From TPA_inf: Saccharomyces (Eukaryota): DNA of 64,000 nt. This document shows, piece after piece, positions 1-64,000 of the stretch. The notes under the pieces are model-generated. The model was not told the DNA's origin, did no database searches, and was given only the letters and a program-made list of their open reading frames with translations. The position numbers and the translations under genes were made by a program. The stretch spans positions 32,001-96,000 of the forward strand of contig BK006934.2 in assembly GCA_000146045.2 (NCBI GenBank). Reading direction: 5' to 3'. Numbering within the stretch: the stretch's first letter is position 1; each line of letters opens with the position of its first letter.

Positions 1-756
1 GTCTTTAATCGGTGAAGTGAGCTTTATTGGCTGTAAGGTTGAAGTAATTACGAATTCAAAGATGTAAAATATCTGTGAGGGTACATCATCGATATTACCA
101 ATATAGACCGAACGAATTGGAATCCAGGTTGAAATCCAAATAGTTGTATGGGCAGTAAAACAGATGGCCCAAAGATTCGTTGAACGCTTGTAAACTCTTA
201 AGATACTTAGGGAAAGTAGTATTAACCAAAATAATAGTAAAGTTGTAACATCTCTGTTCGTTAATTCAATATTGATTTTTGTTACTCTTAAAAAGGAAAG
301 GCCAATTATTTGTAAAGACATTAATACAATTTCAGATGATTTTCTTAAGTGGTCACTAGTAGACGGTCTACTAAACGTTAGTCCACCATGATTTTTAGCA
401 TCGATTTGCTTGACATCTATAGTTGTTATATCAAAATGTCTAAGTTTCAAAATCCTTCCTTGCTTTTTGACGTTGACGTAATTGGCTTGGGTATTTGAGT
501 TCCGTAGAAGTCTTTCTATACTATTATCTTCTTTTCTCTCTTCTTGTGCGCCAAATAGATATTCGTTCACTAAATCGCACTCGGCAGATCTTACATAACG
601 AGATAATCCACTGCGACAAAGTGCGAAAATGCCAATTGAGGCTATGATAGCCAATGGTAAATAGTAGCTCAATAGCTGAGTTCTTCCTAAACGAGTAAAA
701 TCATCAACTTCCCAAAATGAACCATTATTTCGGATAATAAGGGGATCCGTTCCCAT
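1..756 (-). CDS. VMR1: N-terminal 252 codons of the vacuolar ABC transporter Vmr1 (YHL035C). The CDS continues past the left window edge and is 3'-truncated here.
   Basis: Reverse strand from the ATG (complement of 754..756) translates as MGTDPLIIRNNGSFWEVDDFTRLGRTQLLSYYLPLAIIASIGIF... with no stop down to position 1. I recognise this as the Vmr1 N-terminus. The ORF track omits it because no stop codon lies in the window. Confidence 0.8.
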   Translation of the reverse strand, partial: MGTDPLIIRNNGSFWEVDDFTRLGRTQLLSYYLPLAIIASIGIFALCRSGLSRYVRSAECDLVNEYLFGAQEERKEDNSIERLLRNSNTQANYVNVKKQGRILKLRHFDITTIDVKQIDAKNHGGLTFSRPSTSDHLRKSSEIVLMSLQIIGLSFLRVTKINIELTNRDVTTLLLFWLILLSLSILRVYKRSTNLWAICFTAHTTIWISTWIPIRSVYIGNIDDVPSQIFYIFEFVITSTLQPIKLTSPIKD

Positions 757-1192
757 TCTCCGAGGTAGTGAACCATTGAGGTTGCAGCATGAATAAGATA
801 TAGGTGAGAGCTAGCGATTTGACATTTAGTACATAGATATTTATATATATATATAAGGGAGTTTTTTTTTATTTTTTTTTTCAAAATACGAAAATAGCAG
901 TTCACGAGGCACTCACTTACTGGTTTTTAAAAGTGCACCCCTTTCGAAACGTTATGATGCAATCCTTCGTAGTGCTAAAGCAAATCATGTCGAAGAAGTT
1001 AAAGTAGTGTCATTGCAAAAAACTATACGGGGAAGTGTTTGAAAATAAAACAGGGGCGTCTCATTTTTACATATCATATATAGGTATACACGCATATATA
1101 AATACACATATTTCTTTTGCAGGGAAGGTGAACAAAAATACAAAACTCTAGCAAAAACTCAAGTTAGAAATAGGGATGTGGGTAAGAAGTAA

Positions 1193-2077
1193 TTATTCTT
1201 GCTTTTCTTCAGAACCAGTTTCTTGCTCAATTTCTTCTTCATCATTTTCTGGTCTAATAACAGCAACATCTACAGTTAACTCCCTGTCACCGAAAACCTT
1301 GCCTTTAAATTCTTCAGCTTTAGCTTCAATATCAACGTTTTCACCACTGAAAGTGACAAATGCCATACCTCTATTAGCAGAATCGGATGTGAAGATCCTA
1401 CCAGTGTGTTGGTCTCTCATTTTTCTCATTGGCAAAGAGATGGAGTCGGCGTCAGTACCGAAAAATTCAGCGACCTCCTCTTTGGTAGCTTTGAATGGGA
1501 CGTTATTAATATATAAGGTATCCTTTGATCTTTCCATTTGGTCTAATGGAATCTTTTCCCTTTTTTGTCCATTGAAACCACCTCTGGCGCCGCCTCTACC
1601 TCTGAAGTTCCCTCTGCCTCTGAAACCTCCTCTGTAGCCGCCTCTGAAACCTCCTCTAAAACCTCCTCTGCCTCTGAAACCGCCTCTGCCTCTGAAACCT
1701 CCTCTTTGCATTTGGCCTGGAGTTCTAGCTCTCTTAATATGAATTTCTCTGTCCTTAACGACTTTCGTGTCATAATTCTCCTTGATATTATCAAAATCAA
1801 TCTTGGTTGGGAACTTGACTAGAGCGTGTTTACTAGCTGGAATGTGACCGTCGGTGTGTTCCTTAATTGGGATCTCTACGCTGACTTCATCCCCGAATTC
1901 CTCCACAAACAATTGCTTCAAGTCGTCTTCGGTACATTCGTGAGCAACATTACCAATAAAGATTGTGTCCTCGGGGTCAATTACTGTCTTATGAGTAGGA
2001 GCCCTTGGTTGCTGTTCGGAGTCGTTGATGCTCAAGTTGTTTACGGCATTAGTAGCTTCTTCAATTTCAGCAGACAT
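1193..2077 (-). CDS. SBP1: Sbp1, an RGG-box RNA-binding protein with two RRMs (YHL034C), 294 aa.
   Basis: Full-length ORF with a central (RGGF)n box ([27 protein letters not shown]) flanked by RRM-like segments. Length matches Sbp1. Confidence 0.93.
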
Positions 2078-3254
2078 ATTTTTCTTCGTTTGAGGGTTTT
2101 CTTCTTTCTTTTGGGGGAAACTTCTTCTCTCGATGTAGTGATAACTCAGTAACTTCCTTTAAATTTGCAGAATGATTATTTTGAGTCCAATTGCGTATCC
2201 TTTATGCCACAACCTGTGACACTCAGGGTGGCTAAATTAGAAAAATTTTATTCTGCTTTTCGACTAGTTTTGCCCCTTCCCTTTGGCGACGCGTCACCTG
2301 GGACGGGAATTTAAAGATAATAAAGAGGCAATTCATACAAATTTTAAAATATTTAGCGGCAGTAGTGACCCAAAAAATAGTGTACTATCATATTTTCACT
2401 ACCATAATTGGCTGCAAAATAGTTACTAGTACAGGTCAAAACGAGCAGGGCCTTTTTAGGAGAAATTGTATATACTTTTCAATATTTTCCGCTCGATGAT
2501 AAAATTGGTAAATTGTAGATCTAATAACTTAATTGCAGAGAAATTTATGTATTTGAGATCCCTAGATAGTGCCTACATTGCCTTAGCCTTAATTTTAAAT
2601 ATAAAGTTCCCCATACAAAATGCAAGTGTACAGCGCGGCCACCTGCAGAAGTAGCATGGTGACTCTTAGTGTGCGGCCTCGAAGTCTTTCATAACTGTAA
2701 CGGACGTCTACTGACGACATTTCAAATGACATTACATTTATTCTTGACTCGACCAATGATCGTGGAGTTTCAAACATCGTTAAACACGCCATATCAGACT
2801 AACTGGACGCTGGCTTCAAGATTGCCAGCTGCACGGGTAGCGCAAGTGAGAATATGAATTTGAACTTCTTCCCAGCATCAATCCGATATGGCAATACTTA
2901 TTTACAACGGTGACTACTTCTGTAACTTTGTCTCGAAACCACGGCTTTCACTCACTTCAATGGCACAATCATATCGCTTTTGGATGTTAATGACCTTCTG
3001 ACCTAATAATCTTGGATGCGATCAACATAGCTTAGGTAATCCAAAACTACTAAGGCATGCAAAATTATTGTGATATTCAAAATAAGTCGATATGATTTTC
3101 CTATAATGAGGTACTTCCCATGGTCCAAGTATCAAAGCTTCAACAAAGCAATCACCTTAAAAGGTTATTTAAGGTCATTATTATATTAAAACGTTTGAAA
3201 ATTAATATTATTATTAAAAAATAAATTTTTTATGCAAAATTTCTCATTTTCAAT

Positions 3255-4025
3255 TTAAGCGGAGTCGGAGTTCTTAGCTCTCTTGTCCATCTTGGCTTGA
3301 GCCTTGTTACCAAGGATACCACCACCCCAGTGCTTCTTGACTTCATCGTATTTGTCAGCGAAGTTAGCGTCAATGGTAGAAACCAACTTAGCCAAAGCAG
3401 CTTCGTCTTCGGCTCTGACTTCAGTCAAAGCGGCAACGGCAGAGGTCTTTTGGTTAACCAAGGTACCCAATCTAGCCTTACCCTTGACAATGGCGTATGG
3501 AACACCCATCTTCTTACACAAAGCTGGCAAAAAGACAACCAATTCAATTGGGTCGACATCGTTAGCAATCAAAACCAACTTAGCCTTCTTGTTTTCGATC
3601 AAGGCAACAACGTGGTTCAAACCGTACTTGACAGCGTATGGCTTTGGAGAAGCATCTTGCTTGGACTTACCTTCAGCAACAGCGGCAGCTTCTTTGGTCA
3701 ATCTTTCCTTCTTTTCAGCAGCAGTTTCTGGTCTGTACTTGTTGAACAACTTGAAGGTTTCGGCAGCGGTGTTTCTGTCCAAAGTGTATTGGAATTGAGC
3801 AATGGTTGGAGGAACCTTCAATCTGATGGACAAGATCTTCTTTTGTCTTTGCACTCTGACGTATTCTGGCCATTTGACGTATCTGGACAAGTTTCTCTTT
3901 GGTTGGACAGCTTGACCAATACCGAAGTTCTTTGGAGTAGAGTGAGTCAATGGGTTTCTAGTCTTGTTAGACTTAGTTGACTTAGCACCGAATGGAGCTG
4001 GAGCGACTTTCTTACCTGGGGCCAT
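3255..4025 (-). CDS. RPL8A: Ribosomal protein L8A (YHL033C, L7Ae family), 256 aa.
   Basis: Translation [19 protein letters not shown]...[25 protein letters not shown]. Strong codon bias. No intron. Confidence 0.95.
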
Positions 4026-4253
4026 TTCGAATTAGTTGTTTTGATGTGATAATAGAGGGTAAGCAATGTAAACTGACAACTGGAATAGTAATTGATAGAT
4101 ACAAATTCCTCGCCTTTATAAACAATTTAGCGTCTTTTTTTTTTTGCGTTGGTTTTTCCAATTTGTTTGCGTCGGTTATTATTTTTCAATAAAAATAAAT
4201 AAGAAAATGAGAAAAAAATGAAAAATGAAAAAAAAAAAATCTGATGGCCTAGA

Positions 4254-4266
4254 TATGTTTGGGTGT
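4254..4266 (-). promoter_or_regulatory. Rap1-binding site in the RPL8A promoter.
   Basis: The minus strand reads ACACCCAAACATA, which fits the ribosomal-protein Rap1 consensus ACACCCRYACAYM. It lies about 230 bp upstream of the RPL8A ATG. Confidence 0.55.
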
Positions 4267-4378
4267 TTTCTTCATAATACTAGTGTTACAGTCATTTGAA
4301 TAGTACATGATGCAATAGAAGGTGGAGAGGAATATAAAATTATGGAAATTACATTGTTAATAGAAATTATTTATGTTG

Positions 4379-6508
4379 TTATTGGAAGTTTTCTAGAACC
4401 TGTTCGTGTTCACCTTCTATGTCCTTCAGCCAACCTTTGGATCTTTCCACGGCAACTTCCCAATACTTCCAATGCTTTCTCCTTTCAGCATCGTCGGATT
4501 CACTTCTGAATATCTTAAGGTTTGGATGAGCCTCTGGTGATATTTGTTCGTTTTTCTCCATTCCATTGTAAAAGACCCATTTCTTAACATCGTGTAGGTC
4601 CTTCCATAATGGGCGCTCGTTCACATCCTTGAAAGCCATATTGGCTGCAATGGCTGCCCCCAATGCGGTACATTCCGCTGTCGGAGACCTTCTGACTTTG
4701 ACACAGGGACCTAAGATATCGGCTTGAATTTGCATGACTTCATTAGACCTCGACATCCCGCCATCCACTGCCAGAACCGACAGGGGCGACTTTTCATATG
4801 TGACGTCGGAAATTTCCTCTAAAAAGTCCCTGTCTTTGGAACCTTCACCAAACGCGTCAGAACTCATTGCCTTCAAGATAGCCCTGGCTTGAAAGCAAAC
4901 ACCTTCCACGGCAGCTCTGGCGATGTGGGAGGCAGTAGTGAATTGAGACATCCCCATTATGGTGGCTCTGGCATCTGGGTCCCAATAGGGAGCGAATAGG
5001 CCACTAAATGCGGGGACGAAAACTACGCCACCAGAATCAGGAACCGTAGATGCAATCGGTCCGACATCCTCTGATTTATCGATCAATCGTAAATTATCAC
5101 GTAGCCATTGGACCACAGCACCAGCCACAGCGACGGAACCCTCTAATGCAAAATGTGGCTTGCTCAATTCTGGTTTTTGGCCACCGTACTCTTGCAAATG
5201 TGGGAACCAAAATGCTAGAGTCGTCAGTGCGCCATGTTGGGAGATCAATTTTTTGGTCCCCGTATTGTACAGTAAAAAGCAACCGGTACCATAAGTACAT
5301 TTTGCAGCACCGGGTTTGTAAGCGAGTTGCCCCACCATGGATGCGCTTTGGTCGCCCAGACAGCCCTGTATGGGCAGGTTTCTCTTGACTAGATCTCGCA
5401 GTACTGTTTTTGGCGAATCGTGTAGCTTTTCCATTATCCAATCAGGAATGCCAAAGTCACCGTAGTATTGAGATGAGGACACAATTTCGGGCATGTGAAT
5501 CAGGTTCTTGTCAATACCCCAAAATTCCAGCAACTCGTTGTCGTACTTTAAAGTGGAGAGGTTCATAAATCCAGTTCTGGAAGCGTTGGTTACGTCAGAA
5601 ACGAACGCCTTTTGTTTAGTTAATTGGTAAATCAGCCATGTGTCCACAGTGCCGAACATCAGGTCGTTCTCCTCATACGCCTTGGTACACAGAGGCTCAT
5701 TGTCGAGGAACCAGCGCAGCTTGGAACAGGAGAAATACGTGGAGAGCAATGGCAATCCAGTCTTCTGTCTAAGCTGCAGTTGCCTATCGACGCTAGTGTT
5801 TTGCCATTTGTCTCTAACGATTTTGATCGTTCTGGTGTCGTTCCAAACAATACCGTAGTTAACAATTGGTTTTCCTGTGCGGCGGGACCACAGAATTGTG
5901 GTTTCTCTCATGTTTGCTATACCCATGCATATTACCTTGTAAGGTGGGAGACCGTTTGCTACACGTTCGCTGTTGATAGTCTGCAGAGAGAGCAAACTTG
6001 AGGCAAGGCATTGGACGACGTTCACCAGTAATTTCTGCGGATGGCACTCAACCCAACCCGGTTTGGGGAACTTCAACGTGGGTTCGTTATGGAAGTCCAA
6101 GTCCAATTCCTCGATTTTTAGGAATTTGGTTTCTTGAATGGCATAGCCTTCTGCAGAAAAGATGGGCTTTCCGCTGGTTTTGATGTCACCGGCGTTTGGT
6201 GTTTCACGAGCTGGGGCTGTAGAGGGTCTCCTTAGGCCAGACACCCCAATCTTGCCCTTCGATGCTGAAGTTGAATATTCAATTTGGTGTTTTGAAACGT
6301 CCTGGCCCCATCTGTTGAACAGAATGCATCTGGATGAGGTCGTTCCTACATCAATACTGGCGATAAGCGGGACGTAGTCACTTCGTAAATCTTCCATTAT
6401 TTTGGACATACGGCTCTGTTCTTGTTTTAAACTAGTGTAAAGGCGCTGGCTTGATCGGAATATGTAACGTTTGGAGAATACTACAAGTCGGAAGAGAGAG
6501 GGAAACAT
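4379..6508 (-). CDS. GUT1: Glycerol kinase (FGGY family), YHL032C, 709 aa.
   Basis: The track ORF is 720 aa. I trimmed it to the MFPSLFRLVVFSKRY... start, which gives the known 709-aa length. FGGY kinase motifs are present (DVGTTSSR, GTGCF). Confidence 0.92.
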   Translation of the reverse strand: MFPSLFRLVVFSKRYIFRSSQRLYTSLKQEQSRMSKIMEDLRSDYVPLIASIDVGTTSSRCILFNRWGQDVSKHQIEYSTSASKGKIGVSGLRRPSTAPARETPNAGDIKTSGKPIFSAEGYAIQETKFLKIEELDLDFHNEPTLKFPKPGWVECHPQKLLVNVVQCLASSLLSLQTINSERVANGLPPYKVICMGIANMRETTILWSRRTGKPIVNYGIVWNDTRTIKIVRDKWQNTSVDRQLQLRQKTGLPLLSTYFSCSKLRWFLDNEPLCTKAYEENDLMFGTVDTWLIYQLTKQKAFVSDVTNASRTGFMNLSTLKYDNELLEFWGIDKNLIHMPEIVSSSQYYGDFGIPDWIMEKLHDSPKTVLRDLVKRNLPIQGCLGDQSASMVGQLAYKPGAAKCTYGTGCFLLYNTGTKKLISQHGALTTLAFWFPHLQEYGGQKPELSKPHFALEGSVAVAGAVVQWLRDNLRLIDKSEDVGPIASTVPDSGGVVFVPAFSGLFAPYWDPDARATIMGMSQFTTASHIARAAVEGVCFQARAILKAMSSDAFGEGSKDRDFLEEISDVTYEKSPLSVLAVDGGMSRSNEVMQIQADILGPCVKVRRSPTAECTALGAAIAANMAFKDVNERPLWKDLHDVKKWVFYNGMEKNEQISPEAHPNLKIFRSESDDAERRKHWKYWEVAVERSKGWLKDIEGEHEQVLENFQ

Positions 6509-6814
6509 ATAACTATTTGTATAGTTCCGGCCACAACTCAAACCACATGGTATATTTTATATGGTTCGAGAACAGGCATCCCCCCACATTTTATTACACC
6601 TTATCCGTTCTAAAAGTCTTGGCTGTCTTTTTTTCCTTTCCTTTTCCTTTTTTTTTTTTCAATTTTTTTGTCAATGCAGTCAGCCCCTCACTATGCTACT
6701 CCACACCCTTTAATTGATGGTTTTACTCCAATTAGAAGAGAAGAATTACGAAATGGCCTGTATGGGTAGATTCTTGTTATGTTTTTACATACGTTGTTTA
6801 ATAAAAGTCGTTAT

Positions 6815-7486
6815 TTACCATGTGAAAAACAAAAACAGTATACAAAGGGTGGTTATCGTGGCCAATACAAACGCGTTTTTCTTCCTTCTCGTGTTAATCT
6901 TCATAATAAGCTGATTGACACCTGGTATTCTTTGTAAAGTTTGCAACACCTTGTTGTTTGCCGTGTTCAGCACGTTGCTCTGCGAGTGGAACTGCGACCG
7001 AGTCTCCCAGGCTTGGGAGATGAGACGGTCGACTACGTTGTTGGACTGATCGATTCGCCTTGTTTCGTTCTGAATGTACTCGTCAGCATCCCCTATAGGA
7101 GCTGGCGCGTCCGTTGTGGAATTAGCAATATCGTTCTTCACGCTGAATAACAAGTTTAGTCTGTTGCGCTCTTGCTGGATGGAGGACCTGATATTGCGGA
7201 AGCTCTTCCAGTGGTCTTGTAAGATCTCCTTGTGGCGGTGCAGTTGGGAAAGCTTTGAGGCGGAGATTGCCGGGTTAGAATCGCAGATTTGTGTTAATGA
7301 ATCGATTACATCCTGTCTCTGGCCTAAGATTCCCTCCAACTGCTTGTCTATCTTCTTTTCTTGGCCAGTTTGTTCTGAACTAGTTGTCTGCGCGAATGTG
7401 GAGTACTTGGAAAGAAGTGACTCCGTTTGTGTTTCTAGAGAAATGGCCTTGCCCCTTATGGTGACGAAAGACGGTTGTGAGCTCAT
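6815..7486 (-). CDS. GOS1: Golgi v-SNARE Gos1 (YHL031C), 223 aa.
   Basis: Full ORF with a SNARE coiled-coil and a C-terminal TM anchor (AFVLATITTLCILFLFFTW). Confidence 0.92.
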   Translation of the reverse strand: MSSQPSFVTIRGKAISLETQTESLLSKYSTFAQTTSSEQTGQEKKIDKQLEGILGQRQDVIDSLTQICDSNPAISASKLSQLHRHKEILQDHWKSFRNIRSSIQQERNRLNLLFSVKNDIANSTTDAPAPIGDADEYIQNETRRIDQSNNVVDRLISQAWETRSQFHSQSNVLNTANNKVLQTLQRIPGVNQLIMKINTRRKKNAFVLATITTLCILFLFFTW

Positions 7487-8083
7487 GTGGTGTGGTTGCT
7501 TGTCTGGAATTGGGCTTTTCCCTGTGTCTAGTTAGTTTATTTTTTCCTTGTCTTTTTATCTCTTTTTTTTTGTTTTTCGTTCTCTTTATTTTCAACAACG
7601 CCTAGAAAATTTGGTTACCAACCACACTATTGAACAAAGATAACTAACTGATTGAACAAGAGTAGGCGTCTTACACTGGGTTTGCAAGTGTCATTGACTT
7701 TTGTTGCATTGCTGTGAAATGCACATTCGGAGCAGTTGAAGGTCTCTTGCTGAATGCTCACATATTTTCAAAATATTGTTTTGGCTGCGGAGTTTGTGCC
7801 TGATCAGTAACTACCAATCTCGTGAGATTTTTCATAAGCATCTTTGAAAGCTTTTATACTTATTTGATCTTTGTATATATCAGGTTTTACCAGTTTAGCC
7901 GCCAGAGTTTTGGTATTTATGTGTTACCCGGTATATCCATATGCCTTTTCTTGGTGGCAAAAAAAAGGTACTTCCTGATATAAAGAAGCTGGTAAGCTCT
8001 CGATAACTGATCTCTTTGTCTTTGTGCAGGATTGGATAATACAATAATTATAGAAAAGTTTCTATTTCACCACGAACAACATT

Positions 8084-11000
8084 ATGTCCATTTCTTCTGA
8101 CGAAGCGAAAGAAAAACAGCTCGTGGAGAAGGCAGAATTGCGCCTGGCTATCGCAGATTCCCCTCAAAAGTTCGAAACTAATCTGCAGACTTTTTTGCCT
8201 CCATTATTACTAAAACTCGCCTCTCCACATGCCTCCGTTAGAACAGCAGTATTTTCAGCCTTAAAAAACCTCATTTCTAGGATAAATACGCTGCCCCAGG
8301 TTCAGCTTCCTGTGAGGGCGCTTATTGTCCAAGCAAAGGAACCCAATTTAGCCGCTCAACAAGACTCGACCAATGTCCGCCTTTACAGTCTGCTACTGGC
8401 GTCTAAAGGCATAGATAGGCTTTCCTTGCAAGATAGACAGCAGTTGCTACCGTTAGTCGTTTCGAACATCTCGTGTCTAACAGGCACAGTAGCCGCCAGA
8501 ATGTTCCACATCCTTTTGAAGCTTATTTTGGAATGGGTTGCACCCCAGGAGTCTTCACATGAGCAGGAAGAATTTGTTCAGTTCCTTCAACTGGACAACG
8601 ACGGTTTTTCGTTTTTGATGCGCCAATTTACCAGGTTTTTTCTGCTGGTACCTTCAAAGCAAGTCCAGGTTTCTCAACAGCCCCTGTCGAGAGGTTACAC
8701 ATGTCCGGGCCTATCTCTAACTGATGTGGCATTCTTTACTTATGATGCGGGCGTTACTTTCAACAAAGAACAGCTGAATAAGTTCAAAAAGGCTATTTTT
8801 CAATTTGTTTGCCGTGGCATGGCGGCTACCCAAACTATTGAGCAGTCACCTAGGATGATTGAACTGATGGAATTTTTGTGCGTTGTCTCTACGGATTCTA
8901 CAAATTTATCTGATGATGCGGCTCAGTTCATGAAACGGTTTCCCATGCCTTATGAAAACGAAGAGTTCATCACCTTTCTTCAGACGCTGTACATCGGCAA
9001 CACAGCAAATGGAAGACCGCCGGTCAAGGCTATCTTGCAAGAAAAAATCCTGTCCATATTAAACAGAAGTCACTTCGCCACCACCAAAGCAGAATGTATT
9101 TCGTTGATTTGCTCTATTGGATTGCATTCATCTGAGTATAAACTTAGATCTTTGACTCTTTCTTTTATTCGACACGTAGCAAAATTAAATTACAAAAATT
9201 TAAATCCTGCTTCTTCATCACCTTCATCAACAGACTTTTCCACTTGTATTGTTTCCTTGATTAGAAATAATCTTCATGCCGAAGGTTGGCCGAAGTTACA
9301 ATTGGGGCCTCAGACCCCAGCTTTCAATACAGCCATTCTGCAGAGACAGCTGCAATATGAAACATTGGGTGATATCTTGAAAAGAGATTTTGAGCTTGTA
9401 AGTGACTTATCCTATATTGAATTTCTATTCGAGTCCTTGAAAAATGACTTACCACAGTTCCGCTCCAGTATTCAGGAGTCTCTGCTTTCTCTAGTAGGCC
9501 ATTTATCAATTCTACCCCAACAATCTAAATTAAAATTAAAAAATTTGCTCAGGAAAAACCTGTCAATTGACGAGCAACAGCGGGAGGATAATAATGATGC
9601 TGTTAATTCTATAATGGCACTCAAATTTGTATCTATAAAATTCACTAACGCTGCCTTCCCCTTCCATGATCCTGAGGCAAGGTTATTCAATATTTGGGGT
9701 ACTGTACGAACGAATAGATTTGACATTATTGAAGAATCCTTTAAGGGGCTTCAACCCTTTTGGTTCAGGGTTAATAATGCTTCCATAAATACATCAGCTA
9801 CCGTGAAAACATCCGATCTGTTGGGCTCTCACTTGTCAGAGACTGAATTTCCTCCATTCCGGGAATTTCTTCAGGTTTTGATCGACCAGCTAGATTCGGA
9901 AGCTGCATCAATTACACGAAAATCACTGAACAACGCTGTCAGATTTAGTAAACAATGTCTCATTTCCAATGCAATATACGGTAAAAAAACAATGGTTATA
10001 CAAGATGAGGATTGGTCAGTTAGAATAGACAAAGCTTTGGAACTTGACGACACAGTTGTGTCCCGAGTTAATGAAATGGTTCAAGGCATGAATGATGATA
10101 TTTTCATTCGCTATTTGACTCTTCTGTCAAACGAGTTTACAGCTACGAACAGTAAGGGTGAACAAATTGCAATATTTCCATATCAAGATCCAATTTTTGG
10201 TTCTGTCTTATTAACTTTATTGAATTTTGTGAGCAATAATGTTTTACGGAGATTGGAAATTCTTGTTCCCGATTTATACCATCTAGTTATCATGAAATTT
10301 CAATCGTTGAGTGATAATGATCTTGCAGTCTGTGCAACCATCATCGGTATAATTTCTACTGCTATCGCAGACTCGACTCACGTTAAGCGAATCACAAAAA
10401 TAGCACAATCACAAACAATGGCAGAGACATATGTTGCATCTTATGTTGTTCCACGATTATATTTGAAAGATCAAACAAATCACATTGAATCTGACAGTAT
10501 CCTAAACCTATTAAACATTTTAACAACTCATCTATCGCATCCTGGCACTAACAAGGATATGATATTAAAGTTGGTCTGCCAAGTGACAAAATTCGGTTTA
10601 CTTCTCCAAGTAAGTGCACAAGAAAGGAAAGATTTCTTGAAAAAAGTCATGGATACTATACAAGACAAATTGATCAACGATGTGACAGCAATTCAAACGT
10701 GGTCATACCTATCACTATATTCAACAGATTTAGAGAATTCCAGTCTTTTTCAAGAAAAATTACTTGAAACTAACGTTTCTAAGCAAAACGATTTCTTATT
10801 TTCAGTTGGTGAATCTTTAAGTGTTGTGGCTGGTAAATGGTCAAGTAAGTACTTGATCAAACAGATTGATATTCCTAATTTCAATGTTGAGATCATGCAA
10901 CAAAAATTCCCTGCTACAAATGTTACCACTATACTTGATGAGATCTTTTCAGGTTGCGACTCTACAAAACCCTCTCTGAGGAAGGCATCTTGTATTTGGC

Positions 11001-13690
11001 TGTTATCATATATTCAGTACTTAGGTCATTTGCCAGAAGTAAGTTCCAAATGTAATGATATTCACTTGAGATTTATGAGATTTTTGGCAGACAGAGATGA
11101 ATTTATACAGGATTCCGCCGCTAGAGGGCTTTCTTTGGTTTACGAAATTGGTGGTTCTGATTTAAAAGAAAGTATGGTCAAAGGGCTACTTAAATCATTT
11201 ACAGAATCAACCGCAGGGTCTGCATCTACAAGTGCTACTGGCATCTCAGGTTCAGTCTCCGAAGAGACCGAGTTATTTGAGCCAGGAGTTTTAAACACTG
11301 GAGATGGGTCCATTAGCACTTACAAAGATATTTTGAATTTGGCATCTGAAGTTGGGGACCCCGCACTTGTTTACAAATTTATGTCTCTTGCCAAAAGTTC
11401 TGCGCTATGGTCATCTAGGAAAGGTATCGCATTCGGTCTTGGCGCCATTATGTCTAAATCTTCTTTAGAAGAATTATTACTAAAGGATCAGCAAACTGCC
11501 AAGAAATTAATTCCAAAATTGTATAGATACAGATTTGATCCATTTCAAGCAGTATCACGCTCGATGACAGACATCTGGAATACTTTAATTCCAGAATCCT
11601 CTTTGACGATTTCCCTCTATTTCAATGATATTCTTGATGAGCTTTTATGTGGCATGGCTAATAAAGAATGGAGGGTCAGGGAGGCCAGTACTTCAGCTTT
11701 ATTACAATTGATTCAATCTCAACCGCAAGAGAAATTTTCCGAAAAAATGCTGAAAATTTGGACAATGGCATTCAGAACGATGGATGATATAAAAGATAGT
11801 GTCCGTGAAGTTGGTACCAAGTTCACCACTGTATTGGCCAAAATTTTGGCAAGATCTATTGATGTGGAAAAAGGTGTGAACCCTACCAAGTCTAAGGAAA
11901 TACTAGACAATATTTTGCCATTTTTATGGGGTCCACATGGTCTGAACAGTGATGCAGAAGAGGTTAGAAATTTTGCGCTCACAACTTTGATTGACTTGGT
12001 GAAACACTCCCCTGGAGCCATCAAACCGTTCACTCCAAAATTAATTTACGATTTTATCACATTGTTTTCTTCCATTGAACCTCAGGTGATTAACTATTTG
12101 GCATTAAATGCTGCAAATTATAACATTGATGCTAACGTCATTGATACGCAAAGGAAAAATGGTGTCACAAATTCACCTCTATTCCAGACCATCGAAAAAT
12201 TAATTAACAATTCAGATGATTGTATGATGGAAGAAATAATTAATGTGGTTATTAAAGCTAGCAGAAAATCAGTCGGATTGCCATCTAAGGTCGCATCCTC
12301 ACTTGTCATAATTATCTTAGTGAAACGGTACTCTATCGAAATGAAACCCTATTCTGGAAAGTTGTTGAAAGTCTGCTTGACTATGTTTGAAGATAGAAAT
12401 GAGTCGGTTAATATAGCATTTGCAATTTCAATGGGATATTTATTCAAGGTTTCAGCGTTGGATAAGTGTATTAAATACTCTGAAAAACTAATAACGAAAT
12501 ATTTTGAGCCTACCTCAACAGAAAATAACAAGAAAGTTGTTGGTACAGCGATCGACTCGATTTTGAATTATGCGAAGTCAGAATTCGATAATGTGGCAAG
12601 TGTATTTATGCCTTTGATTTTCATAGCATGCAATGATGAAGATAAAGATTTGGAAACCTTATATAATAAAATCTGGACGGAAGCTTCCAGCTCTGGCGCC
12701 GGTACGGTTAAATTATACCTGCCAGAAATTTTAAACGTACTTTGTGTGAATATAAAGTCAAATGATTTCTCTATTCGAAAAACATGTGCTAAATCAGTCA
12801 TACAGTTGTGTGGCGGTATTAATGATAGTATTCCTTATCCACAAATTGTTAAGTTATTTGATATATCGAGGGAGGCATTAAGTGGTAGATCATGGGATGG
12901 TAAAGAGCATATAGTGGCAGCATTGGTTTCATTAACAGAAAAATTTTCTCAAACTGTGGCCGACAATAATGATCTACAAGAATCAATTAATCATGTAATG
13001 TACACTGAAGTTTCGAGAAAAAGTATGAAATATGTTAAGAAGATACTACCGCTTTACGCGAGATATATCAATGTGAATCCACAAGAAGAGACGATCACCT
13101 TCTTAATTGAAAAAGCCAAAGAAATGATTCGATTGTTGGGCAGCGAATCTGATGATAGTGAAGGTTCCATTAAGCAGACTTCCGATGAATCCACAATAAA
13201 AAGAATTAAGCCTAACACTGAAATTACACAAAAGTCATCCAAAGAGAACATTGAGAACGAAGAGTATGTGATCAACTTGTTAAAAGTTAGTGTTGACATA
13301 TGCAACAATTCTAAATCGAGGTATCCGATGAATTTATTGGAGTTCATTATAGATGAGATTGCATACCTTTTCCATAATGACAGAATTATACACACATGGA
13401 GAACGCAACTAGCTGCTAGTGAAATTGGTATCTCGATAGTTGGAAGATTTAGTACCATAAGTAGCGCTGACTTTATCCAAAATGTGGGGAGACTATGGGA
13501 TCAAACTTTTCCAATAAATTGTAACAAGGAAACCATTGAGAATGTGAAATTGCAGATGATAAAGTTCGGTGGCCTGATCATTCAGAAGATTCCAAGCTTG
13601 CAGAACAATATCGAGGAAAACTTACGGTTGTTGAACAGTATTGATTCAACGAGCAGAATTGAGTTGGAATTGAAAAATATTGGTCTATGA
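8084..13690 (+). CDS. ECM29: Ecm29, a HEAT-repeat adaptor and scaffold of the proteasome (YHL030W), 1868 aa.
   Basis: Single uninterrupted 5.6-kb ORF. Its length and sequence match Ecm29. Confidence 0.93.
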   Translation: MSISSDEAKEKQLVEKAELRLAIADSPQKFETNLQTFLPPLLLKLASPHASVRTAVFSALKNLISRINTLPQVQLPVRALIVQAKEPNLAAQQDSTNVRLYSLLLASKGIDRLSLQDRQQLLPLVVSNISCLTGTVAARMFHILLKLILEWVAPQESSHEQEEFVQFLQLDNDGFSFLMRQFTRFFLLVPSKQVQVSQQPLSRGYTCPGLSLTDVAFFTYDAGVTFNKEQLNKFKKAIFQFVCRGMAATQTIEQSPRMIELMEFLCVVSTDSTNLSDDAAQFMKRFPMPYENEEFITFLQTLYIGNTANGRPPVKAILQEKILSILNRSHFATTKAECISLICSIGLHSSEYKLRSLTLSFIRHVAKLNYKNLNPASSSPSSTDFSTCIVSLIRNNLHAEGWPKLQLGPQTPAFNTAILQRQLQYETLGDILKRDFELVSDLSYIEFLFESLKNDLPQFRSSIQESLLSLVGHLSILPQQSKLKLKNLLRKNLSIDEQQREDNNDAVNSIMALKFVSIKFTNAAFPFHDPEARLFNIWGTVRTNRFDIIEESFKGLQPFWFRVNNASINTSATVKTSDLLGSHLSETEFPPFREFLQVLIDQLDSEAASITRKSLNNAVRFSKQCLISNAIYGKKTMVIQDEDWSVRIDKALELDDTVVSRVNEMVQGMNDDIFIRYLTLLSNEFTATNSKGEQIAIFPYQDPIFGSVLLTLLNFVSNNVLRRLEILVPDLYHLVIMKFQSLSDNDLAVCATIIGIISTAIADSTHVKRITKIAQSQTMAETYVASYVVPRLYLKDQTNHIESDSILNLLNILTTHLSHPGTNKDMILKLVCQVTKFGLLLQVSAQERKDFLKKVMDTIQDKLINDVTAIQTWSYLSLYSTDLENSSLFQEKLLETNVSKQNDFLFSVGESLSVVAGKWSSKYLIKQIDIPNFNVEIMQQKFPATNVTTILDEIFSGCDSTKPSLRKASCIWLLSYIQYLGHLPEVSSKCNDIHLRFMRFLADRDEFIQDSAARGLSLVYEIGGSDLKESMVKGLLKSFTESTAGSASTSATGISGSVSEETELFEPGVLNTGDGSISTYKDILNLASEVGDPALVYKFMSLAKSSALWSSRKGIAFGLGAIMSKSSLEELLLKDQQTAKKLIPKLYRYRFDPFQAVSRSMTDIWNTLIPESSLTISLYFNDILDELLCGMANKEWRVREASTSALLQLIQSQPQEKFSEKMLKIWTMAFRTMDDIKDSVREVGTKFTTVLAKILARSIDVEKGVNPTKSKEILDNILPFLWGPHGLNSDAEEVRNFALTTLIDLVKHSPGAIKPFTPKLIYDFITLFSSIEPQVINYLALNAANYNIDANVIDTQRKNGVTNSPLFQTIEKLINNSDDCMMEEIINVVIKASRKSVGLPSKVASSLVIIILVKRYSIEMKPYSGKLLKVCLTMFEDRNESVNIAFAISMGYLFKVSALDKCIKYSEKLITKYFEPTSTENNKKVVGTAIDSILNYAKSEFDNVASVFMPLIFIACNDEDKDLETLYNKIWTEASSSGAGTVKLYLPEILNVLCVNIKSNDFSIRKTCAKSVIQLCGGINDSIPYPQIVKLFDISREALSGRSWDGKEHIVAALVSLTEKFSQTVADNNDLQESINHVMYTEVSRKSMKYVKKILPLYARYINVNPQEETITFLIEKAKEMIRLLGSESDDSEGSIKQTSDESTIKRIKPNTEITQKSSKENIENEEYVINLLKVSVDICNNSKSRYPMNLLEFIIDEIAYLFHNDRIIHTWRTQLAASEIGISIVGRFSTISSADFIQNVGRLWDQTFPINCNKETIENVKLQMIKFGGLIIQKIPSLQNNIEENLRLLNSIDSTSRIELELKNIGL

Positions 13691-13928
13691 ACTCCGAAAC
13701 TTTTTCATATTGATAAATAGAACAGTTAATAAAACTTATCTAGAAAGACGTTTGTTTATAAAATAATGTATAGTATCGGTACTAAATATTAACTTTTCCG
13801 AAAAATCAAAACATCAAAGTATTCAAAAAGTGCTTGAAGAATATTGATTAGAGATAAAAATTCGTATGCAAGGTGTTAAAAATTGTGTAGAAGTAGTATA
13901 TAATTCTAAAGGAAATAATTTCAACTTT

Positions 13929-15968
13929 TCAAAGAGAGCTTTCCTCTAACTCTCTCCATAGCCATTTCCTCCAAATATCCCCAGCCATATTTAAAAGATC
14001 ATCAAAACAATGGGAAGCCTTAGCATCATTACCGACTTCGATTAACATGTGATAATTCGAGATATGGGCACTCGAATTGGAACTGGATTGTAATGACGCC
14101 ATTGTAGAAGTAGTCGGTGAAGAAGGCAAACTGGTTATGCTAGATTCTGTATTCTCGTATAACTTCCTATAGGAAGAGTCATCAAATTTTGTTAGCAGAG
14201 GAACGTTATTAAGAAACTCAGAAATTTCCGCTTCTTCAAATTCTAATAGCTTAAATTCGTTAAACTGCAAAATCGCGATGAAAATGAAAATCAATTGCAT
14301 ATGAGGATCAATGGAAGAAAACGGTAGTTTCAATTCTGACTTATCATTTGAATCACTACCAGGAGATGGTACTGTGTTGTCCTTTTGAGCTTTGCTTTGA
14401 GTACCTCCGTATCTATTCCTTAAAATTAATTCTTTGAAGACACTATAATCATAGGGAAATTTTTTCGAACCTAGTGCCATGCTATCCAGATCGGGGAACC
14501 AAAACGGATCATTATTGTACAAAGCGATCCAATCTTTCATCCAGTACTGCTCGTTGTCACATTGTGGTGTATCGTGATAGAGGTGATCCATTTTCTTATC
14601 GTTATAGTTCAAAAAGAAATTTATCGTGTCCATGTTTGGTTTGGGCCTCCAACCGAGCAGCAAATCCCATACACGCCCTCTATCTTGTCTTTGTAAAGCT
14701 TTAGCTCCAGAGCATTTCAACCACCAATATATCCAGGAGTTTCTTGACGACGAAGGTTGTAAGGAAGATTCCTCTGTCAAAGGTTGGTACAGCTCTGGCA
14801 AAATTGAAGAGAATACCTTGAAAAAAACTTGGGTCTGAAATGAAAGATCGCCACCAGATATAATAGGGAAATAATTTGTGTTGAAGTTTGAGTTTGCCTT
14901 TGAGCTGGAAGATGCGTTCGAGTCATTTTTCAATTGTTTGTGTGCCAGTATGGTATCAGGGCAATGTAGAATGACAAGAGCTAGTCTTTCGAAAAGGGCA
15001 CTAAATGAGAAAATTGGTTTTGTAGGCAATTTTGATCGCAGCTCAAAGGGTAACGGATATTCCTTATAAAGATATGATAACGTGTGAGAAATGTACGGAG
15101 AATTGTGCAAGCTGGTATTTGTGTTGATGCTCAAGTTGTGCATGCCCGATGTTATATTCGTGTTATTGTTGTTGGTGTTGTTGCTAGAGGAGTTGCTATT
15201 TCCGTTATTGCCGTTGTTAGTGCTTAGAAGAGCGTGCTTTCTTCCGCTCAGAACTACATAATCCTCCACTTCGTAAAATGAATGAGTCTCGTTGAAAGGA
15301 GACATGGTTTCGTAGGGATAGATGGGATACCATTCAGCCAATCCCAGAGCAATCCAGGCAAGACCGCTTTCGTACTTGAAGATTTTTGACCACTTCAGCA
15401 GAAATTTCACGATGGCATTTTTCAAAGTCTCGATGATCTGGAACTCATAGTCTAATGAGGGAGACAGTACCTCCATAGAAGAAATAGTGGAAGCGTCGGA
15501 CGACGAAACAGGTGTCGGGGTGGCGATATTGGTGGTGTTAGCATTACTCGATGAGCCAGCAGGATTAGACCTGGAGTGGAAGTATTTTTTCAAATCATGC
15601 AGGATAATGGATTCGATATCGTACGGGAGAATATTTTCATCGTCGCTCTTGTCTTGCTTATCGGTTGGAGCCTTACTTTTCAGAAAAGGGTCATTAAGTA
15701 TGAAATCATTGGTTATTGGGTCCCAAGAAATGGTATTGGAGGTAATGTTTGGTGAAATGCACATTGGGTGGTACTTCAGCAGGATCGGCCACACGACGTG
15801 TCGCAACTGTGGTGGAACCCCGTATGTTCTTGCTAAAAAGGCCAATGAGTCATGGTCATTGCACTTTACTAGATGGATAGTCGTTTCGATAAGGTTCTTG
15901 TTGCGAAACTGCTGTTTTAGATTTTTCAAGTAGTGGGAATTCGCCATGGGCGACTTCTTGTCGTGCAT
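13929..15968 (-). CDS. OCA5: Oca5 (YHL029C), 679 aa, a cytoplasmic protein with a TBC-like region.
   Basis: Full ORF of 679 aa with an Asn-rich low-complexity insert ([19 protein letters not shown]). Confidence 0.88.
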
Positions 15969-16215
15969 ATTTGCTAGCGAGCCCTTTACCCTGTAACGTC
16001 TCTAAGAAATTTCGAATAGTGATCTACAGGTACGTCTGAGCTATTATCAATTTCTACCAGGAATTTGAAGCTCCCACAGAATAGCTTCCAAGAAACCTGA
16101 AAAAAAAAAAAAATGAAAAATATGTATCATTCCTCACGAATGAGTCCATTGCTTTCCCGTCTCAAATGATTGAGAATATATCGTATGATAACGTAAGAGT
16201 ATTCAGTATCAACGG

Positions 16216-16267
16216 CAACAACAACAACAACAACAACAACAACAGCACAACAACAGCACAACAACAT
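16216..16267. repeat. (CAA)n/(CAG) trinucleotide microsatellite in the OCA5-WSC4 intergenic region.
   Basis: caacaacaacaacaacaacaacaacagcacaacaacagcacaacaac read directly from the sequence. It is non-coding here. Confidence 0.9.
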
Positions 16268-16762
16268 CGAACGGTTGCTACTGCGACGTTACGGATTATA
16301 TCCACAGTATATGGCGTGCAGCGATAAGGCTCGAGACACCGTTCTGTACGGACCTGACGTTGACTGTGAGACACAGACGGGGCCGCGGGAACCCTTAATG
16401 TGGTTCCCGGAACGGAATGAGTACGGTGAAAAAGGGAATCAGGAGGCACGGTACCTGCATATTGCGCCTTTTTTGGTTTCCCCTTCGGGCAGCAAGTGTT
16501 TACTGTAGGATAATGGTACTATTACGGTATTTCCACTTTGGGCGACGTTAAGATACGGGCATGAATTAAGGTAAGCAAATCCTTTTGTTGCAAACAGCAA
16601 GGTCGTTATGTGTAAATATATATATATATGCGTTCTGTGCTAGTGTGATTTGCCCTGCTTCAGGGGCGGGTGCAGTAGGGAGCTCATGACAGCAAGTACA
16701 TTTTGTTTATTTTTTAAAAGGAAAGAAAGGCTAGATACCTCGAATTACAAAACCAAAAACGC

Positions 16763-18580
16763 ATGCAGACGTCAATGGTGAGCGCAAAAGTTAGTATATG
16801 GCTAGTATGTAGCGTTATATGCAGTAGCCTGGTACGGGCTACGCAATCTGTGTGTTCGTCGCAAAACACAGCGACCACTGACGGTGTACGAAATCAATTT
16901 CAGAGTAATGGTTGGTGTTCAAATAACTGTGCTGGTCATCAGTTTGCCATCGTACAGGGGTTCATGTGCTGGTGCAGTGATTCGGAACCGAGCACTCAGA
17001 CATCGGTGGGAGACTGCAGTGGCACTTGTCCCGGTTATGGCTACGAAGATTGTGGTAATGCGGATAAGGATCTTTTTGGTTATATATATCTGGGGCAAAC
17101 CCCGCTAAGTTCTGTACAGAGTGTGGAAACGTCAACAGAGTCCAGTGTGTACGTTTCAAGTAGCTCTATCACGAGTAGTAGTAGTACGAGTATTGTGGAC
17201 ACAACCACAATCTCGCCGACTCTGACGTCAACGAGTACGACCCCATTGACAACCGCCTCAACCAGTACAACACCATCAACTGATATAACATCGGCACTGC
17301 CCACGACTACAAGCACAAAGTTGTCAACATCCATTCCCACAAGCACGACATCGTCAACCTCTACCACCACAAGTACCTCATCGTCGACTTCTACGACCGT
17401 AAGTGTCACATCATCAACATCTACCACCACAAGTACTACGTCGTCAACCCTCATTTCCACGAGCACATCATCATCATCATCATCAACTCCAACCACAACA
17501 TCGTCAGCCCCCATTTCTACAAGCACGACGTCGTCAACTTCCACTTCAACAAGTACAACATCGCCAACTTCTTCTTCAGCACCTACAAGCTCGTCTAATA
17601 CAACACCAACGAGCACAACGTTCACTACGACATCACCCAGTACAGCCCCTTCAAGCACTACGGTTACTTACACCAGTACCACAGCATCTCCAATAACGTC
17701 CACTATAACTTCTGTAAACCTGCAGACCTCCTTAAAGTATTCTGTGATAACAGTGACTTCAGTGCACACCATGGACACTAACATTTCGGAAATCACCTCG
17801 AGATATCTCACCATGAAAAAAGTAATAACGCAGATTTACTCTTCCACCCTCGGGGCTACTCCTACTTCTGCAGTGGCTACTACGTCTGCCAGCGTAGGTG
17901 GTAGAATAACAAACAATAACAATAGTAACACCACCAACAGCAATACACCAACTAACAAGTCTACAGAAAAGAAAGGGTACTGGGATTCGCCCGGGAAAAT
18001 AGCCGCTACTTTCGTCGTGGTTGGAGTGGTATGTTTGGTAATTATATGCATACTAATATACTTAATACATCATTATAGAACAAGACCCGCTCGGAAGGCT
18101 CAAGATTTTGAGAATGAATATCAGAGTAAGTTTTACCAGTCCAAGTACCCAAATGAAGTTACCACTACCACGTTACACACGCCTTCACCATCTTCAAATT
18201 CAACTTTCTCGACCCCAAGATTAATATACACTGATGAAAAGGGACAAATTATGTCTGAATCACCATCCCCACGTCAATCTACGTATTCCTTGACTGCAGG
18301 CAGTCCACCAAATGACCCAAGCACGTTGGCAAGCCCATTTCACGATCCCATTCTTCCCAGAAGAACTTCTACTTTTCTTCATTCGCCCATTCAAAAGCAA
18401 CACGAAAAAATGGAATCAAACGTTACTCTAGGTGAAGACACGGTACTGGTGGATCAGAGGCTAGACCCAAGTAAGATGCTTAACACTTTAGCAAATGACG
18501 ATGCCACAAACCACTCTACCATTTCGTTATCAGACAACGTAGACTACTCCAGGAGGGTTCTGCGGCTAATGAACGAATAA
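16763..18580 (+). CDS. WSC4: Wsc4, an ER/cell-wall stress sensor (YHL028W), 605 aa.
   Basis: N-terminal signal peptide, a Cys-rich WSC domain (CSSQNT...CWCSDSEP...CPGYGYEDCG), a long Ser/Thr-rich stalk, one TM segment (IAATFVVVGVVCLVIICILIYLI) and a cytoplasmic tail. Confidence 0.93.
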   Translation: MQTSMVSAKVSIWLVCSVICSSLVRATQSVCSSQNTATTDGVRNQFQSNGWCSNNCAGHQFAIVQGFMCWCSDSEPSTQTSVGDCSGTCPGYGYEDCGNADKDLFGYIYLGQTPLSSVQSVETSTESSVYVSSSSITSSSSTSIVDTTTISPTLTSTSTTPLTTASTSTTPSTDITSALPTTTSTKLSTSIPTSTTSSTSTTTSTSSSTSTTVSVTSSTSTTTSTTSSTLISTSTSSSSSSTPTTTSSAPISTSTTSSTSTSTSTTSPTSSSAPTSSSNTTPTSTTFTTTSPSTAPSSTTVTYTSTTASPITSTITSVNLQTSLKYSVITVTSVHTMDTNISEITSRYLTMKKVITQIYSSTLGATPTSAVATTSASVGGRITNNNNSNTTNSNTPTNKSTEKKGYWDSPGKIAATFVVVGVVCLVIICILIYLIHHYRTRPARKAQDFENEYQSKFYQSKYPNEVTTTTLHTPSPSSNSTFSTPRLIYTDEKGQIMSESPSPRQSTYSLTAGSPPNDPSTLASPFHDPILPRRTSTFLHSPIQKQHEKMESNVTLGEDTVLVDQRLDPSKMLNTLANDDATNHSTISLSDNVDYSRRVLRLMNE

Positions 18581-19110
18581 AGACTGCAGCTCTTATACGT
18601 AATAAATATTCCACGAACGATAATACATACATAATTTTAATTCTGAACTTTGTTTTTTTCCTTCGAATGTTCTCAAAAGAATGCTTTACGACAATAACGC
18701 TGTTATCTTGTACATACTTTTCTCTGCCCAGTGACAGCAGGCACAATAATCTAAATACCGCGTTCGTGCGAGACATTCTCTGTGATTCACAGATTACGGC
18801 GCAGAAAATAAAATAGCCGTCCAGCTCGGAGTTTCTAAAATTACGTCCGAGATGACGGAGGCTTATAAAATCATTTCAGACGGGTGAGGGATGCCAATCT
18901 ACGAGACAAAAGATAAAAAATTAAGACTCAATAATATAGAAAGGAACTAAATGTTTTCATAAGAGTCACCGTCTATAACCTTTTTTTTTTTTATTGGTCT
19001 GTTATCACTTCCACTGAGAAAGTAATATTGCTATTGCACAACACTTTTTGAACAAGTGCAAAGATAAAATACTGAAAACGGTAAAGTAGGTTTGTTTAAA
19101 TTGACTTAAG

Positions 19111-20988
19111 ATGGTGCCATTGGAAGATCTGCTTAATAAAGAAAATGGCACTGCCGCACCTCAACACAGCCGGGAGAGTATAGTAGAAAATGGGACAGAC
19201 GTTTCTAACGTCACAAAGAAGGACGGGCTGCCCAGTCCTAACCTATCTAAAAGGTCTTCTGATTGTTCGAAGAGGCCTAGAATTAGGTGTACCACGGAAG
19301 CTATTGGCTTGAACGGTCAAGAAGATGAACGGATGTCACCAGGCAGCACTTCTTCATCATGCTTACCATATCATAGTACTTCACACTTGAACACTCCTCC
19401 ATACGATCTATTGGGCGCTTCGGCAGTTTCACCCACCACATCATCTTCCTCTGACTCGTCCTCCTCCTCGCCATTGGCACAAGCGCATAACCCGGCAGGT
19501 GATGACGACGATGCGGATAATGACGGTGATTCTGAGGATATAACACTATATTGTAAATGGGACAACTGTGGTATGATTTTCAACCAACCAGAGCTGCTAT
19601 ATAATCATCTGTGTCATGACCATGTTGGCAGGAAGTCACATAAGAACCTACAATTGAATTGTCATTGGGGAGACTGTACCACGAAGACGGAGAAAAGGGA
19701 CCATATCACCTCGCATTTGAGAGTTCACGTACCATTGAAACCGTTCGGTTGCTCTACGTGCTCCAAAAAGTTTAAACGTCCGCAAGATTTAAAAAAGCAT
19801 TTGAAAATTCATCTGGAAAGTGGCGGTATTTTGAAAAGAAAGAGGGGACCCAAATGGGGCTCAAAAAGAACTTCTAAGAAAAACAAAAGTTGTGCAAGCG
19901 ACGCAGTGTCGTCTTGTTCTGCATCTGTGCCTTCCGCTATAGCTGGTAGCTTTAAGTCACATTCTACTTCTCCACAGATATTACCCCCATTGCCCGTGGG
20001 TATATCTCAACATCTGCCTTCACAACAGCAGCAGCGGGCTATTTCCTTAAACCAACTATGCTCAGACGAGCTATCTCAGTATAAGCCGGTATATTCTCCA
20101 CAATTGAGTGCCAGATTGCAAACGATCTTGCCGCCATTATACTACAATAACGGCAGCACGGTAAGCCAAGGTGCCAACAGTCGGAGCATGAATGTCTACG
20201 AGGACGGTTGTTCTAATAAGACCATAGCAAACGCCACCCAATTCTTCACCAAACTATCGAGAAATATGACAAATAACTACATTTTGCAACAAAGCGGTGG
20301 TAGTACTGAGTCCTCGTCATCATCTGGGCGCATCCCCGTAGCACAAACAAGCTATGTGCAGCCACCTAATGCTCCTTCATACCAATCCGTACAAGGTGGT
20401 AGCTCTATTTCGGCCACTGCAAATACAGCAACTTATGTGCCAGTACGGTTGGCCAAGTATCCAACTGGTCCTTCGCTTACTGAACATTTGCCACCTTTAC
20501 ATTCGAACACTGCCGGTGGTGTTTTCAACCGCCAATCACAGTATGCTATGCCACACTATCCATCTGTTCGTGCTGCGCCTAGCTATTCCTCCAGTGGCTG
20601 TTCTATATTACCGCCTCTACAATCAAAGATACCAATGTTACCATCGCGCCGTACAATGGCAGGTGGAACTTCATTGAAGCCTAACTGGGAATTTAGCCTG
20701 AACCAAAAAAGCTGTACTAATGATATTATCATGAGTAAGCTGGCGATTGAAGAAGTAGATGACGAAAGCGAGATAGAGGATGATTTCGTAGAGATGTTGG
20801 GTATAGTGAACATTATCAAGGACTACTTGTTGTGCTGTGTCATGGAAGATTTAGATGATGAAGAAAGTGAGGACAAAGATGAAGAAAACGCATTCTTGCA
20901 AGAATCTTTAGAAAAATTGAGTTTACAAAACCAAATGGGAACTAACTCAGTTCGCATCTTGACCAAGTATCCCAAAATTTTGGTATGA
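19111..20988 (+). CDS. RIM101: Rim101, a C2H2 zinc-finger pH-response transcription factor (YHL027W), 625 aa.
   Basis: Three C2H2 fingers are visible (CKWDNCG...HLCHDH, CHWGDC...[13 protein letters not shown]...HLKIH). The acidic C-terminus is the site of proteolytic processing. Confidence 0.93.
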
Positions 20989-21218
20989 TATGGATTGTCG
21001 GATATTTTATTCTTAGTTGTTTCTTTGCGGCTGTATAGTAAATGAATAAATCACACATGCCCTAGCGCGGCGTCGCGGATTAAACAAGGTAACAATGGTT
21101 AAAGGAAAAATTATTTGTTAAGGTGGGTATATTATAGATTGCTAATTGTAAAGTATTAATAGTTTATTAAGTATTAAACTAGAGTTCGCACATGCTTTTA
21201 TTTTTTTGTTGCTTTTCT

Positions 21219-22166
21219 TCACGCTACCGCTTCTTGAGACTGTTGTTTGGTAGTACTGATATCTTGATCGGTTGATCCCGAGCTGCGATTACCCGTGGAG
21301 CAAACTTCTTGATCCTGCTGTAGCGTACCGTTTGCTAAGCCTTCATAGTAAAGTTCCTCGTGAAACTGGTTTCTCAACACAATGACGATGATGGCCACTG
21401 GAGTGCATACAAAGGCAATTACAACGGCATAAATCAACTTCATGACCTGCGGTAGTGGATAATCGTTGAAGTAGTAGTCGTGGGACCCGACCTTATGGCC
21501 TATACCAGCAAGGATACCCATAGTGACTGGCCAAATGACAATGAACATGGCAATGGCTAGGATCATAGATCTGATGAATTTCTGCACAAACCATTCTATA
21601 AAGTTCATGAATTTGGACTGAGTAGAATCATGAATGAACTGAGATGTGAGAAAACCTTTCAACGTAGCTTCTTTACCTTTGGGAATGATTCCTCTATTGA
21701 CCTCTAAATAGCCAAAGAGCCAATTATGCTTATGATACAGAGTGTTCTGCTTCGCAACGACGTTGTCTTTGGATTCGAAGTAATCCACAATGAAACGCTT
21801 TTTAGGGGGTGGTATTTCTTCGTTAGATTCGGTTTTCAGTGGTGACGGTTTCGTAATCCATTTATTCAATCTGAAAACAGGCCTCTTGTAGTCATCGAAT
21901 CCAACTAAAATTTCCTCGCTAGCCCATGTAAGACCCACCTGGATGAATAAACTTAGTGCACAATCGCCTGAAATGGTGTGAGGAAATGCCCATAAGGTGA
22001 TAAGATCTACACGGGAATGGTACATGGCATATGCGATGGCAAACTCGATGCCGCCCGAGATTATTGCAGAACCTAGCGCTTGGATGACGAAAAGGTAGAA
22101 GATGATGAACCAGATGGAATTTCTGAACCCGGTCGGGGTCGCTGGCGCTGGCTCTGAGGATTTCAT
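21219..22166 (-). CDS. YHL026C, an uncharacterised multi-pass membrane protein, 315 aa.
   Basis: Full ORF with several hydrophobic segments. Length matches YHL026C. Confidence 0.85.
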   Translation of the reverse strand: MKSSEPAPATPTGFRNSIWFIIFYLFVIQALGSAIISGGIEFAIAYAMYHSRVDLITLWAFPHTISGDCALSLFIQVGLTWASEEILVGFDDYKRPVFRLNKWITKPSPLKTESNEEIPPPKKRFIVDYFESKDNVVAKQNTLYHKHNWLFGYLEVNRGIIPKGKEATLKGFLTSQFIHDSTQSKFMNFIEWFVQKFIRSMILAIAMFIVIWPVTMGILAGIGHKVGSHDYYFNDYPLPQVMKLIYAVVIAFVCTPVAIIVIVLRNQFHEELYYEGLANGTLQQDQEVCSTGNRSSGSTDQDISTTKQQSQEAVA

Positions 22167-32461: not shown

Positions 32462-33859
32462 TTATTTGTCATGAGGAAACTTCTCTTCCAAGAACTTTAA
32501 TTTACTCTTGAAAGTATCAGAATCGAAATAGCAACCCTTTAACCATTGCTGGTTTGAGCTTGTTAAAGAGTTAGCATGCAAAATTCTCCTGTTGTTAAAG
32601 ATAACACAACAGTTTTCGGGCAACTGCAATCTAAATTGATTGTTGAAGTCATTGATATGACTCTCGAACAAGTTCAACCCCCTAATGAAAGACTTAAACA
32701 AAAATCTCTCTGTTAGTTTTGCTGGGGTGGTAATTAAATTCAAGTCCAGATTATTATTTAGATCTGAGGGCTTATCATAAATTCCGAAAGTGAAAGGTGC
32801 TTGGTATGGTGGAGAGTAGTTAATGCATTTAATCAAGGCCTCATAATTACCCAGAAGAGTATTGTCCTCGTTAATGTCGTGATGTTCGATTAAAGGTTTG
32901 GATTGGTAGTACCTCTTATCGCCGTTTTCATATATATAATTTACAGGAACAATTTGTAAAGCCTCATAAGCCTCAAAATCCGATTCTCTAACATTACGGG
33001 TAGCATAAAATGCGTCCACGAAGTAATTCATGGGTCTAGTATTGGGATCTTCCCCTTCTGTAGCAGGTAGAGATTGTAGAATCTGGAAACCTGGCACATT
33101 TTCTAAAAATGGTAAATCCGTATGTAGCGGCAAGTCTTTATTGGCATAATGGGCATTAACACTTGTCGCTTGGGATGCATTCACGTCAAATGTACCTTCA
33201 CCATGTACAGTCGATCTTATGGGTCCGATCCTTTCACAGATCTTTTGTATGGTAAGGCCTTCAGAGGAGGATGAAGGAGTACCGGAAATGAAAGCGATAC
33301 CAAACTTTTGTAGGTTGACCAGCGTTTGGAAAAGCTTGGAGTCATCCTTAGGATCAATAAACTCGTTGTAGCTCACAGAAAGTAAGTCCTTGACGTTATC
33401 TTTCAGGATGCGCTTATTCCATAACTGGGGTCTATATCTGGATTCTTGTTTTCTTGTTGCTGGCGAAACAAAACTGGAACCTTTATAGTCGATAAAGAAT
33501 TGTAAAGGGAACTGGTGATGACCGCCATCTTTCCATTTCACCACTAGAGATTTTCCGTCCTCAGAAATTTGAATGTCCTGAGGAGCGGTCAATTTCTCGT
33601 TATGATACAGTTCTCCCGTGGTCACCAGCTTGGCACTATGGGAGGCATCTCTAAGAAAAACGTTGTTAAAGCAAACGGAAACCGGCTTGCTGGACTCCTC
33701 CATGGAGAACGTAATTGTCGTAGAATCTCTATTGAAGTATGTTTTGATGATATGTCCCCGATTCGCAGCCGCAGCTGTCGCCGCAGATGTGTATGTCCTT
33801 GGTGTAGTGGTCAGTCTTGCAAGGATTCGAGATCCTCTGCATAAATTTGATCTTAGCAT
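32462..33859 (-). CDS. AIM17: Aim17 (YHL021C), a mitochondrial Fe(II)/2-oxoglutarate dioxygenase of the TauD/gamma-butyrobetaine hydroxylase-like family, 465 aa.
   Basis: Full ORF. N-terminal mitochondrial presequence (MLRSNLCRGSRILARL). Putative iron ligands H-x-D (LPLHTDLPF) and a distal His (RRILHAN). Confidence 0.9.
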   Translation of the reverse strand: MLRSNLCRGSRILARLTTTPRTYTSAATAAAANRGHIIKTYFNRDSTTITFSMEESSKPVSVCFNNVFLRDASHSAKLVTTGELYHNEKLTAPQDIQISEDGKSLVVKWKDGGHHQFPLQFFIDYKGSSFVSPATRKQESRYRPQLWNKRILKDNVKDLLSVSYNEFIDPKDDSKLFQTLVNLQKFGIAFISGTPSSSSEGLTIQKICERIGPIRSTVHGEGTFDVNASQATSVNAHYANKDLPLHTDLPFLENVPGFQILQSLPATEGEDPNTRPMNYFVDAFYATRNVRESDFEAYEALQIVPVNYIYENGDKRYYQSKPLIEHHDINEDNTLLGNYEALIKCINYSPPYQAPFTFGIYDKPSDLNNNLDLNLITTPAKLTERFLFKSFIRGLNLFESHINDFNNQFRLQLPENCCVIFNNRRILHANSLTSSNQQWLKGCYFDSDTFKSKLKFLEEKFPHDK

Positions 33860-34128
33860 CTTGTGTTGGTAATTGGTTTCTAATAATTATTTTTTCTTTT
33901 TAACTTGGAATATGTTCCTGGCCAGTTGTGAAGAGTTACCCCTGATATTTGGATCTAGAAGGGCTTCTCCTTATATAGATAGCACTTTTCCTCGAGGATC
34001 AACCCCGGAAATGTATTCCCGACCCCCTTACGGCTGCGCAAAGGTCCTTACTGAGCCATTCAAAGGTAAAGAGGGTCCGATAATAATGGTAGTTCAAAAG
34101 GGGAGAAGCGGGGCTGGTACAATATCAC

Positions 34129-34164
34129 GATTATGATTATGATTATGATTATGATTATGATTAT
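34129..34164. repeat. (GATTAT)6 hexanucleotide tandem repeat in the AIM17 promoter and OPI1 3' intergenic region.
   Basis: gattatgattatgattatgattatgattatgattat, six perfect units read from the sequence. Confidence 0.95.
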
Positions 34165-34241
34165 GGATATTATATAAACTATATTATTCCGTATAATATT
34201 ATTACTGGTGGTAATGCATGAAAGACCTCAATCTGTCTCGG

Positions 34242-34572
34242 TTAGTCCTTGCTATCCACGTTGTCCTGAGAGGGCTTTACGTAATTGCCATCCTTCTGCT
34301 GTTGCTGCCTGTACTGTTGCTGCTGTTGCAAGAAACGCTCCCTGATCATTTCTTTTACCTCCTGTTTCTGCTTCACCCATTCTTCAGCCTTGCCCAACGT
34401 GGAGTCGACTACGCCCATGACATTTCTCACCATTTCCAGGGATTCTTTGGCGAGAATGAGTACTTTCCCATTCGCAGTTACGGAGGAGGACGGCGAGGCT
34501 GAGTCGTCGCCATCCTTGTTCCTTTTTTGCTGTTGCTGTTGCAGGAGTTGCTGCTGCAAAAGTTGCTGCTGC

Positions 34573-34603
<31 letters not shown>

Positions 34604-35456
34604 CCACTTTTTGTTCTTCACAGTTGGCATAATGAAACGAAGCATGATGCGGCAGTGATGTACTGTGGACGCTGTCGAACCAATTTGTGGGTAAGTTTAG
34701 AAGACTTTCCCGAACCTGAGATCTTGCGGGCTCCGGCAGCGAATTTGCTGTGAACTTCGATATCAGCGAGTAGACTTTCTTGACTGTGCCGACCACCTCC
34801 ATTTTCACCACAATAGACTGCTCGCTGGCGTTGACCTGCTCTGAGGCATCAAAAAACTCCTCATCGTCGTCGTCTTCGTCTGACGATGTCTCGTCCTCGC
34901 CAGCTCCAGTGGTCGTCCTAGCATTTCCATCTTGCTTGTGCAAAGGATGCACCTGCTCCTTTTCAACAAGGTCCTGTAAACACGAGATTTTATCGGAAAG
35001 CTGCTTATTGGCCAGCTTTAAAAGATGCAAGCACGTTACAAGCCTCTTCTTAGACTCGATGGACATGTTCAGCTTGTACTCTTTCAAGTTGTCCTTCCCC
35101 TTGGCAATCGCCCGCGACAGCTTCTGTCTCTTGTTGGTGAAGAACTCATCGTCGTTGTAGTCGTAATCATCATGCTCGTCATCGTCATCGTCTAGCAGCC
35201 TCCCTATTGATTTCAGTGGCCTCTTGTTGGTGTTTATTTCATCGTAGAATGTCACTACGTTACTGATAATTTTGTTACTTACGCGATCCAAAATGTTTAG
35301 CGGCGTCGTAGACGACTCACTTGCCGGCATTTTGTCAGCTTGTGAGACGTCCTCTGAAGGCTGCGACTTCTGTCTGCATGATTGTTTCAACACCCCAAGT
35401 ACTTCAGCCGCTTCTACCTCTTCCTCTGATAATCCTAAACGTTGATTTTCAGACAT
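34242..35456 (-). CDS. OPI1: Opi1, the transcriptional repressor of phospholipid biosynthesis genes (YHL020C), 404 aa.
   Basis: The track ORF starts MM. I used the second ATG (MSENQRLGLSEEEVE...) to match the 404-aa protein. It has a leucine zipper, two poly-Gln tracts and an FFAT-like EFFDA motif. Confidence 0.92.
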
Positions 35457-35730
35457 CAATGACTAGTATCTTCGTTAAAAACACTGTCCTGATACACACG
35501 CTTTAATCAGCACTGTAAACAAAATGCCACGTTCTGGCCTGATATGCTTTCTTGGCTAAGTGCAGATCGCTGTCTTGCTCCAATCCTCTTATTAATCCCT
35601 CTCATTGAGGTGGAAAAAAAAAAAATAAGAACGCCCGATTTTACCCGGTTGCATATGAAGATTATAAGGTGCCATCTATATACTAAAACGAACGTACCAT
35701 TTGTCTATCTATGAGATGTCTGCGTAAGCG

Positions 35731-37548
35731 TCAAACAATATATGCGTACTCTTCGTCGCTGACGGTCTTGTATCTGACCCAGGGGAAAGACTGGTACTGC
35801 AATTGTGGCTCTTCGACCTTCAAGTACTCAACTTTCAGGCCACTGCATGTACAGTACGGAATCTCGAAATCAATGTTGACCAACTTATCTCGAGGAGTAA
35901 CGTGGGAAGTTTGTTGGTCGTGCACTTGTCTATATAGTTCTTCCAGCCTGGGTCCCGTGCGCAAGGGCGGCGGATTCATTGAGGTTTTCATTTCTTCTTG
36001 CAGGCGGTCATATTCTTCCTGGTTGAAGAGGGGGAACTCTGCCACCATGGATGCACACGTATTTGGATCATCTTCGTCGCTGTTGTACTGTGAGCTCTTG
36101 TTTGTGCTATGTTCTCGGTGCCCCTTCATGGTTTGTATCTCCCAGAGGAGAAAATCGTCACTCAAGTTAAACACGACCTTGCCGATGTTTGCCTTGAATC
36201 TAATTTGCTTGCTGAGGTCTATTTTATATTCCTGGAAGACTTTTGTCAGGGGAATTCTCACGTTTAGCTTCGACGTTGAGTTGGTGGGTTTAAAATTTGT
36301 TTGAATTTTGGTTACAATTTGGATTTTAAACTTCTTCAGTTTAGGTTTGATTTCAAAATCTTTCAACCTCACCATCGGCGCATCCTTTACATGTCTCTTC
36401 AACTCGTATTGGCAAAGAACAAATTCGCCATCCGGCGGTATAAATTCGATTTCTCTTGCATCTGTGGCGGCCTGCAAACCAGCATCATCGTCACTATTCT
36501 TTTCTTCATCTTTTTCAATAGTGTTTATGGAATCTAGTGAAACACACTGATGAAAGCTGGAATTCGACATGAACTGGGGGTCCCTGTTCAGTATCTTGTT
36601 TATGGATATTTTCAGTTTGGGCATCCCTGATAAATAGCATCTGCACACAATCTCTCCATGTATCAGATTTTTCCTAATCACTCCTTTTTCAAAATCCATC
36701 AAGTACTGAACACGTTCAATAACATCAAGAAAGAACTCGTTTTTGGCGTAATGTATCCCCTTTGTTCTCCATGATATGGGCATTATAATCGTCTTCGCAA
36801 TATCGCCATTGATGTATAAATCATTACCGTCATTGGGGAGCTCGTCATTAGCGGCTTCTTTACCGGTATCATTCTTGTTCCTTAGTGTCTCCTTGACAGT
36901 TTCCACCACGTTTATGCCCCTATTTTCTTTATTGTTTACCATTATACTTTTTAATTTACTTTTGCCCACGCTTTTCCCTTTAGTGCCCTTTTTCTTCTTC
37001 CTTTTCTTCTTCTTATCCTTCCTCTTATTAGTATTGCTGTACTCGCTATCGCTATCGCTACCGCTACTACTACTGCTCTCTTCACCAGGGCTCCACTCCT
37101 CATTGTCTACTGTAACTCTTGGTACGTTGACCTTCACACGAATGTAGTCCTTGATGATACTTGGATCCGTCACTTGTACGATACCAAAGTCTATACATTC
37201 ATCAATCAACTCCAGGACAAGTAAGATGTTGTCCAGTATGACATTCTTAGTTAAGACCTCGATTTCAAAATATTTTTGTAAAAGATGATAAAATTGTTCC
37301 AAAAAGGCTAGTATAGTCATTAAGTCTATATTTGGTTTGTCTGTGGTATGTATCACTGAAACGAAATGCAGAAAGTCTCTCTTCAAATGTATAAAGAACC
37401 AATCGTTTTGGGAGAGAATTGGAGGCGACCCGTCATGATAACATTGTTTGAAACTTGAAAGAACCGACGATAGATTCGGTAGTGCTCTAATATTCTTCGA
37501 TACCAATGGCTCCAGATTTTCATCCAGGATAAAAAGGCTTGACGACAT
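35731..37548 (-). CDS. APM2: Apm2, an AP-1-related clathrin-adaptor mu-subunit homologue (YHL019C), 605 aa.
   Basis: Full ORF whose N-terminal longin-like and mu-homology domains are interrupted by a Lys/Ser-rich insert (KRKDKKKKRKKKKGTKGK). Confidence 0.9.
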   Translation of the reverse strand: MSSSLFILDENLEPLVSKNIRALPNLSSVLSSFKQCYHDGSPPILSQNDWFFIHLKRDFLHFVSVIHTTDKPNIDLMTILAFLEQFYHLLQKYFEIEVLTKNVILDNILLVLELIDECIDFGIVQVTDPSIIKDYIRVKVNVPRVTVDNEEWSPGEESSSSSGSDSDSEYSNTNKRKDKKKKRKKKKGTKGKSVGKSKLKSIMVNNKENRGINVVETVKETLRNKNDTGKEAANDELPNDGNDLYINGDIAKTIIMPISWRTKGIHYAKNEFFLDVIERVQYLMDFEKGVIRKNLIHGEIVCRCYLSGMPKLKISINKILNRDPQFMSNSSFHQCVSLDSINTIEKDEEKNSDDDAGLQAATDAREIEFIPPDGEFVLCQYELKRHVKDAPMVRLKDFEIKPKLKKFKIQIVTKIQTNFKPTNSTSKLNVRIPLTKVFQEYKIDLSKQIRFKANIGKVVFNLSDDFLLWEIQTMKGHREHSTNKSSQYNSDEDDPNTCASMVAEFPLFNQEEYDRLQEEMKTSMNPPPLRTGPRLEELYRQVHDQQTSHVTPRDKLVNIDFEIPYCTCSGLKVEYLKVEEPQLQYQSFPWVRYKTVSDEEYAYIV

Positions 37549-37707
37549 GCCTTTCCTTCCTGATTTCCTCTTTACTATTTTTGGGTCCCTTTATTTGCTT
37601 TTTGTCCAAGGCATTCTCAATTTTCCAATCTGGAATTTAAGCCCTTCCAGTTATAAAACAGTAAACACAACCTACCAAAAGCAGAAAGAAACCAAAGTAA
37701 GAATACA

Positions 37708-38070
37708 ATGCACAACAAGATTGTTAGAATCGCGTCCAGTGCACTCACAGGGGGCAAACTACTCGAGAAGCTAAAACCCTTGACCCGTTGGGAAGTTCAA
37801 TGGGACCCTAATAAGACCAAATGTTTGGGAATAACAAGAGAGGTAACATTCAAGGACTACGAAACCACATGGGCCTTTTTGACTCGTGTATCGATGAGAT
37901 CTCATCTATGGGGCCACCATCCCCTGATTCACACAAGTTACACCTGGGTCAAGCTGGAACTTCATACGCATGACATAGACCCGAAAGACGGGGCTCACAG
38001 CCAGCTTAGCGATATAGACGTCCGGATGGCCAAGAGAATAGATTCCTACATCGATGAGATGACAACTTGA
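37708..38070 (+). CDS. YHL018W, a pterin-4a-carbinolamine dehydratase (PCD/DCoH) family protein, 120 aa.
   Basis: The PCD-family core HLWGHHPLIHTSYTWVKLELHTHD (His-His-Pro followed by Thr-His-Asp) is visible. Length matches YHL018W. Confidence 0.88.
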   Translation: MHNKIVRIASSALTGGKLLEKLKPLTRWEVQWDPNKTKCLGITREVTFKDYETTWAFLTRVSMRSHLWGHHPLIHTSYTWVKLELHTHDIDPKDGAHSQLSDIDVRMAKRIDSYIDEMTT

Positions 38071-38275
38071 TAAGGCAGGGCAGGTCTAAAAGGCTATTGC
38101 TCTTTCCATTTTTTTTTTCCTATCGATTTTACTACTAGAAATTTTTGCTACCCATACCCATTCTCGCATTGCAACATGGAAAAACTGAAAATTGAAAAAA
38201 AAGGTATTGAAATTTCAACTGTATTGTGTAAATCATTTTTGGGCAAACTAGACACAATAACTAGCGAACAGAAAA

Positions 38276-39874
38276 ATGGATAGAACGTGGCTATTACTGA
38301 CGTGGCTGTTGCTACTCTGTGGGGTAGTTCAAGGGAACCAAGAAAGCATAAATCAAAAATATCACGATGTCTGTTCAGGGATGTATTCCAAGGAGGATTT
38401 CAATGGAAAAGTTGACCCCTATATATCGTTTACGTTGGAGGAATTGTCACTTGCTGATGAAGACGATGATGGCGAGGGGGTTAGTGTTGCTGTGTTTGAT
38501 TTCCAAGATTATGAGCATATTGGTGTGCGGTTACCAAATGGAGAAATTCAGTATATTTGCGATGACTACGCATTGGATTTGGGCCTCTGTGAGGATTCGT
38601 CGGAGGGGCAATTTATCATTCAAGAGACAGCCATCGATCCGTTCACCAGTAAGGAACATAAGCTAACGAGTCAGATTTTGACTTTCACTCAACAAGAATT
38701 GGGCACTAACGACAAGGTATACTCAATTAACAAAACTGGTTACTATTGTGTGACCACGTCATCTTTCATTTCTTCCAGTTCCAAGTTTAAGGCTACAGTG
38801 AATTTTAGGAACGCTTACGGTCAATTGGACGCTTCAGAGGCGTACAAGATGCCTATTTATGCCTTTTTGGCCGTCGCTTATGCCGTCTGTACATTAGTGT
38901 ACTCTTGGCTATGCTGGAAGCATAGACATGAGTTACTGCCTTTACAAAGGTACATTTTGGTATTTTGTATTTTCCTAACAGCTGATACTATTTTCGTCTG
39001 GATGTACTATATTATTGAGAACCAGAAGGGAAACTCCAGCGTCGCTCTTCATGTCTATATGGTTTTCATATCGATCTTTAGCGCCGGTAAGATGACTTTC
39101 ACGCTTCTCCTCGCCTTGCTGATATCTCTTGGATATGGTATAGTATATCCAAAACTGGACCGTACATTGCTAAGAAGATGTCAAATATTTGCGATATTTA
39201 CGTTTGCAGTGTGCGTTGCATTCCTGGTCCAAAAATATTCCCAGAATTCTGAGTCTTTATCCAATTTGATTTTGATTACTGCTATCCCCTTAGTATTATG
39301 TCTATTCGCTTTCTATTATTTGACACTGTCTTCAATGAACAAAACAATGACTTATTTGAGGGAACAAAACCAAGTGGTGAAATTAAACATGTACAGAAAA
39401 CTGATCATATTGTGTTATATTTCGTTGTTTATACTCTTCTTAGGCTTACTAGTCTCTACTTTTGCATACGTCGGTATGGACACTGTTGACATGATAGAAC
39501 AATATTGGAAAACAGAATTCCTCATCACAGATACTTGGCCTAGTTTCGTTTACTTCTTGGTCTTCGTCATTTTCGCATTCTTCTGGAGACCTACAAGTAC
39601 ATCATATTTACTAGCGTGCTCGCATCAATTACCAACTGACATGGAAAATGTATCAGAATTCGATTTAGATGACATAAATTCCTTGTCTGATGAGGCATTG
39701 CCTAATAGAGAGCCACGTAATGACTACCAGGAACACGATCACAATATGGATATTGATTTAGCATCCGATTTTGAAGAAGTGCCAAGTGTAAATGCAAATA
39801 CGAACGCAAATAATGACGTATTGTTCGACGTAGATTACGACAGAGATGCAAAAAATGATAGAAGTACTACATAA
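38276..39874 (+). CDS. YHL017W, a Ptm1 paralogue and lung-7TM-receptor-like membrane protein, 532 aa.
   Basis: Signal peptide ([20 protein letters not shown]), a luminal domain, then seven hydrophobic helices and an acidic tail. Confidence 0.88.
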
Positions 39875-40036
39875 ACGGACCAAATAACATAAATTTAGAA
39901 ATTTCCTTTTTTTTTTTTTTTTCCCCTTGACTTTCTTTTCTTTTATGTACCTATAATGAAAGACTATTTTATAATTAGAGCTATTTAAAAATTATTAATG
40001 AGGTTGATGAGTGGATAGAATATTATATTTTGAAAG

Positions 40037-42244
40037 CTAAATTATTTCATCAACTTGTCCGAAATGTGATGATTGTCTATGTGCTCTCGCACTAATTTGG
40101 CTTGTTACTACATGCAGATCTTGTGGGTTCGAATTTTGCCATTCCCTTAATTTATAAGTTTGACCAGATAGATCCCAGTAAAGGCCTCGCAAAGTGGTAT
40201 ATATACCATGCCTACCTTCCCAGAGTGGATAAATACAAACGGCAAACGCACTGAAAAAAAGCCAGATGATCATCACAACAACCCAACCGGTAAAGAATTT
40301 TTTACTGAAGATATATTTGGAACCATACATGGGCATGGGCCAAACTACCAAAAATGCCAAAGCGAAAAAAACACATAGGAAGTATGCAATTTTTAAACCA
40401 CGTGCTAGTTCTCTTTGTTCTTCGTCTAATTCATTTTGTAACTGTGTGTCATCTTCTTGAAAAATGGCATTACTTATTACAACACCAAGGTTAGGCTCAA
40501 TCAATTTTTCATTATTTACTCTAACATCGTTTTTTTCACTATCTGAGACCAGAGAATTTGTTTCTTCTTCTTGTTCCTTATCGTTAGCTTCAGCATCGTA
40601 AAGCTGGATATCAGGGTCAGCCTGAACTAACTCTGCAGTTTCGTCAACTCTAGTAATATCTTTCATTTTCTCCCAGTCAAAATTTTGTGGCTTAAACACA
40701 TACGTTAAAATAGGAATAAAAATGGCTGGTGATAGCAAAGCCACCAAGTTACCTGTTAACATTGGATAATCCATGAACGTAGTATCCACGGTCAATTCTT
40801 TATAAAGGGATTTGGTACAGACAAGCCATGACATTATAGCCAGTCCTGTGCCCAAAATAGGCGACACTACAGCGGCCACCAAATTCATGTCTTTGGAACA
40901 TAAGGTCAAAACGACAGGTAATACTGCACTACTAATAATTATACCCATCATTTCATAGATATAACCCATAGAAATACCACCATAGTATAAACCAACCGAA
41001 AATCCACTCATGGCAAGACCAAAAAAGATACAAGCAACGTGTGATGTGTAAATCAATTTCTTACCGCTTGCACGAGGATCAATATATTCTCTATAGATAT
41101 CGTAAGTGAAAACAGATGAAACGGCAATTAGTTCAGCAGACATAGCAGATGTGACGGCCATGAAAATCATTAGCAGCGATGCCACAGCACCCCCCTTACC
41201 CATGATAGCAATTGCAGCTGCCGGCAAGACTAACCCAGAATTTGCCTGGAACGAAGTAAGTGGATCAGGATAGGTGGGGAAGTTCGGAGACGTTTCCACC
41301 GCAAGACATGCTAATCCCATGGTCAATGAAATCAAAGAAGGTACTGCAAACCATGCTAACCCACCGATGGCATATGCTTTCAAACTCGCTGCGGGACTAG
41401 CAGAAATCGCTTTATTCCAATAACCATTATCAAGGAAAACGGTGCCGAAATTTCCAATCAGGTTAATAATTAATAAAATACCAGCGGATTTGGATGTCAT
41501 GGTCATATATTCACCCTGATAGTTACCGTCTACTGGATGCCTCTTGGCGGCTTCACGAACTAAGTCATAAACTTTTCCCGGTGAGCCTAAAACATCACTA
41601 GTCGCATAAACTTTAAAGGCAAATACGAGGACAATGATGATAATGACACATGTGTGCATATAGTCCGTTAAGAAAGTTGCTTTAATCCCACCAAATAGAG
41701 TATAAACAACAACACCCACAGGCAGTAAAAAACATGATGCGATAGTGTTCATCCCGGTTAAATCACTAAAGACAGCAGAACCTGAAGTTAAAAGCATTGA
41801 AGTGACTAAAATATTCGTCGCGATGGCATAAAACAAGTAGCAACCATGGCCGATCTTACCATATCTTGTTCTCACTAATTCTAAATATGTGTGCGCATTG
41901 GGAGCCATTTGCTTGGTTTTAATTGCCAAAATTGCGAATGCAATAATTTGGAAGCATGCGCCAGCAGCGTACGCATAACCGCCAAATATACCGTCTGCAT
42001 ATTCCTTTGTTGACGACGTTAACAATGTAGAACACCAGATCCAACTAGAAACCACGGCTGCAGCCACTAAGCCGGTTTTTACAGATCTACCGGCGGTGGT
42101 GAATTCTTCTGCTGTGATGATTTCCTTTTGATAACGTTTCAGTAAATAAGTGGTCAAAACCATCATTCCTGCAAATACGGCCCCTAGGCCCAATACAATA
42201 GCGTACCCAGCGCCTTGAGGTAGCGGAGGTTTAAATTCTCCCAT
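40037..42244 (-). CDS. DUR3: Dur3, a plasma-membrane urea/polyamine transporter of the sodium:solute symporter family (YHL016C), 735 aa.
   Basis: Full ORF of about 15 TM helices. Sequence matches Dur3. Confidence 0.93.
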   Translation of the reverse strand: MGEFKPPLPQGAGYAIVLGLGAVFAGMMVLTTYLLKRYQKEIITAEEFTTAGRSVKTGLVAAAVVSSWIWCSTLLTSSTKEYADGIFGGYAYAAGACFQIIAFAILAIKTKQMAPNAHTYLELVRTRYGKIGHGCYLFYAIATNILVTSMLLTSGSAVFSDLTGMNTIASCFLLPVGVVVYTLFGGIKATFLTDYMHTCVIIIIVLVFAFKVYATSDVLGSPGKVYDLVREAAKRHPVDGNYQGEYMTMTSKSAGILLIINLIGNFGTVFLDNGYWNKAISASPAASLKAYAIGGLAWFAVPSLISLTMGLACLAVETSPNFPTYPDPLTSFQANSGLVLPAAAIAIMGKGGAVASLLMIFMAVTSAMSAELIAVSSVFTYDIYREYIDPRASGKKLIYTSHVACIFFGLAMSGFSVGLYYGGISMGYIYEMMGIIISSAVLPVVLTLCSKDMNLVAAVVSPILGTGLAIMSWLVCTKSLYKELTVDTTFMDYPMLTGNLVALLSPAIFIPILTYVFKPQNFDWEKMKDITRVDETAELVQADPDIQLYDAEANDKEQEEETNSLVSDSEKNDVRVNNEKLIEPNLGVVISNAIFQEDDTQLQNELDEEQRELARGLKIAYFLCVFFALAFLVVWPMPMYGSKYIFSKKFFTGWVVVMIIWLFFSAFAVCIYPLWEGRHGIYTTLRGLYWDLSGQTYKLREWQNSNPQDLHVVTSQISARAHRQSSHFGQVDEII

Positions 42245-42419
42245 ACTATAACAATGACAAATTTATGTTATTACTTTTTCTTGGATGAACCCAATTTAAG
42301 AATCTAGACAAGGGAAACTGCTAACAATAGTAAAGCTACGGCTATACTACTGCTTCATTTTATATACTTGGCGAACAAGACGTATCTTCATGCAACACCG
42401 ATGAATAGAGCACATCTTG

Positions 42420-42870
42420 CCTGTTATCTAAGGATAACCGTACCGTAGAAAGCGCAATGATGAGTTACACCTTTCCCATAGGTACGCCTGCTTGTTTCTA
42501 TGCTGCAACTGACTATTGGCCTGTCCACTCTCGAGCATTATTGTCTGTCGCATTTGCTATCATAAAATATCCCGATAAGATAACACCCAAATGTGCGCCG
42601 CCTCATTTCATCATCGGAAAAAAGGTGCGGCACCAATAGATAAACAGAATTGGAATGCCTAGTTTGAGTCAGCCTTGCTGCATAAAACAAATACCTGTAT
42701 GACTGCTTTTGCATCTTTAAGAGAACCTTTGGTCTTGGCTAATCTCAAAATTAAAGTTCATATCTACCGTATGAAGCGCTGATAAAGAGCGCCAAATCTG
42801 CACCTTGTGCATTTTGTTCACACATTCTTGGCGCTCCTAACTGGAGAAACGTCTATCATTGAGGATAACT
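42420..42870. promoter_or_regulatory. Cluster of GATAA (UAS-NTR, Gln3/Gat1) motifs in the DUR3 promoter.
   Basis: At least 7 GATAA/TTATC cores: ttatct and ggataac at 42424-42438, the tandem cgataagataac at 42574-42584, agataaac at 42639, tgataaag at 42781 and ggataact at 42864. DUR3 is a known nitrogen-catabolite-repression target. Confidence 0.6.
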
Positions 42871-43152
42871 CCGGATAGTCGCATTCTGATTGAATAGCCG
42901 TCTAGCTCCCTATTGTGACTAGAATACTATTGACATCGTTTTCTCATCAAAACCTCCCGATAAAGGGAAAAAAAGAATTATCTGACCAGATCATTCGGAA
43001 AAATGCGTATCGTCATTGATATCCTTCTTGTCTTGTCTGCTGCTAACACTATTTACTATGGAAAGAGAGATTTCCCTGAAACTTCTTATTTTTATCTCTA
43101 TAGAAGGGGAAAAGATAAAAGTAAAAATGTAAAAATGTTTACCTGCAAGTTC

Positions 43153-43183
43153 ACACCTGTACATTTTCTACATCCGTAAACAT
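43153..43183 (+). promoter_or_regulatory. Two adjacent Rap1-like sites in the RPS20 promoter.
   Basis: ACACCTGTACATT and ACATCCGTAAACAT both approximate ACAYCCRTACATY. They sit about 230-260 bp upstream of the ATG in the orientation and spacing typical of ribosomal-protein promoters. Confidence 0.4.
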
Positions 43184-43411
43184 AAGAGAAAAAATGCCAC
43201 AACTATTTTTATGAAGATAAAGTTCGGGTAACGATAATGTTTTAATTTTGAAAAAAAAACTTCGACGCATTCGCGACTAGCCTCAGAGATTGAGTAATAG
43301 ACCGTATTGAATTCAAAATAATAGTAAAGATGGGTTATTTCATTCAAGCTCAGCTTTAGATTGAAACTCCTACAAGAAAGCAAGTAAAATAAACAAAAAG
43401 GTATATACAAA

Positions 43412-43777
43412 ATGTCTGACTTTCAAAAGGAAAAGGTTGAAGAACAAGAACAACAACAACAACAAATCATCAAGATTAGAATCACTTTGACCTCCACCAA
43501 GGTTAAGCAATTGGAAAACGTCTCTTCCAACATTGTCAAGAACGCTGAACAACACAACTTGGTCAAGAAGGGTCCAGTCAGACTACCAACCAAGGTTTTG
43601 AAGATCTCCACCAGAAAGACTCCAAATGGTGAAGGTTCTAAGACTTGGGAAACCTACGAAATGAGAATCCACAAGAGATACATCGACTTGGAAGCTCCTG
43701 TTCAAATCGTTAAGAGAATCACTCAAATCACCATTGAACCTGGTGTGGATGTCGAAGTTGTTGTTGCTTCCAACTAA
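43412..43777 (+). CDS. RPS20: Ribosomal protein S20 (uS10), YHL015W, 121 aa.
   Basis: [37 protein letters not shown]... No intron. Confidence 0.95.
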
Positions 43778-43971
43778 GCTGGTTCTAACTGGAAATAATT
43801 TCCATTAGATTCCTCTTTTTCTCGTCCATTAACCAAAATATATTATTGAATTCAGCGGTTCCTTTTTTCTCATTTTCGCATATAGCTGCACTATTAGAAT
43901 CAGCCCACTCTAGGTAAACACAGTTCCTCGATATACCTCTGTCTTACTATCAGTGGTTAAACCTTATGCAA

Positions 43972-44004
<33 letters not shown>
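43972..44004. repeat. (AT)n dinucleotide microsatellite, about 13 perfect units plus flanking units.
   Basis: aatataat followed by (at)13, read directly. It lies in the convergent 3' region between RPS20 and YLF2. Confidence 0.9.
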
Positions 44005-44007
<3 letters not shown>

Positions 44008-44096
44008 ATACTTTTGTTGATTCTTGTGTAATTATTGGAAAAGACAAAACAAAGCAAGCGTTTCTATTCATATTTACAAGTATTTTTTATGACAAA

Positions 44097-45314
44097 CTAT
44101 TTCTTAATTTTCCCACCGGCGGCTTTGAATAAGGCAATGTCATTGTCCTGCATAATATATTGTTTGCCTGCACGTTTGATAAGTCCCTTAGATTTTAGTA
44201 AAGACTCATTTAGCGGTGGTTCCATCTTCTTCAGATCGTCATATTTTATTACATCAGCGCTGATAAATGTTTCACGCAAGTCGCTATGGATTACACCCGC
44301 GGCCTCTTGAGCGGTGGTTCCCTCCCTTATATTCCATTGGTGAACTTCTTGTGGGCCGCATGTAAAGAAGCTAATTAAGTTCAACAACTTTCTCATTTCT
44401 AGTATTATTTGCGGTATCGCAGAAACTAACTGTTGATCAGAAACATTGGTATCTTCCTTGATCTTGTCAAAATACTCTGACGCTATGCCTTTACATTCCA
44501 TCAATTGCGATTCAAATTCTGCACTGAAAAGTAGGAATTTATCTCCTGGCGAAAATTCGTTAATCCATTCTATAATATTTCTGACAAATTTATTTTCATT
44601 CCTAACGTAATCTTGAGGTGAAACATTTAGCAATATCAAAGTTGGTTTGGAGGTTAAAAAGTTATGCTTATTCAAAATTTTGACTTCATCCAGGTTCCAA
44701 TGATCTTTGAAATGCCGGATTTTTTTACCGTTAAACAAATGTTCCTCTAATGCATCTAATAATTCTGTCTCTATCTTCATTTCCTGATGTTCTTTAGAAT
44801 TCTTCGAAACCATTCTCATCTTCTTACTAAGTCTTTCCCTAATGTTTTCCAGAAATTCTAAGTCTTTCAAGATGAGTTCATCTTGTACCACGGATAGATC
44901 TCTGACAGGATCAACATTACCTTCTATATGGGTGATGTCTTCCTTTAAGAATCCTCTCACCACTTGAAATATCCCCTCTACGTGTCTGATATCGTTTAAG
45001 AACTTGTTACCCAAACCATGGCCTTGAGATGCGCCTCTGGTGAGCCCAGCAATATCATATATTGTGAGTGTTCCAGGTACGCATTTCGCACTCTGATATA
45101 TTCTCAATAAATTAGAGAGCGGCACGCTAGGTATATTGACTTTGGCACATTCTGCGTCAATGGTAGCGAATGGATAATTTGCAGGATTTCCCAATTTTGA
45201 GTTTGTTATTGCTTGGAAAAAAGTCGATTTACCAACATTAGCAAGCCCTACTATCCCTGAAGTTGGATTATTCGATATCCTCCCAAGTAAAAATTTTCCT
45301 CCACCAATGTTCAT
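44097..45314 (-). CDS. YLF2: Ylf2, an Obg/YchF-like GTPase (YHL014C), 405 aa.
   Basis: G1 motif GLANVGKST and G3 motif DIAGL are present. Full ORF of 405 aa. Confidence 0.9.
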   Translation of the reverse strand: MNIGGGKFLLGRISNNPTSGIVGLANVGKSTFFQAITNSKLGNPANYPFATIDAECAKVNIPSVPLSNLLRIYQSAKCVPGTLTIYDIAGLTRGASQGHGLGNKFLNDIRHVEGIFQVVRGFLKEDITHIEGNVDPVRDLSVVQDELILKDLEFLENIRERLSKKMRMVSKNSKEHQEMKIETELLDALEEHLFNGKKIRHFKDHWNLDEVKILNKHNFLTSKPTLILLNVSPQDYVRNENKFVRNIIEWINEFSPGDKFLLFSAEFESQLMECKGIASEYFDKIKEDTNVSDQQLVSAIPQIILEMRKLLNLISFFTCGPQEVHQWNIREGTTAQEAAGVIHSDLRETFISADVIKYDDLKKMEPPLNESLLKSKGLIKRAGKQYIMQDNDIALFKAAGGKIKK

Positions 45315-45429
45315 ATCCGATTATTACTTCTCTTTATTCTTTTATATCCATATGCTTCAAACTATACAATTAAATAGATGCATTAAGGTTTACAAATAAG
45401 CATATCTCATTAGATACGGATGGGAAAAA

Positions 45430-46353
45430 TCAAGAATCATGCAATGAATTATAATGCTCACCTAATGCATAGCTGTGTTTATAGTAAACTAGCTTCAATT
45501 CAGGATTTTTCCCACATTCATTGTACACTTGAATAGGTCTTCCACTCATCAGAATGCTAATGGGGCAGTCGAAAACGTGAGAGAGAGCCAAAATCTCAAT
45601 TTCACCACCCCATTGAGCTGTATGCTCCATCTCTTTCGTATACTCATCAATGTCTTTCATCTTCATAGTTTCTTCATCAAACAAATATGGAATGAAATCA
45701 TCCCTGTGCTCCTGTACGTAATTACAACTCAACCATCTCAGCTTCATGACATCCATGTCTTGATCCAGTTTTTTTGGATCATGGCGTAATTTTAACTGAT
45801 CTAATATAGATGCAAAGAGACAGTGGCCATCGGGTTGTATATCGAATTGTTTCAGTTTCTTCAACTCGCATAACTGATCTATAGACTCCTGCTCCATTTT
45901 TTTCAAGTCCGGTTGTTTGGATGCTTCTAAAGCAGCCTCTTCTTTCATTTTAGCAATTGCTGCATCTCTTTTGGCCAATCTTTCCTTTTGTCTATTGCGA
46001 CGCTTCTTTGTCTGGCCTTGTTGCTGTTGTTGAACGGGAACATTCTGTTGTTCTTTCTCATCTCGAGATATGGATAGTTGTTCTAAAAGTTTTTCAGGAG
46101 TCACTTCATCTTCTTGTTCTGCGTCAAACACTTCATTATTTGCAATTTTCCAATCCCTTATTTCATTTTCTTGCTTAGTCTTTAGTTTATCTTGAAGATC
46201 TAGGCATTTCGAATTAACTTCTTTCCTTTTGGATTTAGTAGCCTGCTTTTTCATACCCGTTATCTTATTCTGTAAATCTTTATTTTCCTTGCGATGTCTC
46301 GCCAAAATATCTTCCATGTTTTCCAAATTCTCTCCTGATTCCATGCCGGTCAT
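45430..46353 (-). CDS. OTU2: Otu2, an OTU-domain cysteine protease (deubiquitinase family), YHL013C, 307 aa.
   Basis: Lys/Glu-rich coiled-coil N-terminus, then an OTU core (DGHCLFASI ... HYNSL). Confidence 0.9.
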   Translation of the reverse strand: MTGMESGENLENMEDILARHRKENKDLQNKITGMKKQATKSKRKEVNSKCLDLQDKLKTKQENEIRDWKIANNEVFDAEQEDEVTPEKLLEQLSISRDEKEQQNVPVQQQQQGQTKKRRNRQKERLAKRDAAIAKMKEEAALEASKQPDLKKMEQESIDQLCELKKLKQFDIQPDGHCLFASILDQLKLRHDPKKLDQDMDVMKLRWLSCNYVQEHRDDFIPYLFDEETMKMKDIDEYTKEMEHTAQWGGEIEILALSHVFDCPISILMSGRPIQVYNECGKNPELKLVYYKHSYALGEHYNSLHDS

Positions 46354-46935
46354 GATGAATATCTCTTGTTCTCTCTACTAGATTGAATGCTGTGCTTTAG
46401 TTGGATTTTGTATTAGATGCTTTCGAGATGCCCAAACTAAAAACAAGGCGTGAAGAAAAAGAAATTTCGCGACGCATAATAATACTTTCTTTGACAGGGC
46501 CAGGGCTGCCAACTTTTCAGATTTTAACAATTGAGAAATTTATTGTGGTAAGAAAACCATAAATTTCCACTCTGTTGGAATTAAAATTTCCTGTATTGAA
46601 CGAGAGTAGAAGCACACAATTTTCTTGAAGAAAAAGTAGTTAGTCTTCCATAATGTTCAATGGCCTTATCACACAAAAAAAAAAGAATGAAAGTACTATC
46701 AGCTTATAAGTCCTGATTAATTAAAAAAAGAATGCAGGAATAGCACCTTATAGTAAAAAAAGTAAATTTAAGTAATTAAATATAACTATACTGTAACTTT
46801 TTTGAATTGTATTTTCCCTGGCATTTACAATCTTTTTGTAACCTGGAATTTAACGATAACTGACACAAGTGATTCTTGATAATAAAAAAAAAAAGGAAAA
46901 ATATTTCACTGTTCTACATAGTATATACAAGATCA

Positions 46936-48417
46936 ATGACGGTTTTCTCTGGAGTAAATAAAATAGAGTTTGAAGGTACTTTCGAAGGTATTGGAAAGGA
47001 TGTTGTTATGTCACAAATGATAAGGGCCTTGCAGAAACATTTTCCTTCGATACGTGACAAGAATTATGAGTTTAGCCTATTTTTGCACATTTTTCAAAGA
47101 TATGTCTTAGAAAATACTTCAATCACCCATGATCTAGTTTGTGACAAAATTAGATTACCGATAATTGATGAAGTGGTTGAACTCGATGATATTAAAAATT
47201 ACGGTTTGTTAGAGGGTAAACTATTATCAAAGTTAGCTATTTTAAAATTAACCGGAAAGGCTAATCCAATCATTGGTAAAGAAAGCCCTTTATTCGAAGT
47301 AAAAAATGGGATGTCTTCATTGGATGTAATAGTTCGACAAACGCAAAATTTGAATGTACGATATAATTCAGACGTTCCTCTTATATTTATGACCTCGCTT
47401 GAAACTGAATCTCAAGTATCAAACTTCCTTGAAGAGCATTATTCTTCTAGCAAAGTGAGATGGAAAACCGTAGTTCAGTCAAGCTTTCCACAAATTGATA
47501 AAGATAGATTATTACCTATCGATTTACAAATAAATTCTCATGAAAATGATTTTTGGTATCCTTGCGGGACTGGTAACCTAACTGACACTTTGTATTTTTC
47601 AGGAGAATTGGACAAATTAATTGCTCAAGGAAAAGAGATTTTATTTGTTTCAAATGTTGACAATTTGGGCGCTACAGGAGATTTGAACATTTTAAATTTC
47701 ATCATAAATGAAAAAATCGAGTATCTTGTTGAAGTAGTTGAAAGGACTGCAAATGTTTCAAACACTGGAGTGTTGGCAACATATAAAGGTAAACTACGAT
47801 CGGTTTATTACAACTGCTTATCCAATGAAAGTGCAAGCACGTGTCGAATTGTCAACACTAATAACATTTGGATTGATTTGAAAAAGCTAAAGGTGCTAAT
47901 AGAGTCTAATAGTTTAAATTTGCCAATTCATTCTAGTGAAAGTAAAATAACACACAAAAATGAAGAGATAGAGTGTCTTCAATTTAAGACACAGTTGGTC
48001 GATTGTATTGCCTTCTTTCCGAACAGTCGAGTATTGAAAGTATCAAGAGACAGATTTTTACCCCTAAGAACATGTAAGGACTTGTTTTTGTTGAAATCAA
48101 CATTATATGATCTCGATTCAAATGGAACATTTAACCTCTACCCTCTGAAATTTGGATTATTACCTTCAATCGACTTGGGCGATGAGTTTGCAACTTATGA
48201 GACTTTTAAGATAGGAGTACCAGATATTCCTAATATTCTGGAATTAGAGCATTTAACTGTGATGGGAAATGTGTTTTTTGGTCGTAATATAACTCTGAAA
48301 GGGACGGTCATTATAATATGTGATGAAAATGATGTAATTACTGTTCCCGATGGCTCTATTTTGGAAAATGTAACGATTTGGCATAAATCTCAGCTGGAGG
48401 ATATGAATGGATATTAA
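46936..48417 (+). CDS. YHL012W, a UTP-glucose-1-phosphate uridylyltransferase-like protein (Ugp1 paralogue), 493 aa.
   Basis: The track ORF (513 aa) was trimmed to MTVFSGVNKIEF..., giving 493 aa. It shares the UGPase fold pattern but is diverged. Confidence 0.85.
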   Translation: MTVFSGVNKIEFEGTFEGIGKDVVMSQMIRALQKHFPSIRDKNYEFSLFLHIFQRYVLENTSITHDLVCDKIRLPIIDEVVELDDIKNYGLLEGKLLSKLAILKLTGKANPIIGKESPLFEVKNGMSSLDVIVRQTQNLNVRYNSDVPLIFMTSLETESQVSNFLEEHYSSSKVRWKTVVQSSFPQIDKDRLLPIDLQINSHENDFWYPCGTGNLTDTLYFSGELDKLIAQGKEILFVSNVDNLGATGDLNILNFIINEKIEYLVEVVERTANVSNTGVLATYKGKLRSVYYNCLSNESASTCRIVNTNNIWIDLKKLKVLIESNSLNLPIHSSESKITHKNEEIECLQFKTQLVDCIAFFPNSRVLKVSRDRFLPLRTCKDLFLLKSTLYDLDSNGTFNLYPLKFGLLPSIDLGDEFATYETFKIGVPDIPNILELEHLTVMGNVFFGRNITLKGTVIIICDENDVITVPDGSILENVTIWHKSQLEDMNGY

Positions 48418-48653
48418 ACAAGAGAAACTTTTGGGTAAAATGCATGAATAAAGTTTTCTTCTATTCCCACTATGTAAGAGGAATCATGTATCCTCACAGA
48501 AAAAAAAAACTGGAGCACATTGCAATAGTGGCATTACATTGCAATTTGTGGGAAGAGAAGTATACACATCAGATACGTAGGTATTTATCAAATTCTGAAA
48601 ATCACTCATCATTTTTGTAGTATTTTTTTTCTCCCCATTTATTCTTCAGTCAC

Positions 48654-49616
48654 TTATAAGGGATAATTCTTAAATAAATAAGAAATACTTTCACCATTAT
48701 GCAAACGACGAATACTTTCAGCCAGCACACTACTGATGTCAATGACTGCCAGTTTTGGGCACTTCTTGATTTTTTCTTCAAATGGAACAGTATTTGTGCA
48801 AACAACTCTATCCAGTTTAGAATTGTTAATATTTTCAATAGCTCTGCCTGATAAAACACCGTGCGTGACAATAGCAATAACAGATTTAGCTCTATTCTCC
48901 AAAAGAATTTCAGCAGCCTTAGCTAAAGTACCACAAGTATCGGCCATATCATCAACAATGATACAAATCTTATCAGTAACATCCCCAACAAGAACCATAC
49001 GAGAAACCTCATTGGCACGAGCTCTTTCCTTATGGATCAATGCAAAATTTAGATCCAAACGATCAGCCAAAGTGGCAGCACGTTTTGCCCCACCAGCATC
49101 TGGCGAAATTATTATTGAATCCATATAGTTGACATTTTCCTTGATATACCTAACTACGCTTGGTTCTGCATATAAATTATCTACTGGGACGTCGAAGAAC
49201 CCTTGAATTTGGGAAGCATGCAAATCCATAGTAATAACATGATCACACCCGGCTGTTGTTAACATATCGGCCATCAATTTAGCGGTAATAGGAGCACGAG
49301 ACTTATCCTTTCTATCTTGTCTTGCATATGGGAAATTTGGAATAATAGCAGTGATTCTTCTTGCAGACGCAGTCTTCGAAGCATTGATCATGATCAGTAG
49401 TTCTAGAACACGATCGTTCACGACACCAGAGCCAATTTGCGTGATGATAAAGATATCTTGGTCCCTAACAGATTCTCCAATAGAAAAGGAAACCTCACCG
49501 GTTGGATCTCTCTTTAGTTTGCTGCTTGTTAACTGTAGACCTAGCCTTTTGGCAACAAGTTCAGCTAAACCTCGGTGGACATCTGGTGCTAATAATTTGA
49601 TGGAATTTGTTGGCAT
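48654..49616 (-). CDS. PRS3: Prs3, a ribose-phosphate pyrophosphokinase (PRPP synthetase), YHL011C, 320 aa.
   Basis: [25 protein letters not shown]... with the PRPP-binding loop ([23 protein letters not shown]). Confidence 0.93.
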
Positions 49617-49858
49617 TTTGTAATCCTAAGTGAATATATGAGGCTCAGTTTGAATGGGTAGGTTCGTTTATCCTGCGCTGGCAAAGTACGTAGAAAAAAG
49701 AGTATGAATCTTTCTTAGATATATTCAAGAAAAAGTAAGTAAATAAGAGGGTACGTGATTATAAACAGATACGAGTTTAGCGAATAATACCGTTCGCAAT
49801 CATAACTTTATAAAACTCATCCTATTACTTACTATTCGACTGGAAAATTTTCGCAGGC

Positions 49859-49895
49859 AAAAAAAAAAAAAAAAAAAAAAGAAAAGAAAAATCGA
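49859..49895. promoter_or_regulatory. Poly(dA:dT) tract: A22 followed by gaaaagaaaaa.
   Basis: 22 consecutive A residues, about 240 bp upstream of the PRS3 ATG and 3' of ETP1. Tracts like this are classic nucleosome-depleted promoter elements. Confidence 0.7.
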
Positions 49896-49963
49896 TGAGC
49901 CTGCCGTACACAGAGATATAATAAATTTAGAATGCAAGAATGGTATGGCGGTGATGAAGATAA

Positions 49964-51721
49964 TCATTTCCCTGCTTTTTTATTTTTGTTGCGCTTCTTC
50001 TTGCTTTTGGATGCCTGTGCTGCCCCATGTGGTTGCTGTATTAGGATGGTACCTTCTTTTACACTCTCATCAGCGTCTTTGAATTTTTCTTGAGAATCTA
50101 GATAAAACATTAGGTCCTTGACTTGCTCTTCCAAATCTTGTTTAGACTCTTCTAACGCTTTGTTTTCTCGCTCTAACTGCTCTTGTTTTTTTGATAAGTG
50201 ATCTAGGTTCGCTTGTAGTCCTTCGATTACTAACATATCTTCCTCAAGCTTAGATTTCTGGGCCATTTCCCTTTTCTGCCACTCCTTTTGAGTGACCTGA
50301 AATTGGAGTTTCAAATCTTCCATAGACTTCTTCAAACTTTCAACATTCGAAGAATCAGACGCAGTTTGATCTTTTTCTTGTAATTTCAGTTCATAATATT
50401 CTCTTTGAGACTCTAATTGAGATATTAGGACTTGCACATATTCTAGATGATACTCCCTATGCCTTAAAAAATTTGCCGCCAGCTCGCCATCTTTTTTATT
50501 AGAGTTCGATTTCTCACCGTTTTTGCTCCTGTTCCCGTAAACAACATTTTGTAGTTCATCGGAGTTGCCTATATCATTGTTGTCATCGTCACCGGAGCCG
50601 CCGACCTCTACTAACTTCCCATCAACTTCATTTTGAACTAGGCGATGGACATAATTATCACCCGCATAATCCCACACTCTTTGTGTCCGTATATCCATCG
50701 CAAAACAATGTAAAGTTTCTTCATAATGCTTGATTGCGTGTTTGGAATTGTAACGACCGCATCCAACATTACCGCAGATCAAGCAAATCCATAGATTATC
50801 AGTGGAACCACATGTTGCACAATGTGCGGAATCACCTGCCTGTTTCAATAATGATTCCCTGCTTAGCCGCAGACTTGAATGTCGACACACTGGACACCTT
50901 GAATTCTTCCACTTATTTAAGCATTGGCAATGAAAAGTGTGCTGGCACGGGATCGTTACTAATCCAGTAGTTTCTGAATCCATTCTTTCAAGGCAAACGG
51001 GACATGTGGGGAGTTCGACTTTTACCAGTTCCTTTTTTTTCTTAACAGTGAATGGATCAGTAAGCAGATAGGGGAAGTCCTCGTTAGCGGCTGGTCTTTG
51101 GAAGAGCTTTTTTTGAAAAACTATTTCTTTTACAGAGATCACATGGCATGTTTCGGGATCCATCCTGCTGAAACTTTTGCCATTGAACTCTTCCTTGAAA
51201 TTTTTCGCATCAAGTGCATTCCTGAATTTAATTAAGACCGTGAAATTAAAACCCATTCCCTTCTGCTGATTTCGTAATATACGAAAGTTTGAAACTTGCT
51301 TATTAACAATATCATCACCAATATAAAAATGCAATAAATCGTGAACGGTAAAATAAGTTGGAACAAACAGGATACATATCATAGTATCATCTCCCGGGAT
51401 AGTCAAAATCTCCTTCTCATTAAGAGTATTATTGGCATTGCTTAGCTTGAATAGCCTTATTATCCCATGGCCTAAGTATTGTGAAGTAATCAAATCACTT
51501 TCCTCTTCTTTTGATGTTTGATTTTTGAAATCAGTTATCATGTCTATTTCCAAGTCACAGACTCTCCAATCCTGCCAGTCTTGATTATTACTTTTAATAC
51601 TTTCTTCCCCGATACTTTTTGCCTTCAACTTTTTCGGAATACTCTTGAAAATTTGATAAGCGGATTCAACCTGATTTTGGTTTCCAAATTCTAAAGTAAT
51701 GATATACTCAAATTGATCCAT
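49964..51721 (-). CDS. ETP1: Etp1, a BRAP2-like protein with a RING finger, a UBP-type zinc finger and a coiled-coil (YHL010C), 585 aa.
   Basis: The track ORF's first codon is TTG, not ATG. The first ATG ([12 protein letters not shown]...) gives the known 585 aa. RING motif (CPVCLERMD...[10 protein letters not shown]) and ZnF-UBP motif ([24 protein letters not shown]) are present. Confidence 0.88.
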
Positions 51722-52067
51722 AGATGTGAGGGCCAACCAGAAAGTAATACATTCAATGCTACTATTCCGTTATTGCCTCTATGTGTTTTCCTTTGAACTT
51801 TTACTTAATCCGCGGGTGAAATTTCATTTTTATATTTTCCATTTTATAACAGGCCGTCCCCTAAAAACACCGCGTAAGAACATAGTTTATACACTTATAT
51901 AAGTAAAAGGTGTAGTAGGTTGGAATGGTAAAGGGCGTATTGTGTGTCAATTATGCGATGAAAATGTATACTTCGAAGTCAATAAAAAAAGAACCTGGTT
52001 TGCCTCATGAAGATGTTGCCTGCCCTTTCTTATTTAGTGTTTGTAAGTTATTTTTGTCAAAGTCTAT

Positions 52068-53060
52068 TCATTCATTCAAAGTAGCTTCCTCCACTAGAAA
52101 ATCGATTAAACTTCTTGGATACGCAGGTCCATGGGTATGACAACATTCTTGTCCTTGCAATTTGCTCATAACGTATGTCACATCAAAGTCCCTCTCTTCT
52201 GAAAGTTTGTAAAGATACTCCCAGGTGGCGGGGACTGTTAGTACATGTCTTCCTGCTTCGTCAGTATACTGGGTATTTCGCTTCATAATTTCATTATCCT
52301 TTAGCGAATACTTGCCTTTGTGATTCAGTTTGCTTTCCAGGACCATAGAGGTAAAAAATTCATCTTTCGTTGGGAAAGAATATTTGTAGTTGGTATCATC
52401 TTCTATGTCCTTTGAAAAATTTTCATTACCACTCCGCAGTAGCAGTCTGTTCTCTGCGTTGATTTCAGTATTTGCCTTTCTTAGTTCCTCAATTTCTTTC
52501 AATAAACTTTGGCGGTTCCTTTCACTTTCTAACAATTTATCTTGTAATTCTTTCATTCTGGCTTCTTTTCTCTCTCTGAAGGCTTTTTGGGCGGCTCTGT
52601 TTTGAGCCTTTTTCTTTGCCTTAGAGTCATCTGGAACATTCTCATTATGAGCAACTGAGGGACTCCTCGAACTTGGAGATATACCATTATTTTTAGAAAA
52701 ATAATTTGTATTACTATAACTATCATTATCATTATTATTGTTATCTGCCATAACATAGGTAGAGTAGTCGCCTGAAATAGGGGTTAGTTGAATTGCTTGA
52801 AGATCACTACCCTTAGGGAAAGATATGTTGTTCTGTAATAGCAAATCATTATTTGATCTGTCAAGGTTCAAAGCAGGACACTGGTCTTCCAAAATTGGGA
52901 AGGGTGCTGTTTGCTCGCTCAATAGGTCTGGTTGTTGTTTTATACATTTGCTATCTTCTTGGAATAGACTATTTCTGATACAACAATCCTCCTCTTGGCA
53001 TTGAGGGTTAATAAATTTCATGAATCCGCTGGTATTATCATCCATATTAGAAGGCGTCAT
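52068..53060 (-). CDS. YAP3: Yap3, a bZIP transcription factor of the YAP family (YHL009C), 330 aa.
   Basis: Trimmed to MTPSNMDDNTSGF..., giving 330 aa. bZIP basic region KKAQNRAAQKAFRERKEARMKELQDKL. Confidence 0.9.
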   Translation of the reverse strand: MTPSNMDDNTSGFMKFINPQCQEEDCCIRNSLFQEDSKCIKQQPDLLSEQTAPFPILEDQCPALNLDRSNNDLLLQNNISFPKGSDLQAIQLTPISGDYSTYVMADNNNNDNDSYSNTNYFSKNNGISPSSRSPSVAHNENVPDDSKAKKKAQNRAAQKAFRERKEARMKELQDKLLESERNRQSLLKEIEELRKANTEINAENRLLLRSGNENFSKDIEDDTNYKYSFPTKDEFFTSMVLESKLNHKGKYSLKDNEIMKRNTQYTDEAGRHVLTVPATWEYLYKLSEERDFDVTYVMSKLQGQECCHTHGPAYPRSLIDFLVEEATLNE

Positions 53061-53288
53061 AACAATTGCTTCAGCCTTATTCTTCGTTAGTTTATACTGG
53101 AAGTAAAGCAAACACCTACTGCCCCTTTTATCGAAATGATAAACAAATAAGAAAGCTCAGAGGGCCTCCGGTAATATTCAAATCGATCTGTTTTATAATG
53201 CTTATTGAATAATAATGCCGTTGCTGTACTCTTAACATAAAGCTACGAAAATCCACTATACATTTTTCTAAAGAAAAAAAAAAAATTC

Positions 53289-53296
53289 AAAAAAAA
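53289..53296 (-). terminator. Pol III terminator T-run for tRNA-Val.
   Basis: A T8 run on the minus strand beginning 2 nt past the tRNA 3' end. Confidence 0.75.
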
Positions 53297-53297
53297 T

Positions 53298-53371
53298 TGA
53301 TTTCGCCCAGGATCGAACTGGGGACGTTCTGCGTGTTAAGCAGATGCCATAACCGACTAGACCACGAAACC
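53298..53371 (-). tRNA. tV(AAC)H: tRNA-Val (anticodon AAC), no intron.
   Basis: Reverse complement GGTTTCGTGGTCTAGTCGGTTATGGCATCTGCTTAACACGCAGAACGTCCCCAGTTCGATCCTGGGCGAAATCA. The anticodon loop CTTAACACG carries AAC. Box A and box B are present. Confidence 0.92.
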
Positions 53372-53387
53372 AAATTCTTATTGATTA

Positions 53388-53533
53388 TGTTGTATTACGG
53401 GCTCGAGTAATACCGGAGTGTCTTGACAATCCTAATACAAACAGTCTTAGGGAAGTAACCAGTTGTCAAAACAGTTTATCAGATTAATTCACGGAATGTT
53501 ACTTATCTTATATATATTATATAAAATATGAAT
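53388..53533 (+). mobile_element. Truncated Ty3 sigma LTR remnant (about 145 bp of the roughly 340-bp element).
   Basis: It begins with the sigma terminus TGTTGTAT 17 bp upstream of the tRNA-Val 5' end, which is the Ty3 integration position. The body (GAGTAATACCGGAGTGTCTTGACAATCC...TTATCTTATATATATTATATAAAATATGA) matches my recollection of the sigma 3' portion. Identified from memory, with probable internal deletion. Confidence 0.45.
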
Positions 53534-53538
53534 CATAC
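53534..53538. repeat. Left copy of the Ty4 target-site duplication, CATAC.
   Basis: The same 5-bp CATAC directly flanks both Ty4 LTRs (53534..53538 and 59762..59766). Confidence 0.85.
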
Positions 53539-53909
53539 TGTTGGAACGAGAGTAATTGATAGTGACATGAGTTGCTATGGTAACAATCTAATGCTTACAT
53601 CGTATATTAATGTACAACTCGTATACGTTTAAGTGTGATTGCGCCTATTGCAGAAGGAATGTTAAACGAGAAGCTCAGACAATACTGAAGCGGTGTTAAA
53701 GACCTATTAGTTGAACATGTTATGGTAGGTACATATATGAGGAATATGAGTCGTCACATCAATGTATAGTAACTACCGGAATCACTATTATATTGGTCAT
53801 AATTAATATGACCAATCGGCGTGTGTTTTATATACCTCTCTTATTTAGTATAAGAAGATCAGTACTCACTTCTTCATTAATACTAATTTTTTACCTCTAA
53901 TTATCAACA
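53539..53909 (+). repeat. Ty4 5' LTR (tau), 371 bp.
   Basis: TGTTG...CAACA termini. Five nucleotide differences from the 3' LTR. Confidence 0.9.
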
Positions 53910-55150
53910 TGGCGACCCCAGTGAGGGATGAAACAAGAAATGTTATTGACGACAACATTTCTGCGCGGATTCAATCGAAAGTCAAAACAAATGATACTGT
54001 CAGACAGACGCCATCATCATTAAGAAAAGTTTCTATTAAAGATGAACAGGTGAAACAATATCAAAGAAACTTAAATAGGTTTAAAACCATACTAAATGGT
54101 TTAAAGGCAGAAGAGGAAAAACTTTCTGAGACTGATGATATTCAGATGCTAGCTGAAAAATTATTAAAACTCGGAGAAACCATTGACAAGGTTGAGAATA
54201 GGATTGTGGATCTAGTTGAAAAGATACAATTATTGGAAACAAACGAGAACAATAATATATTACATGAACATATAGATGCTACAGGGACTTACTATTTATT
54301 CGATACGTTAACTTCAACCAACAAAAGATTCTACCCTAAGGATTGTGTTTTTGATTATAGGACTAATAATGTCGAGAACATTCCTATTCTCTTAAACAAT
54401 TTTAAAAAATTCATCAAGAAATATCAATTTGATGATGTCTTTGAAAATGATATCATAGAAATCGATCCTCGTGAAAATGAAATCTTGTGCAAGATAATCA
54501 AAGAAGGACTCGGTGAAAGTTTAGATATCATGAACACAAATACAACTGACATTTTTAGGATAATCGATGGTTTAAAAAACAAATATAGAAGTTTACATGG
54601 TAGAGATGTCAGAATTAGAGCCTGGGAAAAGGTTTTGGTTGATACAACATGTAGAAATTCCGCATTGTTAATGAATAAACTTCAAAAGTTGGTACTAATG
54701 GAAAAATGGATTTTTTCTAAATGCTGCCAAGATTGTCCTAATCTAAAGGATTACCTACAAGAAGCTATCATGGGAACCTTACATGAATCCTTAAGAAATT
54801 CTGTGAAACAACGTTTGTACAACATTCCACATAACGTAGGAATTAATCACGAAGAATTTCTAATCAATACTGTTATTGAAACAGTAATTGATTTGAGCCC
54901 AATTGCAGACGATCAAATAGAAAATAGCTGCATGTATTGCAAATCTGTTTTCCATTGCTCAATTAACTGCAAAAAGAAACCAAATAGGGAACTTAGGCCT
55001 GACTCGACCAATTTCTCAAAAACCTATTATCTACAAGGTGCACAGAGACAACAACAACTTAAGTCCAGTGCAAAACGAACAAAAGTCTTGGAACAAGACA
55101 CAAAAAAAGTCAAACAAAGTGTACAACAGCAAAAAACTGGTAATTATTGA
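53909..55150 (+). CDS. TYA: Ty4 TYA (Gag-like capsid protein), 413 aa.
   Basis: The ORF begins with an ATG whose A is the last base of the LTR. A Cys/His zinc-knuckle-like region (CMYCKSVFHCSINC) lies near the C-terminus. Confidence 0.9.
   Translation: MATPVRDETRNVIDDNISARIQSKVKTNDTVRQTPSSLRKVSIKDEQVKQYQRNLNRFKTILNGLKAEEEKLSETDDIQMLAEKLLKLGETIDKVENRIVDLVEKIQLLETNENNNILHEHIDATGTYYLFDTLTSTNKRFYPKDCVFDYRTNNVENIPILLNNFKKFIKKYQFDDVFENDIIEIDPRENEILCKIIKEGLGESLDIMNTNTTDIFRIIDGLKNKYRSLHGRDVRIRAWEKVLVDTTCRNSALLMNKLQKLVLMEKWIFSKCCQDCPNLKDYLQEAIMGTLHESLRNSVKQRLYNIPHNVGINHEEFLINTVIETVIDLSPIADDQIENSCMYCKSVFHCSINCKKKPNRELRPDSTNFSKTYYLQGAQRQQQLKSSAKRTKVLEQDTKKVKQSVQQQKTGNY
54992..54998 (+). other. Programmed +1 ribosomal frameshift heptamer CTT-AGG-C joining TYA to TYB.
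   Basis: CTT and AGG are in the TYA frame (54992-54997). GGC (54996-54998) is in the open TYB frame. This is identical to the Ty1/Ty2 frameshift signal. Confidence 0.8.
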
Positions 55151-58100
55151 TACCGGTTCCGGCGTAAACATTACCAATGACAAAACCTTACTGCATAATT
55201 ACGAAGACAGTAATCGCAGTACACGATTTTTTGGTATTGGGAAAAACAGTTCAGTGTCTGTTAAAGGGTATGGCTATATAAAAATCAAGAATGGTCACAA
55301 CAATACTGACAATAAGTGTTTATTGACTTACTATGTACCGGAAGAAGAATCCACTATAATCAGCTGTTATGACTTAGCCAAGAAAACCAAAATGGTTTTA
55401 AGTCGAAAATATACCAGATTGGGAAACAAAATCATAAAAATTAAAACCAAGATAGTTAATGGTGTCATTCACGTAAAAATGAACGAGTTAATTGAACGTC
55501 CTTCCGATGATTCAAAAATAAATGCAATAAAACCTACTTCTTCTCCTGGATTTAAACTAAATAAAAGGTCTATTACCTTGGAAGATGCTCATAAAAGAAT
55601 GGGCCATACAGGAATTCAACAAATTGAAAATTCCATAAAACATAATCATTATGAAGAATCCCTTGACTTAATCAAAGAACCAAATGAATTTTGGTGTCAA
55701 ACCTGTAAAATCTCTAAAGCCACGAAAAGAAATCATTATACCGGGTCTATGAATAATCATAGTACTGATCATGAACCAGGATCATCATGGTGCATGGATA
55801 TATTTGGCCCTGTATCAAGTTCAAACGCGGACACTAAAAGGTACATGCTTATTATGGTGGATAACAACACGAGATATTGCATGACCTCCACACACTTCAA
55901 TAAGAATGCTGAAACTATTTTAGCTCAAATCAGAAAGAATATTCAGTACGTGGAAACACAATTTGACAGGAAAGTCAGAGAAATTAATTCAGACAGAGGT
56001 ACTGAATTCACAAATGATCAGATAGAAGAATATTTTATTTCAAAAGGAATACATCACATACTTACTTCTACACAAGATCATGCTGCTAATGGAAGAGCAG
56101 AAAGATACATCAGAACAATAGTAACTGATGCAACAACACTCCTAAGACAAAGTAACTTAAGAGTAAAATTTTGGGAATACGCAGTAACTTCTGCTACCAA
56201 TATAAGAAATTGCCTGGAACACAAAAGTACAGGTAAACTACCATTGAAGGCAATCTCACGTCAACCTGTTACAGTGAGATTAATGTCATTCTTACCATTT
56301 GGCGAAAAAGGAATAATTTGGAATCATAATCACAAAAAATTGAAACCATCTGGACTTCCTTCTATAATTCTATGCAAAGATCCAAATAGTTATGGATACA
56401 AATTCTTTATACCATCCAAAAATAAAATTGTCACATCTGATAATTATACAATTCCCAACTATACGATGGACGGTAGAGTAAGAAATACTCAGAATATTTA
56501 CAAGAGTCATCAATTCAGTTCACATAATGATAATGAAGAAGATCAAATCGAAACGGTCACAAACTTATGTGAAGCTTTGGAAAACTACGAAGATGATAAT
56601 AAACCAATTACTCGCCTGGAAGATTTGTTCACAGAGGAAGAGTTATCTCAAATAGACTCAAACGCAAAATACCCATCTCCTAGTAATAACCTAGAAGGGG
56701 ACTTGGATTACGTATTTTCTGATGTTGAGGAATCTGGAGATTATGACGTTGAATCTGAACTTTCAACGACAAATACTTCAATCTCAACTGATAAAAACAA
56801 AATTTTGTCAAACAAGGATTTTAATTCAGAACTTGCATCGACTGAAATATCCATCAGTGAAATCGATAAGAAAGGATTAATAAATACAAGTCATATTGAT
56901 GAAGATAAGTATGATGAAAAAGTCCACAGAATTCCATCGATTATACAAGAGAAACTGGTAGGAAGTAAAAATACTATTAAAATCAATGACGAAAACAGAA
57001 TCTCCGACAGAATTCGTAGTAAAAATATTGGGAGTATCTTAAACACTGGACTCAGTAGATGTGTAGATATCACCGATGAATCTATTACTAACAAAGATGA
57101 GTCAATGCACAACGCAAAACCCGAACTAATTCAGGAGCAGTTCAATAAAACAAATCATGAAACTTCGTTTCCTAAAGAAGGGAGCATTGGAACAAATGTA
57201 AAATTCCGAAATACAGACAATGAGATTTCTTTAAAAACAGGCGATACGAGTTTACCAATAAAAACTTTAGAAAGCATTAACAATCACCATAGTAATGATT
57301 ATTCCACAAACAAAGTTGAAAAGTTTGAGAAGGAAAATCATCATCCGCCCCCGATTGAGGACATTGTGGATATGAGTGATCAAACTGATATGGAATCAAA
57401 CTGTCAGGATGGTAATAACTTAAAAGAATTAAAAGTCACCGATAAAAATGTACCAACTGACAATGGAACAAATGTGTCACCAAGGTTGGAACAAAATATT
57501 GAAGCATCTGGATCACCAGTACAAACAGTTAATAAAAGTGCCTTCTTAAACAAAGAATTCAGTTCTTTGAACATGAAAAGAAAACGGAAAAGACACGATA
57601 AAAACAATAGTCTAACAAGCTATGAATTAGAAAGAGATAAGAAGCGTTCAAAAAGGAATCGAGTGAAATTAATTCCAGATAATATGGAAACAGTTTCAGC
57701 ACAAAAAATTAGAGCCATATATTATAATGAAGCTATTTCAAAAAATCCTGACCTCAAAGAAAAACATGAATACAAACAGGCATATCATAAAGAATTACAG
57801 AATTTAAAAGATATGAAGGTATTTGATGTCGATGTGAAGTACAGTAGATCAGAAATCCCTGATAATTTAATAGTACCCACCAACACGATATTCACAAAGA
57901 AAAGAAATGGGATTTATAAGGCTAGGATAGTCTGCAGAGGTGATACTCAGTCACCAGACACTTACAGTGTAATAACTACAGAATCTTTAAATCACAATCA
58001 TATTAAGATATTCTTAATGATTGCAAACAACAGAAATATGTTTATGAAGACCCTGGATATCAATCATGCATTCCTATATGCTAAATTGGAAGAAGAAATA

Positions 58101-59318
58101 TACATCCCACATCCGCATGATAGGAGATGTGTAGTCAAGCTAAATAAGGCGTTATATGGTCTAAAACAGAGTCCTAAAGAATGGAATGATCATCTAAGAC
58201 AATACTTGAATGGAATTGGACTGAAAGATAACTCTTATACTCCGGGATTATACCAAACCGAGGATAAAAATCTAATGATTGCAGTCTATGTTGATGACTG
58301 CGTAATTGCGGCAAGCAATGAACAGAGATTGGATGAATTCATAAACAAATTGAAAAGTAATTTTGAACTGAAAATTACAGGAACATTAATAGATGATGTA
58401 CTCGATACAGATATATTAGGAATGGATCTAGTATACAACAAAAGACTTGGTACTATCGATTTAACATTAAAATCATTCATAAATAGAATGGATAAAAAAT
58501 ACAACGAGGAATTGAAAAAGATTAGAAAAAGTTCAATTCCGCATATGTCAACTTATAAAATAGATCCTAAGAAAGACGTACTGCAAATGTCAGAAGAAGA
58601 GTTTAGACAAGGTGTTCTAAAGCTACAACAATTACTAGGTGAACTAAACTATGTCAGACACAAATGCAGATACGACATTAATTTTGCTGTTAAGAAAGTG
58701 GCTAGACTAGTAAATTACCCACATGAAAGAGTCTTTTATATGATTTACAAAATAATCCAGTACTTGGTTCGGTATAAAGATATTGGAATACACTATGACC
58801 GAGACTGTAATAAAGACAAGAAGGTTATTGCTATAACTGATGCATCAGTTGGATCAGAATATGATGCTCAATCAAGGATTGGAGTTATATTATGGTACGG
58901 TATGAATATTTTTAATGTTTATTCTAACAAGAGCACAAACAGATGTGTATCATCAACAGAAGCAGAGCTTCATGCCATTTATGAAGGCTATGCAGACTCA
59001 GAAACGTTGAAGGTAACATTAAAGGAGCTAGGAGAAGGAGACAATAATGACATTGTCATGATCACTGACTCAAAGCCAGCCATTCAAGGATTAAATCGCA
59101 GCTATCAACAACCAAAAGAGAAATTCACTTGGATAAAAACTGAAATAATAAAAGAAAAAATTAAAGAGAAGAGTATAAAACTGTTAAAAATTACCGGCAA
59201 AGGTAATATTGCTGATTTACTAACAAAACCAGTATCAGCATCTGATTTTAAAAGATTTATACAAGTATTAAAAAATAAAATAACATCACAGGATATTTTG
59301 GCCTCAACAGACTATTGA
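54996..59318 (+). CDS. TYB: Ty4 TYB (Pol polyprotein: protease, integrase, reverse transcriptase, RNase H), expressed as a Gag-Pol fusion by +1 frameshifting.
   Basis: The frame is open from the frameshift site. The track ORF starts at a GTG at 55038. It contains the protease DTGSG (55149-55163), an integrase zinc-binding and catalytic-core region, and RT YVDD (58287-58298). About 1440 codons in the +1 frame. Confidence 0.88.
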   Translation, partial: GLTRPISQKPIIYKVHRDNNNLSPVQNEQKSWNKTQKKSNKVYNSKKLVIIDTGSGVNITNDKTLLHNYEDSNRSTRFFGIGKNSSVSVKGYGYIKIKNGHNNTDNKCLLTYYVPEEESTIISCYDLAKKTKMVLSRKYTRLGNKIIKIKTKIVNGVIHVKMNELIERPSDDSKINAIKPTSSPGFKLNKRSITLEDAHKRMGHTGIQQIENSIKHNHYEESLDLIKEPNEFWCQTCKISKATKRNHYTGSMNNHSTDHEPGSSWCMDIFGPVSSSNADTKRYMLIMVDNNTRYCMTSTHFNKNAETILAQIRKNIQYVETQFDRKVREINSDRGTEFTNDQIEEYFISKGIHHILTSTQDHAANGRAERYIRTIVTDATTLLRQSNLRVKFWEYAVTSATNIRNCLEHKSTGKLPLKAISRQPVTVRLMSFLPFGEKGIIWNHNHKKLKPSGLPSIILCKDPNSYGYKFFIPSKNKIVTSDNYTIPNYTMDGRVRNTQNIYKSHQFSSHNDNEEDQIETVTNLCEALENYEDDNKPITRLEDLFTEEELSQIDSNAKYPSPSNNLEGDLDYVFSDVEESGDYDVESELSTTNTSISTDKNKILSNKDFNSELASTEISISEIDKKGLINTSHIDEDKYDEKVHRIPSIIQEKLVGSKNTIKINDENRISDRIRSKNIGSILNTGLSRCVDITDESITNKDESMHNAKPELIQEQFNKTNHETSFPKEGSIGTNVKFRNTDNEISLKTGDTSLPIKTLESINNHHSNDYSTNKVEKFEKENHHPPPIEDIVDMSDQTDMESNCQDGNNLKELKVTDKNVPTDNGTNVSPRLEQNIEASGSPVQTVNKSAFLNKEFSSLNMKRKRKRHDKNNSLTSYELERDKKRSKRNRVKLIPDNMETVSAQKIRAIYYNEAISKNPDLKEKHEYKQAYHKELQNLKDMKVFDVDVKYSRSEIPDNLIVPTNTIFTKKRNGIYKARIVCRGDTQSPDTYSVITTESLNHNHIKIFLMIANNRNMFMKTLDINHAFLYAKLEEEIYIPHPHDRRCVVKLNKALYGLKQSPKEWNDHLRQYLNGIGLKDNSYTPGLYQTEDKNLMIAVYVDDCVIAASNEQRLDEFINKLKSNFELKITGTLIDDVLDTDILGMDLVYNKRLGTIDLTLKSFINRMDKKYNEELKKIRKSSIPHMSTYKIDPKKDVLQMSEEEFRQGVLKLQQLLGELNYVRHKCRYDINFAVKKVARLVNYPHERVFYMIYKIIQYLVRYKDIGIHYDRDCNKDKKVIAITDASVGSEYDAQSRIGVILWYGMNIFNVYSNKSTNRCVSSTEAELHAIYEGYADSETLKVTLKELGEGDNNDIVMITDSKPAIQGLNRSYQQPKEKFTWIKTEIIKEKIKEKSIKLLKITGKGNIADLLTKPVSASDFKRFIQVLKNKITSQDILASTDY

Positions 59319-59390
59319 TAATTAATTAATGAAGTTCTAAACACACAATGAATATCTGTTGAAGTACAATAATATATCTTTAAGGGAGCA

Positions 59391-59761
59391 TGTTGGAACG
59401 AGAGTAATTAATAGTGACATGAGTTGCTATGGTAACAATCTAATGCTTACATCGTATATTAATGTACAACTCGTATACGTTTAAGTGTGATTGCGCCTAT
59501 TGCAGAAGGAATGTTAAACGAGAAGCTCAGACAATACTGAAGCTGTGTTAAAGACCTATTAGTTGAACATGATATGGTAGGTACATATATGAGGAATATG
59601 AGTCGTCACATCAATGTATAGTAACTACCGGAACCACTATTATATTGGTCATGATTAATATGACCAATCGGCGTGTGTTTTATATACCTCTCTTATTTAG
59701 TATAAGAAGATCAGTACTCACTTCTTCATTAATACTAATTTTTTACCTCTAATTATCAACA
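59391..59761 (+). repeat. Ty4 3' LTR (tau), 371 bp.
   Basis: About 98.7% identical to the 5' LTR. It is preceded by the purine-rich TAAGGGAGCA, a candidate polypurine tract. Confidence 0.9.
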
Positions 59762-59766
59762 CATAC

Positions 59767-60099
59767 TGTAGAGTGGGTGAATTTTGAGATAATTGTTGGG
59801 ATTCCATTTTTAGTAAGGCAATAATATTAGGTATGTAGAATATACTAGAAGTTCTCCTCGAGGATTTAGGAATCCATAAAAGGGAATCTGCAATTCTACA
59901 CAATTCTATAAATATTATTATCATCGTTTTATATGTTAATATTCATTGATCCTATTACATTATCAATCCTTGCGTTTCAGCTTCCACTAATTTAGATGAC
60001 TATTTCTCATCATTTGCGTCATCTTCTAACACCGTATATGATAATATACTAGTAACGTAAATACTAGTTAGTAGATGATAGTTGATTTTTATTCCAACA
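59767..60099 (-). mobile_element. Ty1/Ty2 delta solo LTR, about 333 bp, in inverted orientation and directly abutting the Ty4 target-site duplication.
   Basis: The reverse complement reads TGTTGGAATAAAAATCAACTATCATCTACTAACTAGTATTTACGTTACTAGTATATTATCATATACGGTGTTAGAAGATGACGCAAATGATGAGAAATAGTCATCTAAATTAGTGGAAGCTGAAACGCAAGGATTGATAATGTAATAGGATCAATGAATATTAACATATAAAACGATGATAATAATATTTATAGAATTGTGTAGAATTGCAGATTCCCTTTTATGGATTCCTAAATCCTCGAGGAGAACTTCTAGTATATTCTACATACC... This is a canonical delta sequence. Confidence 0.88.
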
Positions 60100-60104
60100 T
60101 ATAT

Positions 60105-60127
60105 GATAGCTGATTTTTATTCCAACA
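60105..60127 (-). repeat. Duplicated delta terminus fragment (23 bp), with a further degenerate delta-like fragment at about 60340-60400.
   Basis: gatagctgatttttattccaaca nearly repeats 60076-60099 (gatagttgatttttattccaaca). The stretch aaacgcaaggattgacagtgatgtaataatgaacgagg near 60360 resembles the delta internal sequence GAAACGCAAGGATTGATAATGTAATAGGA. Confidence 0.5.
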
Positions 60128-60626
60128 ATTTATACGCTTGGGTGGATATCTAGGCAAGAAGGGCCTTGTGTTTTCTCAATATTATGGTACATCACAAATA
60201 AAATTGAGCAGCGATATGTTCCGAACACATGCCGTTACCTGATGGAATGAGAAATAGGTCTATTCTATCGATCTTTATCTATATTACTGGTATATTATGA
60301 TGTATGACGTAAAAAGATGTAGCAAAGAATGGCAAAAGCTATCAAAAATTTAATGAAACCTAAAACGCAAGGATTGACAGTGATGTAATAATGAACGAGG
60401 GCATATTGAAGTTTAAGATTTAGTTTAGTGACACTGCTTAGGCAAAATACTATTCTAAAACAGATATGATTTTCGTTCACGATGCAAAAGGTTTATATAA
60501 GTTATTTAATAGTAAATAAAAAAACATGCAGACGCATAAGTCACCATTGACTCATGCTTATTATTATATCCAATGATTTATTTTTTTTTGTTTTCGTTGA
60601 TATCGCGGGCATCTTAACTCTTCTGG

Positions 60627-62510
60627 TCATAACTGGGGGGATGTGTGACGATTATAAAAGTTTTTGGGCTCAGTAATTTTTTGCCGCCTTGTAGTGCTGT
60701 CCAGGTCCTCTTTATTTAGGTTAACAATTCCGGCTACATTATTTGCTGTAATTCTAGCATTGCGGTTTATGCCAACAGCAGCCATTTTTTTGAGTAAGTC
60801 ATCTGGGCTTTCTGCATCCTTGCTTGAGTGAAATTCTTTCGACACCGCCCTAAACAGTCCGCCCAACGTGGTACTGTTTGCTTTACGTAATGAATGAGCA
60901 TCGTCTGTGTATGCTGGAGACGAGGCGGGAGCGTTATGAGGAAAAGTATCCTGTGTCGTTCTAGGTAATATCGGAGGCGTCACTTCCCTAGAAGATACAT
61001 TTTCAGCAAGATGGGTAATTATTTTTTCTAGCCTGGTACCTGGTTTATTTTCCAAAATATTATAACCACCATTTTTTTCGTACTCCTTTTGCTCACGATC
61101 TTCTTCAGTTTTCACTAGCCTTAACAGGTTATCATCCTCCTTTTTTTTATTCTTCACGTACGCGGAGTTATGTGTTTCGGCTCTTCTTAAGAAAAGCTCA
61201 TTTTCCTTAGGGTCGTAAGTTGCATCTTCAATCGTTTTTTCTCTTTCTAGCGGTTCCCCCATTCCCCTTACAGGAAAGACACCAGGCGGCGATCTCAAAC
61301 TGTGGCGCTTGTTAATACGGTGCCTGTTAATAGATTTGATCGAGTGATTGTGAGGCAGATTGTGAGGCAACCCCAGGTGTGGAGATCTTGTCGTAGAGTT
61401 ACTTTTAGGTATGAATTGTACGGGTTCTCCCAAGTCCGATTCCATTGTAACATTGTCGGAAGTTATAACTGATGAAGGTATGGATCGAAGCGAATTTAGA
61501 CTTCTGCCGGTGAAATAGCTCGAGTTATCGTGATTTGTATTATAAATGCTTGCAAAGCCCTTTTCAGTAAGGTTTTCAAGATCTTCACCGGTTTCAGTTG
61601 CATCATCGTCACACTCATTTTTTTGTATTCTTACAACTCTTGAATCCATATTCAGTTCTGGTTGCTCATCTCTTGCTTCGTATTCTGGTAAAGATAATCT
61701 CTTTCTATCACGTTCCACAACCACCAAATGTAAGTAGAAGGGAACGACTGCACTAAAAAAGAGTCCTCCAACGATGTTACCTAAAGAAGCGGGAATTAGT
61801 AGTTTCCATATATATTTACCCACTGAAACATTTGCACCGTTAAGCATTGCAATGAAAGATGCAGACATATCTCCGACTACATGTGTAAATCCGATACCAA
61901 TAAAGTCAATGATAGGGAATGACATTAGAATAAACTTCACATGAATAGGTTTTGCCATTAACTGTAAATATATGGCTAAACAAACAAAAAAATTGCACGC
62001 TATTCCTTTTAAAAAGGTTTGGACGAATGAATATGAAACTTTTTGTTCTATGATTTGCCGTGAGCCTATTATCCAAAGCTTCTGAGAACTAATACCAGAA
62101 AGATGACCAAAAAGATATGAAACAAAAAGTGAGCCAGCAATATTACCTAACCAACTGACAACCCACGAAATCATCAAATCATAGATAGTTACTGCTTTTC
62201 TCAGAACTCCAACGGAGAAAAATAGGATATTAGAGTTGAAGAGGTCAGCACCCATCATTACTACATAGAATAGTCCCATGGCGAAATTAACACCAGTAAT
62301 AAGATTCACAATACCCGGGTTTCGTGCGACTATGTCAGGATCTTCGGAATATACCGCTACCAATAGGAACGAACCACTACTAAACAGAACGCCACCAAGT
62401 ATGGAATTTATTAGCAATGTATCTAGTTGCAGTCTTGCTTTCTTCATTGCAGTGGCCACCACCGCTAATGCAGTTTCATGTGGTGTAAGATAGTTTGAGT
62501 CGTCAACCAT
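60627..62510 (-). CDS. YHL008C, a formate/nitrite transporter (FNT) family channel homologue with a long hydrophilic C-terminal tail, 627 aa.
   Basis: Trimmed to MVDDSNYLTPHETALAV..., giving 627 aa. The N-terminal region of about 290 aa has six hydrophobic helices with FNT-like segments (MMGADLFNSN, WLGNIAGSLF). The remainder is polar and low-complexity. Confidence 0.85.
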   Translation of the reverse strand: MVDDSNYLTPHETALAVVATAMKKARLQLDTLLINSILGGVLFSSGSFLLVAVYSEDPDIVARNPGIVNLITGVNFAMGLFYVVMMGADLFNSNILFFSVGVLRKAVTIYDLMISWVVSWLGNIAGSLFVSYLFGHLSGISSQKLWIIGSRQIIEQKVSYSFVQTFLKGIACNFFVCLAIYLQLMAKPIHVKFILMSFPIIDFIGIGFTHVVGDMSASFIAMLNGANVSVGKYIWKLLIPASLGNIVGGLFFSAVVPFYLHLVVVERDRKRLSLPEYEARDEQPELNMDSRVVRIQKNECDDDATETGEDLENLTEKGFASIYNTNHDNSSYFTGRSLNSLRSIPSSVITSDNVTMESDLGEPVQFIPKSNSTTRSPHLGLPHNLPHNHSIKSINRHRINKRHSLRSPPGVFPVRGMGEPLEREKTIEDATYDPKENELFLRRAETHNSAYVKNKKKEDDNLLRLVKTEEDREQKEYEKNGGYNILENKPGTRLEKIITHLAENVSSREVTPPILPRTTQDTFPHNAPASSPAYTDDAHSLRKANSTTLGGLFRAVSKEFHSSKDAESPDDLLKKMAAVGINRNARITANNVAGIVNLNKEDLDSTTRRQKITEPKNFYNRHTSPQL

Positions 62511-63117
62511 TTTTTCTAACAATGCCTTTAGAAAATCCTTTCCGTCACTGTTCCATGAAATAATCTTGTTAGTTTATGAAAATAAAAAACTTCACTCAAC
62601 TGGAAAATTCTAGAAGACGAGAGAGGATGTTATATCGGTAGGAATTTCTCGTATATGTGGGAAATAAGAAACAAGCGTAATTCTCTCAGCTGAACAAGAA
62701 CTGACTCCCATGGTATTTTTTTTTTTCTACTTCTTTTCTTTTCCCTGAATTTGCGGGATAATATAGTTCGTGCACTAAGGACAATATTACGGATATTTCC
62801 AAAATTGGATAATACCTCTCCTTCGTTACATAGAACGCAGACAGATGTTCGTGTAATGGTACCCGACACTCGATGAGACTTTGTTATTTTTATACGCCTG
62901 AAATTAGGAAGAATTTGAGTTGGTTTCAATATTCCTCAGTTTTAAGCAAAACTGTTGTCGTGATTTATTTAAATTTCGTTAATGAAGTTGTGAATTAGAG
63001 TGGGATGTGTTATAAAATGTCCAAATATACACGATAAGATATATGAAAAGAATTTTTATGCCAGTCACAACTGTGTATATACTTTGTCGATAATAAGGTG
63101 TACCCTGCTTGCTACGT

Positions 63118-64000
63118 TTACTTTTGTTTATCATCTTCAGTTACGTCCAAATTTACGGTTTCTTTGCTATCGTTATTGTCGTCACAATTGTTTGTCTTAT
63201 TAATATGCTCGTTGTCGTTATCGTCGTCATTATCTTCATCAGCATCCATGTTCTCAGCTACTTTCTTCAATCTTGCTAACTTGACTAGCGGGGCCAATGA
63301 GGAATTGGCTTCAGCTATCTCCGTGATATATTCATCATGAAGCAATTCCGTAGCGCTTGCTCTATCTTCGGGCTCCACACATAAACACCAATCAAGGAAT
63401 TTTTTCAAGCTTGACGATAGATTCTCGGGTTCCTTTAACTTGGGTGTACCATTTGTAGCAATTAAATACAGTGCTCTTAGCGGGGTTTCATTTAAATATG
63501 GAGGCTCCCCCTCGATCATTTCAATGATCATGATACCCAACGACCAGATATCTACTTTTGGGCCATATTCTTTCCTAGAAACCACTTCAGGCGCCATCCA
63601 ATAAGGCGTTCCCACCATAGTAGTTCTTTTCAAGTTCAATTCATTGATTTGAGCGCAAAAACCGAAATCCGTTAACTTAATATCCCCTTCCATGGACAAT
63701 AGGATGTTATCGGATTTGATATCTCTGTGAAGAACACCTTTAGAATGTAAAAATTCCAACCCACTCAAAGTTTCTCTACAAACGGCACCAATTTGACCTT
63801 CTGTCAAAATACAATGGGTGACCACATCAGTTAAGGAGCCACCTTCCATGTATTCCATAATGACCCAAAGGTCGCCTTTTAAAACGTAAGAATCAATGAA
63901 ATTAACTATATTAGGGTGTTTGCTACCCTTCATGACCAGAATCTCATTGATGATTAGCTCCTTTTTTGGTTGCTTTTCGAGATTCATTTGCTTAATGGCC
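63118..64000 (-). CDS. STE20: C-terminal part of Ste20, a PAK-family Ser/Thr kinase (YHL007C). The kinase domain end and C-terminal tail are present. The CDS continues upstream past the right window edge and is 5'-truncated here.
   Basis: Kinase subdomains VIb-XI are visible ([36 protein letters not shown]), followed by an acidic tail ending DDKQK before the stop at 63118. Confidence 0.88.

Follow-up and report, generated by a model that had tools for sequence, protein, structure and literature searches.

The DNA upstream of the tRNA-Val(AAC) gene tV(AAC)H is, we are highly confident, a record of repeated LTR-retrotransposon integration. The cluster lies in the YAP3 to YHL008C interval of Saccharomyces cerevisiae S288C chromosome VIII, and the Gag, Gag-Pol, Yap3 and YHL008C proteins encoded there all match S288C entries exactly. 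The flanking genes serve only as context: the 330-aa product on the left is identical to “Yap3p / AP-1-like transcription factor YAP3, S288C” and carries a Pfam bZIP_1 domain, while the 627-aa product on the right is identical to “Uncharacterized transporter YHL008C, S288C” and carries Form_Nir_trans. In the 64-kb window, that is, the whole stretch of DNA that was analysed, sigma, delta and tau sequences were searched for and none was found outside this cluster. A first-pass annotation had described three Ty families at this single tRNA gene. Ty3, Ty4 and Ty1/Ty2 are indeed present, but the count was too low, as the sequence appears to hold traces of at least five LTR families (Ty3, Ty4, Ty2, old Ty1 and an ancient Ty3p-like one).

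The cluster is already catalogued, its biology is that of textbooks, and the description given in the first-pass annotation is correct: all of its parts were found at, or a few bases from, the positions assigned to them, and the proposed families, orientations and truncation points agree with Carr et al. 2012 (PMC3511429) and Bergman 2018 (PMC5998506). The former (Files S2/S3) lists YHLCsigma1, YHLWTy4-1, YHLCdelta1 and YHLWdelta2, the BED file of the latter annotates the PacBio S288c assembly in the same way, and the published rows coincide exactly with the window coordinates after an offset of 31996. In these sources, YHLCsigma1 is a TY3 entry of 151 bp on the minus strand (sacCer2 85384-85534; PMC3511429), YHLWTy4-1 is on the plus strand with blocks of 371/5481/371 bp (PMC3511429; PMC5998506), YHLCdelta1 is a TY2 entry on the minus strand, placed in a recently active Ty2 clade, and YHLWdelta2 is a TY1 entry on the plus strand that is fixed in 26/26 strains (PMC3511429). 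The Ty4 was scored as polymorphic (3/24 strains), and the sigma and the delta as S288c-only (1/22; PMC3511429).

Table 1. Features of the tV(AAC)H cluster and its flanks, in window coordinates.
Feature	Position	Strand	Basis
YAP3 (YHL009C) CDS, left flank, context only	52068..53060	-	330-aa product
7-T run on the tRNA strand, putative Pol III terminator	53290..53296	-	sequence reading
tRNA-Val(AAC) gene (tV(AAC)H), Pol III target	53298..53371	-	ARAGORN; Rfam RF00005
16-nt spacer, tRNA 5′ end to sigma	53372..53387	.	sequence reading
YHLCsigma1, truncated Ty3 solo LTR, 151 bp	53388..53538	-	identity to sigma; published annotation
Ty4 left target-site duplication (TSD) copy, CATAC, last 5 bp of the sigma fragment	53534..53538	.	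sequence reading
Ty4, complete, 6223 bp	53539..59761	+	LTRs, TSD, ORFs
Ty4 5′ LTR (tau), 371 bp, TGTTGG...TCAACA	53539..53909	+	LTR comparison
TYA4 (YHL009W-A), Gag, 413 aa	53909..55150	+	ORF list; protein match
Putative primer-binding site TGGCGACCCCAGTGAGGG, directly after the 5′ LTR	53910..53927	+	position in sequence
+1 programmed frameshift heptamer, CTT-AGG-C	54992..54998	+	in TYA4 frame
TYB4 part of Gag-Pol (YHL009W-B)	54996..59318	+	Pfam; fusion match
Polypurine-like tract AAGGGAGCA, directly before the 3′ LTR	59382..59390	+	sequence reading
Ty4 3′ LTR (tau), 371 bp	59391..59761	+	LTR comparison
Ty4 right TSD copy, CATAC	59762..59766	.	sequence reading
YHLCdelta1, complete 333-bp Ty2-type solo LTR	59767..60099	-	LTR identity; published annotation
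28-bp older-delta remnant (first 28 bp of delta)	60100..60127	-	direct repeat
Ancient degenerate Ty3-superfamily (Ty3p-like) solo LTR remnant	60128..60271, right limit approximate	-	strain alignment
YHLWdelta2, old diverged Ty1 delta fragment, 115 bp	60276..60390	+	delta identity; published annotation
YHL008C CDS, right flank, context only	60627..62510	-	627-aa product

The tRNA-Val(AAC) gene was called by ARAGORN at 53297-53372 on the minus strand and matched over its full length by the Rfam tRNA model RF00005 (53298-53371, 53.1 bits). The Rfam match was recovered in a 400-nt scan; a scan in gathering mode over 12 kb returned nothing and missed the tRNA as well. The T run starts one base past the 3′ end of the tRNA, and from general knowledge of Pol III genes we take it to be the terminator. 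On the other side, the last 5 nt of the spacer, GATTA (53383-53387), are the Ty3 target site according to the strain comparison. TFIIIB directs Ty3 integrase to a point only a few bases from where Pol III begins transcription, which places the sigma LTR at -17, whereas insertions of Ty1, Ty2 and Ty4 fall in the first 1 kb or so upstream of genes transcribed by Pol III (PMC5911963). In the case of Ty1, targeting involves contacts of the integrase with Pol III subunits, and for Ty4 the same review gives no host factor (PMC5911963).

YHLCsigma1 is a reversed sigma of which only the final 151 bp are left. Its first base lies at -17 from the mature 5′ end of the tRNA, with 16 spacer bases in between, as the first-pass annotation had proposed for a sigma-like LTR in the Ty3 window; the criterion that we used for a sigma start was about 16-19 bp upstream of that end, and a full, unrelated sigma in L022 lies 15-16 nt from a tRNA-Ala gene. 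The sigma origin proposed for 53388-53533 was likewise borne out, as 53388-53538 is 97.4% identical (148/152 columns) to positions 191-340 of sigma, the reference being a full 340-bp copy reconstructed from another strain. A full sigma ends in TGTTGTAT...ATACAACA, and because this LTR is truncated it has only one of these ends, ATACAACA. The distal end has been deleted, leaving only the proximal GATTA. At the place where the left copy of CATAC sits, an intact sigma has GAATCATACTAAGTGG.

The complete Ty4 that had been placed about 170 bp upstream of the tRNA starts 168 bp from its 5′ end, inside the upstream region of about 1 kb that is described as the target of this family at Pol III genes (PMC5911963). 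The CATAC duplication was found at 53534-53538 and 59762-59766, and the two LTRs are identical at 366/371 positions, with 5 differences. The product of ORF1, TYA4, is identical to NP_058134.1 (“Transposon Ty4-H Gag polyprotein”). CTTAGGC occurs only once in the element, in frame 0 of TYA4, and joining ORF1 and ORF2 by a +1 shift at 54992 yields a product of 1802 aa that matches Ty4-H Gag-Pol (NP_058133.1/P0C2J7) exactly. The reading frames are intact, as had been claimed, and both proteins are identical to the Ty4-H references. The domains of TYB4 follow the copia-type order of protease-like barrel, integrase and reverse transcriptase, and Pfam recognises Pol_BBD (36-116), rve (245-346), SH3_retrovirus (417-471) and RVT_2 (945-1156) in ORF2. 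The position of AAGGGAGCA suggests a role as polypurine tract. As for priming, TGGCGACCCCAGTGAGGG would be complementary to the 3′ end of tRNA-Asn(GUU), the presumed pairing partner. A tRNA-Asn gene was sought in the window and in the compared strain sequences and none was found, and searching the literature for the primer of Ty4 likewise gave no result.

Beyond the Ty4, the first-pass annotation had placed a delta in contact with the duplication and more delta fragments just after it. YHLCdelta1 does adjoin the right-hand CATAC, starting at 59767, in reverse orientation and complete to its terminal TG and CA, and the additional fragments are those at 60100-60127 and 60276-60390. A complete delta LTR was expected to measure about 332-338 bp and to have TG...CA ends. 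The identity of about 85% or higher to delta that the first-pass annotation had asked of 59767-60099 holds with respect to the Ty2 subfamily, but not to Ty1-type LTRs: YHLCdelta1 shares 96.4% identity with the 5′ LTR of a Ty2 in L027 (its Gag groups with those of Ty2-C, Ty2-OR2 and Ty2-DR1) and 96-99% with 12 other tRNA-adjacent copies, compared with 82% with the Ty1 LTR of L010. By sequence identity, YHLCdelta1 is thus classed as Ty2-type. Other copies of this delta type lie 120-430 bp upstream of tRNA genes. The adjoining 28 bp repeat 60072-60099 in direct orientation with 93% identity. They were found in all of the S288C-type strains that were examined and may be the remnant of an older delta that received the Ty2. 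YHLWdelta2, in the opposite orientation to YHLCdelta1, matches delta with an identity of about 73-75% across some 116 nt; it was found in all strains examined and is fixed in the species.

YHLCdelta1 lies between CATAC (left) and TATAT (right) and has no 5-bp TSD, which does not argue against its identity as a delta, since this is expected of a solo LTR that arises by recombination between two insertions. The unmatched flanks show that some rearrangement occurred, of which recombination between two elements is only the most economical reconstruction. The sigma/delta junction could instead have been produced by a non-homologous deletion or some other rearrangement, with the delta lying beside CATAC by accident, and flanks devoid of matching 5-bp repeats would fit such an origin. 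However, the delta is complete at both ends and the 28-bp stub stops exactly at a delta terminus. A random deletion rarely ends at an LTR terminus, whereas LTR-LTR recombination accounts for both clean ends; consequently, we consider a non-homologous origin improbable.

The first-pass annotation missed a further remnant, at about 60128-60271. Its first part (60128-60191) is 98% identical to an intact copy in other strains that starts at -17, and the sequence is present in every strain examined. In the haplotype of the window the 172 bp proximal to the tRNA have been deleted, and about 144 bp survive in S288C. The intact L003 copy aligns to the Ty3p LTR with a score of 170 over 364 columns (62% identity, z = 22 against shuffles) and to Ty3 sigma with a score of 128 over 239 columns (64% identity); the S288C remnant by itself gives a weak, barely detectable signal (z = 3.9). 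These alignments suggest that the element is likely an unannotated Ty3p-like relic. Fifteen published S. cerevisiae Ty3p copies have been scored as fixed (Carr et al. 2012, PMC3511429), and there are S. paradoxus TY3_1p entries on chrVIII (Bergman 2018, PMC5998506).

Comparison of the strain contigs that carry four YAP3 protein alleles and the S288C YHL008C allele shows that the site upstream of tV(AAC)H is highly polymorphic. An ancestral haplotype, with a single GATTA, an intact ancient LTR and none of the young elements, was found in 25 places. Other contigs carry insertions of their own. In L010, an independent sigma of opposite orientation occupies the same nucleotide, with GATTA on both sides and a nested Ty1. 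A solo delta of separate origin, with CTTCT as its duplication, is present in L002, and L008 has a full Ty1 further out. The Ty1 label of the L010 element rests on its 440-aa Gag, a length that we take to be a Ty1 hallmark, and on its distinctness from the Ty2 cluster; no exact sequence for this Gag was found in the protein collection. The Ty4 of the window is present in L012 and L015, two chromosome-level assemblies in which the whole 7.5-kb interval is 100% identical except for a 2-bp TA indel. L014 has a solo tau with CATAC on both flanks, which reads G and then T, A, C, G at the five diagnostic positions, i.e., the 5′-LTR state followed by the 3′-LTR state. This shows that the solo tau of L014 is a recombinant between the 5′ and 3′ LTRs of the window’s Ty4.

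L011 and L016 were considered as partial-tau or complex alleles and rejected, as their runs of 100 N are scaffolding artefacts and therefore uninformative, and the short YHL008C contigs L038-L042 end inside the delta and are silent on Ty4. Such breaks and N gaps in short-read assemblies (L011, L016, L038-L042) are what would be expected if the nesting were itself an artefact of collapsed or chimeric repeats. However, L012 and L015 reproduce the 7.5-kb interval independently, the PacBio S288c assembly is annotated in the same way (PMC5998506), and the duplications and reading frames are intact, so the chance that the nesting is an artefact is negligible.

From these observations we infer an order of steps, from the Ty3 insertion in the S288C lineage to the integration of Ty4, as well as the recombination behind the deletion. 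Two insertions would first have become fixed in the species, an old Ty1 delta and, at -17, the ancient Ty3p-like LTR. In the S288C lineage, the same GATTA would then have received another Ty3, reversed in orientation and later reduced to a solo sigma, and Ty2-type elements would subsequently have inserted into this sigma (after base 151) and into an older delta. Recombination between the LTRs of the Ty2-type elements may have removed the distal 189 bp of sigma along with the 172 bp of the ancient LTR, producing one delta with unmatched flanks and the 28-bp delta stub. Ty4 would have followed, with the terminal 5 bp of the remaining sigma (CATAC) as its target, and it is still of full length with open Gag and Gag-Pol frames. 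Finally, in some strains the same Ty4 has been reduced to a solo tau by LTR-LTR recombination.

The first-pass annotation had concluded that Ty4 inserted at a pre-existing sigma/delta junction. This is the likelier order, but the junction alone does not force it. Ty4 could have come first, entering an intact sigma at CATAC; a Ty2 would later have inserted into the right-hand CATAC, and recombination with a second delta would have taken away what remained of sigma together with some of the ancient LTR. Such a history leads equally well to the arrangement now seen (sigma 1-151, Ty4, CATAC, delta), both orders need the same 5-bp target to be used twice, and YHLCdelta1 is young, as it belongs to a recently active Ty2 clade and was scored as S288c-only (PMC3511429). 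By contrast, the Ty2 is already a solo LTR and is involved in a deletion, whereas the Ty4 is of full length with an undisturbed TSD, which usually marks the full-length element as the youngest. The five S288C-type strains seen all have delta and tau together and do not separate the two orders. Strains lacking Ty4 were found, as a check of the empty site would require, but these also lack the sigma and the delta: the haplotypes are either S288C-type, with tau or Ty4, or ancestral, and the pre-Ty4 allele (sigma 1-151 running into the delta, CATAC being present once) was found in none of the contigs with the YAP3 and YHL008C alleles. As no strain with that arrangement was found, the late arrival of Ty4 has no direct witness. 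On balance, we regard an early Ty4 as possible but doubtful, and the sequence features suggest that Ty4 was likely the last to arrive.

We lean towards the view that position -17 of tV(AAC)H was hit at least three times by the Ty3 superfamily (the ancient Ty3p-like LTR, the S288C sigma and the sigma in opposite orientation elsewhere) and that CATAC was used by both Ty2 and Ty4. If so, tV(AAC)H would be a compact natural example of same-site integration reuse at base resolution. The literature and the reference annotation already cover Ty integration beside tRNA genes, nested Ty/LTR clusters, the precise positioning of Ty3 and this locus itself. The probable Ty3p-like relic and the evidence for reuse of integration sites are small additions, of interest only to curators of yeast transposon annotation and to studies of integration-site choice; beyond showing that Ty anatomy can be read from raw sequence, the cluster matters little.

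Clusters of Ty1, Ty2 and Ty4 upstream of tRNA genes were reportedly described in the genome-wide Ty survey of Kim et al. 1998. The genome-wide survey of Carr et al. 2012 (PMC3511429) also describes them, and each element of the cluster can be set beside its known relatives. YHLCsigma1 resembles the Ty3 sigma solo LTRs found at Pol III start sites in its identity (97.4%), its start at -17 and its GATTA target, but it retains only 151 of 340 bp and has lost the distal end and the second GATTA. YHLCdelta1 shares with Ty2-type delta solo LTRs its length of 333 bp, its TG...CA ends, an identity of 96-99% and a location less than 1 kb upstream of a tRNA gene, and differs from them in having no matching 5-bp duplication. 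Like the degenerate Ty3p solo LTRs of Carr et al. 2012, the ancient LTR is present in every strain examined; its ancestral sequence gives an alignment that spans almost all of the Ty3p LTR, with a higher score than against sigma, although the copy at tV(AAC)H is absent from the published S288c entries. With regard to YHLWTy4-1 (Ty4-H; YHL009W-A/YHL009W-B), no difference was found: the Ty4 of the window is this same element, one of the three full-length Ty4 copies in S. cerevisiae S288C.

The repeats upstream of the tRNA-Val(AAC) gene are the annotated YHLCsigma1/YHLWTy4-1/YHLCdelta1/YHLWdelta2 cluster at tV(AAC)H (see table). The first-pass annotation had recognized this cluster from the sequence, and its observation is confirmed and its interpretation supported, with refinements. 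As the products of both flanking genes and the Ty4-H Gag are exact matches to their reference entries, the window belongs to chromosome VIII, left arm, and its Ty4 is YHLWTy4-1. The published rows (Carr, Bensasson and Bergman 2012, Files S2/S3, in sacCer2 coordinates; PMC3511429) fall, after subtraction of 31996, at 53388-53538, 53539-59761, 59777-60099 and 60276-60390, the same parts as were delimited here independently, and the PacBio S288c assembly is annotated alike, its Ty4 divided into 371, 5481 and 371 bp (Bergman 2018, PMC5998506). Given this agreement, the cluster must be considered fully known already; solely a 28-bp delta stub and a Ty3p-like remnant are absent from the published lists. 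A search for further sigma, delta and tau sequence (the LTRs of Ty3, Ty1/Ty2 and Ty4, respectively) across the 64-kb window returned none besides the listed parts.

Features of the YAP3-YHL008C interval in window coordinates, with the corresponding published rows (PMC3511429)
Feature	Window	Strand	Published family, sacCer2 coordinates, strains	Remarks
Yap3p	52068-53060	-		330-aa product, exact match to S. cerevisiae S288C entry
tRNA-Val(AAC)	53297-53372	-		ARAGORN
YHLCsigma1	53388-53538	-	TY3, 85384-85534, S288c only (1/22)	sigma fragment
Left CATAC	53534-53538			Ty4 target-site duplication
YHLWTy4-1	53539-59761	+	TY4, 85535-91757, polymorphic (3/24)	full length
Ty4 5' LTR	53539-53909			371-bp direct repeat
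Ty4 Gag	53909-55150			413 aa, exact match to NP_058134.1, 'Transposon Ty4-H Gag polyprotein'
Ty4 3' LTR	59391-59761			371-bp direct repeat
Right CATAC	59762-59766			Ty4 target-site duplication
YHLCdelta1	59767-60099	-	TY2, 91773-92095, S288c only (1/22)	solo delta, complete 333-bp LTR, directly after right CATAC
Delta stub	60100-60127			28 bp, 93% identical to last 28 bp of solo delta
Likely Ty3p-like remnant	60128-~60271			right limit approximate
YHLWdelta2	60276-60390	+	TY1, 92272-92386, fixed (26/26)	old delta piece, opposite to solo delta, ~73% identity
YHL008C	60627-62510	-		627-aa product, exact match to S. cerevisiae S288C entry

The full length of the Rfam tRNA model aligns to 53298-53371 (53.1 bits in a 400-nt scan; cut-off 29), and a run of seven Ts, read from the sequence, follows the tRNA 3' end on the tRNA strand. 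A gathering-mode Rfam scan of 12 kb (window 52000-64000) gave zero matches, even for this tRNA, and consequently an empty scan of that kind is no proof of absence. A spacer of 16 bases separates the tRNA 5' end from the sigma, which opens with TGTTGTATTACGGGCTCGAG... from 53388. The reference sigma, complete at 340 bp, was reconstructed from L010 (L-numbers denote stretches from other yeast strains or metagenomes), where Ty1 interrupts it; its positions 191-340 align in reverse to the fragment with 97.4% identity (148/152 columns, including a 2-bp TA indel). From the spacer and this alignment, the fragment starts at -17 and ends after 151 bp, so that a sigma-derived segment does lie at the Ty3 position, as had been proposed. 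A short TA run at 53509-53520 varies by an indel of one TA dinucleotide, which gives the fragment 151 bp in the window and the published sacCer2 annotation but 149 bp in the remaining S288C-type assemblies and the PacBio S288c annotation.

The element beyond it is a complete Ty4 flanked by CATAC on both sides, as first described. The TYA4 start codon (53909-53911) straddles the end of the 5' LTR, taking up its final base and then the opening bases of the putative primer-binding site (53910-53927). A second open reading frame, located between the LTRs, overlaps the Gag frame in the +1 frame and encodes Pol_BBD, rve (integrase), SH3_retrovirus and RVT_2 Pfam domains, the copia-type order. The heptamer CTTAGGC occurs a single time within the element, in the Gag frame at 54992; when CTT is read, A is skipped and reading resumes at GGC, a stop-free product of 1802 aa is obtained that exactly matches NP_058133.1/P0C2J7, 'Transposon Ty4-H Gag-Pol polyprotein'. 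Consequently, the reading frames of Ty4 are intact, in agreement with the earlier reading. Five positions (20, 154, 182, 244 and 263; 1.3%) distinguish the two LTRs. At several of these, one or other state recurs in further tau copies aligned by Carr et al., a pattern that points to gene conversion or a mixed template more than to simple ageing.

The solo delta is of the Ty2 type. When metagenome contigs were scanned with a 35-nt piece of it, 14 yeast stretches were recovered, 12 of which hold copies 96-99% identical to it, placed 120-430 bp upstream of a tRNA gene where such a gene is in view. The copy in L027 (96.4% identical) serves as 5' LTR to an element with a 438-aa Gag that groups with Ty2-C, Ty2-OR2 and Ty2-DR1 at the 90% cluster level, whereas identity to the Ty1 LTR of L010 is just 82%; the subfamily assignment follows from this difference. 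The expected delta identity of at least 85% is thus found within the Ty2 subfamily and not against that Ty1 LTR. Some members of the Ty2 Gag cluster come from records labelled Streptococcus uberis and Parabacteroides merdae, most likely through contamination of bacterial assemblies with yeast DNA. The further delta fragments reported beyond the solo delta are the stub and the old delta piece.

For comparison with other strains, the YAP3-YHL008C interval was taken from contigs with four YAP3 alleles and with the S288C YHL008C allele; L011 and L016 were left out owing to runs of N in their repeats. An ancestral haplotype is found in 25 places (L001, L003-L007, L009, L043-L060), none of which holds a young sigma, tau or Ty2 delta. 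Its intergenic region of ~1 kb comprises the tRNA, a 16-nt spacer ending in a single GATTA (the Ty3 target site), 172 bp that the window lacks, and lastly sequence corresponding to window 60128 onward. Together, those 172 bp and the equivalent of window 60128-~60271 form a single degenerate LTR that begins at -17 in the orientation of the window's sigma. An intact copy (L003, reverse complement of locus bases 9356-9676, analysis coordinates 525-845) is 64% identical to sigma over 239 columns (score 128, z = 14 against dinucleotide shuffles) and, nearly at full length, 62% identical over 364 columns to the Ty3p LTR given by Carr et al. in File S1 (score 170, z = 22). Intact copies are present in the 25 ancestral places and also in L002, L008 and L010. 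The window's portion alone matches Ty3p weakly (z = 3.9), and its bases 60128-60191 are 98% identical to the intact LTR of other strains. Judged by these alignments, it is likely the remnant of an ancient Ty3-superfamily LTR, nearer Ty3p than sigma. It occupies the unannotated gap between YHLCdelta1 and YHLWdelta2 and is not among the S288c entries of either the Carr 2012 or the Bergman 2018 list. The BED files of the latter include a TY3_1p solo LTR (minus strand, ~354 bp) on S. paradoxus chrVIII near 74-80 kb (PMC5998506), which may be its orthologue.

Other haplotypes carry insertions of their own. In L010, a complete sigma occupies the identical nucleotide but is oppositely oriented; it is flanked by GATTA at either end and contains a nested full Ty1 with the duplication GAAAC (reverse complement of locus bases 1-10200, positions 525-6786). 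Here Ty3 inserted at this site independently of the event seen in the window. L002 has a separate solo delta ~125 bp from the tRNA (duplication CTTCT), and L008 a full Ty1 further out. The window's Ty4 is present in L012 and L015 with 100% identity across the element, and L014 has a solo tau between the same CATAC copies (reverse complement, positions 677-1047). At the five diagnostic positions this tau reads G, T, A, C and G; position 20 agrees with the 5' LTR and the remaining four with the 3' LTR. It thus arose by recombination between the two LTRs of this very Ty4, with the crossover between positions 20 and 154, and is a direct illustration of solo-LTR formation. In L013/L035 (GCA_032144715.1), neither the tRNA-Val gene nor any LTR is left; the 34-bp loxPsym ATAACTTCGTATAATGTACATTATACGAAGTTAT stands in their place, and this looks like a synthetic (Sc2.0-type) chromosome VIII. 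In L053 (an ERZ27275369 contig), gene order downstream of the BRAP2-family gene is unlike that of other strains, with an aldose epimerase and a PDR-type ABC transporter where others have PRS and UDPGP genes; either the region is rearranged or the metagenome contig is chimeric.

The sequence fits a series of six events, of which we infer the second to the fifth. The ancient Ty3p-like LTR and the old Ty1 delta reached fixation first. In the S288C lineage, a new Ty3 would then have inserted at GATTA and been reduced to a solo sigma, after which Ty2-type elements would have integrated at two places, one following base 151 of sigma and the other 28 bp inside an older delta. Through recombination between their LTRs, sigma would have lost its distal 189 bp together with the second GATTA, the ancient LTR 172 bp, and the older delta most of its length; this would explain a solo delta that is full length although its flanks, CATAC (left) and TATAT (right), do not match. 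Ty4 would then have integrated at CATAC, and in some strains it has been reduced to a solo tau. The proposal that Ty4 entered a pre-existing sigma/delta junction holds insofar as CATAC is sigma sequence, uninterrupted sigma reading GAATCATACTAAG at that point. However, the right-hand CATAC is located between Ty4 and the solo delta, and the same arrangement would arise if Ty4 had come first and Ty2 had later used that copy as its target. Either order requires two integrations at the same 5 bp, and no strain that settles the order was found among the contigs with the four YAP3 alleles or the S288C YHL008C allele. We consider it fairly probable that Ty4 inserted last, as it is full length with an untouched duplication, while Ty2 is reduced to a solo LTR and was involved in the deletion.

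These positions can be set beside what is known of Ty targeting. TFIIIB directs the Ty3 integrase to 1-4 nt from the Pol III start site, with insertion possible in either orientation, and Ty1, Ty2 and Ty4 integrate upstream of Pol III genes at distances of up to ~1 kb; for Ty1, integrase is known to contact Pol III subunits, and for Ty4 no host factor is established (PMC5911963). The cluster at tV(AAC)H is a standard, already known example of Pol III-targeted Ty integration.
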